Assembly: GCA_965223005.1 (NCBI GenBank)
Contig: CBDCVK010000009.1
Coordinates: 32,001 to 96,000 of the forward strand
DNA from: Terriglobia bacterium
Lineage (GTDB): Bacteria > Acidobacteriota > Terriglobia > JAJPHL01 > JAPKYU01
Reading direction: 5' to 3'
Length of the DNA stretch: 64,000 bases
Shown here: in pieces, positions 1 to 64,000 of the stretch
Position numbering within the stretch: the stretch's first letter is position 1
How the letters are laid out: every line of letters begins with the position of its first letter
The notes under the pieces: model-generated
Seen by the model: only the letters and a program-made list of their open reading frames with translations
Databases searched by the model: none
Told to the model about the DNA's origin: nothing
Made by a program: the position numbers and the translations under genes

Positions 1-576
1 GATCCTGACTCCATAGAACTAGTCGTCGACACACATCTGCACTTCGACCATTGCGGGGGCAACACCCGATGGCAGGGCGGCCGGGCGGTGCCCGTCTTCC
101 CCCGGGCCCGCTACTTCGCGCAGCGTGGCGAGTGGGAGCATGCCCACCTCCGCCATGACCGCGACCGCGTCAGCTACCTGGACGAAAACTACGAACCACT
201 GGTCGCCAGCGGCCAGATGACGCTGCTGGACGGCGACGCCACCCTGGTGCCGGGTCTGGTTGTTCGGGTCACGCCGGGGCACACGAGGAACCTGCAGGTG
301 GTGCTGATCCAGTCCGGCGGGCAAACCTGCGCCTACTTCTCCGATCTGGTCCCCTCCACTGCCCACCTGAACCCCACCTGGGTCATGGCGTTCGACCTGT
401 TTCCGCTGGAGACCATCGAAAACAAAAAGCGCCTGCTTGCGCAGGCAGCCGCCGAGAATTGGCTTTGCGTCTTCGTACACGACGCGGAACACCCCTGGGG
501 CTATGTGCGCGCCGGCGAGGGCGGCAAGTACGAGTATGAACCGGTGGCCGCGACCGCCCCGGTCAAAACCAGCTAG
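1..576 (+). CDS. MBL-fold metallo-hydrolase (YtnP/AHL-lactonase-like), 5'-truncated by window edge
   Basis: Frame 1 is open from base 1 and reads DPDSIELVVDTHLHFDHCGG (HxHxDH motif), then TPGHT, SDLVP and FVHD metal-ligand motifs. Confidence 0.9.
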   Translation, partial: DPDSIELVVDTHLHFDHCGGNTRWQGGRAVPVFPRARYFAQRGEWEHAHLRHDRDRVSYLDENYEPLVASGQMTLLDGDATLVPGLVVRVTPGHTRNLQVVLIQSGGQTCAYFSDLVPSTAHLNPTWVMAFDLFPLETIENKKRLLAQAAAENWLCVFVHDAEHPWGYVRAGEGGKYEYEPVAATAPVKTS

Positions 577-695
577 GAGGCGGCCGGCGGTCCGGCCGCT
601 CCAGAACAACTACGGCAGCGTGCCCGTCGCAATTTGCCACCGGAAGCCCCCCTCTGCCAAAGCAGTTGCCGCACCCGCGGGCACCAGCACACGCT

Positions 696-2198
696 CTATT
701 TCGGCACCGGCTTCCAAGTTTGGCCGCCGTCAGCGGTGCGCAGGCGGCGTCCTGAGCGGGTCAGGATTTCGCCGGTAAGCGCGTTCGTGAAGGAGATAAT
801 CACAGGATCTTTTGCTCCCGTCTCGACGGGCAGGTCCCAGCTTCGGCCCAGGTCGGCAGAGTGCGCCACCCGGCCGCCGGGCAAAAGCACCCACAGGTGA
901 TCGCCGAAAACGGTGAAATCAGTGACCTCCGCGCCCGACGGGCCCGTCGGTATGGTCAGCGGCTTCCATTCGTTAGATTCGGCTGGGGTCACCAGCAGCA
1001 GTCCGGAGACAGTTAGAGCCAGGCGGTGCGTCGCGGCCGGGATTTGTTTGCGGAACTGCCCGTACCTCTGAGCGTCGCGCCCCTTAAGCCCCGTTTCCAG
1101 CCCCGTTGTCGCGCTGGCCCTCCCCGCGCGTCTTTGGCGGCGGGCTCCAACCTCGGCCGCCTCGATCTCCTTTTTTTCCTCCAAATCGGCGCGTTTGGCG
1201 AGCCGGCCCTCGAGGGCCAGGACGCTCTTGGACGCGTTCTTCGGCTCGGCCTGCATCCTTCGCAATTCCTTCGATCGCGACGGCTTCGGAGCGGACTGGG
1301 CCCGAGGACGGTCGGCGAGCTCGTTGGCCACCGAGCTCTTAGCTTGTGCTTCGGAGGCGCGTTGTGCGAAGGCATCGTCGACCGCCTGCGACCCGTCTTT
1401 CGTCTTGCGCGCGCGCTCAGCGGAACTTTCGAGATGCGCGAGCCGATCTGCTTCGGATGGAGACCCCGATGGGGGCGCCGATGGAGACGGGGGAGGTGCA
1501 GCCGCCGGGACAGGAGCCGCTGCTCGCGCCCCCTTTTCGGCGAATTGTTCGGCGAAGCCGCCCTGGAGCTCTCGCCGTGTTTGCGGCAGCCGCTCCTGTT
1601 CCTCAGTACCCACTGCCGCTGTCGTTCCCCCAACTGTCGTTCCCCTAACTGTCGCTCCCCCAACCGGGTGTGCCTTGTCAGCTTCGCTTAGCAGGACGCC
1701 GCGACTGGTGGCGGCCTCTGCGGGAGCCTGAGGCGCGGGAGCGTAGGCGTGTGACTCGCCTGTCGGCGACTCCGGCTCCGGGGTCGCTTGCTCAGCAACT
1801 CGGCCAGGCGCAGTGGAAGGGAGGGGGGCCACGATCTGGAAGCGCTCGTAGTAGATGAACGACCCTACCAGGATCACGCCGGCCAGCGTGGGCAACGCCC
1901 AACGCCAACGAAACAGCAGAGGAGCGCGGGGCACCCGCGCGGTCTGCGTACCTGCGGCCGCGGCACCAGCGGCCGATTCCTGCGGCGCCAGGCGCACCAG
2001 ACGCACCACAGCAGCCTGGCAGGCCGCACATGTGGCCAGGTGCTGCTCCAGGCGCTCGCGGGTCGTCTGGGGGAGTTGGCCTTCCGCGTACGCGGCCAGC
2101 AGCTCGGCGTTGTCGCAGAGTTCACCGCCCGCCGCGCCCTCCCAGTTTCGCCGCCGCAGCAAGTCCTCCAGAGGTGTGTGGTCGTCCGGCACGTGCAC
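696..2198 (-). CDS. Putative zinc-finger (zf-HC2) anti-sigma factor with TM helix and C-terminal BNR/YCF48-like repeats
   Basis: N-terminal HLATCAAC (HxxxCxxC), TM segment WRWALPTLAGVILVGSFIYY, low-complexity linker, SADLGRSW and TADGGQTW Asp-box repeats; directly downstream of an ECF sigma. Confidence 0.8.
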   Translation of the reverse strand: MHVPDDHTPLEDLLRRRNWEGAAGGELCDNAELLAAYAEGQLPQTTRERLEQHLATCAACQAAVVRLVRLAPQESAAGAAAAGTQTARVPRAPLLFRWRWALPTLAGVILVGSFIYYERFQIVAPLPSTAPGRVAEQATPEPESPTGESHAYAPAPQAPAEAATSRGVLLSEADKAHPVGGATVRGTTVGGTTAAVGTEEQERLPQTRRELQGGFAEQFAEKGARAAAPVPAAAPPPSPSAPPSGSPSEADRLAHLESSAERARKTKDGSQAVDDAFAQRASEAQAKSSVANELADRPRAQSAPKPSRSKELRRMQAEPKNASKSVLALEGRLAKRADLEEKKEIEAAEVGARRQRRAGRASATTGLETGLKGRDAQRYGQFRKQIPAATHRLALTVSGLLLVTPAESNEWKPLTIPTGPSGAEVTDFTVFGDHLWVLLPGGRVAHSADLGRSWDLPVETGAKDPVIISFTNALTGEILTRSGRRLRTADGGQTWKPVPK

Positions 2199-2206
2199 TT
2201 TGGCCC

Positions 2207-3049
2207 CTATTTCTGAACGGCAGGCGTGCCGCGATCTTGCACGCTCCGCCGAATCTCCAAGCTGCCCTGCGCAGCCTGATACAGGCAGCGCCTCACTTCG
2301 TCCTCCTCCAACCGGTGCTCCTTCTTCAGGATGCTAGTCAGGGTCTGGCGCAATTGGCTACGAGCCCGGTCCAGTTCGCGGCTGGCCGTGGCCTCATGCA
2401 CCCCTACCAGAGCGGCGGCTTCGCGCAGGGTCAGCCCATGAAAACAGTAAAAATCCAACAGCAACTTCTGGCGCGGCGGCAGTCGTTGCAAAGCCGTTTC
2501 CAGCGCGTTCTGGGCCATGCGCTCGTATTGTCCCTGCTCGACCGGATCGGCAAGTGGTGCTGCGGATACGGCCTGGCCGGCTGATTCCCGCTCCTCCAAT
2601 GAGACTTCCTTTTTCTCCGAGCGCAAGCGATCCACGTAGCTCTGGTAGAGGACCGCGCGTAGCCACCCTGCCAGCGAACTGCGCCCGGCGAAGGAGGCCA
2701 GCCGCGCCCGCTGCTCATAGAGTTCGCCAAACATTGCGTCGGCCAGCTCCTCGCCGCGCGGGCCTGCTAGCGCACGTCCAGCCGCCCGCAGCGGTCCGCA
2801 AAGTTCCTCAAAGAACTGCCGCCAGGCCCGCTCGTCGCCGTGCGCACAGGCAGCCGCCAGCGCCAGATCGCGCAGCCGGACCGAGCGCAGGTATTCCTCC
2901 GCGCTGCCCTCCCCGCCATATTTCTCCAGCGATGCGTGCGCTGCCTGAGCAAAAGCCTCCAGTGGCAGTCCCCAGGAGGAGGCGGGCGTCGCCGAGTAGA
3001 GCTGCTCCAGCAGGCGACGGTAGCGGGATTGGAATTCTGCCGCCGTCAT
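2207..3049 (-). CDS. ECF-type sigma-70 factor with N-terminal extension
   Basis: DLALAAACAHGDERAW, FAGRSSLAGWLRAVL (region 2) and LQRLPPRQK...GLTLREAAALVGVHEATASRELDRAR (region 4); start codon uncertain (3049 or 3061). Confidence 0.85.
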   Translation of the reverse strand: MTAAEFQSRYRRLLEQLYSATPASSWGLPLEAFAQAAHASLEKYGGEGSAEEYLRSVRLRDLALAAACAHGDERAWRQFFEELCGPLRAAGRALAGPRGEELADAMFGELYEQRARLASFAGRSSLAGWLRAVLYQSYVDRLRSEKKEVSLEERESAGQAVSAAPLADPVEQGQYERMAQNALETALQRLPPRQKLLLDFYCFHGLTLREAAALVGVHEATASRELDRARSQLRQTLTSILKKEHRLEEDEVRRCLYQAAQGSLEIRRSVQDRGTPAVQK

Positions 3050-3248
3050 GACTTCTTCCAAAGATTATACGCGGCCCTGGGGCGGCCCGCACTTCCGCAG
3101 GGGTGATTCCTTTGGGAGCAACGGCAGAGGGCATATACTGGGCTTTCGGCCCAAGAGCCAGGCTAAGGCTAAGCTAACTAGGCTAAGACCAGGGTAAGAC
3201 CGGGCTAGGACCAGGCTAGGAGAAGATGGCTGGGCTGAGAGCGCGCTA

Positions 3249-4424
3249 ATGGCCTTTCCGTTTCGCGGCGTGGACTTCATGGAGGTGGACTCGCTGTTCA
3301 GCTCCGAGGAGTTGCTGGTGCGTCAGACCACCCGCGAATTTGTGGAGAACGAAGTCATTCCCATCATCGAGGAGCATAACCGGGAGGGGAAATTCCCGTT
3401 GCACCTGGTCCCGAAGATGGCCGAGCTGGGGTTTCTCGGGGCCAACCTGCGAGGCTATGGCTGCGCAGAGATGTCCAACGTCGAATACGGCCTGATGATG
3501 CAGGAATTGGAGCGGGGTGACAGCGGCCTGCGCAGCTTCGCCAGCGTGCAGGGCGCGCTGGTCATGTACCCGATCCTGGAGTTTGGCTCCGAGGAGCAAA
3601 AGCAGCGGTGGCTGCCGCGGCTGCAAAGTGGCCGGGCCATTGGCTGCTTTGGATTGACCGAACCCGACTTCGGTTCCAACCCTGCTGGCCTGCGCAGCCG
3701 CGCCGTCCGGGACGGGCGCCACTACGTGCTCGACGGCGAGAAGGCCTGGATCACCTCCGGCAGCATCGCCGACCTGGCGCTCGTCTGGGCCAAGACGGAG
3801 GACGGCGTCATTCGCGGCTTTCTGGTCGAAAAGAGCACCCGGGGGCTCACAGCGCGCGACATCAAGGAAAAATTTTCCCTGCGGGCTTCGGTCACCAGCA
3901 GCCTGTCGCTCCAGGACGCGCGGATCCCATGCGAAAACCTGCTTCCCGATACCGATGGATTGAAAGCAGCGCTGATGTGTCTGAACCAGGCGCGCTATGG
4001 CATCGGCTGGGGCGCGCTGGGGGCGGCCATGGCCTGCTACGAGACCGCCCGGCAGTACGCGCTCGAACGCCGCCAGTTCGACAACAGACCCATCGCCGGC
4101 CATCAACTAGTCCAGCAGAAGCTGGCCTGGATGATCACCGAGATTACCAAGGGGCAGTTGCTGGCGCTGCACGTGGGAAGGCTGAAGGACGCCCGCCGCG
4201 CCCACCACGCCCATATCTCCATGCTGAAGCGCAACAACGTGGAAATGGCGCTGGAAACGGCGCGCCTGGCTCGTGACATTCTGGGAGCCACCGGCATCTC
4301 CGAGGAGTACCCCGTCTTCCGGCATATGTGCAACCTGGAGTCGGTTAAGACTTACGAGGGCACGCACGACATCCACACCCTGGCGATCGGCGAGAGGATC
4401 ACTGGGATTTCAGCGTTTTCCTGA
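3249..4424 (+). CDS. Acyl-CoA dehydrogenase, glutaryl-CoA dehydrogenase-like
   Basis: CFGLTEPDFGSNP, GEKAWIT, CLNQARYGIGWG and NLESVKTYEGTHDIH motifs. Confidence 0.92.
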   Translation: MAFPFRGVDFMEVDSLFSSEELLVRQTTREFVENEVIPIIEEHNREGKFPLHLVPKMAELGFLGANLRGYGCAEMSNVEYGLMMQELERGDSGLRSFASVQGALVMYPILEFGSEEQKQRWLPRLQSGRAIGCFGLTEPDFGSNPAGLRSRAVRDGRHYVLDGEKAWITSGSIADLALVWAKTEDGVIRGFLVEKSTRGLTARDIKEKFSLRASVTSSLSLQDARIPCENLLPDTDGLKAALMCLNQARYGIGWGALGAAMACYETARQYALERRQFDNRPIAGHQLVQQKLAWMITEITKGQLLALHVGRLKDARRAHHAHISMLKRNNVEMALETARLARDILGATGISEEYPVFRHMCNLESVKTYEGTHDIHTLAIGERITGISAFS

Positions 4425-4483
4425 TCTTCTTTTCCTGATCGTCTGGGAGAATGCGCTCCGGTATAGCAGACAGCCGGTAAATC

Positions 4484-4966
4484 ATGATTCGCACCCCACA
4501 CATTGTCCTGCTGGCCGGCGCCGTGGTTGTGACGTTGTTGGCCGGCCTGGCGTCGCTGCTCGATTCTTCCTGGGTGTACCTGTTGTTCCAGGCGGTATGC
4601 CACCAGCAGACGGAACGGGCATTGTGGTTTGCGGGTGGTCCCATGGCGGTATGCGCGCGCTGCTTCGGCATCTATGCCGGAGCAGTGCTGGCGCTGCTGG
4701 CCAGGCTTCCGGCCCGGCCGCGGACACTGGCGACGGCCAGCCTGTTGCTGGCCGCCGACGTGGGCAGCGAGTGGCTGGGGCTGCGTCCGCCTTGGGCCAT
4801 GGGGCGGCTGCTGGTGGGTTTGCTGGTTGGCGCAACGGCCACGCCGTTCATCGACGGGGAACTGGCTCAGGCTATGCGGCCGTCACGGAAGGAAGCTGTG
4901 GTCCGCCGGAGGCGTCGGAGTGGCAAGCTTGCCCTGACTGAGATCACCCAAGGCCGCGCCAATTGA
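4484..4966 (+). CDS. DUF2085-like membrane protein
   Basis: VCHQQTER...MAVCARCFGIYAG signature plus hydrophobic helices. Confidence 0.75.
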   Translation: MIRTPHIVLLAGAVVVTLLAGLASLLDSSWVYLLFQAVCHQQTERALWFAGGPMAVCARCFGIYAGAVLALLARLPARPRTLATASLLLAADVGSEWLGLRPPWAMGRLLVGLLVGATATPFIDGELAQAMRPSRKEAVVRRRRRSGKLALTEITQGRAN

Positions 4967-5661
4967 TGGAACGCTGTCCCAATTGCGACGCCGAATTGCC
5001 GGCGATTGCGTATTTCTGCCCCATTTGTGGACAGAAGCTCGAGACCTCCGAACAGCCGCCGGATAGCGCAGCGGCTTCCGAAGATCAGCCAGAGGAGGAA
5101 TCCCCAAGCACTCAGGATTCGACAGTCCTCGCGCCGGAGCCGGAAGTGGCTCCGGCACCTCCAGGCTGGCGAGTGGCGCCGGTTTCCGGACCGCAGATGG
5201 TGGGCCCGGCGTTCTGGGCTGCCGTCGCTGCCGGGGTGCTGGTGGGCGTGCCCGGCACCAGCAACTGCGCTTGCCTGTGGATGCTGGGCTGCGGGGCGCT
5301 GGCGGTTTTCTTCTTTCACAAGCAATTTGGCCGTACAACCTTGCCCAACGAAGCAGCCCGCTTGGGAGCCCTAAGCGGCCTTTTCGGCTGCCTGGTGGCC
5401 TCCCTGGTGGCCGTGGTTTCCCTTGCCCTGATCCGGCGCAGTACTCTGGGGTTTGTGGATCAACTGCGCGAGAACCTGGAGCGGTCAGCGCCCATGCTGA
5501 AACCCGAGGATGCGGCTCAAATCCAGGAGCTGATCAATGCGCCAGGCGGCGCCGCCGTGCTGCTGGCGATGCTCGCTGCCTTCTATCTGTTCAGTTTCCT
5601 TGCGCTCAGCACGCTGGGAGCCCTGCTGGCCGGCTCTCTCGCCCGCCGCCGCTCCGAGTGA
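4966..5661 (+). CDS. Zinc-ribbon membrane protein (hypothetical)
   Basis: CPNC...FCPICG N-terminal ribbon and about 4 TM helices; TGATG coupling to the upstream gene. Confidence 0.75.
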   Translation: MERCPNCDAELPAIAYFCPICGQKLETSEQPPDSAAASEDQPEEESPSTQDSTVLAPEPEVAPAPPGWRVAPVSGPQMVGPAFWAAVAAGVLVGVPGTSNCACLWMLGCGALAVFFFHKQFGRTTLPNEAARLGALSGLFGCLVASLVAVVSLALIRRSTLGFVDQLRENLERSAPMLKPEDAAQIQELINAPGGAAVLLAMLAAFYLFSFLALSTLGALLAGSLARRRSE

Positions 5662-5751
5662 TTTTTGCGCTTCGCTGTCATCCCTTTCTTCGCAAGGCAC
5701 TCCCCTCGGGATGACTCTGGCTGTGCTCAGGATGGAAATGCCACAGATGTC

Positions 5752-7296
5752 CTAGGCAGGCTGGAGCAGAGGACTGGTCCCGAACAGGTTGCCGCGGTTG
5801 AGCAGGTTCTTGGGGTCCAGGGCCAGCTTGATGCGCCACATGGCCTCGAGCACCTCCGGCGGATACAGCAACTTGAGTAGGTGGGCTTTGCTCTTGCCCA
5901 GGCCATGCTCGGCCCCCACCGTGCCGCCCAGCTTCACCGCCTGCTCGGCGAATTTCAGCAGCAGAGCTTTGGCCGCATCGAAGTCGGCTTCATTGGTTGG
6001 CAGCATGTTTACATGCAGGTGGCCGTCGCCGATGTGGCCGTAGATGGTGTACTGGTCGGCGCCGGCAAACAGGGCGTCCAGTTCGTGGTGGTAGAAGGCG
6101 AGAATTTCCTGAGTCCGCTCTACGGGGACCGCTTGGTCGGTGGCTAGCTTGGGATAGCCGTTGAGCCGGGCGGTGTCGTTGACGATCAGGGCGATGGCGT
6201 GGCGAAATTCCCGGAACTTTTCCCGCTCCACGGCCGAAACAGCAAACCAGGAATCCTCCAGCAACGCGTCTTGTTCGCCGATCAGCTCCAGCCAGCGCTC
6301 GGCGGCCTCTTCCCGCGGGCCGTCGCCGATTTCCTGCTCCAGCAAAATCGCGGACTGGGCCTGGGCAGGAATTTCCGGATAACGGTGCAGGCGCAGCAAA
6401 GTGAGTGAATTGTGGTCGAAAAACTCCAGCAGTCGCGCGGAGGTCGGGTCCGCCCACTCCGAGTCGTGGGCGAGGCGCTGCGCTCGGGTCGCAAAGTCCA
6501 GTGCGGCCCTCTCGCTAGAGTAAAAGATGACGCCGCCCAGGACCTCGCCGGGCCAGGGCAGCAGCGCCAGCTCGGCTTCGGTCACCACGCCCAGGGTTCC
6601 TTCCGAGCCAATGAACAAGTCCACAAGGTCCATGCCCGGCCGAAACCAGTAGCCGGCGGAATGCTTGGTAGTGGCGGGCATGGGAAAATCGGGCAGACGA
6701 ATTTCGCGCATGTCGCCGCTGGCCCGCACGATCTGGAAGCATCCTGCGGCGTTGGCTGTCACCTCGCCGCGCACGAGTTCCAGCAGGTCGCCGTTCGGTA
6801 ACACCAGTCGCAGGCGGCGTACGTGGCGGCGCGTCGCCCCATACTTGAAGCTGCGCGCGCCGGAAGCGTTGCAGGCGATGGTGCCCCCGATGCTGGCGTG
6901 GATCTCGGTGGGATCCGGCGGGTAGAATTGCCTGGTCTGCTGGGCCGCCGCTTGCAATTCTTTCAGCAAAACTCCTGGCTGAATGCGCGTGCCTCCCGGG
7001 GCAATTTCGAGAATGCGGTTTAGCCGCTCCACAGACAGCACCCAGCCGCCCTGCGCCACCCGGGCTCCTGTGAGCCCGGTGCCGGCGCCTGAGACTGTCA
7101 CCGGCGTCTCGGTGCGCACCGCTTCGCGCAGCACGGCGCTGACCTGGGCTTCATCGTCGGGAAGCAGCAGCAATTCGGCGCGTCCGGTAAACCCGGAAGC
7201 GTCCTCGACGTAGGGCTCCAGGACCTCCGATTCGCTGCGGCGCGGACACGGCCCCGCAGCAAGTGGCGCAGCTCTCGCATACGCGCGGTGGCCCAT
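5752..7296 (-). CDS. FAD-binding oxidoreductase (GlcD/D-lactate dehydrogenase family)
   Basis: GAGTGLTGA, YPPDPT, IGSEGTLGVVTE, GHIGDGHLH and AEHGLGKSK motifs. Confidence 0.9.
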   Translation of the reverse strand: MGHRAYARAAPLAAGPCPRRSESEVLEPYVEDASGFTGRAELLLLPDDEAQVSAVLREAVRTETPVTVSGAGTGLTGARVAQGGWVLSVERLNRILEIAPGGTRIQPGVLLKELQAAAQQTRQFYPPDPTEIHASIGGTIACNASGARSFKYGATRRHVRRLRLVLPNGDLLELVRGEVTANAAGCFQIVRASGDMREIRLPDFPMPATTKHSAGYWFRPGMDLVDLFIGSEGTLGVVTEAELALLPWPGEVLGGVIFYSSERAALDFATRAQRLAHDSEWADPTSARLLEFFDHNSLTLLRLHRYPEIPAQAQSAILLEQEIGDGPREEAAERWLELIGEQDALLEDSWFAVSAVEREKFREFRHAIALIVNDTARLNGYPKLATDQAVPVERTQEILAFYHHELDALFAGADQYTIYGHIGDGHLHVNMLPTNEADFDAAKALLLKFAEQAVKLGGTVGAEHGLGKSKAHLLKLLYPPEVLEAMWRIKLALDPKNLLNRGNLFGTSPLLQPA

Positions 7297-7369
7297 CGCA
7301 GCTAGCTTATCTCCGGGCAGGTGCGCAGCATTCAGATTCGCAGGCGCTTCTACTATTAAATATCCGGTA

Positions 7370-8242
7370 TTAAATGTCTGGGCCTTCTTCTTCGGCAGCT
7401 GGCAGGTGCAGGTGGTTCGTTTCCAGGTAGCCTTTGAGCACGTCGAAACCCTCCTGCGGCGAGTCCGCGTACTGGAACAACTCCAGATCTTCCGGACTAA
7501 TGGCGCCCCACTCGGCTAGCTTCTCCAGACGCAGAACACTGTCCCAGTACTGGCGGCCGTAGATGAGGACGGCTATTCGCTTGGCAAGCCGGTTGGTCTG
7601 GACCAGGGTCAGCAGTTCAAATAGCTCATCCAGCGTACCGAAGCCGCCCGGGAAAATCACCACCGCCTTGGCCAGATACACGAACCAGAACTTCCTCATG
7701 AAGAAATAATGAAACTGGAAGCTTAGCTCAGGGGTGATATAGGGGTTAGGGGGTTGTTCGAAGGGGAGGGAGATATTGAGGCCGATGCTCTTTCCCCCGG
7801 CTTCGGAGGCGCCCCGATTGGCCGCTTCCATAATGCCTGGTCCACCGCCGGAGCACACGACAAACCGGCAGCGGGCAAATGGCAGGGGCTTGGCCCAGGC
7901 GGTCAGCAGGCGCGCCAGCTCCCGTGCTTCCTCATAATAGCGCGACCAGTTCAGCGCGACTCCGGCCTCCTTAACCTGCTCCGCAAGCTGTGGATCGCGG
8001 TTTGCGGCGTCGGCTTGCTTCAACACCTGGAGCTGCCGTTCTGCCTCCTGGCGGCTGTGCACGCGGGCCGAGCCGAAAAACACCACCGTGTCCTGGATGT
8101 TCTGGCGCCGGAATCGAGCCAGCGGCTCCAGGTATTCGGAAAGAACGCGCAGCGCGCGGGCATCGGCGCTGGCCAGGAATTTCGCGTTTTCGTACGCCAG
8201 GGCCGGCGCGCGATTCTCGCGCTGTGTTTGAGGGTCGTTCAT
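7370..8242 (-). CDS. LOG family protein (TIGR00730-like)
   Basis: FFGSAR, SGGGPGIMEAANRGA, FFMRKFWF and FPGGFGTLDELFE motifs. Confidence 0.92.
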   Translation of the reverse strand: MNDPQTQRENRAPALAYENAKFLASADARALRVLSEYLEPLARFRRQNIQDTVVFFGSARVHSRQEAERQLQVLKQADAANRDPQLAEQVKEAGVALNWSRYYEEARELARLLTAWAKPLPFARCRFVVCSGGGPGIMEAANRGASEAGGKSIGLNISLPFEQPPNPYITPELSFQFHYFFMRKFWFVYLAKAVVIFPGGFGTLDELFELLTLVQTNRLAKRIAVLIYGRQYWDSVLRLEKLAEWGAISPEDLELFQYADSPQEGFDVLKGYLETNHLHLPAAEEEGPDI

Positions 8243-8445
8243 GGCAGTGGTTATACTACGCCGGGCCGATAGCGACGCAGAAAATTGGCGAGAAGCCATC
8301 GAGTCGCGCGACGTAACGCAGGATCTCAGCATTCAGGGAAAGCTTCTCGACAGTGCAGCAAATCGTCTGATATTCTTTCCCGCTTCCCGGCTTCTTCGGT
8401 GTTTGTAGTGCGTGGGTGTTCCTGAAAAACCCAGAAGGAGACGCT

Positions 8446-8793
8446 ATGCCCAACCCTGTGGTGCACTGGGAAATTGCGGTGAAAGATGCTGAACAGGCCA
8501 AGAAGTTCTACAGCGCCCTGTTTGAGTGGAACATTGATTTCAGCAACCCGATGAATTACGGGATGACCAACACTGGAGGTCTGAACGGTGGCATCTTCAA
8601 GCCACCTAAAGGCGCTCCCAATTACGTGACCTTCTATGTACAGGTGGACGACATTGACGCTTCCCTGAAGAAAGCGGGAGAGCTTGGCGGCAAGGTGGTC
8701 GTTCCCAACACGCCGATTCCAGGTATGGGAGCCTTCGGCATGTTTGCTGACCCGGAAGGGAACGTCGTTGGGGTGTTTAAGGGCCAATCCTAG
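8446..8793 (+). CDS. VOC/glyoxalase family protein
   Basis: PVVHWEI...FYSALFEW...VDDIDA...DPEGNVVG; GAAGGAG RBS upstream. Confidence 0.88.
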   Translation: MPNPVVHWEIAVKDAEQAKKFYSALFEWNIDFSNPMNYGMTNTGGLNGGIFKPPKGAPNYVTFYVQVDDIDASLKKAGELGGKVVVPNTPIPGMGAFGMFADPEGNVVGVFKGQS

Positions 8794-8849
8794 CCGCCAA
8801 CGCCGCAGAGGCCGGCTAGGCCGTTCCGCCGCTGGCGGTGAATCCTTGC

Positions 8850-10154
8850 ATGCCGAAGCCGGATTCCAGCATCGAAGTCAGCAAGCTAGCGCAGGTCGTC
8901 GAGCCGGAAGTGCCGGTGGCCGCGGTTCCGCAGCCACCGGTGCGCCGGATGTTTCGCGCACTGCGGCACCCGCAGTACCGGTTGTTTTGGAGCGGCAACT
9001 TCATCTCCAACACCGGCACCTGGATGTACACCCTGGCGCAGGGCTGGCTGGTTCTGCAGCTGACCGATTCCCCGTTTTGGCTGGGACTGGTGGGGTTCAC
9101 CTCCTGGATTCCGCTGCTATTGTTCACTCCGCTCGGCGGGGTCATCGCCGACCGCGCCGATCGCCGCCGAGTGATGCTGCTGGCGCAGTCGGCGCTGATG
9201 GTCCTGGCGTTTCTGCTGGCCTTGCTGACCTCGCTGGACATCGTCAACATCCGGCATATCCTGGTGCTCTCGTTCCTGTCGGGAATGGCAATGGCCATGA
9301 ACACGCCGGCTTACCAGGCCAGCTTGCCCGAACTGGTGGGGGCCGAGGATCTGACCAACGCGATCGCGTTGAACTCAGCCCAGTACAACTTGTCTCGCAT
9401 GCTGGGGCCCGCCCTGGCAGGCTTGGCTATGGACCGCATCGGAGTCGCCGGCTGCTTCTACCTGAATGCCTTTAGCTTCCTGGCGCTACTGTTGGCGCTG
9501 GCGCGGATTCGCCTGCCTGCCCGCGCCGCCGCCGATGCCGGAAGCTCCGGTCGGCTTTGGAAGCCGCTGCTGGCTACCTTTTACTACCTGCGCCAACACC
9601 GCGTGCTGCGCACCTTGATCCTGCTGGAAGCGCTGGCGAGCTTCTGCGGCATGCCCTACATCGTGCTGATGCCCGTGTTCGCGCGCGACGTCCTGGAGGT
9701 GGGGCCGCGCGGCTTCGGATACCTGATGGGGGCGGCCGGGGTCGGCGCGCTGTCAGGCGCCCTGCTGCTGGCCTGGCGCGGCGACCGGTCGCGGAAAGGC
9801 GCCTTCGCGCTGCTCTCCGCGCTGGTGTTTTACGCCGCGCTGATCGTTTTTGCCCTTTCCCGCCGGTTTGATCTGGCACTGGTGGCGCTGGCGCTAAACG
9901 GCGCGACCATGGTGACCGCCATATCCACCATTAACAACCTGCTTCAGAAGTACGTTGCCCCCGAGATGCGCGGCCGCATCATGGCCACGCACGCGATGGC
10001 CTTCCTGGGCTTGGCTCCACTCGGCGGCCTGTTGGCTGGCGCGGTGGCCGAGCGCGTCGGAGCGCCGGTGGCGCTGGCTTCGCTTTGCCTGGTCGCGCTG
10101 GCCATCACTGCCGTCGTGCGCCTTCGGATGAGCGAATTGCGCGACCTGGCATAG
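8850..10154 (+). CDS. MFS transporter
   Basis: About 12 TM helices, GGVIADRADRRR motif A and VAPEMRGRIM. Confidence 0.9.
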   Translation: MPKPDSSIEVSKLAQVVEPEVPVAAVPQPPVRRMFRALRHPQYRLFWSGNFISNTGTWMYTLAQGWLVLQLTDSPFWLGLVGFTSWIPLLLFTPLGGVIADRADRRRVMLLAQSALMVLAFLLALLTSLDIVNIRHILVLSFLSGMAMAMNTPAYQASLPELVGAEDLTNAIALNSAQYNLSRMLGPALAGLAMDRIGVAGCFYLNAFSFLALLLALARIRLPARAAADAGSSGRLWKPLLATFYYLRQHRVLRTLILLEALASFCGMPYIVLMPVFARDVLEVGPRGFGYLMGAAGVGALSGALLLAWRGDRSRKGAFALLSALVFYAALIVFALSRRFDLALVALALNGATMVTAISTINNLLQKYVAPEMRGRIMATHAMAFLGLAPLGGLLAGAVAERVGAPVALASLCLVALAITAVVRLRMSELRDLA

Positions 10155-10212
10155 CGGGCCTCTGAATCTCCCCGGCAGAGCCCGCGCCACGAGTGCAGCA
10201 AGCCGTTCGCCC

Positions 10213-12834
10213 CTACTCCAGAACGCGGCACAGTTCCTTTTCCAGCGCCGACTGCCACTCAGGATCCAGCGGGCCGCCCTCGCGAGTGACGTAGAAAACG
10301 TCAATGACCATGGGTCCCTGGGTGTCGGCGAGCACGACTTCGATGTTGCAGCCGTGCGCCGAAAGAACGTTGGAGATGCGGTAGAGCAAGCCGGGCCGAT
10401 CGCGAGTGATCACCTCCAGTAGGGTGCTCTGGGCCGAGGCCGAGCTGTCGAAGCGGACCCGCGTTTCCACGCGATAGCTGGCCCGTCCGGGTATGGGCCG
10501 GTCCAGCCTCCCGGCAATCATCTTGGCCACGTCTGTCTTGCCCAGGATGGCGTCTTCCAGCATCTTCAGCAGGCGTTCCGATTCCTCGGAATTCAATTCC
10601 AGCGTCCGGTGCAGGTCCACGAACTGAAAGGTGTCCAGCACGATGCCCTGCCGGTTGGAGAAGGCTTCCACCTTGTGGATGTTTGTCCCGAAGGCCGCCA
10701 GGGCCCCGGTGATGGCAGCAAACAGGAACGGGTGATCGAAGGTGAGGACCAACAACTGGTGGTGGCCATGATGGCGGCTCAGCGAAAACTGGACCGGCCG
10801 ATGCGCCAGCTGCTGGGCCAGCCCAAAGTGCGCCAGAATCTCGGCCGGGGTATGCGTCTTCAGGTAGCGGCGGGGGAAGCCCTCCAGGAACGCGGTTACT
10901 TCGGGGCGAAACGACATGGCCATTTCCCCGGGCTCGGCGCGGTCAGTGTCCAGTTGCCGGGTGAGTTCATTGTGGGCGGCCAGGTAGAGCTGCCACAGCA
11001 TCTCTTCCTTCCACGGCGTCAGCGCGCCAGGGTTCACCGACTGGATGTCGGCGTAGGTGAACAGGCAAAGCATCTTCAACCGTTCCGTGGTTTCCATACG
11101 GGCGGCAAACTCTTGGATCGTCTCCGGGTCAGACAGATCGCGGGTGCCGAGGGTGGTGGACATCAACAGATGGTTTCCCACCAGGAACCGGACCAACTCC
11201 AACTCGGCTTCCTCCATTTTCAGCCGGGTCAGAATGGGATCCAGCAACCGCAGCGAAACTTGTACGTGCTCGCCGTACCCGCTCTTGCCAAGGTCATGGA
11301 AGAGCAGGGCTAGCAACATCGGCTCAGGATGATCCAGCTCGGCGAACACTTCGGCGAAGCGGGCCGGGAAACGGCCCTCGGGTGTGCGCTCGTTCTTCTT
11401 GCGTCCGGCCAAGGGTTTCAACTCTTGCAGGTGTTTGATGGTCAGCAGGGAGTGCTCGTCCACCGTGTATTTGTGGTAGAGGTCCCGGATCACGAGCGAC
11501 TCAATCAGGCGGAACTCGGGGAACAGCGCCCCCAGCATTCCCAGTTCATGCATGGCCGCCAGGGCCGTATAGGCGTGTGGCAGCGCCAGAATGCGCCGGA
11601 AACGGGGCCACAGATCGGAGAAATGCTGCGCCCACTCAGCCAGTTCGGCGAGTTGACGCTCGAGGCGGCGTTCCGTTTCCAGGCTCAGAGCGACCCCGTG
11701 CCGAGCCTGAAACTCAAACAGATCCAGCCACAGGCCCGGGTCCCGTTGCGCGTGGATGGGATTGCGCAGGAACACCTCGCCGCTGTGGACTGCAAAGTCG
11801 GTGTTGGAAAAGCGCTCCTGCCGCTGCTGCAGCCAGCGGGAAAGCGTAGAACGCGGCGCGGCCGACTGGCGCAGGGAGTGGCTGACCATCCGATAGATGT
11901 GGCGCACGTGGCCAAAATAAGACCGCATCCACTGTTCCGGGCTAGAGTGTTCCGCGCTGGGGTGTCCGGCGCTGGCATCGCCCTGGCTTGGCCGGCCCTG
12001 GCGCGCCAGCTCTTCCTGCAAGTCGAAGCTGAGCGTGTTGGCGTCGCGCCCGCACAGCAGATGCAGTTGGGCCCGGGCCGCAGCGAGAAACTGGTGGGCG
12101 GCAGCCACCTCGCGCCGCGCGGTTTCGGGCAACTCCTCCCGGGGCGGCACGCTCTTTTCCTCGGCGCGCAAGATCCGCGACAGCCAGCAAGCGAGCTGGT
12201 AGTCGCGCAAGCCCCCGGGCGATTCCTTGACGTCGGGTTCCAGGTGGTAGATGGTTTGGCCAAATTTCTTGTGGCGGAATTCGGCCAGGCTTATCAGGTT
12301 GTGCAGCAGCACCGTCCGTTCACGCTGCACCAGGCGCGGCAGCGTTTCCTGTTGCAGCCGGTCGAACAGTGCCCGATCGCCGGCCACAAAGCGCGCATCC
12401 ATCAGGGCCACGCTGAATTCGGTATTGCCCTCCGCCAGCGTGCCGCATTCGGCCAGCAGTCGGACCGAGTGTCCCAGGCGCAGCCCGGCGTCCCACAGTT
12501 CCCGGAGGAACTCGGCGATTTGCTCGCGGGGGACTGGTTGCCCCACTTGACGGGCAAACAGCAGCAGCAAGTCCACATCGGAGTGAGGGAACAGCTCCCG
12601 GCGGCCGTATCCTCCAAGAGCCGCCAGGCAGAAGCCGGAGGGACCGATGGGATCCGCAGACAAGTACCGGGTGTAGGCCGACAGCACCAGTTCGTCCACG
12701 GCTGCCGACCGCCCGTGAACCAGAGCGTACCCGTCCCCGGAGGCAAGAAACTCTTCGCGGAGCTGGGCGGAGCGGCGCTGATAAGCGGGCGCGGCCTTGA
12801 CTTTACTCGGCGCCGAGCTACGACTGCCTGCCAT
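10213..12834 (-). CDS. glnD: [Protein-PII] uridylyltransferase
   Basis: ALGGYGRRELFPHSDVDL NTase motif, EPDVKESPGGLRD, YHKYTVDEH/LFHDLGK HD domain, two ACT domains (DHPFLFA, DRPGLLY). Confidence 0.93.
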   Translation of the reverse strand: MAGSRSSAPSKVKAAPAYQRRSAQLREEFLASGDGYALVHGRSAAVDELVLSAYTRYLSADPIGPSGFCLAALGGYGRRELFPHSDVDLLLLFARQVGQPVPREQIAEFLRELWDAGLRLGHSVRLLAECGTLAEGNTEFSVALMDARFVAGDRALFDRLQQETLPRLVQRERTVLLHNLISLAEFRHKKFGQTIYHLEPDVKESPGGLRDYQLACWLSRILRAEEKSVPPREELPETARREVAAAHQFLAAARAQLHLLCGRDANTLSFDLQEELARQGRPSQGDASAGHPSAEHSSPEQWMRSYFGHVRHIYRMVSHSLRQSAAPRSTLSRWLQQRQERFSNTDFAVHSGEVFLRNPIHAQRDPGLWLDLFEFQARHGVALSLETERRLERQLAELAEWAQHFSDLWPRFRRILALPHAYTALAAMHELGMLGALFPEFRLIESLVIRDLYHKYTVDEHSLLTIKHLQELKPLAGRKKNERTPEGRFPARFAEVFAELDHPEPMLLALLFHDLGKSGYGEHVQVSLRLLDPILTRLKMEEAELELVRFLVGNHLLMSTTLGTRDLSDPETIQEFAARMETTERLKMLCLFTYADIQSVNPGALTPWKEEMLWQLYLAAHNELTRQLDTDRAEPGEMAMSFRPEVTAFLEGFPRRYLKTHTPAEILAHFGLAQQLAHRPVQFSLSRHHGHHQLLVLTFDHPFLFAAITGALAAFGTNIHKVEAFSNRQGIVLDTFQFVDLHRTLELNSEESERLLKMLEDAILGKTDVAKMIAGRLDRPIPGRASYRVETRVRFDSSASAQSTLLEVITRDRPGLLYRISNVLSAHGCNIEVVLADTQGPMVIDVFYVTREGGPLDPEWQSALEKELCRVLE

Positions 12835-13079
12835 AGCTTTCCAGTTCACCATAGCGCGTGAAAACGCGCAACTGAAGCTGGTTATCCGGGCCATCGGAAT
12901 TTTCTATAATTCCCCGCCAGTGTTGGCTTTTCGGCATCTCCTGGAAGCCTGAGCTGGGCGCTTCACTGATGAGTACGACTAACTACGCGCCGATGTCTTT
13001 GTGGCTTGGTGGTGAAACGAAGGACCGACCCGGTGGTCTTGGGCGTTCCTTAGCCAAAGGCGTATTACACTGAAGGTGC

Positions 13080-14225
13080 ATGAAGATTGGGATTACCTGC
13101 TATCCGACCTATGGGGGCAGCGGGGTGGTGGCCTCCGAACTGGGGATGGAATTGGCGGCACGCGGTCACCAGGTCCATTTCATCACCTACGCTCGCCCGA
13201 TCCGCCTGGACGTATCGGCCGACTCCGCGATCGCCCAAAATATCACCTACCATGAGGTGGAGGTGACCACCTACCCGTTGTTCGACTACCCGCCCTACAC
13301 GCTGGCACTGGCCACTCGCATGGCCGAAGTGGCCCTTGCGGAAGGGCTGGACCTGCTGCATGTGCACTACGCGATTCCTCACTCGGTCAGCGCCTACCTG
13401 GCCCAGGCCATGCTGGTCAGCCAGTCCGGGCGCCGCCTCCCCTTTGTCACCACCCTGCACGGGACCGACATCACCCTGGTGGGTACAGATCACTCCTACT
13501 TGCCCATCACTCGATTCGCCATCGAGCACAGCGACGGCGTCACCGCCATCAGCCACAACCTGCGCGAGACTACCCAACGGGATCTGGAAATCCAGCGCCC
13601 GATCCAGGTCATCCACAACTTCGTGAACTGTGACCTCTACCACCCGAAGCGCGATGAGCAGGCCCGGGCGGTGCTGGCCCCGGCCGGGGAGCAGTTGGTG
13701 GCCCACCTGTCCAATTTCCGTGCAGTCAAACGAGTTGCTGACGTGGTCGCTGTGTTTGCCCGAGTGAGAAAGGAAATGCCGGCCAGGCTGCTGATGATCG
13801 GCGACGGTCCGGAACGGGGCAACGCCGAGTACGTGGCACGCCAATGGGGCGTGGAGCGCGATGTGTTGTTCCTGGGCAAGCAGGACAACGTGCATCGCCT
13901 GCTGCCGCTGTGCGAGGTGTTGCTGCTGCCCAGCCGGATGGAATCCTTCGGGCTGGCGGCGCTGGAAGCTATGGCCTGCGGGGCGGTGCCGGTGGCCACC
14001 CGGGTTGGAGGCGTCCCGGAGGTCATTACCGATGGGCACGACGGCTACCTGAGCGAGGTCGGAGACGTGGAAGCCATGGCCGGGCGCGTGCTACTGCTGC
14101 TCCGCGAGCCGGAGCGGCGGCGCCGCACCTCCGAGGCCGCCCGCAACACGGCACTCACCCGCTTTTGCGCTACCTTGATTCTTCCCCAGTACGAGCGTTA
14201 CTACCGCCAGGTGCTGGAGCGCTGA
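13080..14225 (+). CDS. bshA: N-acetyl-alpha-D-glucosaminyl L-malate synthase (bacillithiol synthesis)
   Basis: MKIGITCYPTYGGSGVVASELG, HVHYAIPH, TTLHGTDITLVG, SNFRAVKR and ESFGLAALEAMACG. Confidence 0.93.
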   Translation: MKIGITCYPTYGGSGVVASELGMELAARGHQVHFITYARPIRLDVSADSAIAQNITYHEVEVTTYPLFDYPPYTLALATRMAEVALAEGLDLLHVHYAIPHSVSAYLAQAMLVSQSGRRLPFVTTLHGTDITLVGTDHSYLPITRFAIEHSDGVTAISHNLRETTQRDLEIQRPIQVIHNFVNCDLYHPKRDEQARAVLAPAGEQLVAHLSNFRAVKRVADVVAVFARVRKEMPARLLMIGDGPERGNAEYVARQWGVERDVLFLGKQDNVHRLLPLCEVLLLPSRMESFGLAALEAMACGAVPVATRVGGVPEVITDGHDGYLSEVGDVEAMAGRVLLLLREPERRRRTSEAARNTALTRFCATLILPQYERYYRQVLER

Positions 14226-14316
14226 AGCCGTCAGGCTACGGCAGGCTACGCCAGCCAGGGCAGGGATGGCCCTGCCCGGTCATGAGCGCGGAGAACAGTG
14301 GAAAAAGGCGGGGCGC

Positions 14317-15258
14317 TTACTTGGCTCTGGAGTAGAGGTGGGCCACGTACTGCCCGTAGCCGTTGTAGGGCTGGGTCGGCCGCCGCTCGCGCGTGTCAAT
14401 CATCTGTTCGGTGGCCTGCGACCAGCGCACGTGCGGCACCTTGGGATTCACGTTGGACCAGAAATCATATTCCTTGGGCGCAACCTTGTTCCAGAAGGTG
14501 GGTGGCTGCTTCTTGGTGAACTCGACTTTGACGATGCTCTTGATGCTCTTGAAACCGTACTTCCACGGCACGATCATCCGGATCGGCGCGCCGTGCTGTT
14601 TCGGCAGGTCATGGCCGAAAATCCCGGTGACCATCAGGGTCATTTCATTGGCGGCTTCGGCCATCGTCAGCCCCTCGTGGTACGGCCAGGGATACCAGTG
14701 ATACTTCGCGAAGCCGGGAGCCTCGCCGGGCCGGAAGAAGGTTACAAAGCGCACGAAGTTAGCTGAAGAAAGGGGCTTCACGTACTCCAGAAAAGCCTTC
14801 ATGGGAAAGCCGATCCAGGGTACGGCCATGGCCCAGGCTTCCACGCAGCGGAACCGGTAGAGGCGCTCCTCCAGCGGCATCTTGCGGATCAGGTCCTCAA
14901 CGTCCAGTTTCAGCTTCTTCTGGACCAATCCGGTGACTTCAATCGTCCAGGGATGCGTCGTCAGCTTCTGGGCCAGGCGAGCTGGAGCGGTCTTGTCCTG
15001 CTGGTCGAACTCGTAGAAGTTGTTGTAGGTGGCCGCGACGCGCTCGTCGGTGAGGGGCCTGTCCAGCTTGTACTTGGGATTGCGGCCGACAGCAGCCTCA
15101 GCGGCTTCTGGGAAGGCCAGCCCGCTTGCTCCCAGCGCGGCGGCGCCGATGGCGCCGGCACGCAAAAACTGGCGACGGTTCAGAACGGCGTCTTCAGAAG
15201 TGGCCAGCCGTTCCGGAATCTCCCAGGGGCGTGGAATTCGGATCAGCATGTCCTTCAT
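14317..15258 (-). CDS. msrP: Periplasmic methionine sulfoxide reductase catalytic subunit
   Basis: Tat motif NRRQFL, YNNFYEF, EERLYRFRCVEAW, HGAPIR..VPWKYGFKSIKSI and NVNPKVPHVRWSQATE. Confidence 0.93.
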   Translation of the reverse strand: MKDMLIRIPRPWEIPERLATSEDAVLNRRQFLRAGAIGAAALGASGLAFPEAAEAAVGRNPKYKLDRPLTDERVAATYNNFYEFDQQDKTAPARLAQKLTTHPWTIEVTGLVQKKLKLDVEDLIRKMPLEERLYRFRCVEAWAMAVPWIGFPMKAFLEYVKPLSSANFVRFVTFFRPGEAPGFAKYHWYPWPYHEGLTMAEAANEMTLMVTGIFGHDLPKQHGAPIRMIVPWKYGFKSIKSIVKVEFTKKQPPTFWNKVAPKEYDFWSNVNPKVPHVRWSQATEQMIDTRERRPTQPYNGYGQYVAHLYSRAK

Positions 15259-15360
15259 TTTACCATGAATCCATCATGGCAGAACGTATCCAAGCCTGCC
15301 CAAACTGGGCCTGCCGGAAACTGGGCGTGCCGGAAATCGTGCCTGCTAGTCGCCGGCCCG

Positions 15361-16092
15361 CTATGGGCCCCGCACCAGGGGAACAAACGAAACGGGAAGC
15401 ACCGACCGGACAACGTAGCGACCGTGCTGATCCTTCTCCACCAGGCGCAAGTGCTGATTCCCCGAGGGGCCTGTCGGGATCACCATGCGTCCGCCCGGCT
15501 TTAGCTGGTTGAGCAGCGCCGGCGGGATTTCCGTGGGCGACGCGGTGACAATGATCAAGTCGTAGGGTGCGTGCTCAGGCCAGCCGTGGTTGCCGTCGCC
15601 CTGGCGCACTTCCACGTTGTTGTAGCCCAGTTTCTTGAGCCGTTCTGCCGAGCTCCTCGCCAGCTCAGGCACAATCTCGATGGTGTACACCTTGGAGATC
15701 AGCAAGGACAACACCGCGGTCTGGTAGCCGGATCCGGTGCCGACTTCCAGGGCAACGTGCTCCTTCTCCGGCTGTAGTTGCTCGGTCATGAAGGCCACAA
15801 TGTAAGGTTGGGAGATGGTTTGGCCGGCGGCCGTGGGCAGGGGTGTGTCGTCGTAGGCTCGCCTGGCCAGCGAAGGCCTGACGAAGAGGTGCCGGGGCAC
15901 TTTCCGCATGGCCTCCAGCACCCGCAGGTTGCGCACGTCGCGCGCTTCGATCTGTTCGCGTACCATGCGGGCGCGCGCCTGCTCCGGCGTCTCGTCGCGC
16001 GGCGGGCAGGCCGCTACGCTGAGTGAGGCCAGCGCCAGGAGCACGACCCGCAAAGCCGGTCGCAGGTTGCCCGTACCGGCACGCTCATTCAT
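15361..16092 (-). CDS. pcm: Protein-L-isoaspartate O-methyltransferase with lipoprotein-like signal
   Basis: VPRHLFV, GQTISQPYIVA, LEVGTGSGYQ and APYDLIIVTA; N-terminal LALASLSVAAC lipobox-like segment. Confidence 0.9.
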   Translation of the reverse strand: MNERAGTGNLRPALRVVLLALASLSVAACPPRDETPEQARARMVREQIEARDVRNLRVLEAMRKVPRHLFVRPSLARRAYDDTPLPTAAGQTISQPYIVAFMTEQLQPEKEHVALEVGTGSGYQTAVLSLLISKVYTIEIVPELARSSAERLKKLGYNNVEVRQGDGNHGWPEHAPYDLIIVTASPTEIPPALLNQLKPGGRMVIPTGPSGNQHLRLVEKDQHGRYVVRSVLPVSFVPLVRGP

Positions 16093-17338
16093 AACGCAGG
16101 CACGTGATGGGATCGAGGTTGGCGGCCCGATTGGCCGGGTAAAAGCCAAAAAACAGGCCCACCGAGACAGAGATCAAAAAACCCAGCGTCACCCACAGGA
16201 GGGAAACTTCGGTCGGCAGCAGGGGAAACACCAAGTGCACCGTCCAGCTCACTGCAATACCCAGCACAATGCCCAGCACGCCACCAAAACTGGTCAGAGT
16301 GATGGCTTCGATCAGGAACTGGGCGCGGATATCCTGCCGCCGCGCACCCACGGCCTTGCGGATGCCAATTTCCTGGGTCCGCTCGGTCACCGAGATCAGC
16401 ATGATGTTCATCACCCCGATGCCCCCCACCAGCAGGCCAATGGAGCTGATCACAGCCGTCAGCAGGACTAGCGCCCCGGTCAACTGCTCCCACAGGTCGG
16501 TAAGGAAATCCGGGGTTGCGATCTCAAAGTCATTCTCGGCACTGAGCGGCACCCGCCGCAGGCGCCGCACGATATGGGTCACTTCGTCCTTGGTCTGCGA
16601 CAGGAGCGACGGGTCGGGTGTGCTGACCGCAAGGAAGTGTTCGCGGCTCTCCGGGTAAAGCTTGTGGAAGGTGGAGTAGGGAATGATGACGAACCGATTC
16701 ACACCCGACTGGCCGAACAGCCCGGCATCCTTCTCCATCACCCCGATGACCTCAAAGCGCAGGCCGTTCAGAACGACCTCGCGGCCCACCGGGTCCACGT
16801 TGGGGAACAGCGAGGTGGCTACGGCCGCCCCCAGCACGCACACGTAGCGGCTGTGCGCCAGGTCATAAGGACTGATGAAGCGCCCGTCGCGGACGCCAAA
16901 CAGCGGGAGGACTTCGGCGTACTCGGGGTCGGCGCCCCGCAGGATGGGGTCCTTCACCTGCTCGCGTCCGGCGCGGATTTCGTTGCTTCCCCCAAAGAAA
17001 AGGGCCCGCGTGCCGAAAGCGGTGACGTACTCGCAGGAGCGGCAGCGTTCCCGGATGTAGAGCGCGTCTTCGTAGCGAAAGTGCTTGCGCAGCCGGATCT
17101 TCTCCGGCAGGCGTCCGAAGCGGCCAAAGGGCATGCGGCTGAGAAAAAGCACGCGCGAGCCGAACGACTGCACCCGGTCGCCCACATGGCGGTTGAGCCC
17201 CTGGATGATGGCCGCCACTGCGATGACCGAAGTCACTCCAATGACAATTCCCAGCACGGTCAGCGCCGAGCGCCGCTTGCGCACCCGCAGCGTGTCCATT
17301 GCGACCAGGAAATTCTCTTTCAGTTCATCACGCGTCAT
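16085..17338 (-). CDS. ABC transporter permease (MacB/FtsX-like)
   Basis: GGIGVMNIMLISVTERTQEIGIRKAVGA and GLFFGFYPANRAANLDP. Confidence 0.9.
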   Translation of the reverse strand: MTRDELKENFLVAMDTLRVRKRRSALTVLGIVIGVTSVIAVAAIIQGLNRHVGDRVQSFGSRVLFLSRMPFGRFGRLPEKIRLRKHFRYEDALYIRERCRSCEYVTAFGTRALFFGGSNEIRAGREQVKDPILRGADPEYAEVLPLFGVRDGRFISPYDLAHSRYVCVLGAAVATSLFPNVDPVGREVVLNGLRFEVIGVMEKDAGLFGQSGVNRFVIIPYSTFHKLYPESREHFLAVSTPDPSLLSQTKDEVTHIVRRLRRVPLSAENDFEIATPDFLTDLWEQLTGALVLLTAVISSIGLLVGGIGVMNIMLISVTERTQEIGIRKAVGARRQDIRAQFLIEAITLTSFGGVLGIVLGIAVSWTVHLVFPLLPTEVSLLWVTLGFLISVSVGLFFGFYPANRAANLDPITCLRYE

Positions 17339-17344
17339 CAGAAT

Positions 17345-17418
17345 AGGTGCCAGGTTTCAGGTATCAAGTGCTAGGTTCAGATGTCAGGGGTTTGCTGAGT
17401 CTGACACGTGAAACCTGC
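17345..17418. repeat. Heptamer-type intergenic repeat with inverted copies
   Basis: AGGTGCC-AGGTTTC-AGGTATC-AAGTGCT-AGGTTC followed by complementary CTGACAC-GTGAAACCTG. Confidence 0.5.
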
Positions 17419-17423
17419 TTTTT

Positions 17424-18644
17424 TCATTCGCTCCTCAGGGCCACCACCGGGTCCAGGCGGGCGGCCTGGGTCGCCGGGTAGATTCCGAAAAACAACCCGA
17501 TCGAGGAGGCCAACACCACGCCCAGCACCGCTACCCACAGCCGAACCTCGGCCGGAAAGCTGGTGAAATTCCTCAGTGCCGTCGCCGCCCCGAAGCCGAG
17601 CAACACCCCCACCACTCCGCCGAGTACACACGACAGCAGTGCCTCTGCCAGAAACTGGCGCAGGATGTCCTGTTGGCGAGCTCCGCAGGCCCGGCGCACC
17701 CCGATCTCCTTGGTGCGCTCGGTGACGGAGACCAGCATGATGTTCATGATGACAATGCCTCCAACCACAGCGGCAATCAAAGAAATCAGGACAAACACCA
17801 CAAAAAACGCGGAACTGATGGAACGCCACAGGTCCAGGTAAAAGTCCGGGGTAACGATGTAGAAATCTTCTTTGGCTCCTGGGGCGACGTGTCGGCGGGC
17901 ACGCAGCACGACCCGCACTTCGTCCTGCGCCGCCTGGTAGGCCGCCTCGCCTGAGGCCTGCACGTGCAGCTTCAGGCTGTGGCGTGGGCCGTGCAGCTTG
18001 AAGAACAGCGGCAGCGGCAGAATCAGGAAATTGTCCTGCTCCTGGCCCAAAATGGAGCCGATTTCCTCGGTGGTGCCTACCACCCGCAGTTGCTGCGAAC
18101 CCACCCGCACCACCTTGTCCAGGGGGTCAGTGGCGGGGAACAGGTGTTCGACCAGGCCGTGGCCGATGACGCAGACTGGGGCAGCCTTCTGCTCCTCAAA
18201 TGGGCTGAAATAACGACCGCGCTCCACTGTGCGGGTGCCGATGTTGCTCATGTTGGCCGTCTGGCCGAGTATGTGGACGTCGGCCAGCTCCTGGTCGCGG
18301 TAGCGTACCCGCGCCGGAGCATCCACCTGCGCTCCTACGGCAGCGCAGTGGCGGCAACGCTCGCGAACCGCCTCCAGATCCTCCACCACGATGTCCTTGT
18401 TGCGCCGGGCCCGCAGGAACTCTTCAAAGTCGGAGATGGCCACTGGCGTCTTGGAAACTTGAAAGACATCAATGCCCAGGTTGGCAATCTTGTCTTTGAC
18501 GTAGGCGTTGGCGCCCTGGATGAGTGTCATCACGGTAATGAGCGTGGCCACCCCCATCGCCAGACCCAGTTGGGTGAGGAAGAAGCGCAACCGGTACGCC
18601 CGCACACCCGCCCAGGCCATCGCCGCCATTTCGCGGAAATTCAT
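17424..18644 (-). CDS. ABC transporter permease (MacB/FtsX-like)
   Basis: GGIVIMNIMLVSVTERTKEIGVRRACGA and GLFFGIYPATQAARLDP. Confidence 0.9.
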   Translation of the reverse strand: MNFREMAAMAWAGVRAYRLRFFLTQLGLAMGVATLITVMTLIQGANAYVKDKIANLGIDVFQVSKTPVAISDFEEFLRARRNKDIVVEDLEAVRERCRHCAAVGAQVDAPARVRYRDQELADVHILGQTANMSNIGTRTVERGRYFSPFEEQKAAPVCVIGHGLVEHLFPATDPLDKVVRVGSQQLRVVGTTEEIGSILGQEQDNFLILPLPLFFKLHGPRHSLKLHVQASGEAAYQAAQDEVRVVLRARRHVAPGAKEDFYIVTPDFYLDLWRSISSAFFVVFVLISLIAAVVGGIVIMNIMLVSVTERTKEIGVRRACGARQQDILRQFLAEALLSCVLGGVVGVLLGFGAATALRNFTSFPAEVRLWVAVLGVVLASSIGLFFGIYPATQAARLDPVVALRSE

Positions 18645-18772
18645 TTCTCCTTATGATTATACGCTGCCGGAGGTGGATGTTCCCGGCACGAAGAGATCCG
18701 CCCTGACGCAGCTACGGGCGCGGACACAGCCTTCCCCGCAGACCTCTGTCGCTCAGCCCCGCGAGCCGCGGT

Positions 18773-19165
18773 TCAGTTGCTGACCACGCTGTTGTAGCTG
18801 GAGGCGCGGACGGCCGAGTAATGCTCTTGCCATTTCTCGTGCGCCGAGTGGTCGGCGTACCGCTTGAGCGCCTCCGGGTTTTCAAACTCGATCACGAAGA
18901 CGGCGTTGAAGTCGGCCGGCTGAACCTTGGTGGCTTTGATCCACACGTTCTTGATGCCGGGTATCGCCGCGGCCATTTCTTTGACCCCGTCCAGGGCCTT
19001 CTGCTTGTCGGCGTCGGTGGCATCCGGCTTCCACTGAATCGTGACTATGTGCACCAGGGTCTTGGGCGCTCCGAACGTGTTCTGACCGACAACCACCGCT
19101 GCCCAGAACAGAGCTAGGGTGACGGCCAAAACCACTAGCCTGCAATGTATCGCTCTTAAGGTCAT
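18773..19165 (-). CDS. Dabb (stress-responsive alpha/beta barrel) family protein with signal peptide
   Basis: HIVTIQWK...IPGIK...FENPEALKRYADHSAH; hydrophobic N-terminus. Confidence 0.8.
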   Translation of the reverse strand: MTLRAIHCRLVVLAVTLALFWAAVVVGQNTFGAPKTLVHIVTIQWKPDATDADKQKALDGVKEMAAAIPGIKNVWIKATKVQPADFNAVFVIEFENPEALKRYADHSAHEKWQEHYSAVRASSYNSVVSN

Positions 19166-19203
19166 TCCGTTTCCTCCAGTCGAGACTGAGAACACAGCTC
19201 TCG

Positions 19204-19515
19204 TTACATTTCCACTTCGATGTCGGAGCCAACAACGCGCACCGGAAACGATTGGACCTGAGCGCGGGCGGGCGGCCCCTTGACTTCGCCCGTGGTGACG
19301 TCAAAGTGGGCGCCGTGCCAGGGGCAGGTTACCTCGTTGCCCTCCAGTAAACCCTCCGACAATGGCCCGCCTGCGTGCGTGCAGGTGTCTTCAATGGCGT
19401 AGTACTTGCCGCCAACCTGGAACAGGGCGACCGCGCGCCCAGCGACTTCTACCAGCTTGCCACTCGAGGGGTCTCCAAACTCCGCCGTGGTAGCCACTTT
19501 GACAAATTCAGCCAT
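19204..19515 (-). CDS. Rieske [2Fe-2S] ferredoxin
   Basis: CTHAGGPLSEG...CPWHGAHFD; AAGGAG RBS. Confidence 0.92.
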   Translation of the reverse strand: MAEFVKVATTAEFGDPSSGKLVEVAGRAVALFQVGGKYYAIEDTCTHAGGPLSEGLLEGNEVTCPWHGAHFDVTTGEVKGPPARAQVQSFPVRVVGSDIEVEM

Positions 19516-19570
19516 GGGTGTCTCCTTTTCGTCCGGTCGTCTGCTGATTCTGCTGATGAATGATGCGTGC

Positions 19571-20224
19571 TCATTGCTGCAGCCCGTAGCGTACACCGAA
19601 TCGCGCCTGCATGAAGGTATCGAGAACCTGGGTGTAGAAACGCTGGCTGTGCTCACGCACCGCCCGCTCGGCTTCCTGGGGCGCGGCGTAGTGGTGCAAC
19701 TCGTGAAGGAACACGTCGAGCAGGCCCAGCCGGTAGCGGAACACCTCCAGCTCTTCCCGGTCTGCCTGCTGTACGGAAGGTTCAATGGCCAGGTCGGAGA
19801 GCAATAGCGGCTGCCACTCGCGGATGGTTTGAAAGGCCAGGTCCAGCTCGCCTACCGGCACCCCGCTAAGGGTTCGCAGTTTGCGGGCAATGCGAGTTTC
19901 CGTTCCCGAACGGTGGTGATGCCCCAGGCACCCGCAGGGGTTTCGGCGCCGCAGGATGACCACCACGATCGGCGGCACTTTCTTCAGGACTGCCTCGTAC
20001 TGCCGGCGGATGGCAGTGGGAATCGTCAGCCAGGTTTCTTCCAGCGCGCCTCGCAACTCAGCGGCGGGAGCCCGCTCGCGCCGCGAGTGGGCAATCAAGA
20101 CCAGCGGCAGTTCCGGTGCCGGCCGCACCAGCGCCTGTTCGGAGCCCCGCAGGCTGAGATACAGCCGCCACAGGAGCCCCGAGCTGTGAACCCGCTGGGC
20201 GCTGGAACCGAGTGGCCGCCGCAT
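19571..20224 (-). CDS. Hypothetical protein with HExxH motif
   Basis: 217-aa ORF filling the gap; FLHELHH and CGCLGHHH. Confidence 0.65.
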   Translation of the reverse strand: MRRPLGSSAQRVHSSGLLWRLYLSLRGSEQALVRPAPELPLVLIAHSRRERAPAAELRGALEETWLTIPTAIRRQYEAVLKKVPPIVVVILRRRNPCGCLGHHHRSGTETRIARKLRTLSGVPVGELDLAFQTIREWQPLLLSDLAIEPSVQQADREELEVFRYRLGLLDVFLHELHHYAAPQEAERAVREHSQRFYTQVLDTFMQARFGVRYGLQQ

Positions 20225-20291
20225 TCGCTGATTGTACAGCCGCTGATTGTACTGCGCCAGAGCGCAGACGGACTATGCTATATAAGCGAAC

Positions 20292-23200
20292 GTGGAAGCG
20301 GCGTTGAGATCGGTCCAGTTCCTCCAGCCGGCGCGCGCAAGGGAAAACTTGGCGCGGCTCGAGCGGGAGCTGCCACCGGCGGCGCAGCAAGCGCTGCCGC
20401 GCCTTCTCCCCAGCGTGCCGGATCCCGATACGGCGCTCAGCAACCTGGAACGCTTCGCAGCTGCGGCGACGCCCGAGGTCCGCGAGTATCTGGGGCTGCA
20501 CCCGCCGGCATTGCACCATCTGCTGTCCCTGTTTGCTTATAGCCAGTTCCTTGCCAACACGCTGATTAGCCAGCCGGATCTGGCCCTCTGGCTGGAGCAG
20601 GAGCCGACCCTGTACCGTGTGAAAACGGCGGAGGAGATGTCCCATTCGCTGAGCGCATTCGCGGACGAACCGCAGCAATCCGGCGTCGAGCTTGCAACAC
20701 TGTTGGCCCGGTTCAAGCGGCGCGAGTACCTGCGCATCGTCTTGCGCGACGTTCTACATCTGGCGACGCTGCCGGAGATCACGCTGGAGCTGTCCGGGCT
20801 AGCCGACGCGATCCTCGAATACTCGCTGCAACACGCCCAGGCGGAATTGGAAGAACGCTACGGCAAGCCGCTGCTTGAGACCCCGATGCCTGAGACCAAG
20901 GATGCCGCCGGTAGTGAAAATGCCGAGTGCCCCATGACTATCCTCTCCATGGGCAAACTCGGCGGCAACGAGCTGAACTACAGCTCCGACATTGACTTGG
21001 TCTTTCTCTACCGTGGCAATGGCGAGACCAGCGGGGGAATTTCCAACAAGGAGTACTTCGTCAAGCTGGCGCACCGGGTGGTAGGCAGGCTGACGGAATT
21101 TGGCCCCGAGGGGATGGTGTTCCGGGTGGACCTGCGCCTGCGCCCCCAAGGCGGGGAAGGCGACCTGGCCATTTCGCTGGAGGGCGCGCGCCAGTACTAC
21201 GGCGAGCGTGCCCGGGACTGGGAACTGCAGGCGCTGGCCAAGGCCCGCCACTCGGCCGGCGACGCGGCTTTAGCGCGCGATTTCCTGGAGTACGTCCAAC
21301 CGCTCATCTACCGCACCTCGGTGAACTTCGCGGCCATTGACAGCGTGCTGTTTGCCCGGGAACGCATCAGCACTGCTCTCGAGCGGCGGTCCTTACGAAA
21401 CCCGGGCATTAACGTCAAGCTGGAACGGGGCGGCATCCGAGACATCGAGTTTCTTGCGCAGTGTCTGCAGCGGCTCTACGGCGGGCAGCAGAGCTGGCTG
21501 CGCTCCGGCGGGACCCTGTTTGCCCTGCAAAAGCTGGCTGAGAAGGGCTACCTGCGGCAGCGCGACTACGGCCCGTTGAGCCGCGCCTACCTGTTCCTGC
21601 GCCACATCGAGCACCTGCTGCAACTGGACCGCGGCCAGCAGACGCACCGCTTGCCTACCTCGCCCGACGCGCTGGCCGTGCTGGCGCGCCGCGCCCGCCT
21701 CGACCAGCACACGGGCGTCTCCGGCGGGAAAGCCACACGCCGGACCGCAGTCGTCCACGCCGAGGTCGGCGAGCCGCATCAAGAGGCGGCTGAGATTCTG
21801 CTGGCCGAAGTCGAGCGGCACATGAAGCAGGTGCGCGAGATTTACGACCGGCTAATCCTGGCTCACTCGCCCTCGAAAGTTGCTCACCGCCCGTTCCGGC
21901 TTGAGCCCGAGGCCCCATTCACCACCGGGGAGCACGGCTATCCCGAACTGCTGCGCTACATCGAGAGCAACTGCCCGCCACTCTATCAGGAGATTTCCCA
22001 GCTCCCGCTGCGGCGCGGGCGGAAAGCCCTGCAGCGGTTCATCACCAGCGCCTACGCTGGCGCGGAGGAGTTCGCCTTCCTCTGCCAGCACCCGCAGGTG
22101 GTGGAGCGGGCCGGGAACCTATTTGAACACAGCCCGTTTCTGAGCGAGCTGCTGGTGCGCCACCCGATGGAAATTTCCGAGTTGCTTGAGCTGCCGCCAG
22201 CGGGCGAAGCACTGGCCCTGGAGGAGCAGGGCCGGTTCCGGGTCGAAGCCGCCTACACGGTGCAGGATGACCCACTGCTGATGCACGTGGCCTGTTCCGA
22301 TGCCCCTTTCGCCGAGAAGATGGCCCTGATGCGCCGGCATCACCGCCGGAACCTAGTACGAGTGCACGCCCACAGCCTGCTAGGCCCCGTTCCGGTTTTC
22401 TCCACGCTGGAAGCCACCAGCGCGCTGGCCGAGCAGGCGTTGCGTGCCGCCTACCAGGCGGCGGTGAAGGAAACGGCGCGCACGATGGCCCACCCCGTCG
22501 GAGACCTGATCGTGCTGGCGCTGGGGCGCCTAGGCATCCGCGAATTCGACATCGCCTCCGACGCCGACCTGGCTTTTCTCTACCGCGGTGGCGATCCGGA
22601 GGCCAAACACTTCTGGACGCGGGTGGCGGAACGGATGATCGAGATTCTGTCGGCCTACACCGGGGAGGGAACGATTCTTGCGGTGGATACACGCCTGCGC
22701 CCACGCGGCCGCGAGGGCGAACTGGTAGAAGCCGAAGCGGGCTTTGCGGAATATTTCGCCTCGGCAGCGCAGCCCTGGGAAGCCGTCACCTACATGAAAT
22801 CGCGAGTGGTAGCCGGCGACGTTGCCGAGGGCACGGTGCTGCTGACGCGCATCCAGAACACGATCGGTGAGCGCTTTGGGCAAGGACCGGAGGCCGCCCA
22901 AAAGCTGGCCGAGATGCGCAAGAAGCTGGAAGCCATCGCCACCCCTCACAACCGGCTCAAGACTGCCCCGGGCGGCTACTACGATATTGATTTCATCCTG
23001 ACTTACCTGCGCCTGCAGGCGGCTCAGGTCTTTTTTCCCTCACTGAACACTCTGGACCGGCTGCGGGTGGTCGAGTGGATGAACCAGTTGCGCCCCGACC
23101 AGATCCAGACGTTGCGCGAGGGAGCAATGTTTCTGCGTGGGTTGGAGCACGCGTTACGCGTTTCCACAGGTCGCTCTGACAGCGAATTGCCGCTAGCCGA

Positions 23201-23333
23201 CCCTCAGGCTGAAGCCTTGGCGGGGCTGGCCGAGCGCTGGCTGCCCCAAGCCCTGCGCGGCCGCCCCCTGGCGGAGTCTCTAGAAACAGTCACGTCGCGG
23301 GTCCGCGGTGTCTTCCACGAAATCTTCGGGTAG
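20292..23333 (+). CDS. glnE: Glutamine synthetase adenylyltransferase/deadenylylase
   Basis: Two NTase repeats (MGKLGGNELNYSSDIDL...VDLRLRPQG and LGRLGIREFDIASDADL...VDTRLRPRG); KLERGGIRDIEF. Confidence 0.92.
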   Translation: MEAALRSVQFLQPARARENLARLERELPPAAQQALPRLLPSVPDPDTALSNLERFAAAATPEVREYLGLHPPALHHLLSLFAYSQFLANTLISQPDLALWLEQEPTLYRVKTAEEMSHSLSAFADEPQQSGVELATLLARFKRREYLRIVLRDVLHLATLPEITLELSGLADAILEYSLQHAQAELEERYGKPLLETPMPETKDAAGSENAECPMTILSMGKLGGNELNYSSDIDLVFLYRGNGETSGGISNKEYFVKLAHRVVGRLTEFGPEGMVFRVDLRLRPQGGEGDLAISLEGARQYYGERARDWELQALAKARHSAGDAALARDFLEYVQPLIYRTSVNFAAIDSVLFARERISTALERRSLRNPGINVKLERGGIRDIEFLAQCLQRLYGGQQSWLRSGGTLFALQKLAEKGYLRQRDYGPLSRAYLFLRHIEHLLQLDRGQQTHRLPTSPDALAVLARRARLDQHTGVSGGKATRRTAVVHAEVGEPHQEAAEILLAEVERHMKQVREIYDRLILAHSPSKVAHRPFRLEPEAPFTTGEHGYPELLRYIESNCPPLYQEISQLPLRRGRKALQRFITSAYAGAEEFAFLCQHPQVVERAGNLFEHSPFLSELLVRHPMEISELLELPPAGEALALEEQGRFRVEAAYTVQDDPLLMHVACSDAPFAEKMALMRRHHRRNLVRVHAHSLLGPVPVFSTLEATSALAEQALRAAYQAAVKETARTMAHPVGDLIVLALGRLGIREFDIASDADLAFLYRGGDPEAKHFWTRVAERMIEILSAYTGEGTILAVDTRLRPRGREGELVEAEAGFAEYFASAAQPWEAVTYMKSRVVAGDVAEGTVLLTRIQNTIGERFGQGPEAAQKLAEMRKKLEAIATPHNRLKTAPGGYYDIDFILTYLRLQAAQVFFPSLNTLDRLRVVEWMNQLRPDQIQTLREGAMFLRGLEHALRVSTGRSDSELPLADPQAEALAGLAERWLPQALRGRPLAESLETVTSRVRGVFHEIFG

Positions 23334-23385
23334 GTCCAGAGTCAACAATACGAAGTGCAAAGCCTGAAGTCGAAAGCCGTACTCA

Positions 23386-24822
23386 CTAGAGCTTCTGGTA
23401 GGTGTTCCAGACGCCGTAGAAGGCGGCGGCGAAGAAGCCCAGCAGGGAAAGCCACAGGAAGACATCCCACAACAAGCCTGGGGTGAGGCGACGGTCGCTT
23501 CTGCGGTAGCGCATGTAGACGGCAGCGGCGGCGATCATGGGCAGCGTCAGCGCCTGGCCGAACCCGCCAATGATGACCAGCTGCACCGGGTTGGAAACCC
23601 ACACAAACAGGATGAGATGCACAAACGGAAACACGAAGCAGAAACGGCGAATCCACCACCACCGGTCGCCCGGGTGGGTAAGCCGGATGAAGCCATTCAC
23701 CTTCAGAAAATCGGTCAGGGTGCGACCGATGGTGGCGTTGGAGACAAAGAAAGTAGAGAACAGCACGGAAAAGGCGCCGATCACAATGAACCAGAGAGCC
23801 GCCCGCTCGCCCAGCACCGGCACGTACATTTGCGAAAGAGCTTGCAACAGGCCGCTGACAGTACCGGGCAACCCTTCCGGCCCGGTGTATTGGTGTAAGA
23901 CCGCGGCCCCCAGCAGATAGAAGGCCAGTGTGGCCACCGTGAACACGACCATGCTCAGAAAGGCGTCCAAGCGCATCACGCGGAGCCACCCACGGGCGCG
24001 TCGGATCCATGCCTCATCCGTGGCCTCATCCGTGCTGCGCGGGCCGACGTGGCGCGCATAGCCTTTCTCGATGCAGTAGTAGGGGTAGCAGATCAGTTCG
24101 GTGGCTCCCACACCGGTGATGCCAAACATCGCAAACGCCGCCCCAATTGCATGGGGGGGGATCTGGAAAGAAAGCCCGGAGGAGATCTCGCGCCAGCCAA
24201 AGGAGTGGCCGGTCCAGGGCAGCAGCGCCACGCATCCTACGGTCATCATCGTGAAGACCGCCACCAGCAGGACGGAGCTGCGCTCCACCACCGAGTAGGT
24301 GCCCACCGCCAAAAGCGTTGCCGTCAGCAGCGTAACCAGCACCGCCCAAGGCAACTCGGGCCGGGCAGCGAGGCCCACTCCTTCAGCGATCGCAGAGGAA
24401 AGGCCAGGCACAGCCATGTGGACCGCCTGACCAACGCCGCCTACCATGGCTGCCAACTGCGCCTGGACCGCCAGCATCATCACCAGCCACCACCAGGGCA
24501 GCAGGAAGCCTGGCCCGGGCAGTTGCCGAAACCCGTCGAACGTCGTCAGGCCCGAGGAGATGGTGTAGCGTGCCAGCTCGATCTGCGCGAAAGTCTTGAT
24601 GAAGCAGCTCACAATCACCAGCCACAGCAGGGCGAAGCCAGCCTGCGCGCCCACGTGTGTGGTGGCGATCAGTTCCCCGGTGCCCACGATAGTAGCGGCA
24701 AGGATCAGACCGGGACCGATGTGGCGCAGCGATTGCCGCAGCGAAGTCGGCGGTTCCCGGACCGCGTCTTCCGATAAGGTGTAGGGGTCTATAGGAACTG
24801 CGCCTTGGGCCTGCTGCTCCAT
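23386..24822 (-). CDS. Nramp-like divalent cation transporter
   Basis: IGPGLILAATIVGTGELI, FGITGVGATEL and about 11 TM helices. Confidence 0.8.
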   Translation of the reverse strand: MEQQAQGAVPIDPYTLSEDAVREPPTSLRQSLRHIGPGLILAATIVGTGELIATTHVGAQAGFALLWLVIVSCFIKTFAQIELARYTISSGLTTFDGFRQLPGPGFLLPWWWLVMMLAVQAQLAAMVGGVGQAVHMAVPGLSSAIAEGVGLAARPELPWAVLVTLLTATLLAVGTYSVVERSSVLLVAVFTMMTVGCVALLPWTGHSFGWREISSGLSFQIPPHAIGAAFAMFGITGVGATELICYPYYCIEKGYARHVGPRSTDEATDEAWIRRARGWLRVMRLDAFLSMVVFTVATLAFYLLGAAVLHQYTGPEGLPGTVSGLLQALSQMYVPVLGERAALWFIVIGAFSVLFSTFFVSNATIGRTLTDFLKVNGFIRLTHPGDRWWWIRRFCFVFPFVHLILFVWVSNPVQLVIIGGFGQALTLPMIAAAAVYMRYRRSDRRLTPGLLWDVFLWLSLLGFFAAAFYGVWNTYQKL

Positions 24823-24998
24823 GCCGGTTCAAAGTATCGAAATGCCGACAGGCCTGTAAACACTTTCCGCGCGGCTCACAACAGCCGGGAACGAGTCTTG
24901 CCGGCGGGCAGGCTGCCAGTTGAAAAGCGTGTGCCGAGGGTGCTAACTTTCGTTCGCGGGGGAAGTGGGCAGTCTGGGAGGAAGGAGCGCATAGCTTT

Positions 24999-26267
<1,269 letters not shown>

Positions 26268-26312
26268 GCGTTTTGGCCAATCTGAAATCCGCAATTCTTC
26301 TTGGGAGATTCC

Positions 26313-27242
26313 ATGCGTAAAAAAATCACCGTGGTAGGAGCGGGCAACGTAGGCGCTACCAGCGCCCAGCGGCTCGCCGACAAAGCCCTGGGCGACGTGG
26401 TGCTCACCGACATCATTGAGGGCGTGCCGCAGGGCAAGGCCCTGGATCTGCTCCAGGCCGGCCCCGTCGAGGGCTACGATGTGCTGCTCACAGGCGCCAA
26501 CAACTACGAACCCACCGCCCACTCCGACATCGTCGTCGTCACCGCCGGTTTCCCCCGCAAACCTGGCATGAGCCGCGATGACCTGGTGCTGAAGAACTCC
26601 GAGGTGGTGAAGCAGGCGGTGGAGCAGGTGGTGAAGTACTCTCCTGAGTGCATCCTGATCGTGGTCACCAACCCGCTGGACGCCATGTGCCATGTCGCCT
26701 ACGACACTGCCGGGTTCTCCAAGAACCGGGTGATTGGCATGGCCGGCATCCTGGATTCTTCTCGCTTCCGCACCTTCATCGCCCAAGAACTGAACGTCTC
26801 AGTGGAGAACACTCACGCCTTCGTGCTTGGGGGCCACGGCGACACCATGGTGCCATTGGCGCGCTTCTCCACCGTGGCCGGCATCCCCATCACCGAACTG
26901 CTGGACCAAGCCACCATAGACCGGCTCATCCAGCGCACGCGCGACGGCGGCGCCGAGATCGTCAAGCTGCTGAAGGCGGGCAGCGCCTACTACGCTCCCT
27001 CGGCGGCTATAGTCGAGATGGTGGATGCCATCCTGAACGACCGAAAAAAAATCCTGCCTTGCGCCGCGTACCTGGAGGGCGAGTACGGCATCCGCAATCT
27101 GTTTGTTGGCGTGCCCTGCAAACTGGGCGCCCGCGGTCTGGAGCAAGTCCTGGAGATCAAGCTGACCCCGGAGGAAGACGCCGCTCTGAAGAAGAGCGCG
27201 GCGGCCGTGCAGGCGCTGGTAGACGTCATCCGCCGCAAGTAG
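26313..27242 (+). CDS. mdh: Malate dehydrogenase (LDH-like)
   Basis: [35 protein letters not shown] and [10 protein letters not shown]. Confidence 0.96.
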
Positions 27243-27339
27243 GAACGCGAGCGCCCCGCACTTCGGCCTTGAGCCGCTGGTTCCCAATGCAGGTGCGTGC
27301 CAGATTGGCCCTCCGCTTACATCACTAGAGCAATATCGG

Positions 27340-28257
27340 CTAGGGAGATTGCAGGGCTCGCTTGGCGTGGTAGGAGCTGCGCACAAATGGCCCGGACTCG
27401 ACGTGCTGGAAGCCAATGGCGGTGGCAACCTGCTTCAGCTCGGCAAATTCTTCAGGAGTGTAGTAGCGAACAATGGGCAAGTGCTTGGTCGAGGGGCGCA
27501 GGTACTGACCGATGGTAATGATGTCCACCCGGTGTTCATGCAGGTCACGTAGAGTCTGAACGATTTCCTCACGCTGTTCGCCCAATCCCAGCATTATTCC
27601 GGACTTGGTTGGTGTCTGGCCGGATTTAGTTGGGCCGGATTTAGTTGGCGTCTGCGGGGTCATCTCCTTGGCAGAGCGGAGTAGCCCCAGGGAGCGGTGG
27701 TAGCGGGAGCCCGGGCGCACCGGGCGGTAAAGGCGTTCGATGGTCTCGATGTTGTGGTTGAACACGTCGGGGTGAGCGTCGAGCACGATGCGCAAGGCCT
27801 CGAGCGACCCCTGAAAGTCGGGCACCAGCACCTCCACCTTGCAGCCGGGGGTCCGGCGTCGGATTTCAGCGATGGTCAGGGCGAACAGGGCGGCGCCGCC
27901 GTCCTTGCGATCGTCCCGATCCACGGAAGTGACCACGGCGTGCTCGAGCCCCAGCCGGGCCACCGCTTCAGCCACCCGTCGCGGCTCGTCCCAATCCACT
28001 TGCATCGGCGCGCCCTTGGGCACTGCACAAAAGCCGCAGCGGCGCGTGCAGACGTTGCCCAGGATCATGAAGGTGGCCGTGCGCTGCTCCCAGCACTCGC
28101 CGATATTGGGGCAATGGGCGCTTTCGCAGACCGTGTGCAGGCGCTCGCCTTCTATCAGCGCCTTCAGTTCGCGGTAGTTGGGGCCGCCAGGCGCGCGTAC
28201 CTTCAGCCATTTCGGTCGCTCGCCTGCTGCCGGGCGGTTTTCCAGCGTTACCAGCAT
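27340..28257 (-). CDS. lipA: Lipoyl synthase
   Basis: [20 protein letters not shown] and [11 protein letters not shown] motifs. Confidence 0.96.
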
Positions 28258-28429
28258 GGCTCCCCTTATTATGCCAGCGATCGGAGTGCGACTCGGCAAC
28301 AAATGAAATGCCCGGCAATAAACAAGCGAAAGCCCGATGGGGCAGATAACCACAGTAAGAGGGGCTTGGCTCAGCCACCCGGACCAACCATAATAGCGCC
28401 CGCCCAACTCGTGGGCCGAGAGGACTCGC

Positions 28430-29332
28430 ATGACACAAGTAGATCGCATCTCCCTGACTCTCCTTTTTGTTTTGGCCATTTCTCTGCTGATTCCTTTATG
28501 GGCTGATCCTTTATGGTCTGATCCGGCGCCGCCAGCGACCTCGAAAGCCCCCTTTCACAACTCGGTGAAGAAGGCGCTCCAAGAAGGCAAGGTAGTCATT
28601 GGAGCTGCCGTCAATATGGGCAGCGCCGATGCGGCCGCCACGCTGGCCGATGCCGGCTTCGACTTTGTCTGGATCGAGATGGAGCACGGCCCGATCACGT
28701 TGGAGTCGGCCCGGGAGATGATCCTGGCCACGCGCGGTCTGAAGGCGGTGCCCTTCATCCGGGTGCCCGAGAAGCGGCACTGGCTTGCAAAGCGCGTGCT
28801 CGATATCGGCAGTCTGGGTGTGGCCTTCCCCTTCGTTTCCACGCGCCAGCAGGCCCAGCAGGCAGTGGCCGCCTGCAAGTATCCGCCGGAGGGCATCCGC
28901 GGATTCGGCCCGACCCTGGCGGCGGCGCGCTGGGGCCTGTCCAGCAGCGACTATGCTGGTTGGGCCAACGACAACGTGATGGTGATCACCCTGATTGAAA
29001 GCAAGGAAGGGGTGGAAAATATCGAGGAGATCGCGTCGGTGCCCGGCATTGATCTAATGTTTATCGGTACCTCCGACCTCTCCTATTCGCTGGACGTCGG
29101 GGGGCAGGTGGCGCATCCGCGGGTGGAGCAGGCTGTCGCCCGGGTGCTGGCGGCTGGCAAGAAGTACAAAGTGGCGGTCGGCTACCCTACCGGCGACCCC
29201 GCGCAGATGAAGAAACGGGTCAAGCAGGGCTTTCGCGTCTTTCTGGTCGGCAGCGACGTGACGTTGTTGCGGGCCGGGGCCCGTCATTTGCTTACTGGCG
29301 CCAGCGAGGCGATTCCCGGGGGCATTTACTAG
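28430..29332 (+). CDS. HpcH/HpaI aldolase family protein with N-terminal signal-like segment
   Basis: [42 protein letters not shown] and FIGTSDLS. Confidence 0.88.
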
Positions 29333-29490
29333 ACGCCGGAGTCTCAACTCCTGGCAGCAGGCGGGGCGTGCCGACTGCCGCTCGACCTTCCCGCCAGAAT
29401 ACGGGCGCGTGCACTTCGCCCTGGAGAGAGAGTTTGGGTCGAGTTTGTGTGGCCAATTCCGGCCACCGGGAATATGATGGACGCCGGAGT

Positions 29491-29898
29491 ATGGCGAGGA
29501 AGTACCGACAAAAAGGCTACATGGACGTTGATCGGGAGGCGTCTGGCGAGAAGCGCCCACCGAAACAGGACCTGGGCGGTCCTCGCATGCTGCGCATGCC
29601 CGCCGCGCGGACGGTGATGCGTTGCGCCGGGTGCGGCACGCTGCTTCCTCCGGCGGTGGATACCGGCGGCCAGTGCCCGCGCTGTGGTTTTGAACTGCAT
29701 AGCTGCAAGCAATGCGTCAACTTCGACACGGGCAGCCGCTTCGAGTGCAGTAAGCCGATCGCGGAGCGCATCACCCCCAAAGACGCCCGCAACGAGTGCT
29801 CGTTCTATGAGCCGCGGACGACCGTGGAGCGCGACACCTCCTCCGGCGGCCGGCCTGCCAACGCGCGCAGCGCCTTCGATAATCTGTTCAAAAAGTAG
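29491..29898 (+). CDS. Cys-rich hypothetical protein (multi zinc-ribbon)
   Basis: CAGC, CPRC, CKQC plus two more Cys; GGAG RBS; ends ARSAFDNLFKK. Confidence 0.75.
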   Translation: MARKYRQKGYMDVDREASGEKRPPKQDLGGPRMLRMPAARTVMRCAGCGTLLPPAVDTGGQCPRCGFELHSCKQCVNFDTGSRFECSKPIAERITPKDARNECSFYEPRTTVERDTSSGGRPANARSAFDNLFKK

Positions 29899-29945
29899 CG
29901 GCGGCTTTTGACCGGGGGACTTTAGCTTTAGTAGCACAGCGGCTC

Positions 29946-30686
29946 GTGCGGACCACCAGCAGCGAAATCCCACTGCTTCATCTCCAGAAGCGAATCATTG
30001 TCTGCCAGCGCTGCCCGCGCTTGGTGAGGCACCGCCGAAAGGTGGCGCGCGAGAAGCGTCGGGCGTTTCAGGACTGGGACTACTGGGGCCGGCCGCTGCC
30101 CTCCTTCGGCGATCCCGACGCACGGCTGCTGATCCTGGGCCTGGCCCCGGCAGCCCACGGGGGCAACCGCACCGGGCGGATGTTCACCGGCGACCGCTCC
30201 GGCGACTTCCTCTATGGCGCGCTGTATCGCGCCGGGTTCGCCAGCCAGCCCACTGCGGTGCACCGCGGCGACGGCCTCCAGTTGCGCGATGCCTACATCA
30301 CCGCTGCGGTTCGCTGCGCTCCACCCGGCAACAAGCCCACGCTCGAGGAGCAGGCCCGCTGCCGCCCCTTCCTGGCGCGGGAGCTGGAATTGTTGCCCAA
30401 CATCCGGGCTGTGCTGGCCCTGGGCGAAATCGGCTTTGATGGCTACCTCCGCCTGCTCCGGGACACCGGGCGCGTCGCCTCGCTGGCCCCCTATCGCTTC
30501 GCCCACGGCGCCCGCTACGTGCTGCCGCCGCCCTTGCCGGTCCTGTTCGTCTGTTATCATCCCAGCCAGCAGAACACGTTTACCGGCAGGCTGACGCCCC
30601 GGATGCTGGACACGCTGCTCGGCCGCGTCCGCCGCTTCTTAGTAAACAAACGACGGCAAGAAAACGAGGGTTCAAAGAGCAAGTAA
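29946..30686 (+). CDS. Uracil-DNA glycosylase, family 5 (UdgB-like)
   Basis: CQRCPRL, GLAPAAHGGNRTGRMFTGDRSG, RCAPPGNKP and YHPSQQNT. Confidence 0.9.
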   Translation: MRTTSSEIPLLHLQKRIIVCQRCPRLVRHRRKVAREKRRAFQDWDYWGRPLPSFGDPDARLLILGLAPAAHGGNRTGRMFTGDRSGDFLYGALYRAGFASQPTAVHRGDGLQLRDAYITAAVRCAPPGNKPTLEEQARCRPFLARELELLPNIRAVLALGEIGFDGYLRLLRDTGRVASLAPYRFAHGARYVLPPPLPVLFVCYHPSQQNTFTGRLTPRMLDTLLGRVRRFLVNKRRQENEGSKSK

Positions 30687-30746
30687 ATGGGAATTTGCAG
30701 CGTTTCTATCAGCACACGATCTGAGACGGAAACGCAACATGTCCTT

Positions 30747-30784
30747 TTCTGGTAGAAACTTACGGTTCTGGTAGAAACTTACGG
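30747..30784. repeat. Perfect 19-bp tandem duplication
   Basis: TTCTGGTAGAAACTTACGG x2 (30747-30765 and 30766-30784). Confidence 0.9.
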
Positions 30785-30856
30785 GCAAAGCCTTTTTTGA
30801 CGGGGTGACACCAGTGCTTTTCCACGAGGCTTTCAGGGCAATTGGCATATGGTAGA

Positions 30857-31933
30857 ATGGCCGACCGCTTGTCAGAGCACGCCATTTCACCCCTTTCACG
30901 GGGGGGGAGGGTACGCCCAGTGGGATTGGACACCGAGCTTCTGCACCAGATGCTGTATTACATGAAACTCCAGCGCGAGCTGGAGGAGCGCATCGAGTTC
31001 AAGCTCTACCGCCAGGGACTGATCGTGGGCGGTGTCTACGGAGGGCGCGGTCAGGAGGCCATTGGGGTCGGCAGCGCGCTCATCTCCCAGCAGGACGATG
31101 TGCTGTGCCCGTCGCACCGGGACCTGGGGGCGTTCCTGGTGCGCGGCATGAGTGCGCGCACGGTGCTGGCACAGTTTATGGGACGGGTGGACGGCCCGAC
31201 CCGCGGGCGCGACGGCAACATGCACATGGGCGACCTGGGCCTGAATCTCATTGCCTTCATTAGCAGCATTGGGTCCATCGTCCCGGTGGCCGGCGGCGCC
31301 GCCCTGGCTCTGCGCTACCAAGGCAAGCCCAACGTGGTCTTCTGCTACTTCGGCGACGGGGCCACCAGCCGCGGCGACTGGCATGAAGGGTTAAACCTGG
31401 CCGCCGTGCAGAAACTCCCCGTCGTCTACCTGTGCAACAACAACCTGTACGCCTATTCGACCCCGGTGGAGTTGCAGATGCCCGTGAAACACGTGGCCGA
31501 CCGTGGCCCGGCGTATGGGATTCCGGCGGAGATTGTGGATGGCAACGATGTCATCGCGGTCCACCAAGCTGCCCAGCAGGCCGTCGAGCACGCTCGCTCC
31601 GGTCGCGGGCCGGCTATGATCGAGTGCAAGACCTTCCGTATGACCGGTCATTCGGCGCACGACAAGGCTGAGTATGTCCCCAAGGCGTTGTTTGAGGAGT
31701 GGGCGAGCAAGGACCCCATCACCCGCCTGGAGGCGGTGATGATGGAGTGGGGCTTCCTGTCGGAGGCGCCACTGGGCGAGTTGAACCGTCGCATCATCGC
31801 CGAAGTGGATGAGGCGGTGAGCTGGGCCGAACAGCGCCCCTTCCCCGATCCGGCTACTGTGCTGGACAACGTGTACGATGGGCGGCAAGAATCGCCGGCG
31901 TCGCGGCGGACCTTTTCCGCCGCCCGGGGCTAA
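30857..31933 (+). CDS. 2-oxoacid (pyruvate/branched-chain) dehydrogenase E1 alpha
   Basis: GQEA, SHRD, FGDGATSRGDWHEGLN...NNLYAYST TPP motif and RMTGHSAHD. Confidence 0.92.
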   Translation: MADRLSEHAISPLSRGGRVRPVGLDTELLHQMLYYMKLQRELEERIEFKLYRQGLIVGGVYGGRGQEAIGVGSALISQQDDVLCPSHRDLGAFLVRGMSARTVLAQFMGRVDGPTRGRDGNMHMGDLGLNLIAFISSIGSIVPVAGGAALALRYQGKPNVVFCYFGDGATSRGDWHEGLNLAAVQKLPVVYLCNNNLYAYSTPVELQMPVKHVADRGPAYGIPAEIVDGNDVIAVHQAAQQAVEHARSGRGPAMIECKTFRMTGHSAHDKAEYVPKALFEEWASKDPITRLEAVMMEWGFLSEAPLGELNRRIIAEVDEAVSWAEQRPFPDPATVLDNVYDGRQESPASRRTFSAARG

Positions 31934-33426
31934 CAGCCCGTGTCTAAAATCGCCAGATGGGGAAGAAACATGTTACTTCGGAAATGTTCTTACTTACAAT
32001 CGGGCCATGGCCATGGGAACGCGCAAGCATCGTCAGCGACAAGAGCCGCTGTGGTATCGGGCAGAGTTGGCCGAGGCGCCCGGACACCCGTTCTACCGGC
32101 GGCTGCACCAACTGTTGGAGGAAGCCGATTTTGATCGATTCTGCGAGAGTCGGTGCCGGCAGTTCTACCACGAGCGGCTGGGCCGACCGTCGTTGCCGCC
32201 GGGGATGTACTTCCGGTTGATGCTGATCGGCTTCTTCGAGGGGATCGACAGCGAGCGAGGCATCGCCTGGCGGGTGGCCGATTCCTTGAGTTTGCGGCAG
32301 TTTTTGCAGATTGGGCTGGATGAACAGACGCCGGATCATGTGACGATCTCGCGCACGCGGCGGCTGATGGACGAGCCGACGCACCAGGAAGTGTTTGGAT
32401 GGGTGCTGCGGCTGGTGGCCGAACGGGGCCTGCTGAAGGGCAAGACGATCGGCATTGACGCCACCACGCTGGAAGCCAACGCGGCCATGAGGTCGATCAT
32501 GCGGCGGGACAGCGGGGAAAGCTATACGGAGTACCTGAAGCGGTTGGCGGAGGCCGAAGGGATCGAAGCCCAGGATGCAGCGGCGCTGCGGAGGATGGAC
32601 CGCTGCCGACCGAAGAAGATGTCCAATGCGAAGTGGGTGAACCCACATGATCGGGAAGCGGAGATCACCCGGATGAAGGACGGGCGCACGGCACTGGCTT
32701 ACAAGGCCGAGCATGCGGTGGACATGGAGACTGGGGCGATTGTGGCGCTGACGGCGCACGGGGGAGCGACCGGCGACACGGAATCGGTTCAGCAGACCCT
32801 GCCGGCGGCCGGCGCGGCGGTGGGCGAGCAGATCGCGACACCCACGGCCGAAGGGGAGTTTGTGGTGAACGCAGACGGGGTGGAAGAGGTGGTGGCCGAC
32901 AAGGGGTATCACAGTGGGGAAGTGCTGGCAGAGATGCAGGCGATGGAGGTGCGGACCTACATTGCGGAGCCGGAGCGGGGACGGCGGCAATGGACGGGCA
33001 AGGAAGAGCAGAAGGCGGCGGTCTACCGCAATCGGCGGCGGGTGACGGGGCAGCGAGGGAAGGCGCTGCTGCGGAAACGTGGGGAGATGCTGGAGCGTCC
33101 GTTTGCGCACATGTATGAGACGGGCAGGATGAGACGCTTGTATGTCCGTGGGAAGATAAACGTGCAAAAGAAACTGTTGCTGCAGGCAGCAGCCTGCAAC
33201 CTGGCGCTAGTTTTGCGCCAGCTGCTGGGGGCGGGAACCCCGCGAGGCCTGCAAGACCGCATCACCGAGCTGTTTTTGCTCGTTTTCTGGATCACTGCCA
33301 CAAGAATGGCCCACCCCGAATCCCCCACGCCCCTATCCTGGTGCAACGGTCAAATTCACGGCTTTGCTCTTCACTTGCCCCGCCTGAAAAAGAGGCCGGC
33401 CCAAAGGCCGGTTTAGACACGGGCTG
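31934..33426 (+). mobile_element. Complete IS1182/IS5-superfamily insertion sequence
   Basis: Perfect 15-bp terminal IRs CAGCCCGTGTCTAAA (31934-31948) / TTTAGACACGGGCTG (33412-33426); 4-bp TSD CTAA (31930-31933 and 33427-33430). Confidence 0.92.
32007..33416 (+). CDS. IS1182-family DDE transposase
   Basis: GRPSLPP, PDHVTISRTR, IDATTLEANAAM, VADKGYHS and ERPFAH...NL. Confidence 0.92.
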   Translation: MAMGTRKHRQRQEPLWYRAELAEAPGHPFYRRLHQLLEEADFDRFCESRCRQFYHERLGRPSLPPGMYFRLMLIGFFEGIDSERGIAWRVADSLSLRQFLQIGLDEQTPDHVTISRTRRLMDEPTHQEVFGWVLRLVAERGLLKGKTIGIDATTLEANAAMRSIMRRDSGESYTEYLKRLAEAEGIEAQDAAALRRMDRCRPKKMSNAKWVNPHDREAEITRMKDGRTALAYKAEHAVDMETGAIVALTAHGGATGDTESVQQTLPAAGAAVGEQIATPTAEGEFVVNADGVEEVVADKGYHSGEVLAEMQAMEVRTYIAEPERGRRQWTGKEEQKAAVYRNRRRVTGQRGKALLRKRGEMLERPFAHMYETGRMRRLYVRGKINVQKKLLLQAAACNLALVLRQLLGAGTPRGLQDRITELFLLVFWITATRMAHPESPTPLSWCNGQIHGFALHLPRLKKRPAQRPV

Positions 33427-33449
33427 CTAAAGCCGCACAAAGCAAAACC

Positions 33450-34421
33450 ATGCTGACCACCTACCTGGAAGCCATCCGGCAGGGCCTGTGGGAAGAGATG
33501 GAGCGCGACCCGGACGTTTTTATTCTCGGCGAGGATGTCGGCGCCTACGGCGGCGCCTTCAAGATTACTGCCGGGATGCTGGAACGCTTCGGGGCACGGC
33601 GCGTGATTGACACACCCATCTCGGAGTCGGCCATTGTGGGGTCCAGCGTTGGGGCGGCCCTGCTGGGCCTGCGCCCGGTGGCTGAGATGCAGTTTGCCGA
33701 CTTTGTCTCCTGCGCCTACGACCAGTTAGTAAACTTCGCCGCCAAGTGCCGCTATCGCTGGGGTGCCGGCGTGCCCATGGTGGTCCGCGGGCCCTCCGGG
33801 GGCGGCATCCACGGCGGGCCGTTCCATTCGCAGAATCCGGAAATGGCCTTCGTGCACACGCCGGGACTGAAAGTAGTTGCGCCGGCCACGCCCTACGACG
33901 CGCGCGGCCTGATCAAGTCGGCCATCCGGGACAACGATCCGGTGCTGTTCTTCGAGCACAAGTTGCTCTACCGAAGCGTTAAGGAGGAATTGCCCGAGCC
34001 CGAGTACCTGGTGCCGATCGGCAAGGCGGCACTGCGTCGCACGGGCCGAGACATCTCCGTGATCACCTACGGAGCCATGGTGCACGTGGCCCTGCGGGCC
34101 GCCGAGACGCTGGCCAAGGAAAAGATTGAGATCGAGGTGCTGGACCTGCGCACCCTGGTCCCGCTGGATGAGGAGACTGTGCTGGAGAGTGTGCGGCGCA
34201 CCAACAAGGTTGTGCTGCTGCACGAAGATACCCGGCTCGGCGGTCTGGCCGGCGAACTGGCGGCGATCATTTCGGAGAAGGCTTTCGAATCCCTGGACGG
34301 TCCCATCCGCCGCATCACTGCTCCTGACACTCCGGTGCCCTATAGCCCGCCGCTGGAAAAGGCGTTCCTGCCCAACGAACAAGACGTGATTCGCGCCTGC
34401 CGGGAGCTCTCTGCCTACTGA
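33450..34421 (+). CDS. 2-oxoacid dehydrogenase E1 beta
   Basis: LGEDVGAYGGAF, DTPISESAI, EMQFADF, HSQNPE, FFEHKLLY and DLRTLVPLD. Confidence 0.93.
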   Translation: MLTTYLEAIRQGLWEEMERDPDVFILGEDVGAYGGAFKITAGMLERFGARRVIDTPISESAIVGSSVGAALLGLRPVAEMQFADFVSCAYDQLVNFAAKCRYRWGAGVPMVVRGPSGGGIHGGPFHSQNPEMAFVHTPGLKVVAPATPYDARGLIKSAIRDNDPVLFFEHKLLYRSVKEELPEPEYLVPIGKAALRRTGRDISVITYGAMVHVALRAAETLAKEKIEIEVLDLRTLVPLDEETVLESVRRTNKVVLLHEDTRLGGLAGELAAIISEKAFESLDGPIRRITAPDTPVPYSPPLEKAFLPNEQDVIRACRELSAY

Positions 34422-34465
34422 GGCTGCTTCTGGTTCCAGAACCTCCGAATAGAAAGGACAGCACA

Positions 34466-34957
34466 ATGGCCAAACCGGTGAAACCCATTCCCGAAGGCTT
34501 TCACACGCTCACACCCCACCTGGTGGTGCGCGACGCTTCGCAGGCTATTGAGTTTTACAAACGGGCGTTCGGCGCCGAGGTGCTCAGCATCAATCACGGG
34601 CCGGAAGGGAAAAGCGTCATGCACGCGGAGGTGAAGATCCGAGATTCCATTCTCATGCTGATCGACGAGCTCCCGGCGTGGAAGACCCTCTCCCCACTGT
34701 CGCTGGGCGGCACCGGGGTGACGATTCACATGTACGTCGAGGATGCAGACGCCGCCTTCGAGCAGGCTGTTTCGGCCGGGGCCACCGTGGGGATGCCCTT
34801 GATGGACGCGTTTTGGGGCGACCGCTACGGCACGCTGGTGGACCCCTTCGGTCACCAGTGGTCGCTGGCCACTCACAAAGAGGACCTCTCCCCGGAGGAG
34901 ATCAAGAAACGCGGCGAAGCTTTCTTTGCAGGGATGGCCAAGCAGGGGCAGAAATAG
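34466..34957 (+). CDS. VOC family protein (PhnB-like)
   Basis: PIPEGFHTLTPHL, AIEFYKRAFGA and FWGDRYGTLVDPFGHQW. Confidence 0.9.
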   Translation: MAKPVKPIPEGFHTLTPHLVVRDASQAIEFYKRAFGAEVLSINHGPEGKSVMHAEVKIRDSILMLIDELPAWKTLSPLSLGGTGVTIHMYVEDADAAFEQAVSAGATVGMPLMDAFWGDRYGTLVDPFGHQWSLATHKEDLSPEEIKKRGEAFFAGMAKQGQK

Positions 34958-35003
34958 CCAAGCAAAGGCAAGAAGGAATAGCCAAGCAACGGCAAGAGGA
35001 TAA
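34937..35003. repeat. Three imperfect ~22-24 bp direct repeats overlapping the VOC stop codon
   Basis: GCCAAGCAGGGGCAGAAATA / GCCAAGCAAAGGCAAGAAGGAATA / GCCAAGCAACGGCAAGAGGATAA. Confidence 0.7.
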
Positions 35004-35450
35004 ATCCTGACTCTTGCAGGTTTCCGCAGAAAATCTCAGGCCTGTGCGCTTGGAAACTCAGATACTCCCCCGGCGTCCTGCTCCCCTCTAACGCTTCTTT
35101 AGCTTGAAGAGACAGGCTCAAGAGGCAGGGCCGCTCCCCCTGGTCGCGCAGCGGAAGCCATCCGGTTTTACTCCCCTGGTGCTTGGGGTGTTGGCAAGAG
35201 AGGCCCAATATCTAGGGCCCTACCCCTGAGAGCGCAACCAGATGTGCCGCAAAAACCCGCAGAACAGCCAAAGAAGCTGGGACGAAACCCGAAGATCCCC
35301 GCACAACTGCGGCCTGATGGTTCTTGACAGCGTTACAACGTAGGTGGGACGATACGTTTCGGTTGGGTCCCCTTTGCCTGAGGGAGTTGGGGTGTCATTG
35401 AGACTTGGCTAGCAGCTGGAGAGAGGCCGGAGCAAAGGGGTTGCTTAGTT

Positions 35451-35732
35451 ATGCCTGCACCGCCAGAGGTCATGAACATACGCCAGGCTTCTCAATACCT
35501 GGGGATTTCCCGGGATACCTTGTATCGATATGTCGCCGAGGAGAAGATTCCCGGCTTCAAGCTTGGCAACCGGTGGAAATTCAAGAAGACAACCATGGAC
35601 CGGTGGATGGAGAAGCAGAGCCTGGCGACAAGGCGGAGGCAGATGGCCCGCGAAGTGGCGGGCAAACCAGAGGCGGCGGCTAGCGTGCGAGACGGCAGCA
35701 AGCGTTACGCGGCTGCCCGGCGCCTGCTATAG
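35451..35732 (+). CDS. Excisionase-like HTH DNA-binding protein leading the pil operon
   Basis: VMNIRQASQYLGISRDTLYRYV...IPGFKLGNRWKF (HTH_17 pattern). Confidence 0.85.
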   Translation: MPAPPEVMNIRQASQYLGISRDTLYRYVAEEKIPGFKLGNRWKFKKTTMDRWMEKQSLATRRRQMAREVAGKPEAAASVRDGSKRYAAARRLL

Positions 35733-35822
35733 CGGGTGCAGTGAGCCATGAGGGCCGGGTCGAGGGCCGCAAACGCGGCCAGGATGGCTGCGGCGGTGGC
35801 TGACGGCGAGTAGGAGTGAGCC

Positions 35823-36881
35823 ATGTTCGGATTTAGCAAAGGCAAGCAGGTCGTAGGACTGGACATTGGGTCCAGTGCCCTAAAAGCGGTGGAGTTGAAA
35901 AAGAGTGGTAAGGAGCTTGTTGTCGACAAGGTAGCCGTGGAGCCCCTGGCCCCGGAAATTCTGGTGGAGGGGGCCATTGTAGATACGGTCGCGGTGTCGA
36001 ACTCCATTGTCAGGATGTTCACTGAGCATAAGATCAAGACGAAAAACGTGGCCACCAGTGTGAGTGGCCACTCGGTCATCGTCAAGCGCCTATCCATGCC
36101 CCCTCTGGCCGAGGAGGAAGTGGCGGAACAGATCCAGTCGGAAGCCTCCCAGCACATCCCCTTCGACATCGCCGAGGTGAACCTGGATTGGGACATACTC
36201 TCCGCGGATGCGTCGGCCGGCGGCATGGACGTGCTGCTGGTAGCCGCCAAGAGGGACAAGATCCTGAATTATACGAACGTGTTGAGCCAGGCAGCCCGGA
36301 CTCCGGCGATCGTGGACGTGGACGCGTTTGCCTTGCAAAACGCCTTTGAGTACAACTACGAGCCGCCGAGCAACCAGACCGTGGCGTTGCTCAACATTGG
36401 CGCCAGCGTGATGAATATCAACATCGTCCACGGAACCGTTCCCTTATTCACCCGCGATGTGAGCATCGGCGGCAATCAGTACACCGACTCTCTGCAAAAA
36501 GAGCTGGACCTCAGCTTCGAGGATGCCGAGCAGGTGAAGATGGGACAGGGCGTGCCAGGGGTCAGCGAGGAGGCGCGGCTACCTGTGCTGCGGTCCGTTT
36601 CCGAGCTGATCATCCTGGAAATCCAAAAGACGTTCGATTTCTTCCGGGCCACTGCTGCTGGCGAGCACATTCAGAAGATTCATCTGGCGGGCGGATCAGC
36701 CAGAGTGCCGGGCTTGATAGACGTGTTGAGGGAGGAGTTTTCCATTCCGGTGGACGAGTTGAACCCGTTCCGCAAGTTGGGGTACGACGTGGGGGGACCG
36801 CACGGCGATCTGATCGCAGAAAACCAGCCGCGACTGGCCGTCGCTGTGGGGCTGGCCCTGAGGAGTTTTGAAAACCTATGA
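35823..36881 (+). CDS. pilM: Type IV pilus assembly protein PilM
   Basis: VGLDIGSSALKAVEL, SVSGHSVIVK, LNIGASVMN, LAGGSARVPGL and AVAVGLALR. Confidence 0.93.
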   Translation: MFGFSKGKQVVGLDIGSSALKAVELKKSGKELVVDKVAVEPLAPEILVEGAIVDTVAVSNSIVRMFTEHKIKTKNVATSVSGHSVIVKRLSMPPLAEEEVAEQIQSEASQHIPFDIAEVNLDWDILSADASAGGMDVLLVAAKRDKILNYTNVLSQAARTPAIVDVDAFALQNAFEYNYEPPSNQTVALLNIGASVMNINIVHGTVPLFTRDVSIGGNQYTDSLQKELDLSFEDAEQVKMGQGVPGVSEEARLPVLRSVSELIILEIQKTFDFFRATAAGEHIQKIHLAGGSARVPGLIDVLREEFSIPVDELNPFRKLGYDVGGPHGDLIAENQPRLAVAVGLALRSFENL

Positions 36882-37495
36882 TCCGCATCAACCTGTTGGG
36901 AATCAGGAAGGAGGTAGCCCGTGCCCCGGCGGTCAGCGTCGAAGGGGCCAAGCTGACGGTTTTGCTCGTGATCGTGCTGGTGGCGGCGGTGGGTGTGCTG
37001 GTCGTGGACTGGCAGAGGATTTCTAGCCAGAAGGCGAAGTTGGACAAGCGAAAGGCGGACGCCCAGACCGAGAAGGCACGCCTGGAAGGGGTCAAGCGGC
37101 AGTATGGCCAGAACTTGCAGAATAAACAGACGCTTGAACAACGCATCAACATCATTCAGGAGTTGGAGAATAAAAAGACCGGTCCGGTGAGACTGCTCAA
37201 CACGGTGGTCAACACAGTCGAGCTCAGCACCGTCGAGGACAACAAGCACCTCTGGCTGACCAGTTTCTCGAGCAGAGACGGTCGGGTCGACATGGGCGGG
37301 ATGGCAGACAGCGTCAAGACTGTGGCCAACTTCATTACGAACCTGCAGAGCAGCGGCCGGTTCAAGAGTGTGGAAATCCGGGAGTCCTACCAGCAGAATC
37401 TCGCCAAGGACTTTCCCACTTTTGTCTTTTCCCTCAACGCCGACCTGGCGCCGCTCACTACGCCCGACGCAGACGGCACGGCGGGAATGCAGTAG
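36878..37495 (+). CDS. pilN: Type IV pilus assembly protein PilN
   Basis: MIRINLL motif, TM helix, coiled coil; follows pilM. Confidence 0.88.
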   Translation: MIRINLLGIRKEVARAPAVSVEGAKLTVLLVIVLVAAVGVLVVDWQRISSQKAKLDKRKADAQTEKARLEGVKRQYGQNLQNKQTLEQRINIIQELENKKTGPVRLLNTVVNTVELSTVEDNKHLWLTSFSSRDGRVDMGGMADSVKTVANFITNLQSSGRFKSVEIRESYQQNLAKDFPTFVFSLNADLAPLTTPDADGTAGMQ

Positions 37496-37548
37496 CAGCC
37501 GGGCCCGGCGGGCCAGGGGCTGCGGGGCCAGACAAGGGGCCAACAGAT

Positions 37549-38196
37549 ATGAAGAGTTTTAGCGAGTTCTCCTTCGGACAGCAATTGGGCATCATGCTCG
37601 GGGCCGCCGCCCTCATTGTGGTCACCGGTGAGTTCCTTTACTTCCCCCCAACGGACAGTCTGAACGTGCGGCGCGAGGCCAACCAAGCGCTGGAAGAAAA
37701 CGTAAAGAAGCAGGAAGAAGCCAATGAGGCGTTAAGGCAGTGGGAGCCAAAGCTTAAGGATCTCATGGCGGAGAATAAACAGCTGGAAGCTAAGCTAGCG
37801 ACCCTCCGCGGGATCGTTCCTGAAGAGAAGAAGGCCGATGAGTACATCCGGTTGGTGCAGGACACTGCGTCACAGTCGGGAGTCAATCTTCGCCGCTTTA
37901 CCGCCAGGGGAGAGGTTCCTAGGGAGCTCTATGTCGAGGTGCCTTTTGACCTGGGTCTGGACGGCACTTACTTCACGGTGTTGGACTACTTTGGGCGTCT
38001 GAGCCGTGCCGGCCGCGTTGTCAATGTGAGCAACCTGCGCATAGGTCCCGTCGGCTCCGGCGGCGGTGGGAAATACACTATCACGCCGAACGAGACCGTT
38101 GTGGTGACCTGTACGGCTACGACATTTTACCAGCCTCAGTCACCCCCCCCCGCCGGGTCAGTAGAGGACAGCGAGTTATGCCTAACACGCGTTTGA
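37549..38196 (+). CDS. pilO: Type IV pilus assembly protein PilO
   Basis: TM helix plus coiled coil, VPEEKKADEY, GTYFTVLDYFGRLSRAGRVVNV; 3' end may be shifted at a C9 run. Confidence 0.85.
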   Translation: MKSFSEFSFGQQLGIMLGAAALIVVTGEFLYFPPTDSLNVRREANQALEENVKKQEEANEALRQWEPKLKDLMAENKQLEAKLATLRGIVPEEKKADEYIRLVQDTASQSGVNLRRFTARGEVPRELYVEVPFDLGLDGTYFTVLDYFGRLSRAGRVVNVSNLRIGPVGSGGGGKYTITPNETVVVTCTATTFYQPQSPPPAGSVEDSELCLTRV

Positions 38197-38720
38197 TGAC
38201 ATTGGCTCTGATAGTGGTGTTTGGGGTGGCTTTGGCTGCCTTGGCCCAAAACCCGCAGACCCGTGGCCTGGGCCAGGCAGCCAAAGCGAAGACACCTGGG
38301 GCGGGGGCGACCAAGTCGAAAGCCCCGGCGACCGCGTCCCAAGCAAAAGGGTTGGCGGCACCCGCATCGAAACGCCCGGCTTCGGAATCCGGTGACCGGC
38401 GAGACCCATTTGTCAGCACTGTCCGGCCGGACAAAACAGGCCAGCTTCCGATCCATGACTGTCCCCCCGGTGTTCGCAGCATCCTCGTCGGGCAGGCGGA
38501 ACTGGACGGAGTGGTCCAGACTCCTGCCGACATGATCGCCGTGATCACGACCAGCAATACTGGACGCACCTATTTCCTACGCGAAGGAACGACACTGTGC
38601 AACGGGCGCGTGCTGCAGATCACCCCCGACTCCATTGTCTTTGAGGAAAGCGTGCTTGACCTAAGCGGCAAGCTCGAAAAGCGGGAGGTAATTAAAAAAA
38701 TACCCGCCGAAGCAATTTAA
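38178..38720 (+). CDS. pilP: PilP-like protein
   Basis: Signal peptide, RRDPF motif, position between pilO and pilQ. Confidence 0.7.
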   Translation: MPNTRLMTLALIVVFGVALAALAQNPQTRGLGQAAKAKTPGAGATKSKAPATASQAKGLAAPASKRPASESGDRRDPFVSTVRPDKTGQLPIHDCPPGVRSILVGQAELDGVVQTPADMIAVITTSNTGRTYFLREGTTLCNGRVLQITPDSIVFEESVLDLSGKLEKREVIKKIPAEAI

Positions 38721-38778
38721 GGTGGGCGCCACCGATTTCGTCTTAAAGTGACAGGGATGGGGCAGGAGTAATAACGCA

Positions 38779-41305
38779 ATGAACCTGACACCTCGTTCTG
38801 GTTTCTCCACTCTGGTTGTGAGCAGCATGGCGTTGCTGCTGGGATTGGCACAGCCCAATTTTGCCACTGCGGATAACGAGGCGAGCGCGCCGGCACCGGC
38901 GCCCGTCTTGCAATTGGGCGCGGTGCGCGCCGCCGTTTCTTCCCAGGCCGCCATCCTCACTTTGGAAGTCAGTGGAGAGTTTACTTATTCGCCCCGCACG
39001 TCCGGGGAGCAGCTGGTTTTCGTGGATTTGCCCGGCGTTGTTTCCACGCGGCCTCCCGACAGCCACCTGTTGCCCTCCAACCTGGTTTCCAGCTATCGGG
39101 TAGTGCCATACTTCCACGAGGGGCAGCGCGGCGCCCGGCTGGAGGTCTTACTCAAGCAGCCGGTCAAAGTCAGTTACCAGCAAAATCCGGGCGCGTTGCA
39201 GGTTACGTTTGTGTCTCGGAGCACGCCAGCAGCGGTCCCTGGCACCCACGAAGCACCGCCGCCGGCGGTAGCGAGGGCGGAAAGGCCAGCAACCACACCG
39301 TTGGCGCTGCGCACTAGAGGGAATGCAGTTGAAAAGGTGACGTTTGCTCGCGATGGGGGCAAGTTGCGCGTCCTGATCCGTGCCAACGGCGCGGTCGAGT
39401 ACCGCTCTTTCCGATTGGAGAACCCGCCAAGGCTGGTGGTGGACATTCCTCAGACCGCGAACCGTGCCGGCCACCGCCAGATCCAGGTAGGGACGCCCCC
39501 GCTGCAAAGGATCCGGGTCGCCCAGTTTCGCAACGATCCTCCCATTTCCCGAGTGGTCATGGACCTGGATACGATGACGCCTTACAAAGTGCACCGCCGC
39601 GGTCATGTCGTGGAGGTGGAACTGGAAGCTCCGGGAGCGAAGACGGGGCATGCGCGAGGGGCAAAAGCGGAGCCCGCGAAAAGCTCCGCGGTGGCTCTGC
39701 CGGAGGCTGCCGTAGCCACTGCAAACCTCAGCCGTCCGGCCGCGGCGCCACCCGCGCCGCCACCCGCATCTGAGAAGGCACCCGAAGTGGAGGCGTTGCC
39801 CTTGCTCGATAAGCTGGTGGGCCGCCTGCCCGTGCTGGCTGCGGCTCGGCCAACGATAGCCCCGCCCCCACCGCCTGCCGCCGGTTCCGCCGTGGCGTTG
39901 GACCATGCGGAGACGGCCGCCCTTAGACCCGGCGAACGCGGCAGCGGCGACACTGCCTACGCCGTCAGCTCCCACCGCTGGTTTTGCCTCCCAGGAGGCT
40001 CCAGCCGCCGAACAACAGCCACCGCCGGTTCCCATGCAGCAGGAGCCCATGCCGGGACCGCGCTATACCGGTGAGCCGATTTCGGTGAACCTCAAAGACG
40101 TGGACCTGAAGGACTTCTTCCGGCTCATGCACGAGATCAGCGGGCTGAATGTTGTGCTGGATCCCGCGGTGTCCGGCAGGGTTACCATTGTGCTGGAAGA
40201 TGTGCCCTGGGACCAGGCTCTGGATATCGTGCTGCGGAACAATGGCTTGGACAAGCAACTGGAAGGCAACGTGCTCCGCATTGCGCGCCGCTCAACCTTG
40301 CAGCAGGAGGAAGAGGAAGTCCTGGCCCTGGAACAGGCCCGGCAGTCCGCCGTCGAGCGGGTCACGGTGCTGCGGACCCTGAATTACTCCCGTTCCGGAA
40401 CGATGACGCAGACGCTGTCCAAGTTCCGCTCACCCAGAGGTGAGATCATCTCCGACGAGCGGACCAATACGCTGATTATCACCGACATCCCGCAGGTGAT
40501 CCCCGTTATGGATGACATTATCCGGCAACTGGACCAGCGCTCGGTGCAGGTCCAGATTGAGGCGCGCATTGTAGCCGCCTCGCGGGGCTTCGCACGCGAA
40601 TTGGGTGCGCAGTTCGGCTTCCTATACAGCCCACGCGTCAGCGGGCGCACGGTGATCCAAGGCAGCCCCTTTTCACAGAGCCCCCTCTCCGTAACGACTT
40701 CGGGGCCGTCACGCTTCGCCGTAGAAGGGGATCAGCTGCCCCTTTTCTCCAACTTCCCGGCCGCCGGTGCCACCACGGGCCTCGCGCTCATTCATCGCAC
40801 CCCGAGTACGGCCATCGACTTCATCATCTCGGCGGCGGAAACCAAGTCGCTCGGGAAGCTGCTTTCCAAGCCCACCCTGATCACCCAGAACAACGTCCAG
40901 GCGACGGTCTCGCAGGGCCTGCAAATCCCGATCCAGACGACCATCAACAACACCATCAGCGTGCAGCTCACGCCGGTCACCCTGCAGCTCACGGTGCGCC
41001 CGCAGGTGACGGATGAGGGAACCATCTTCCTGAGCATAAACGTGTCCAACAACACCATTGCCGCCGGCATCCCGCGGATCAACGGCATCCCGGCACTCAC
41101 AACGCAAGAGGCTACCACCGAGGTGCTGGTCGACAACGGTGGCACGGTGGTGTTCGGGGGCGTCATCCAAAACCAGAGCAACCTGACGATCGAGCAGGTA
41201 CCCCTCCTGGGCAGCATCCCGGTGATTGGCCACCTGTTCAAGCGCACCGGCGTATCCACCGAGACCAACGAATTGCTCTTCTTCATCACGCCTAAGATCG
41301 TCTAG
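38779..41305 (+). CDS. pilQ: Type IV pilus secretin PilQ with AMIN domains, split by an apparent +1 frameshift near 39930
   Basis: ORF 38779-40074 has a signal peptide and AMIN repeats (LENPPRLVVDIP). Overlapping ORF 39905-41305 has YTGEPISVNLKDVDL, VPWDQALD and VPLLGSIPVIGHLFK...FFITPKIV. Confidence 0.88.
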
Positions 41306-41375
41306 CAGGAGAATCCATTCGGGCCGGGAGGGACCTGCCTCCCGGCTCGGAGTTCGCGATCCGACGTCCGACTCC

Positions 41376-42443
41376 GTGAACCAACCCGCGCGCCTCAGCG
41401 CCCTACGCTTTCGGCTGGCCCGAGCTCAAGTGGATTGCCTGCTAGTAAGCCAGCAGGCCAACATCTTTTACCTTACCGGATTTACCGGCAGCGCCGGCCT
41501 CCTGCTGGTGGACGAGCGCAGCTCCACCCTTTACACGGATGGCCGCTACGCGCTGCAGGCGGATCAAGAAGTGCGCGGTTCACAGGTGGTGATTGTGAGT
41601 TCAGGTACGACCAGGGCGGCCCTGAGCCGGGCCCGGCGCTGGCGCCGGGTCGGGTTTGAGGCTTCGGCGGACTACCGGCTGTATCGCCTGCTGGCCGAGG
41701 GAGTAGGGATCGAGCGACTGCGGTACTGCGAAAACGCTGTCGAACAGCTCCGCCTGATTAAGGACGAGCAGGAGCTGGAACAGATTCGCCGCTCCGTGGC
41801 TCTCAACTCGCGCGTGTTTCAGGAAACGGTGGCCTTGCTACGCCCCGGCCTAACGGAGCAGGAAGTGGCGGCCGAACTGGAGTACCGAATGAGGCGCTGC
41901 GGGGCCCAACAGGCGGCCTTTGAAACCATCGTGGCGGGCGGCCCGCGTTCCGCCTGGCCCCACGCCCGGGCCAGCTTGCGGCCGCTGGGGAAAAAGGAAT
42001 TTTTGCTTCTGGACCACGGTGCTATACTGGCGAATTACGCCAGCGATATGACACGGACCGTTTATCTGGGGACCGCAAACCGCAGGGCACAAGCGCTTTA
42101 CCGCGTGGTGAAGGAGGCGCAAGAACGGGCCATTGCTGCCGTGCGGACTGGCGCCTCTTGCTCGGCGGTGGACCGTGCAGCTCGCCAATACATCGCCCGG
42201 TGCGGCTACGGGGAGCACTTTCCCCACAGTACGGGACACGGCTTGGGGATCCAGGTGCACGAGATGCCTGGCATCGCGGCACGGGAAAAAACAAAGCTGC
42301 CGGCGGGAGCCGTCATCACCATCGAACCCGGAGTGTATGTTCCAGGTTACGGGGGGGTTCGCATCGAGGATGTCGTCGTGGTGCGCAACCAGGGTGCAGA
42401 GGTGTTGACCCCCACCCCGAAGGAGCTCCTACAAATCGAATGA
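41376..42443 (+). CDS. Xaa-Pro aminopeptidase (M24B)
   Basis: YLTGFTGS, TDGRY, YASDMTRT, HSTGHGLGIQVHE and TIEPGVY...GGVRIED. Confidence 0.92.
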   Translation: MNQPARLSALRFRLARAQVDCLLVSQQANIFYLTGFTGSAGLLLVDERSSTLYTDGRYALQADQEVRGSQVVIVSSGTTRAALSRARRWRRVGFEASADYRLYRLLAEGVGIERLRYCENAVEQLRLIKDEQELEQIRRSVALNSRVFQETVALLRPGLTEQEVAAELEYRMRRCGAQQAAFETIVAGGPRSAWPHARASLRPLGKKEFLLLDHGAILANYASDMTRTVYLGTANRRAQALYRVVKEAQERAIAAVRTGASCSAVDRAARQYIARCGYGEHFPHSTGHGLGIQVHEMPGIAAREKTKLPAGAVITIEPGVYVPGYGGVRIEDVVVVRNQGAEVLTPTPKELLQIE

Positions 42444-42946
42444 ATCTGAAAGAGATCAAAGACTTGGTTGATCTCATAACCGAGAAAGGGATCACCGAGT
42501 TTGAACTGGAACGCAGCGGGATCCGGCTGCGGATCAAGCGCGGGACGAACTCGATGCCCCAGGTGAGCTGGCAAGGAGCGGTACCGACGCTGGCCGAGCC
42601 CGCGTACCGGGCGGCACCCGCAGCCAACGGTCCTGCTGTTGCGTCTGCGCTTCCGGAATCCCTCTCAACCCCTGCCCAAATGCTGGCCGAAGATTTCCAC
42701 CAGCTCAAGTCGCCGATGGTTGGGACCTTCTTTGAGGCGCCTTCCCCGGGCGCGGCGCCTTTTGTCAACCAGGGTGACTGGGTCGAGGTCGGACAGGTGC
42801 TCTGCATCGTCGAGGCCATGAAGCTGATGAACGAAATCGAGAGCGATGTGACCGGCCAGGTCGTCCAGCGCTATGTAGAAAACTCCCAGCCGGTGGAGTA
42901 TGGAGAGGCTCTGTTTGCGATCCGGCCCACCGCTAGCAAAAAGTAG
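42440..42946 (+). CDS. accB: Acetyl-CoA carboxylase biotin carboxyl carrier protein
   Basis: MNLKEIKDL, SPMVGTFF and VEAMKLMNEIE biotinylation motif. Confidence 0.95.
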   Translation: MNLKEIKDLVDLITEKGITEFELERSGIRLRIKRGTNSMPQVSWQGAVPTLAEPAYRAAPAANGPAVASALPESLSTPAQMLAEDFHQLKSPMVGTFFEAPSPGAAPFVNQGDWVEVGQVLCIVEAMKLMNEIESDVTGQVVQRYVENSQPVEYGEALFAIRPTASKK

Positions 42947-42949
42947 CTG

Positions 42950-44326
42950 ATGTTCAAGAAGATACTGGTTGCCAACCGAGGCGAAATCGCATTGCGGGTC
43001 ATCTGTGCCTGTAAGGAGCTGGGCATCAGCACGGTCGCGGTGTATTCGGAGGCCGACCGGAATTCGCTGCACGTCCGCTTTGCCGATCAGGCGGTGTGTA
43101 TTGGGCCGGCGCAGTCGGCCGATAGTTACCTGAACATCCCCAGTGTGATCAGCGCGGCCGAAATCACCGATGCGGATGCTGTCCATCCCGGCTACGGCTT
43201 CCTTTCCGAGAACGCCAATTTCGCTGAGGTTTGCGAAACCAGCAAGATCGCCTTCATTGGGCCCTCGTCGGAACTGATCCGTATCATGGGAGAAAAGGCC
43301 CGAGCCCGCCAGGTGTTCCGGCAAGCGGGCGTGCCGGTCCTGCCGGGTTCCGACAGCGTGGTGCGGAACGCGGCCGAAGCTCGCCAGATTGCCGGTTCTA
43401 TTGGCTACCCGGCTTTGCTCAAAGCAGTGGCCGGCGGCGGCGGGCGCGGTATGCGCGTCGTGTGCGACCCTGCGGAGCTGCCAGACGCCTTTGCCGCCGC
43501 CCAGCGGGAAGCCGAGATGGCTTTCGGCTGCGGCGACCTCTATCTGGAGAAATTCCTTGAGCGTCCCCGCCACGTCGAGTTCCAGGTATTGGGCGACCGC
43601 TTCGGGTCCCTGGCCCACCTCGGCGAGCGAGAGTGTACCATCCAGCGACGCCACCAGAAGCTGCTGGAGGAATCCCCCTCGCCCGCGCTGAGCGAAGCCC
43701 AGCGCCGGGAGGTAGGCAAGCAGGTGCTGCGGGCTCTGTCGCACCTTGGTTACAGCAGCGCCGGGACGGTCGAATTCCTGATGGATGAGGACGGGCAGCT
43801 CTATTTCATCGAAATGAACCCCCGCATCCAGGTGGAGCACCCGGTCACCGAGATGGTGACCAACATTGACTTGGTCAAGAGCCAGATTCTAATTGCTGCC
43901 GGAGAACCCCTGGATCTGTTACTGGAGGGCTCGTTGAGCGACGACCACGTCCCTCCCCAGGGGCATGCTTTGGAGTGCCGCATCAACGCGGAACATCCGC
44001 AAACTTTTGCCCCCTCGGCTGGGCGCATCACCACTTTCCACATCCCCGGGGGTACTGGCGTCCGTGTGGACACGGCCGCTTACGCCGAATGTGTCATCCC
44101 TCCCTATTACGACTCTTTAGTGGCCAAGCTCGTCGTCCGCGGCCGCGACCGTCAGGAGGCCATCAGCCGCATGACCCGGGCCCTGGAGATGTTTATGATT
44201 GAAGGCATCCACACCTCTATCCCGCTCCACCAGCGAATCCTGGCTGACCCGGACTTCCGTGCTGGGCGCTTCGACGTCGGCTTCCTCCAGCGGTTCAACC
44301 CGGCGGCGCTCGTCGCCACCGTCTAG
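42950..44326 (+). CDS. accC: Biotin carboxylase
   Basis: [45 protein letters not shown] and ECRINAE. Confidence 0.96.
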
Positions 44327-44341
44327 AGGGGGCCGCCGGGC

Positions 44342-45001
44342 GTGTTTTCAGCCTCGAGGCTGTACGCCATCCTCGATACCCGCTTGCTGGAGGCGCGGGA
44401 CGTACGGACGGTCGCCGACCAACTGCTACAGACTGGGGTGCGCTTCCTGCAATATCGGCACAAGGCCCCCTTTACCCGGCGAAGCTGGGAAGACTGCTGC
44501 GCTTTGGCCGCGCTGGCCAGCCGGTATGAAGCCAGGTTCCTGGTCAATGATCGGACGGACGTGGCACTGCTTTGCGGCGCCTCAGGGGTGCACCTGGGCC
44601 AGCAAGACCTTCCTCCGGAACTGGCCCGACGCCTGCTGGGTTCGCGCCGGGAGCCGGAACCGCTCATTGGCTTCTCCACCCATAGCCTGGAGCAGGCGCG
44701 CGAGGGCGATCGCCTGCCGGTGAATTACCTGGCTATCGGTCCTGTCTTTCCTACCCGCACCAAGGAGCAGCCCGATCCGGTGGTTGGCCTGGAGGGGGTG
44801 GCTGCGGTGCGCGCCGCAGTGACCAAGCCCCTGGTGGCCATTGGCGGGATCACCCTCGAGAACGCCCGGGCGGTACTGCAGGCTGGGGCCGACGCGGTGG
44901 CTGTGTCCCGCGACCTGCTGGCCACCGGCGACGTCGCAGCGCGCGCCCGCCAGTTCCTGGACCAAGTACAAGACCAATTGCAAGAGAGGCTAGGCCCGTG
45001 A
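44342..45001 (+). CDS. thiE: Thiamine-phosphate synthase
   Basis: QYRHK, VNDRTDVA, GVHLGQQD, STHS, GPVFPTRTK and VAIGGIT. Confidence 0.9.
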   Translation: MFSASRLYAILDTRLLEARDVRTVADQLLQTGVRFLQYRHKAPFTRRSWEDCCALAALASRYEARFLVNDRTDVALLCGASGVHLGQQDLPPELARRLLGSRREPEPLIGFSTHSLEQAREGDRLPVNYLAIGPVFPTRTKEQPDPVVGLEGVAAVRAAVTKPLVAIGGITLENARAVLQAGADAVAVSRDLLATGDVAARARQFLDQVQDQLQERLGP

Positions 45002-45272
45002 AGCCTTCGCCTCCGGGGATTCAAAACGCAGAACTGGTGCAGGGACTGGGTCTGGTCAGCTCCACCACCATTGTGATGGGCTCGATGATGGGCTCCGGAA
45101 TTTTTATCGTCTCAGCCGACGTTGCTTGTCAGGTTCAGTCACCCGGCCTGCTCTGTTACGATTCAAGCCAGAGTGGACCTGGCCGGGGCTGATCATAGTT
45201 GTGCTGGGCGTGCCGGTTTACGTAGCTTTCCGCAAGGTCGGACCTGCACGAGGCCAGCAGGCAGAGAACTAA
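44998..45272 (+). pseudogene. APC amino-acid permease remnant (N- and C-terminal ends only)
   Basis: LVQGLGLVSSTTIVMGSMMGSGIFIVSAD is joined out of frame to the C-terminal WPGLIIVVLGVPVYVAFRK; the whole middle is missing. Confidence 0.75.
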
Positions 45273-45318
45273 CGAGTCGGCGTAGAATTAACGAGCCATC
45301 GGAGAATTACTGAGCAGG

Positions 45319-45449
45319 AGGAATCCGCAAATTACGCACATTTCGTAGATATTGCCGACAAATGGTGCAAAAGGGTTGCATAAAAGCTCGTAAATGATGG
45401 TCCGTTTTCCCTATCAAAATCTGCGCATCTACGAAATCTGTGGATTCCT
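45319..45449. repeat. REP/MITE-like inverted repeat
   Basis: AGGAATCCGCAAATTACGCACATTTCGTAGAT ... AATCTGCGCATCTACGAAATCTGTGGATTCCT (imperfect IRs). Confidence 0.6.
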
Positions 45450-45470
45450 GAACACGAGGAGGTAGCCGGA

Positions 45471-46040
45471 ATGGCCTTTCGACTGTTTGCGCGAAAGTCC
45501 GTGGACCAGCTTCTGGTGGAAGTCGCGGACGAAGAGCAAGGCTTGCGGCAGGCGCTTGGTCCGCTGAACCTGGCGGCGCCGGGATCTTCGTGCTAACTGG
45601 GGCGGCGGCCTCTCAGTACGCCGGTCCCGCCATTGTGCTTTCCTTCGTGCTGGCAGGTCTGGCTTCGGCTTTTGCTGGCTTGTGCTAGGCCAAACTCGCT
45701 TCCACGATTCCTGTGGCCGGCAGCGCCTACACCTACGGATATGCCACCCTAGGGGAGGTTATTGCTGGCGTTCGTGATCCTTTGCGCCGGAGTCCTGGTT
45801 CTGTGCTATCGCCACCCGGAGCTCCGGCGGCCCTTCCGAACTCCCGAGGTACCCTTTGTGCCTGCACTCGGCATTCTGGTTGCCCTTTCTATGATGATCA
45901 GCCTTCCGCTCGATACTTGGCTCCGACTGTGCGTGTGGTTGGCGATCGGAATGGTCATCTACTTTGGCTACAGCCGGAAGCACACGGGTGCAACAAAGGC
46001 AGTCGGGAGTTCCTCTTGTGCCTCCCACCGAGGCCACTAG
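45471..46040 (+). pseudogene. Cationic amino-acid permease (APC) pseudogene with internal deletions and a stop
   Basis: GAGGAGG RBS; [12 protein letters not shown]...LGPLNL, frameshift, GAGIFVLTG...AGPAIVLSF...GLC(TAG)...PVAGSAYTYGYATLGE, large deletion, then the C-terminal RPFRTP...WLAIGMVIYFGYSRKH. Confidence 0.85.
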
Positions 46041-46127
46041 CACCTGGCAGGGGCGGGCCACAAGCTTGATTCGCGCGGCGGTGGATGTCCGAAGCCTGCC
46101 GGACGAAGTCTCTCCACGCGCGCCGGT

Positions 46128-46156
46128 TTGACAAGTGGAGATGTGCCAGCTACACT
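46128..46156 (+). promoter_or_regulatory. Sigma-70 promoter for tRNA-Pro
   Basis: TTGACA-17 bp-TACACT, 35 bp upstream of the tRNA. Confidence 0.75.
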
Positions 46157-46191
46157 GGGCTCAAACGGGCCTTTCGCGTTTCTTTCCGTGT

Positions 46192-46269
<78 letters not shown>

Positions 46270-46595
46270 CAAAATAAGGAAGTTAAAAAGACAAGTCCTT
46301 GGGATAAAGATTACAAGGTAACAAGTAGGTAACGAAACCGCGGGTTGCAATGACATGTAATGGGAAGCCCAGGGCAGCACCGTTTTCAGTCTAGTCGGCC
46401 AAAGGAGCACGCAATTCGTGCGAGTTGGGACCCCACAGGCGGGAATTAAATGCTAGCCAGTTAGGCAGGATCTATCCGTACCCACCCATCTAAGAAACGC
46501 TACACCATCCAGGCAGAACATAGGTAAACACTAGTCCCTTTGTGGGGACTATTGGCTTTTTGCGCCAGGTCTACTTCCCCGAAGGGAATCCAGGC

Positions 46596-46627
46596 ACTTG
46601 TCCGGTTAGCGCGTTATACGTCCAACT
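46596..46627 (+). repeat. 32-bp palindromic site, copy A (type 1)
   Basis: ACTTGTCCGGTTA GCGCGT TATACGTCCAACT. Confidence 0.9.
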
Positions 46628-46707
46628 GGCGCACCGCTGAGCGGGTGGGGGTATGATCATTTCCGCCGCGCCTCGTTTTTGTGAACTCGTACAAGGTTCC
46701 CATCTAG

Positions 46708-46793
46708 GAGGGCATTTACAAGCTGGCGCAGGCTGCGAGCGAAGCGGTCATAGCGGTAAACGACCACCGCGTCCACGCGGCGCTTCCGGCATC
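46708..46793 (-). pseudogene. Serine recombinase (resolvase) fragment
   Basis: CRKRRVDAVVVYRYDRFARSLRQLVNAL matches the resolvase DxVVVxxxDRxxR motif; homology stops at a CTAG. Confidence 0.75.
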
Positions 46794-46802
46794 CGGGGCC
46801 CG

Positions 46803-46954
46803 CTAAGGGAGTGGTGTGTTCAGAGACCAGAAAAAGGCGAATCGGGGACCCGAGCAAGGCCCCAAAGGCCCATGAACGCCCCTGGAAACGACTCGCACAG
46901 CTCCTCCAGAACGAAGCACTTTTATTTTTGCTGCGTTTTTCAGCACCCTGCTAG
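46803..46954 (+). mobile_element. Orphan right end of an IS5-family element
   Basis: Ends TTTTTCAGCACCCTG+CTAG, identical to the end at 57615-57633 that follows the IS5 transposase remnant. Confidence 0.7.
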
Positions 46955-48387
46955 CGCACGAGGCGGGATTTTGGAAATTGGGCGTGCCAGCCGAACCAAA
47001 AGGCTCGGTGTGAAGGGAGGCGCTGTCGTCGTTCGCCCGAAGGGTGGATGAGCGCTTCCTCCCTCACTTCCCAAGCCTGGCCTTCTTCGTCGATGAGCAG
47101 CGAGTCCCGATTCCAATAAGCGAAGCTCACCCCGGTGGCATCGTGGACTCGATTGGCCCCCGACCGATCGGTCAAGATTACGAGAGGCTGGCTTCCAGCC
47201 CTTTCCTGATACAGTGGGTGCTTCTTCAGAAAAGAAGTGTCATAGGCGACCGCATTTCCCTTCAGCAGTAACGCAACGACTTCCTGTTTGTTCTTGAGCC
47301 GCTTGTCCTGAAAAGGAACCGGAAACATAAGGGCCTGGGTGGCAAAGTAATCTCGATAAGCGACGCCTTCCCTGTAATCCCTGTCATGACCGGTTTCGAG
47401 CGACAGCACCTTGGTCCGCGGATGGCGCTGCTTCCACTCCTTCCAGGTGGTTGTGACAATGGGAAGTCGCTTCAACTGCAACCCGGAGCCCGTCAGCTTT
47501 CCGGTGACCGGAACTCCTTCCAGAGCCGACCACAGGGAACGGGTCTGACGGTCGTACATCAGTTTGTTGGACCGATAGATAAAGCCGCTGGTCCCGAAAT
47601 CGAACTTCCGGCTTCCAATCCTTTGATCGTAAAGGACGGCGGACCCGCACAGGGTACAGTAGGCACAGGTCACATCGACGTCGCCAACAGTGTCGTTAAA
47701 TAATTCATGCGCGGCCAGGATTCGCTTGGGATAAGCGCGGGCATCTCCATCGATAAAGACGCCGAAGACCACGTTCTTCTTGCCCAGATAGGTTGCCTCC
47801 CGGGCTTCGATGAACTTGGGATGCTCCAGAGGAGGAATCCCGTCCACTTTCACCCCTCCCCACACAATTTCATCCAGACGGATCGCGTGCTGCACCCCGG
47901 GGTAAAAAAACCAGCGAAATCGCTGGTCAATCTGCATATAGACCGCCTCTTTAAATCCCGGGTAGTCCGGGTGCATCTGGAATTCTTGCTGCCACATCCA
48001 CTTTAGCCAGGTGTAGAAAGTTCGCTCCAACCTTTGCCCGGTTACCCGTTCGAGCATGCCCCACAGCCTCTTTGTGCGCAAATCGTTCGGAGGTAGAAAT
48101 TGAATGACCTCCAGCACCATGGGCGCGAGACCTATTTCCCAACTGGATTCAATGATGGCCAGAGGCTCCGGCCGCGACGCCTTTCGCGGGTCCACGAAAT
48201 CAGAAAGGGCCTGGACAGGATCATTCCCGGGAGAAGGGAGCCGTTGGCGAACCACCGCGGGAGCCTGCTCGATCGCACTCCCCTCTAACGCTTCAAAAGA
48301 TCTGCCCCCAGCAATAACGCCGGATGCAAAAGCTACCAAACCTACCAGGATAAAAAACAACGTTGCGCTTCTAGAACGGATGAGCAT
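46951..48387 (-). CDS. DUF3179 family secreted protein
   Basis: Signal peptide; WGGVKVDGIPPL, ARAYP, YCTLCGS, FGTSGFIYRSNKLMYDRQTRSLW and FWFGW. Confidence 0.85.
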   Translation of the reverse strand: MLIRSRSATLFFILVGLVAFASGVIAGGRSFEALEGSAIEQAPAVVRQRLPSPGNDPVQALSDFVDPRKASRPEPLAIIESSWEIGLAPMVLEVIQFLPPNDLRTKRLWGMLERVTGQRLERTFYTWLKWMWQQEFQMHPDYPGFKEAVYMQIDQRFRWFFYPGVQHAIRLDEIVWGGVKVDGIPPLEHPKFIEAREATYLGKKNVVFGVFIDGDARAYPKRILAAHELFNDTVGDVDVTCAYCTLCGSAVLYDQRIGSRKFDFGTSGFIYRSNKLMYDRQTRSLWSALEGVPVTGKLTGSGLQLKRLPIVTTTWKEWKQRHPRTKVLSLETGHDRDYREGVAYRDYFATQALMFPVPFQDKRLKNKQEVVALLLKGNAVAYDTSFLKKHPLYQERAGSQPLVILTDRSGANRVHDATGVSFAYWNRDSLLIDEEGQAWEVREEALIHPSGERRQRLPSHRAFWFGWHAQFPKSRLVR

Positions 48388-48671
48388 AACTGTATTGCCT
48401 CCTATCCCAAAAGTGGGTAGTAGCCCAGGCTCTGGCCAGTCATGGGAAGGCTCCCCTCTTGCCAGCGATCCTACGCCCCGCCCGCGGGCAAATCAACGTA
48501 GCGACTCGGCCAGTTGCAAGCGGCACGAGATACACTGCCTTGTCTCCAGTAATGCCGGATAGATTGCCCCTAACCCTCTAGTTCTTTCCGGTCCGGATGC
48601 CAACTCCCGAATGCTCGCCGACTCGGAAAGTACCCCAGCGCCTTGCGGCTCCTCGTCTAACGTCAGCGGTC

Positions 48672-48703
48672 ACTTGGACGTATAGTCGGCTATCCGGACA
48701 AGT
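48672..48703 (-). repeat. 32-bp palindromic site, copy B (type 2, inverted)
   Basis: Minus strand reads ACTTGTCCGGATA GCCGAC TATACGTCCAAGT. Confidence 0.9.
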
Positions 48704-48860
48704 GACAAAGGGAATCCTCGGCAGCAGTGTTCCGGACGGGAGAAGGAAATGGAGTTTGGGTTCGATTAGGGTTCGATAAGGGTTTCCAAGCCTTCCTGAA
48801 GCTTCCTCAACATTGCTATGCGTACCGCAAAATGAATGACTTAGCCAAAAGGGGTTAAAG

Positions 48861-48904
48861 TCATAACCCAAAGGTCGTCGGTTCAAATCCGACCCCCGCA
48901 ACCA
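48861..48904 (+). other. 3' half of initiator tRNA-Met (att-site duplication, not a full tRNA)
   Basis: TCATAACCCAAAGGTCGTCGGTTCAAATCCGACCCCCGCAACCA; no D-arm or 5' acceptor strand upstream. Confidence 0.85.
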
Positions 48905-48911
48905 AGAAATC

Positions 48912-48942
48912 AAGGGGTTAGGGCCGGATGCTCTAACCCCTT
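48912..48942. terminator. Hairpin after the tRNA fragment
   Basis: AAGGGGTTAG-N11-CTAACCCCTT inverted repeat; overlaps the IHF-consensus AATCAAGGGGTTA. Confidence 0.55.
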
Positions 48943-49003
48943 AGTTGTCTCATCTAACAGCCATCTAACAATTCACTGGGCACCAGTTGCATAAGATTTC
49001 TTC

Positions 49004-50504
49004 TCACCACGTGTAGTGCACCGTGTAGTCAATGATGGCCTCACCGCCGGCAGCAATCGTTGGTCGAAACTCTACCGTGCGAGCATCCTTTTTTCGTGTG
49101 GCTCATCGAGCCGGCCGTGATTTCCCACTGGATCCACCGATACATATGCTCGACGATGCGGACTTCGACTTCTTCGTCCTTGTGGTTGCGCACCTTGATC
49201 TGGAAAGATTCATCCACCCAGTGATTCCTCGTGTCCACTTTGAAGTTGGTCTGGCGACGTTCCCCCACAAGGTCGAAAGCGTTCCCCGTGTAGAGTTGCA
49301 CGGTCTCGTCCGTCGGCGTATGGTCGATCTTGTCCTCACCGATGAACTCATTGCGTCTGTCGACGTCTTGCCGATAGACCTTGACCTTGCCTCGCGGAAG
49401 GGGCATCCCGAGATGCGATTTCTCCGAGTTCTCGAACTCCAGCATTACCCACACCTTGGAGTTCGACACAGTACCGTATTCGGGTCGCGTACGGATGTTG
49501 TGGAAACTCCAACCGCGGTACCGGGGGTCCATCTTGAAGCCGTCGTACACGTAGATCCGTTGGGCCGCAACATTGGTGGCGCGCAGGAACTCCACCTGCT
49601 TGATTTCTCGGTCCAGGACGGTGGTCGGCCGCTCCAACGTGTATAGGTGGTATTCCTCGAATGTGCGCTCGGTTACGGCTGGATCGGCGGCAGCGTAGTC
49701 TCTTGCCTGCCCACGCGAAAAGCTGACTGGTCCGCCCTCCGGCGCGACCCGTGCCACATCTCCTGCCATGAGCTTGACCTTGGCCTTCTCGAAATCCTTG
49801 CCGCTCATGTTCTCTAGAGTGATCCATCCAATGATGTCGAAGGTGTCTCCTTTTTCCGGCGCGACCGCGTTGTAGTTCGCCTCCCAACGCATGCCCCCGG
49901 TGAGGTAGGAGATCTCGACTTCGTGATCGCCAGCTTGGGCAGACCAAAGCTTCCACAACAGCGTCGGTTTCAAAAACGCTTTCGGGTCCAAGGCATCAAA
50001 AACCGGTTTGCCGGGCAGGCCAAACTGGATCCTGCCGTCCACTTGCACAATCGGCTGACCACCCCCCTGTGGATTCGCGTAGAGCATTTGACTGGAAGCA
50101 TACTGGCGGCCATAGCGTCGAAATGCAGACGTGTGGGGGACATATCCGCTGCGCAAGATCTTGCCCCTAACGGTCTTTTTCTCACCGGTCTGCGGCAGAG
50201 TGATGTCGAAGTCCAGCACTTTGCCCTCCGACTTGCGCAGCAACAGACCTTGACTCAGCGGGTCGCTCTCGTAGTTCTGCTCCAGAATCCGGATTGAATC
50301 CGGTTGCCGAAGATGGCGGAGCACGACCGACTCAGGCTCCAGGTGCGCCGTGATATCGCTCACGCGGACCTCGTTCTCGCCCCTCACCAACCCGAAGGTA
50401 CGGTTTTCCTTTACCGCAGCGAAATTCTGGTTGTAGACAGTAAGTTGTGTTTGCGCATGTACCGTACATGGTGTAAGCACTGCAACGAGAATCAGAAATC
50501 TCAT
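49004..50504 (-). CDS. DUF4139-family secreted protein with an apparent +1 frameshift in an A6 run near the C-terminus
   Basis: GGAGG RBS; LTVYNQNFAAVKE, SYLTGGMRWEANY and LGMPLPRGKVKVY; removing one A at 49089-49094 restores ...KKDARTVEF...DYTVHYTW*. Confidence 0.85.
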
Positions 50505-50610
50505 ATGGCCTCCTGGGTCATGGTCTCCCCTGTCGGTTACATACTGCAAGAACTATACCGGGAAGTCCTCGTCGTAACCGTCTGCTGTTGACACATTCTC
50601 TCCGAGAACT

Positions 50611-52049
50611 GAGGGTGTCCTGAACTCAGTTGAAAGTTCGTAGCGGCGGTTCGGAGCCATCATACTACGCCACCTCCCGTCGAGTGGCCGACTTTGATCC
50701 TTCGAGGATCGCTTTCAACATCCACAGGTCCTGGTACCCCATCAGGCGGCGGAAGTTTTTCTCCGTGGCCAGGAAGCTGGAGGCGACCCAGCGCTGGACC
50801 ATGGCCGCATCCCGCCAGCGGCACACCCGGCGAGTTCGCAACCTCACTCCCGCCTGCGGACTCTCGATGAGATTGGTGGTGGCCAGACAGCGATGCAGCG
50901 AAGCCGGAAGCCCCAGCCGGTTGATGGTGAAACATTCCTCCAGACCCTCCCGCAAGCTGGCCGCCGCGGCCGGACAATCTCGCTCCAACCATTGGGCCAA
51001 CTTCTCCAGCTTGGCCCTGCCGGTCTTCGGATCCAACCGCCAGGCGGCCCGCATCGCCGCCCGCACCTGGTCCCGCTCTGGCTCCGGCAACCGGTCCAGG
51101 ACGTTGCGCAACTTGTGGGCGCGGCAGCGCTGCACCGGCTGCTCGGCCCCGAACACGGCGCGGATCGCCGCCCGCAAGGCCTTCGAGCCGTCGATCACAA
51201 ACAGCCGTTTCTGGGCCGGCTGCACCCCTCGCCGCACTAAACCTTCCAGCAAGTCCTGGACGGCCGCGGCGTTCTCCGTAGCCCCCTCCTGAATCCCCAG
51301 CACGTGCTTGTGCCCTTCCGCATCCACGCCCACAGCCGCAATCACGTGATGGTCGCCAAACACCATCCCGTCGATGTAGAGGATCAGCAACTCTACTTCC
51401 TCGAAGCGGCGGTTCAACAGACGTTCTAACTCGGCTGCGGCAGCCTCCATCGTTTCCCGGCTGACCGTGGAGCGCGACACACCCACGGTGTCCGCCATCT
51501 CCGGCAACACCCGCTGGTACTGCCGGGTCGAGACGCCCCGCAGCAAGATATCCAACATCCGGGCCCCCAGACCCTCGCCCTCCTGCATGGCTTCGTAGGC
51601 CGGGAGGGGAACTTCTTTCCCCGCTCCCCGGCCTGGCCGCCGGAGCCGTGGCCTGTGCACGGCCAGCTTTCTCTCCTTCAGGCGCACCCGTCCCCGCTGG
51701 CGCCCATACCAGCCTACCCCACGGCGCCGCCGGCCCTGACGGCGTGGACCGGCCACCTGCGCGGCCGACAACTCCAGCACCGCTTCAATCGCCGCCCTAC
51801 CCACCACGTCGATCAGCTCGTCGACGGCTAACCGCGATTGTTCGATCAACTCCACCCAGGGCAGCAGAAACTGCCCGTGGCGAGCCAGGTAGGCAGCCAG
51901 TTTGCGGGAGCTTCGGCTATCGCTCCGGCCTAGGATGTGGTAGCTTCTCTGCACGGCGGTTCCCCTTTCCAGAAAGTTTCCCAACCCGATTCTACGGAAC
52001 CAGGTCAGCGAACCGCCGCTCGACTTTCAACTAAAGGTGAGACACTCTC
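50611..52049 (-). mobile_element. Complete IS256-family element
   Basis: Imperfect ~42-bp IRs GAGGGTGTCCTGAACTCAGTTGAAAGTTCGTAGCGGCGGTTCG / GAGAGTGTCTCACCTTTAGTTGAAAGTCGAGCGGCGGTTCG; 8-bp TSD CGAGAACT (50603-50610 and 52050-52057). Confidence 0.92.
50665..51954 (-). CDS. IS256-family transposase
   Basis: GVSTRQY, YIDGM, GHKHVLG, IDGSKAL, QRCRAHKLRN and TTNLIES. Confidence 0.92.
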   Translation of the reverse strand: MQRSYHILGRSDSRSSRKLAAYLARHGQFLLPWVELIEQSRLAVDELIDVVGRAAIEAVLELSAAQVAGPRRQGRRRRGVGWYGRQRGRVRLKERKLAVHRPRLRRPGRGAGKEVPLPAYEAMQEGEGLGARMLDILLRGVSTRQYQRVLPEMADTVGVSRSTVSRETMEAAAAELERLLNRRFEEVELLILYIDGMVFGDHHVIAAVGVDAEGHKHVLGIQEGATENAAAVQDLLEGLVRRGVQPAQKRLFVIDGSKALRAAIRAVFGAEQPVQRCRAHKLRNVLDRLPEPERDQVRAAMRAAWRLDPKTGRAKLEKLAQWLERDCPAAAASLREGLEECFTINRLGLPASLHRCLATTNLIESPQAGVRLRTRRVCRWRDAAMVQRWVASSFLATEKNFRRLMGYQDLWMLKAILEGSKSATRREVA

Positions 52050-52139
52050 CGAGAACTTTCAAGGTAAGGTAAGCCGCCTGCCGCTGGCCGGTACGGGCCC
52101 GGATTTCGCGCCCCAAACGAGAGGAGCGGGGCGCGAGAC

Positions 52140-52961
52140 TCAGCGAGGCTCGGGGCAGAAACCCGGCTCGAAGCCGCGGGCACTCTGCCGTCGGGCGAGC
52201 GGGTCCGGGTAGGGCGCGGACGAGGGTGGCAACAGGCCCAGGCGCACCAGTTGTGTCCGATACTCGTAGCGGATGTTGACAGTGGCGGCTGGCTTCCCTT
52301 CCAGTTCCATGCGCACCCGGTAGACCCGGTGGCCGTAGCGGCGGCCTATCCCCGTGGCGGCGTAATCCTCCTCACGGACGTTGCCTGACGGGCTCTCGGC
52401 CTTGCTCGATCGCTCGGCTGAGTCGCGCGATGCACCAGCTTCTGGAGCCGGGCTGGGCCCATCCCTCCGGCCTTGTTCCTTAGGCACCACCGGGCGCGGC
52501 GCCTTCGGACGGCGCTTCTCGCGGAAGTACACGGCGCTGATGATTCCCAGGTTCTGCCTCTTTCCCAGCCAGGCTCCATACGACTGCTCTTCGCTGGTGA
52601 AGAAGAACCGGCGGGCGTTTTTCATTCCCGTCTGCCAGCCGCTGATGGTAATCGTCTCGTACGGGCCCAACACCCACTTCTGGGCCGAGCGTGGGTCGGT
52701 GTGCCGCGCGTCAATCGTGTTCAATCCGTCCACCGAAAGCGCCACGGCCACCCGCACGCCCAGCGGGTTCCGCAGGCGGATCGAATACTTCTTGTCCTTG
52801 ATGGCTTCCACGTAGCGCAGGCCGTGGCCGAAGTAGACGGGCACATGACGGCCATCCACCAGCACGTCCACCTGGAAACCAGCAGGGTAGGAAGTACGCG
52901 CGCAGGCGGGCACTGTGGCCAGCGCGAGAAAAACAGCCAGTCCGAAGAGCTTGCGGTTCAT
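52140..52961 (-). CDS. Conserved secreted hypothetical protein
   Basis: Signal peptide; YSIRLRN...VALSVDGLNTID...ISGWQ...RRFFFT...NLGIISAVYFRE; strong RBS. Confidence 0.75.
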   Translation of the reverse strand: MNRKLFGLAVFLALATVPACARTSYPAGFQVDVLVDGRHVPVYFGHGLRYVEAIKDKKYSIRLRNPLGVRVAVALSVDGLNTIDARHTDPRSAQKWVLGPYETITISGWQTGMKNARRFFFTSEEQSYGAWLGKRQNLGIISAVYFREKRRPKAPRPVVPKEQGRRDGPSPAPEAGASRDSAERSSKAESPSGNVREEDYAATGIGRRYGHRVYRVRMELEGKPAATVNIRYEYRTQLVRLGLLPPSSAPYPDPLARRQSARGFEPGFCPEPR

Positions 52962-53175
52962 TGTCCTCTCCTCCTCGTCTAGAAGAACGGAGGAGGGACA
53001 GAAAACTTGCAGGGGGAGTGGGACACAAATTCTTGCCAGCTGGAGGACCTGTCCCACAAATCCAACTATTTGCTGGCGCATGCCCTGGACTCTCAGCCTG
53101 CGCAGGGCTTTCAGTATCCCACTTAATCCGAGGCGAACGTCTTGTACTCAGAGATTTGGACCAATACGAAGCAGG

Positions 53176-53395
53176 CTATTGCACGGCAATGGTGACGGTG
53201 TTGCTCGGGACGCCGTTCTGAAGCAGGACTAGGGGAACCTCGGAGCCCGACGCCACATCGGCCGGTATTTCCACGTTCACCTGGTAGAGTCCTACAAAAC
53301 CTGGGGCTAGACCGGCAAAGTGCACCGTCGCTGGCTGGCCTCCCAACTGCGCCTCCACCGCCACCACCACCCTCGCCAGCGGCTCAGCTCCAGCA
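53176..53395 (-). pseudogene. Orphan C-terminal fragment of a Solibacter-type (TIGR03437-like) domain protein
   Basis: GGQPATVHFAGLAPGFVGLYQVNVEIP...SNTVTIAVQ, homologous to the end of the ORF at 63216; no upstream domain. Confidence 0.7.
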
Positions 53396-53478
53396 GAATA
53401 TTGGATCCCCGTCCGCCAGATCCACGGTTGCGAGAATTCCTGGTTCGTGCCCACTCGGATATGCAGGCCGGTGCGAGG

Positions 53479-55083
53479 CTAGTGCTCGATTGCTTTCTCG
53501 GCACCGAGGCCCGTGTTCGCGCGGACGCTGAGCTCGATGTATTTCTCCTCAGCCGACGGCTCTTTCGAGAGAACCGATCCCATATACGCCGCCAAGAAGC
53601 CCAGCGGAATGCTCACGATGCCGGGATTCTTCAGCGGGTACAACGTCGGCGCCTGAATCATCCGGCGCGCGGCTTCGGCGACCTCCGGCCCGTCGACCCC
53701 CATGAAGCTCGGGCTCACCAGGATCAGCCCGATCGAGGAGAACAACCCGGCCGCCAAACCCCATACCGCCCCGCGGGTTGTGAACTTGCTCCAATAAACC
53801 GAGAACAGGATGACCGGCAAGTTCGCCGACGCCGCCACCGCGAACGCCAGTCCCACCAGAAACGCCACGTTCGCCCCCGGGCCCAACCCGATGGCAATTG
53901 CGATGGACACCGCGCCGACGACGAGCGCCGTCCAGCGCGCCACACGCACCTCTTCGCCCGGCGAGCGCTCTTTGCCGTGATGGATCACGTTCGTGTAGAA
54001 GTCGTGGGCGAACGAAGTCGAGGCGCTGATGGTCAACCCGGCCACTACGGCCAGAATCGTCGCGAACGCCACGGCCGAGATGAAAGCGAAGAAGACGTCG
54101 CCGGCCAGCGCCTGCGCCAGCAACGGGGCACTCATGTTGATGCCGCCGTTTTCCGAGATCGCATTGCGTCCGACGATCGTCGCCGCGCCGAAGCCCAGGA
54201 ACGTCGTCATGATGTAGAAGGCGCCGATCAGCAGCATCGCCCAGAAAACGCTCACTCGGGCGGTCTTGGCGTCCGGTACGGTGTAAAAGCGAATGAGGAT
54301 ATGAGGCAGCCCGGCAGTGCCGAAGATCAGCGCCATTCCCAGCGAAATCAGATCGAGCGCACCGTAGGGCGGCTTGTAGTAGAGCCCAGGTGTCAGGAAG
54401 TTTTCTGTGACGGTTTGTCCGCCGGCCTGGTAGGTGACGCGGCTGGTGGCCTCGAAGAACGCGCCGAGGTCGAAGCCGAAGTGGCCGAGCACGAGAACAC
54501 TCATCAGGAAAGTACCGCTCATCAGCAGGACAGCTTTGACAATTTGCACCCAGGTCGTCGCCAGCATCCCGCCGAAGACGACGTAGACGATCATGAGGAT
54601 GCCGACGCCGGTCACAGCGCCCGTAAAGCTGATCCCGGAATCGGCTAGCAGAAGGCTCACCAGCGCACCCGCGCCCACCATCTGGGCGATCATGTAGAAC
54701 GTGGAAACGGTCAGCGTGCTCAGCGATGCCCAGGCCCTTACCGGACGCGCTCGGAGCCGGTAGGCAAGTACGTCGGCCATGGTGTATTTCCCGGCGTTCC
54801 GTAGCGGCTCGGCGACGACGAACAGCACGGTCAGGTAGGCGACCAAAAAGCCGACCGAATACATGAAGCCGTCGTAGCCGTAGAAGGCGATCAGCCCGGC
54901 AATCCCCAAAAACGATGCCGCGCTCATGTAGTCGCCCGAGATGGCGAGCCCGTTCTGCCAGCCTGTGATGCGCCTGCCGGCGGCGAAGTAGGCGCTCTCG
55001 CCCGAGGATCTGCCCGCGGCCCAATAGGTGATTCCGAGGGTGGCGGCGATGAACGTCAGAAACATCAGCAGCGATAGTGACAT
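53479..55083 (-). CDS. actP: Cation/acetate symporter (SSS family)
   Basis: NGLAISGDYMSAASFLG, GGMLATTWVQIVKA, GTAGLPHILIRFYTVP and FISAVAFATILAVVAGL. Confidence 0.92.
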   Translation of the reverse strand: MSLSLLMFLTFIAATLGITYWAAGRSSGESAYFAAGRRITGWQNGLAISGDYMSAASFLGIAGLIAFYGYDGFMYSVGFLVAYLTVLFVVAEPLRNAGKYTMADVLAYRLRARPVRAWASLSTLTVSTFYMIAQMVGAGALVSLLLADSGISFTGAVTGVGILMIVYVVFGGMLATTWVQIVKAVLLMSGTFLMSVLVLGHFGFDLGAFFEATSRVTYQAGGQTVTENFLTPGLYYKPPYGALDLISLGMALIFGTAGLPHILIRFYTVPDAKTARVSVFWAMLLIGAFYIMTTFLGFGAATIVGRNAISENGGINMSAPLLAQALAGDVFFAFISAVAFATILAVVAGLTISASTSFAHDFYTNVIHHGKERSPGEEVRVARWTALVVGAVSIAIAIGLGPGANVAFLVGLAFAVAASANLPVILFSVYWSKFTTRGAVWGLAAGLFSSIGLILVSPSFMGVDGPEVAEAARRMIQAPTLYPLKNPGIVSIPLGFLAAYMGSVLSKEPSAEEKYIELSVRANTGLGAEKAIEH

Positions 55084-55084
55084 T

Positions 55085-55414
55085 TCATTCATCCCCTTCG
55101 CCGTCGGCGGCCTCGTTGGCGATGGCCTTGTCAGCCAGGATCTTCTCGGACATTCGGTCAAACCGCCTGGCGATGCGCATGTAGAGATACGCCAGCGCCC
55201 AGGCCATCAAGAACTGCGAAAACGCAAACAGGTAGGCCCAGTTGACGACGCCCCACACCTGGCGCTCCATCAGCTCCGGCCAGTAGCCGACCAGCACCGG
55301 CAGCGCGAAGTAGAAAATGACGAAGAACGCCGTCGCGGATACGATGAAACGCGTTTTCTGGGCGATCATCCGCCTATAGTCAGGCGAGTTGTGGATACGG
55401 TCCCATTGGTTCAT
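55085..55414 (-). CDS. DUF485 (YjcH-like) membrane protein
   Basis: Two TM helices, YMRIARRFD; canonical position upstream of actP. Confidence 0.85.
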   Translation of the reverse strand: MNQWDRIHNSPDYRRMIAQKTRFIVSATAFFVIFYFALPVLVGYWPELMERQVWGVVNWAYLFAFSQFLMAWALAYLYMRIARRFDRMSEKILADKAIANEAADGEGDE

Positions 55415-56179
55415 GGCGAAGCGCTAAGGATAACTTTCTTCCATTTCGACCGCGAGGAAACTGGAGAGAAGGCCCTCCGCGGAAAGATAGAAGCGCTGCT
55501 ACAGAGGACTAATCTGCAGCAGCTACAGCAGGGATATAGGATACTGAAGGCGCTTCTCGGCCCTAAACCAGTTCACTTATCTTGATCGCGGATGATATAC
55601 CATCCAGTCGGTGCCTGTTGCCGCTTTTGTTGGCAGCCCTTGCGTTAGTCGGAATCCTCCACAAAGTCGCCTGGGCGACCTCCTCGTTTGGACCGACGAC
55701 CAAAATAGCGTGGCTTGCAGATGAAAGCGCATAAGAATAATTCAAGGGTATCCTAGCTGAGTTTGCAAGATGAAGGAGTCGTTCACGAATCAGCGCCTGA
55801 CACGGCCGCGAGAAACCCTCAGCTACCTGCTAGTGCCCCAGCAATCGCAAGGGTGCCCCAGGAGCTTGCATCCGTTGCGGCAACGATAGCCCCGTCATCG
55901 AACTCGATCTCCACGCTCAGCTGCACCTCGATAGCTCCGTCGTCCGCGGCACCCTTTCGAAGTCAATTTCAGATCCTATGGGCGGAAACATACTCCCTTG
56001 CCGTCGATCTTATCCTTCAGATCGATGTGCGCCATTTCCGGACAGAACCGGCAGGTCTTCGTAGGGCAAGGTATCGCCGAAATAGATGCAGTTGGCGGTA
56101 TCGTAGTTATCTTAACGTTTGGGTCATTGACCGCAGCGAACCGTGGCCAAAGGAGTTTGCCGTTGCAGTGTGCTTGCCA

Positions 56180-57633
56180 ACTTCCAGGATCGTGACACCG
56201 TTTTTTCGGGCATGTCCGCCACCTCCGGTTGGCCAGAAACGGGGGGTCCTCTTCCAGGCCGGCTCCGCCGGTGTACTCAACAACCCCGGGAGCTTTGGAC
56301 GCAAGGCTGATGAGTTTCTTGGTCGCCGACGGTCATCATCATGTTGCAGAGAATCCCTTTCAACCGGGTATCGAAGCTTGGCTGGAGGGGGCCGTCGCAT
56401 GTCGAGGCACGTCTTTGACCCTCTCTCCGAGGTGTTGGCTGCGAGGCGGGCGAGAATCCAGTAATTCAGGCAGTTGCCTGTCCCGGAGGCAGCACTTCAC
56501 GGTGGACTTGCGGACGCTGTCTGGAGGTCTAATCTCGTGGGCGAGCTTCCCCCAGAAGATGCTTTCAGAGTGAATCGGACGCCCGCCCGGAGGGGCCATT
56601 TTGGCTGCCGGAGTCGATGCGGAACAGTTCGCCTGCCCAATCCCACGGTCCGGGACTTCCACCAAACCCTCTCTCCTGGGTCGAGAAGCTGGAGCCAACG
56701 AATCGTTCGCACCAGCTCTGACGCTCAGACCCGGAGCGCTCGGCTGCCGCCCGGAAGCTGGCAAAGGCGAAGGAGGCCAAGCTGAGCTACGCCGGGCACG
56801 TGCTGATGGAGTTCGACCGCAACGGGCTGGTGGTGAACCGCCTGTGCCGGCTGATCCAGGCCACCGGCACCGCCGAGCGGGAAGCGGCCGTGGAGATTGG
56901 TGGAACCCCACGCGACAGTTCCGGGCCCGCCGTCAGCAGCGTCCAACGGCTGCCTGGTGCCGACCAGAACTACGACTGGCGCGAAGCGATGGTGCAGCTG
57001 TCGTTGCCGGGATGCGGAAGGCCACGCCGCACGTGGCGCAGAACCAGGAACGGCGGCGCAGTGCTACTTCTTGACAGCCGGACTCACACGAAGTTCTTCC
57101 CAATCCCGGGTTACCAGATCAGCCAGAGTCACCCTCGCGCTGGCAAGAACGGGTGGAAGACTCGAGTTGTCGCTCTGATGGATGAAGACCGGTCGGGTGT
57201 GCTGTCCGGAACCCGGCTGCGGCATCCGGGGCCTGTTGATCGCTGCGCAAGGTCGTCTTGCGTCAGGATCTGTCTCACCTGTAACGGCTGCTGCGCCCGT
57301 TCAATCCTGAACCGATCCGGAATTCGCAACTTGGTGAGCCGCTCGGGGCCGTATCCTGCCGCGGGTAGATGGTGCCGGCTGAAGTCAGTTGAGGGGCCGT
57401 TCTTCCCCTGAGGAGTCGAGTGTGTCCAAAGGACGAACCCCAAACGGGCTGGGAGTTTTTCAGAGGCGGAAGCTGATTCGCGACAAGGCCCGCAAACCGG
57501 GGCCAATAGCCGAGGTGTCACTACGAAGGCAATGTTGATGCTGGAACCGGCTCAACGTTGGAGAAAAGGTTGCCGGCCGACAGGATAAACGCTTGACTGA
57601 CCTTTTTTGGCCGCTTTTTCAGCACCCTGCTAG
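56180..57633 (+). mobile_element. Heavily degraded IS5-family transposase and right end
   Basis: Scattered motifs across frames: HFTVD, WASF, KEAKLSYAGHVLME..RNGLVV, QATGTAEREAA, GADQNYD; ends TTTTTCAGCACCCTG+CTAG; left boundary uncertain. Confidence 0.7.
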
Positions 57634-57774
57634 ACCGCATAGGACCTGGGTCCTCCGTCTTTGGTCCCGATAACTGCCTTTCACCATCCAGGCAGAAGAT
57701 AGGTAAACGCTAACCCGTTTGTAGCGACTATCGGCCTTGTTCGCGAGGTCTACTTCCCCGAAGGGAATCCAGGC

Positions 57775-57806
57775 ACTTGTCCGGTTAGCGCGTTATACGT
57801 CAAAGT
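57775..57806 (+). repeat. 32-bp palindromic site, copy C (type 1)
   Basis: ACTTGTCCGGTTA GCGCGT TATACGTCAAAGT. Confidence 0.9.
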
Positions 57807-58257
57807 GGCCTGCGTGCAGCATAGGTAAAAGCTAACCGCGGCTGAACTAGATTAGCAAACGTAGTGGTGTTGACCTCATTATCAATCACGCCTCCGGCCA
57901 CGATAAAAACCGCCCCCCGGCGGTAGAATTCAGCAAGTGGAGGTTGAAAGACAACACTGAACATCTTGATTCACATGTGTCATGGGGACTGTAGGGGATG
58001 AACTCAAATCGGAAATTCCGCCTCAAGGCTACCGGAAGCCCGTTGAGCCCCATTATCACGCAGTTCACCTATATGCAGTATCTTTACGGTGACCGAAGAG
58101 TCATACTTGATATGTTCTTATGATGGCGGTGGGTTCGACCAATTAAGATCGGCTCTATTTCTTTTGTAAAAACCTCCCTTAAGAATTGCGGTTTCAAGGG
58201 ATTTCCCTGTGGAGAAACTTTGCATTGACTAACGTGTTTAGCGCCTCAGGAGGCAAT

Positions 58258-58479
58258 GTGGCAATGATGGCCGCTGGGATTGCGTCTGCGGTCGACGATG
58301 TCCGCGGTTACGGGCCAGAAGTCGTCGAACGGCTTAGGGGGGCTTTGGAACAAAACTGCCCGGCCCGGCCAGATCCCCGCCATCCCTACCTGTTCGTCCT
58401 GGAGTGGGCGGGCGAGAGTTTCTATATCGCTCATCCTCCCACCGGGAAGATCCTGCTGCTGGCGCGCTGGCCGAGCTGA
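58258..58479 (+). CDS. Small hypothetical protein
   Basis: AGGAGG RBS before GTG; GC-rich coding pattern; PDPRHPYLF...GKILLLARW. Confidence 0.6.
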   Translation: MAMMAAGIASAVDDVRGYGPEVVERLRGALEQNCPARPDPRHPYLFVLEWAGESFYIAHPPTGKILLLARWPS

Positions 58480-58665
58480 GGCGGACGGGTAGCGTTCAGG
58501 CAGCCTGTCAGCTATCACCCTGCCGAGACACAAACAGCCTGCTGGTTAATTCCAGGTTCAAATCTTCTGGGGTTTTTGGATGAGGATGATTGGGCCGCCC
58601 TGGGACCAAGGAGGAAGCCGTCGGACGTCAGAATCACTTGGGCGAAGCGGCCGAAGCCGAGCCAA

Positions 58666-58875
58666 ATGCCATCCCGCGTCTTCAAGTGCGAAAGCTGTGG
58701 CATCTGCACGTCTCTCCTCATTCATGATGACCAATCGCCAGAAGGTATGAAGGAAAACCCTGTCGAGAAATACTGCCCTACGTGCCGGAGGTTGAGGAAC
58801 TGGAGCTTTGTCTTCCCGGAACGGCGTAGCGGGCCACGTCGAAGGAGCGACCTGGATCGGCGCCGGGCAGAGTAG
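58666..58875 (+). CDS. Small zinc-ribbon protein with Arg-rich tail
   Basis: CESC...CPTC and C-terminal [16 protein letters not shown]; start uncertain. Confidence 0.55.
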
Positions 58876-58937
58876 ACAACAGTCTGCCAGTCGGCCCACC
58901 TCTGGCCGGCGGCGTTCTGGAGAGGAGTTGGCAGGTT

Positions 58938-60641
<1,704 letters not shown>

Positions 60642-60765
60642 CCCTGTCCAGTCTGGTAGTCTCCTTCACCCGCTCTTGCTTGTGCCAGGCGCGCCCCTGA
60701 GCCGGTCAACGCGCATCGGCTCCCGTCCCTAGCCAAGCCGTGGAAGCGGGCCTCGACCAAGTTCC

Positions 60766-60797
60766 ACATGGACGTATAGTCGGCTATCCGGACAAGT
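60766..60797 (-). repeat. 32-bp palindromic site, copy D (type 2, inverted)
   Basis: Minus strand reads ACTTGTCCGGATA GCCGAC TATACGTCCATGT. Confidence 0.9.
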
Positions 60798-60827
60798 GAC
60801 CCTCTACGCCCGCCAGGGTAGTGGGTC

Positions 60828-60895
60828 AGTTTCCGATAAGGCGTTATACATCCAAAGTGGCACACCGCTGAGCGGGCGGAGGTAACATCATTTCC
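60828..60895 (+). repeat. Degenerate site copy E with conserved 3' flank
   Basis: AGTTTCCGATAAGGCGTTATACATCCAAAGT followed by GGCACACCGCTGAGCGGG...ATCATTTCCG, as after copy A. Confidence 0.7.
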
Positions 60896-61013
60896 GAGTG
60901 CGCCGTGACACGATCGGAATCATCGAAACTGGCGATGCGGCCGGTATGCCTGTTCAGGCTATCACAATGGCGGTGAGGCAACTCGTCCGGTGCAGCGTAT
61001 TGTTATACGGCCG

Positions 61014-61505
61014 TCACAAACCTAGCTCGGCGCGGGAGGCGGTTAGTTTACCGGCAGTACTTACCCCGTGAATGCCTATTAACCAAACGGCGAAGCTGAC
61101 AATTTCTATGCGAGCCGTCTCCGGAGACGTCACACTTAGGCCGGAGCTCCACCATCCAATCGTCTTCGCAATTTGACCGACTACACAATCGTCTTCCCAT
61201 ATGTCGTGATGTAAGATCAGGCCCTTTCGACGAGGTTTGAGCAGCCAAGAACGAGTATCGAAACTCACCGTCAACGTTAATCGAGGACCGGTGCCTTGTC
61301 TTTGAGAACTAGCGATGGAGATTCCGCTCTCCTCCAAAATCCATTTCCCCCGACCATTAGCACGAACAAAATAGCGCTTTTTCTCGATCAAGAGGCTGGC
61401 GTGTCTCCAATCGTCGAACTGCATGAAGCAAACAACTGAGTCCTTGTCCAATAGCTCATAATCTTTCGAGAATAATCCACCTTTTCTTCTAAGCAATAAG
61501 CTCAT
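61014..61505 (-). CDS. Low-GC hypothetical protein (possible tubby/LURP-one-like beta barrel)
   Basis: 163-aa ORF of beta-strand-like segments with a hydrophobic C-terminal helix; AT-richer than the host. Confidence 0.55.
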   Translation of the reverse strand: MSLLLRRKGGLFSKDYELLDKDSVVCFMQFDDWRHASLLIEKKRYFVRANGRGKWILEESGISIASSQRQGTGPRLTLTVSFDTRSWLLKPRRKGLILHHDIWEDDCVVGQIAKTIGWWSSGLSVTSPETARIEIVSFAVWLIGIHGVSTAGKLTASRAELGL

Positions 61506-62022
61506 TGTGCAGGCAACAATCTCGACGGCGGGGCCCTTCACTTATTAATAAGGCTTCCTGAGTGTCACTGCTACCCAGCCAATGCTCTGAAGCCAGGGTT
61601 AGGACAAAAACATCGCTCCAAGTAGAATGGCTCCAAACCCTCTTCCGTTGCCACCTGTGCCCCTCAGGGGAACTGAGAACGCGGATGGTAAGTAGAGAAA
61701 TCAATCCCCCCTGCCGACAACCTACGCTCCCCCCAGGAGCTAGTCAAGAACGGACCAGCGTGGCCTTTATTAGGGGTCGGGGAGGGGTGATCCTGGCGGG
61801 CACCACTTTGGGACTCCCGCTTTCTCTAGGGTTGGCTATAGTGCCGATTCTCAGTCTAGGAACTACCAGTGCAGTCCAGCTGTGTCAGGGGTGTAGTGGG
61901 CCTTTCTGCGCTGTGGGGCATTCCTAGGAAACTAGCAGAGAAACCCGGATTGGAAATTGGGAACCTTAGGGGGAGCTGAACCGTGACCGCAGCCTCCGCC
62001 TTCGCTGCGGTAAGATTACCTC

Positions 62023-62703
62023 ATGGAAAGTTTTCCGTCCCGCCGTGTCCTAGAGACTCTCCTGTCGCGAGAACCGCGAGAGTACAGCCTGGAAGTCGGG
62101 GCATTCTCCGTCTTGACGATTCTGGGGATTTCCCTGCTAGCCTGGCAGAACGGAGCGGCTCTCCTGCCGACTCTTGCCGCCACTTCGGAAGGGGCTCTAG
62201 AGGAACATGAATACTGGAGACTGCTGACGGCCATAGCCGTGCACACGGACATGGCGCACTTTTTCTCCAACGCCATCTTCCTCGCCTTCTTCAGCTATCT
62301 GCTCTTTGGATACTTCGGCTTCTGGGTCTTCCCGGTTCTGGGTCTGGCTCTGGCCGGGTTGACTAACTACCTTTCCCTGCTGACCTATCCTCCCGAGGTC
62401 AGCTTGGTGGGAGCGTCAGGATTGGTCTATTGGATGGTGGGTTTCTGGCTGAGCATGAACCTGCTCGTGGATCGCAGAGTGGGTCTCGGGAAGCGGGTCG
62501 TGCGGGCGGTAGGCATCATACTGGTGGTCCTGTGGCCGTCGACGCTTCAGGAAAACGTCAGCTACCGGACCCACGCCATCGGTTTCGGACTAGGTGCGGT
62601 CTCGGCATTCGTCTATTTCCGGCGGAATCGCGAGTCCATCCGGGCGGCGGAGGTCGTGGAAGTGGAAGACCCGTTCGACTATCCCGATACCACAGCCTCC
62701 TAG
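62023..62703 (+). CDS. Rhomboid-family intramembrane serine protease
   Basis: EYWRLLTAIAVH, HFFSN, VGASG catalytic Ser, SYRTHAIGF catalytic His. Confidence 0.88.
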   Translation: MESFPSRRVLETLLSREPREYSLEVGAFSVLTILGISLLAWQNGAALLPTLAATSEGALEEHEYWRLLTAIAVHTDMAHFFSNAIFLAFFSYLLFGYFGFWVFPVLGLALAGLTNYLSLLTYPPEVSLVGASGLVYWMVGFWLSMNLLVDRRVGLGKRVVRAVGIILVVLWPSTLQENVSYRTHAIGFGLGAVSAFVYFRRNRESIRAAEVVEVEDPFDYPDTTAS

Positions 62704-63026
62704 CAAGGGGCAGGTGGTGATCCTAGGCGACCCCGCTCCGGGACTCGCGCTTCTTCTCTACTTAAAGGTTTAATTCAAGCGGTACGAATACGTTAGGAGT
62801 GGTGGTTACAAGGCCAGCCGTAGTCGAATGGTTGGCGATGCAACCACCTCATATCGCCCCTGAACGCAAACCTGCCTGCGCCGCAAAGTCCAGACGCAGG
62901 TATAAGTTGCGGGGAGCCGCAATGAAATAACCCGCAGCCATGCGGGATCATGGGTAAACGCTAGCCCGTTTGTGGGGACCATCGGCCTCGTGCGCCAGGA
63001 CCTAACTTCCCCGAAGGAATCCAGGC

Positions 63027-63058
63027 ACTTGTCCGGTTAGCGCGTTATACGTCCAAGT
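63027..63058 (+). repeat. 32-bp palindromic site, copy F (type 1)
   Basis: ACTTGTCCGGTTA GCGCGT TATACGTCCAAGT. Confidence 0.9.
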
Positions 63059-63215
63059 GGCGCACTGCTGTGGGCGCACCGCCGAAAATGCGCCGCAGAT
63101 CTGTGGGAGTTCCCTCTTGAAAGGACTACTAAACGCTAACCGACTTGTGGAGACTAATCTGCCGAATGTGAGGCAACTCCTGCCGTATCAAAGAATTACA
63201 TCGCCGGCGACGGCC

Positions 63216-64000
63216 TCAGGGTGCTTGGGCCGGGATGGTGACGGACTTATCCGGGTTGGCAACAATCCCGTTCTGCGTCAGGACCACCGGGACGGCGCCC
63301 GTCGCAACGCCGGCGGGCACCACTGCGTTCACTTGGTAGAGACCCACAAAGCCCGGCGCCAGCCCCTGGTAGGCTATCCCGGCGTCGATCCCTCCAATGG
63401 TCACCGTCACCGGCAGTTGCACGGTGCTGAACGAGGGCGCGGGGGCTCCCGTTTCCACCTGCTCCTGCACCGCGCCCAGACCGGTGGCGAAAATCTGAAT
63501 GGTGTCTCCGGCGCGGACCGGGTTCTGCGCCGTCACCAGTTGGAACGAGGCGTCCAGAATGGCGGCGTTTTCGCCGGCGATGAAGATGCCTGGCTGCACG
63601 GGCGCAATCAAATAGTTCTGCGGCGCGGTCAGTAGGCCACCCACACTGGTCGTGACCGGAACGCTATCGCCCGGGCTCACCTCGAACGGCACCTGCGCGT
63701 TGATCTGCCCCGGGCCGACGAAATACAGTGGCGCATCCTGGCTGCCGATGCGCACGCTCACCCCGGCCAGCTCCCGCTCCAGCGGGAGCTGGGTCGCGAA
63801 ACTGTTCTCGTTCGCGAAGCGCGCTCCAAACAAGGAGATGATGCCGCCGGGAGACAGCGGCCGCCGCTTGGTGAAGCCGGCCCCTTCCACCACCCCATCG
63901 GCGAACAACGACGGCAAACTCACATCGCCCGGCGCAGCCGCCGTCGAAACCGTAAAGGAGCGCTGCACCTGGGCAAAGTCAGGATGCAGAGCGTCAAGGG
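63216..64000 (-). CDS. Solibacter-type C-terminal domain (TIGR03437-like) surface protein, 5'-truncated by window edge
   Basis: LSPGGIISLFG, PLYFVGPGQINAQVPFE, NPVRAGDTIQIFATGLG and GLAPGFVGLYQVN. Confidence 0.85.
   Translation of the reverse strand, partial: LDALHPDFAQVQRSFTVSTAAAPGDVSLPSLFADGVVEGAGFTKRRPLSPGGIISLFGARFANENSFATQLPLERELAGVSVRIGSQDAPLYFVGPGQINAQVPFEVSPGDSVPVTTSVGGLLTAPQNYLIAPVQPGIFIAGENAAILDASFQLVTAQNPVRAGDTIQIFATGLGAVQEQVETGAPAPSFSTVQLPVTVTIGGIDAGIAYQGLAPGFVGLYQVNAVVPAGVATGAVPVVLTQNGIVANPDKSVTIPAQAP

Follow-up and report, generated by a model that had tools for sequence, protein, structure and literature searches.

[quoted passage not shown] The array described here lies in a 64,000-nucleotide window, the whole stretch of DNA that we analysed, from a Terriglobia genome (G000). 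The array resembles the Acinetobacter modules in its two-armed asymmetric sites with a 6-bp spacer, in its modules between inverted sites, and in its alternation of right-arm-inward and left-arm-inward stretches, which recalls the C and D modules. The preliminary description of this DNA had drawn the pdif parallel, which holds well for the alternating orientation, the two module classes and the spacer classes reported below.

The two systems also differ. The sites here are 13-6-13 rather than 11-6-11 and are dissimilar to host dif, and in these Acidobacteriota they are carried, along with core genes, by large contigs (0.1-1.7 Mb) rather than by small Rep_3 plasmids. Unlike in Acinetobacter, the spacers form just two classes, each of which goes with one orientation, and between neighbouring modules there is not one shared site but a doublet whose palindromic linker measures 29-38 nt. 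Long conserved blocks flank the sites, and the enzyme may be a dedicated Xer-like recombinase instead of XerC and XerD.

Integrons are a second point of comparison. As a single strand, the integron attC site has two stems, an unpaired central spacer and a terminal structure, and the intI gene adjoins attI and reads away from it. When our doublets were folded as single strands, they too gave two stems, an unpaired central spacer and a terminal structure, and the array likewise holds diverse accessory cargo with imperfect palindromes of about 100 nt in between; the position of intI can be compared with that of YR-t, a recombinase gene discussed below. Unlike in integrons, the site sequence is unrelated to attC core sites, cargo runs in both directions and often comprises several genes per module, solo sites are common, and no integron integrase was found here (the NCBIfam model gave at most 142 bits against a cut-off of 265).

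Recombinase-mediated cassette exchange uses heterospecific lox or FRT sites with common arms and differing spacers; like recombines with like, and exchange occurs without excision. The Cre site has a similar geometry, 13-8-13. Engineered exchange is a laboratory design, whereas the array here may be a natural counterpart. Finally, Neisseria dRS3/NIME and enterobacterial REP/BIME elements are short palindromes, specific to species groups, that alternate in orientation, form repeat mosaics and border variable islands. Our sites are likewise specific to a species group and are alternating short palindromes in repeat-block mosaics at variable-island borders, but they are far fewer (tens of copies), they are spaced by kilobases around cargo, no RAYT accompanies them, and spacer class is strictly linked to orientation.

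In the literature searched, we found no prior description of this site system. Its 32-base alternating sites mark the borders of gene blocks that are placed differently among related Acidobacteriota genomes, and it can be likened to the cassette systems that spread resistance genes; the site appears to be new, and the enzyme is so far a candidate.

Sites and modules in the window

The window was scanned with the pattern ACTTGTCCGGWTA-N6-TATACGTCCAAGT, allowing up to three mismatches. Matches with zero or one mismatch were found at 46596(+), 48672(-), 57775(+), 60766(-) and 63027(+), here called A, B, C, D and F. The 64 kb held no further match to the 13-6-13 pattern, and none of 100 dinucleotide-preserving shuffles held any. 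Six copies had been claimed; five stand, and the sixth, E, is of a distinct type. Read directly at 60827-60858, E is CAGTTTCCGATAA-GGCGT-TATACATCCAAAGT, and it differs from the other copies in its left arm, its 5-nt spacer and one extra A in its right arm. The left arm of E recurs in 17 of 83 sites of the genus. Thus, E is a third site type and not a decayed copy. As previously noted, the spacer is GCGCGT in all three intact plus-strand copies and GCCGAC in both minus-strand copies.

The array-bearing variable island begins at the 3' end of a tRNA-Pro(CGG) gene (46192-46268, +). The contigs of all four public runs diverge beyond 46268, and in two congeners an integrase gene lies behind the equivalent tRNA-Pro in place of the island. 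The suggestion that the array was built at tRNA-Pro is not supported, however: similar arrays are present on contigs C2 and C10 of the same genome.

A conserved block of about 90-130 bp, the P block, immediately precedes sites A, C and F; neither this block nor the D-E doublet described below figured in the preliminary description. The first copy (46503-46595, +; families D2 and D5) contains a box of about 35 nt (TAAACGCTAGyCCGTTTGTGGGGAC), and this P block also precedes most solo GCGCGT-class sites of the genome. Site A (46596-46627, +; class 1, spacer GCGCGT, one mismatch) and site B (48672-48703, -; class 2, spacer GCCGAC, no mismatch) enclose, with right arms inward, a module at 46628-48671 whose cargo is a DUF3179 gene (46951-48387, -; PF11376, E 1.6e-77). 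This module had no long match in three congeners, and Logan contigs span its positions 46636-48627, ending near the sites. The segment between B and C (48704-57681), with left arms inward, carries a DUF4139/DUF4140-like gene (a weak profile match, under the Pfam cut-offs), an IS256-family copy (50611-52049), a sodium:solute symporter gene (53479-55161, -) and a 1991-bp indel (55639-57629), whose joint 55638->57630 occurs in four of four runs.

The second P block (57682-57774, +) leads into site C (57775-57806, +; class 1, one mismatch), which together with site D (60766-60797, -; class 2, one mismatch) bounds a module at 57807-60765 carrying an extra full-length sigma-70 (rpoD) paralogue (58938-60641, +). 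A palindromic linker of 29 nt (60798-60826) joins D to E (60827-60858, +). D and E form a palindromic doublet of about 100 bp that is capable of a hairpin, and D, linker and E together fold at -25 kcal/mol (z -5.9). The segment from E to F (60859-62939) holds two open reading frames without a family match and a rhomboid gene (62023-62703, +), as well as an indel block (61785-62715) with direct repeats of about 45 bp at its ends and a joint, 61784->62716, in three of four runs. The third P block (62940-63026, +) precedes site F (63027-63058, +; class 1, no mismatch). Beyond F, the first part of the next module (63059-64000) extends past the window to a class-2 site at G000:C9:101472(-) and contains the 3' end of a gene for a large TIG-domain surface protein. 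The cargo of A/B, C/D and E/F is as first described. A surface-protein gene does follow F, but it lies on the minus strand, so F stands at the 3' end of the gene and not before it.

Spacer classes, flanks and module relocation

Throughout the genus, spacers fall into a GCGCGT-like class (class 1) and a GCCGAC-like class (class 2). A wider scan, as the preliminary description had advised, gave about 43 sites in G000 (42 at up to four mismatches, plus E); at up to two mismatches there were 26 matches in G000 and 21, 5 and 36 in three congeners, while a reversed-pattern control gave none across all 41 genomes. Elsewhere in Acidobacteriota, 8 of 400 other sampled genomes had a site, with one to four copies apiece. 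This patchy spread suits a mobile system and not a housekeeping site.

Class and orientation are linked. Among 56 adjacent pairs no more than 20 kb apart, drawn like our other counts from related genomes and from loci picked for holding sites, unlike-class neighbours were inverted in 36 of 37 cases and same-class neighbours were co-oriented in 14 of 19 (Fisher 2.7e-8 for class against orientation, a value that is overstated because the genomes are kin). The close doublets of G000 stand left arm to left arm in seven of seven cases. Class 1 is confined to inner-flank clusters 0, 3 and 4, whereas class 2 is confined to clusters 1, 2 and 5 (68 of 68 classified sites). At the sites, outer flanks are freely recombined with inner ones, and all four combinations of outer and inner types are present within each class. 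Outside the genus, 44 of 55 sites have an NNCGAC-like spacer and 11 an NNGCGT-like one; the spacer positions were left free in these scans, whereas the arms are conserved in them by design, the search pattern having held them constant.

Modules have also changed place between genomes. The rpoD module (57775-60797) recurs at G001:C4, in a congener, inverted and between doublets, at 93.5-98.4% identity, and similarity stops at the outer edge of both sites. The same interior lies at G001:C1 behind a P block and a class-1 site. A syntenic core rpoD is present in G000 as well (C10, ~704.9-706.9 kb), and the sigma-70 paralogue of the module is 94% identical as protein to the core RpoD of a congener. 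The symporter matches those of two congeners at 99.2% and 99.6% identity, against 94% and 86%, respectively, for core DNA; cargo other than the rpoD module is 99-100% identical between species with core DNA 86-94% identical. In the contigs of the public runs, no recombination event was seen, and no joint at a site had a stated long side. Sites do bound modules, and homology between genomes breaks at them; the earlier interpretation of mobilisable modules is, as a whole, partly supported.

We lean towards a model in which the 32-bp element serves a simple Xer/Cre-type tyrosine recombinase as its core crossover site and bounds exchangeable modules. The site would consist of two unlike 13-bp arms around a 6-bp overlap, and class 1 and class 2 overlaps should not recombine with each other. 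Because the classes alternate in opposite orientation, every stretch sits between inverted unlike sites. Its own two ends could then neither excise nor invert it, and it would be exchanged or moved by two like-with-like crossovers, a cointegrate forming at one class and being resolved at the other. A stretch and its neighbour would be excisable together between two direct sites of one class. Acinetobacter dif modules are described as working in this way, and engineered cassette exchange relies on the same principle. As crossovers would fall at the borders of the overlap, half-sites that keep the overlap with either arm are expected, and such half-sites are present (L104 3631, L140 3520, L029 3850, G000 C2:249678 and C2:250853). 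We infer a tyrosine recombinase as the agent, which recombinase it is, and the two-step route.

It is unlikely, but has to be weighed, that the sites belong to an intergenic mosaic repeat family, similar to REP/BIME or Neisseria dRS3/NIME, shuffled by ordinary homologous recombination with no dedicated enzyme. Several independent blocks surround the core (P block, linkers and four inner flank types), the 35-nt box is also present away from sites, and IS copies and other indels with direct repeats at their ends abound in these regions. Each site has 20-130 bp of conserved flank, site and flanks together make up 60-130 bp of similarity, and in one case the break against core DNA falls some 27 nt beyond the core site; homologous recombination could therefore produce part of the mosaic. 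However, the exchange of outer and inner flanks falls exactly at the 32-bp core, which is all that the partners share. Neither the strict pairing of spacer class with orientation nor the survival of two spacer classes across distant lineages has a reason under homologous recombination, and G000, rated 96% complete, contains no RAYT (Y1 transposase).

Candidate enzymes

No recombinase gene adjoins the site copies of the window; any enzyme must therefore act in trans, as had been supposed. Under the tyrosine recombinase model, the best candidate is YR-t, whose gene adjoins such sites in other Acidobacteriota. YR-t is a family of Xer-like recombinases of about 320 residues; its best NCBIfam match is XerC (112-119 bits, below the cut-off), its nearest solved structures are XerA and XerD, and copies taken from a distant genome and a metagenome contig share 62.5% identity. 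In four distant loci (L029, L127, L140 and a remnant in G000) the gene is found 60-640 bp away from a site whose left arm is the nearer one, and where present beside a site it reads away from it. YR-t occurs in 4 of 8 site-positive against 7 of 392 site-negative sampled genomes (Fisher 2.1e-5) and, outside genus g32, in 2 of 5 against 3 of 382 (p 1.3e-3). Of 12 YR-t loci to which a protein search, not a site, had led, one (L140) has clear sites beside the gene, one (L134) has a weak site, and ten have none recognisable with the patterns used; among 40 nearer relatives, YR-t and sites occur together in only one genome. Intact YR-t is absent from G000 and three congeners, the genomes richest in sites. 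In G000 it is a 62-residue remnant, and the adjoining site is reduced to spacer and right arm. The arrays of G000 may therefore stem from activity that was past or imported, or they may be worked by another recombinase.

The latter thought leads to the host enzymes. The same modules might be moved by XerC and XerD, as proposed for Acinetobacter pdif, with no dedicated enzyme, which we also regard as improbable. XerC and XerD are the only recombinases expected in every site-bearing genome, G000 encodes both (XerD at 355 bits, above the cut-off, and an XerC-like protein at 316 bits), and the three congeners that lack YR-t have many sites. The third left arm, GTTTCCGATAA, compared by eye, matches the XerC-side dif arm of two related families at 9 of 11 positions. 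The sites are not host dif itself, an identity that we rejected: in agreement with the preliminary description, dif is canonical in the congeners (TCGTCTGATAA-GAGATA-TTATGTCAACT in the genus). Against this dif, the right arm TATACGTCCAAGT fits the XerD arm in no register without indels, and the common left arm is a poor match to the XerC-side arm of the genus itself. A universal enzyme would also require an extra explanation for the patchy distribution of sites.

We consider it very unlikely that the sites belong to a small serine recombinase (resolvase/invertase type). By our own reading, the central dinucleotide is palindromic in both spacer classes, and the congener G003 has two intact genes (193-208 aa) and one pseudogene 0.3-0.6 kb from a site (L014, L063 and L011). 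However, the DNA between these genes and the sites is not homologous among the loci, and they may therefore be near sites simply because both reside in accessory DNA. Of serine recombinases, G000 has two large ones and a fragment but no small one, and the site-bearing genomes G148 and G350 yielded broken fragments only.

Less probable still is that a non-autonomous transposon (a mobile insertion cassette, or a composite bounded by MITEs) has the sites as its terminal inverted repeats and is served by a DDE transposase encoded elsewhere. The two sites of each module are inverted ends, 26/32 identical, and IS110-family genes lie near sites in three distant loci. However, inspected module ends had no target-site duplications, there was no adjacent transposase, and no transposase family recurs inside modules, which also speaks against termini of a known IS. 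Moreover, every end has two arms and a spacer of its own and is nearly palindromic, and fixed palindromic linkers, not target DNA, lie between neighbouring modules.

A transcription-factor operator controlling the neighbouring signalling and surface genes is hardly credible: several loci do have a site 60-300 bp upstream of a kinase, DUF3179 or TIG gene, but promoter-like matches are at chance level, genes within modules have mixed orientation, sites also stand at gene 3' ends and are located in accessory regions rather than scattered ahead of core genes, and the breaks in homology at the sites and the link of spacer class to orientation would be left unexplained.

Sites, arrangement and cargo

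Five matches to the 32-bp pattern, with 13-bp arms around a 6-bp spacer, were found in the window (0-1 mismatch each), compared with none in 100 shuffles of it. This confirms the repeated two-armed sites of the preliminary description. Sites A (46596), C (57775) and F (63027) lie on the plus strand and all carry the spacer GCGCGT (class 1), while sites B (48672) and D (60766) lie on the minus strand and both carry GCCGAC (class 2), so that the tie between spacer and strand reported earlier holds for every one of these copies. Six copies had been claimed, and the sixth, E (60827-60858), stands apart. It has a different left arm (CAGTTTCCGATAA), a 5-nt spacer and a right arm with one extra base. 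Because the same left arm is present in 17 of 83 sites of the genus, E is best described as a member of a third site type.

A conserved block of about 90-130 bp (the P block) stands in front of each of A, C and F. D and E are separated by 29 nt with their left arms facing, and the pair forms a palindrome of about 100 nt. The P block contains a motif of about 35 nt, the box (TAAACGCTAGyCCGTTwGTGGGGACyTATC), which occurs in the window at 46520-46556, 57699-57735, 62950-62986 and 63128-63164. The box is found in at least 30 places in the genome. It adjoins most sites, on either side, and it also occurs far from any full site, frequently beside decayed site copies. RNAalifold gave no consensus structure for 14 box copies; as the box has no conserved fold, it may be a binding site for an accessory protein. 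Single class-1 sites folded no better than shuffles (z -0.6), single class-2 sites showed a modest effect (z -3.3), and doublets, in which two close sites lie left arm to left arm with a palindromic linker between them, fold into long hairpins. An Rfam search of the window matched a tRNA alone; this search and RNAalifold rule out the site as a known RNA. The site was also rejected as a promoter, since promoter- and terminator-like matches were at chance level.

We tabulated 83 sites: 42 of them belong to the window's genome (G000) and 41 to two congeners, in which 18 loci were chosen because they bear sites. Of the adjacent sites, 56 pairs were spaced by 20 kb or less, and 41 of these were inverted. 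Where the classes differed, inversion was found in 36 of 37 pairs; same-class neighbours were co-oriented in 14 of 19. The association of class with orientation (Fisher 2.7e-8) is overstated, the genomes being kin. These orientations indicate that in each array class 1 points one way and class 2 the opposite way. Along an array, stretches with the right arms facing inward take turns with stretches in which the left arms do. The seven close doublets of G000 all have their left arms inward, with palindromic linkers fixed at 29-38 nt, and in none do the right arms face inward.

Stretches with right arms inward held cargo in every case (19 tabulated, up to 12 kb). The cargo is diverse accessory material: a DUF3179 protein, a full-length sigma-70, response regulators, a PP2C phosphatase, an MFS transporter, an aldo-keto reductase, a DUF1553/DUF1501 pair, a cyclase, and beta-propeller and TIG surface proteins. 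Cargo genes run in both directions, and modules of several genes occur. In distant genomes, the recurrent neighbours of sites are Ser/Thr kinases and PP2C phosphatases. Insertion sequences were also observed. The window carries an IS256-family element at 50611-52049, of which two congeners have many copies at 100% identity, and copies of IS3, IS30, IS5 and IS4 type, shared at 99% identity or more, are dense in site-rich regions.

Reassortment and movement of modules

The inner flanks of the sites follow spacer class. Class 1 was found with inner-flank clusters 0, 3 and 4 only and class 2 with clusters 1, 2 and 5 only, in 68 of 68 classified sites. Outer and inner flank types, on the other hand, occur in all four combinations within each class. 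Judged by these flank comparisons, the sites are points of reassortment.

The module between C and D illustrates this directly. It encodes a second sigma factor of the primary type, complete and 567 aa long (58938-60641, plus strand). As G000 retains a syntenic core rpoD on contig C10, the window gene is an extra copy. Its product is 94% identical to a congener's syntenic core RpoD, with substitutions scattered along the protein. The same module is found again on contig C4 of the congener G001, inverted and between two doublets (98.4% and 93.5% identity), and there the similarity ends at the outer edge of both sites. On contig C1 of G001 the interior of the module recurs behind a P block and a class-1 site; in this case the class-2 end is absent, and an IS3-family copy lies about 300 bp past the end of similarity. 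G001 thus has three rpoD copies, one core and two adjoining sites. The symporter gene between B and C is 99.2% and 99.6% identical to its counterparts in two congeners, compared with 94% and 86% for their core DNA by the tRNA, and in the congener G003 this gene adjoins a site of the other class. The proposal that the sites are ends of modules mobilised in trans is largely borne out by the comparative evidence, with the enzyme at the stage of a candidate and the activity presumed.

Ordinary homologous recombination may contribute to the mosaic. Conserved flanks of 20-130 bp accompany the sites, and at one locus the break relative to core DNA is displaced outwards from the core site by about 27 nt; together, the long flanks and this offset break make such a contribution possible. 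At the tRNA-Pro gene, two congeners (L001, L002) show the classical arrangement of an island, with a tyrosine integrase gene directly after the tRNA. In G000 this place is taken by the P block and site A.

Distribution and the host dif site

The G000 assembly consists of 3.24 Mb in 10 contigs, and the window lies within contig C9. Besides E, G000 carries 42 sites (up to 4 mismatches). They cluster on C9 (78-113 kb), C2 (136-145 and 218-272 kb) and C10 (109-114 and 1558-1577 kb), and a few stand alone. Three congeners hold 21, 5 and 36 copies, and 3 of 37 other relatives in the class hold one or two (both at up to 2 mismatches); a reversed-pattern control gave no matches in the same genome set. 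When the phylum was sampled evenly, one to four copies (up to 3 mismatches) were present in 8 of 400 other genomes, compared with two control hits. An exact scan of one genome per species yielded 13 loci, of which 12 are in records titled as Acidobacteriota lineages and the thirteenth is a 1.8-kb contig titled Dehalococcoidia. A metagenome scan yielded 44 loci and a scan of viral contigs none. Because the arms were fixed by the scan pattern, their conservation in these scans proves nothing. The spacer positions left free, in 55 sites from the species and metagenome scans, were NNCGAC-like in 44 and NNGCGT-like in 11. Distant genomes have pairs and doublets of like architecture (for example L029, L031, L040 and L041). 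The sites are thus present in G000 and its congeners and patchily elsewhere in the phylum, as the scan of whole genomes suggested earlier has now established.

The possibility that the sites are the host dif, the chromosomal site of XerC and XerD, was raised in the preliminary description and is refuted, because congeners carry a separate canonical dif. This site, TCGTCTGATAA-GAGATA-TTATGTCAACT, occurs once in each of three congeners, and a looser pattern found canonical single dif sites in 27 of 40 relatives, these three included. Its canonical form agrees with a published survey, in which dif sites of three Acidobacteria were predicted with Firmicutes-type profiles (PMC3025954). Scans of the 10 contigs of G000 for canonical dif found none, and the stretch that bears it is simply absent from this assembly. 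A dif look-alike at C10:1630196 was dropped, as it was present in only G000 and G001 among 41 genomes. We also observed that G000, although its completeness is estimated at 96%, falls about 1.1 Mb short of the two near-complete congeners in size; its accessory DNA may be under-assembled.

The earlier remark that the arms are unlike the canonical XerD arm stands, as the right arm of the sites does not fit the XerD arm of host-type dif. The sole arm resembling the XerC side is the third left-arm type; compared by eye, it shares 9 of 11 positions with the XerC-side arm of dif in two related families and 7 of 11 with that of the genus itself. This likeness would suit an Xer-like enzyme or XerC itself.

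The position of the terminus was of little help. GC skew in G000 is weak and noisy. In 20 windows of the closed chromosome of genome G350, skew ranged from -0.36 to +0.31 and swung with gene strand, so it is uninformative for placing the terminus. In these 20-kb windows of G350 C1 (L043-L062), skew follows the strand of the long ORFs, not chromosome position, and the bias in gene-strand composition is unusually strong. The distance between the dnaA antipode and one G350 site is 46 kb, which we regard as an isolated, weak coincidence; G148, a distant genome, has no site near its antipode.

Candidate recombinase and relation to known systems

We lean towards a simple tyrosine recombinase system that would exchange modules at the 32-bp core. 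Four features fit such a system: the site geometry is suitable, the two overlap classes go with orientation, half-sites retain the overlap, and flanks reassort exactly at the core. The geometry is that of simple Xer- or Cre-type sites (two inverted arms, 6-bp overlap), and for these a candidate cognate enzyme is a family of Xer-like tyrosine recombinases that we call YR-t.

ORF clustering of the distant loci returned only kinases, PP2C phosphatases, IS110 (3 loci) and YR-t (3 loci) as recurrent families. YR-t proteins have about 320 residues; the G148 copy and one on a metagenome contig are 62.5% identical. They score 112-119 bits, below the cut-off, with the NCBIfam XerC model, and the nearest solved structures are XerA and XerD. 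An exact look-up of three YR-t proteins returned no entry. The gene adjoins sites in four loci, namely L029, L127, L140 and a remnant in G000. In the first three, it is preceded at 60-640 bp by a site whose left arm is nearest the gene, the L140 sites being a local variant that occurs twice in that locus. L104 has a frameshifted copy between a left half-site and a full site. The G000 remnant consists of 62 N-terminal residues at C2:250935-251120 (L138 4935-5120). It continues in frame into an ORF similar to the C-terminal region of surface proteins of TIG type, and 70 bp upstream of it there is a half-site (spacer and right arm) whose relative orientation is the same. The fusion is a rearrangement scar within a site cluster. 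Among sampled genomes of the phylum, 4 of the 8 with sites and 7 of the 392 lacking them had YR-t at E up to 1e-50 (Fisher 2.1e-5). When genus g32 was left out, the figures were 2 of 5 and 3 of 382 (p 1.3e-3).

Several observations weigh against YR-t. No intact copy was found in G000 or the three congeners, the genus richest in sites. Among 40 nearer relatives, YR-t and sites overlap in one genome only. Of 12 YR-t loci from a protein search, L140 alone has clear adjoining sites, and L134 has a weak one. Besides XerD and an XerC-like protein, G000 encodes tyrosine recombinases in eight further genes or fragments, and none of all these regularly adjoins a site; among all tyrosine recombinase hits in G000 (12) and two congeners (36 and 43) no family was regularly beside sites. 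The integrases near C10:109421 and C10:1105451 and in L130 were set aside as ordinary phage-type or truncated genes. G003 has three small serine recombinase genes 0.3-0.6 kb from sites, where the DNA between gene and site is unrelated among the loci; a search of G000 for small serine recombinases found none.

The closest known counterparts are the pdif modules of Acinetobacter. A pdif site consists of a XerC arm and a XerD arm (11-6-11) and is close to the host chromosomal dif. The sites described here share with dif modules the inversely oriented bounding sites and the alternation of two kinds of module (41 of 56 pairs, and 36 of 37 pairs of unlike class). Unlike pdif, they do not resemble the host dif, and their right arm departs from the XerD arm. 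Acinetobacter pdif sites lie on Rep_3/OrfX plasmids, whereas those in Acidobacteriota lie on contigs of 0.1-1.7 Mb that also bear core genes. Furthermore, the setting here is chromosomal and in another phylum, there are only two spacer classes, together with doublets with palindromic linkers and long flank blocks, and the enzyme is probably also different. According to a published account, C and D modules alternate in Acinetobacter, matching spacers are required for crossover, single modules travel via a cointegrate, and module pairs are excisable (PMC13141974). The exchange of modules proposed here would follow the same logic as that of these dif modules (PMC13141974).

Integrons fit less well. 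No integron integrase was found, the best TIGR02249 score among all recombinases tested being 142 bits against a cut-off of 265, and so the sites are not integron sites. In our own reading their sequence is unrelated to attC, which has conserved inverse-core and core motifs and to which the long hairpins of the doublets bear a resemblance only. Integron cassettes also have one orientation, whereas gene orientation is mixed here and modules are multi-gene. A MITE or mobile insertion cassette would have terminal inverted repeats with target-site duplications and a related autonomous IS; no target duplications were seen at the module ends inspected, and no transposase recurs in the modules. REP or REPIN elements with a RAYT are ruled out for G000, which has no Y1 transposase (no PF01797 match in a 96% complete genome; the control search was positive in 6 of 14 known genomes).

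A fuller model can be built on YR-t, which we put forward tentatively and think rather unlikely in its entirety. In this model, Acidobacteriota would have their own cassette exchange, with a dedicated YR-t, the 32-bp site, and two heterospecific overlap classes in opposite orientation. The recombinase gene and its adjoining site would form a platform, and left-arm-to-left-arm doublets would be empty slots. Modules with sigma-factor, kinase, phosphatase, transporter and surface-protein genes would be swapped between loci and species and would never be excisable alone. Among the titles and abstracts listed by our literature searches on integrons and attC, pdif and dif, and tyrosine-recombinase cassettes, none reports such a system for Acidobacteriota.

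Acidobacteriota are an abundant and poorly studied soil phylum. To our knowledge, site-bounded module exchange has been described mainly on Acinetobacter resistance plasmids, and gene-cassette arrays otherwise mainly as integrons. If our reading is true, such gene shuffling would be more widespread than thought, and it would account for the spread of an extra primary-type sigma factor and of signalling gene sets among these genomes. The 32-bp signature would provide a handle for spotting accessory modules in Acidobacteriota genomes and metagenomes, and a new recombinase with a heterospecific site pair might be of use in genome engineering.

Lastly, we analysed Logan contigs of public sequencing runs. 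These contigs stop near sites, an effect that repeats also have on assemblies, and the small word shares in other runs were uninformative on habitat. In one run (X24), a contig leads from the end of B through a 36-nt linker of the usual type into the start of F. We do not count it as evidence, because the lengths of its two sides are not given and it could come from any doublet. The runs also revealed two indels. Window positions 55639-57629 (1991 bp) are missing from the contigs of 4 of 4 runs and from G001; two repeats of about 25 nt that resemble each other, TTGCCGCTTTTGTTGGCAGCC and TTGGCCGCTTTTTCAGCACCCTG, mark the ends of this segment, and the ORFs inside are of no known family. The block with the rhomboid gene (61785-62715) is missing from the contigs of 3 of 4 runs, and its borders are direct repeats of about 45 bp beginning GGTGATCCT, a second, unrelated kind of cassette-like border.
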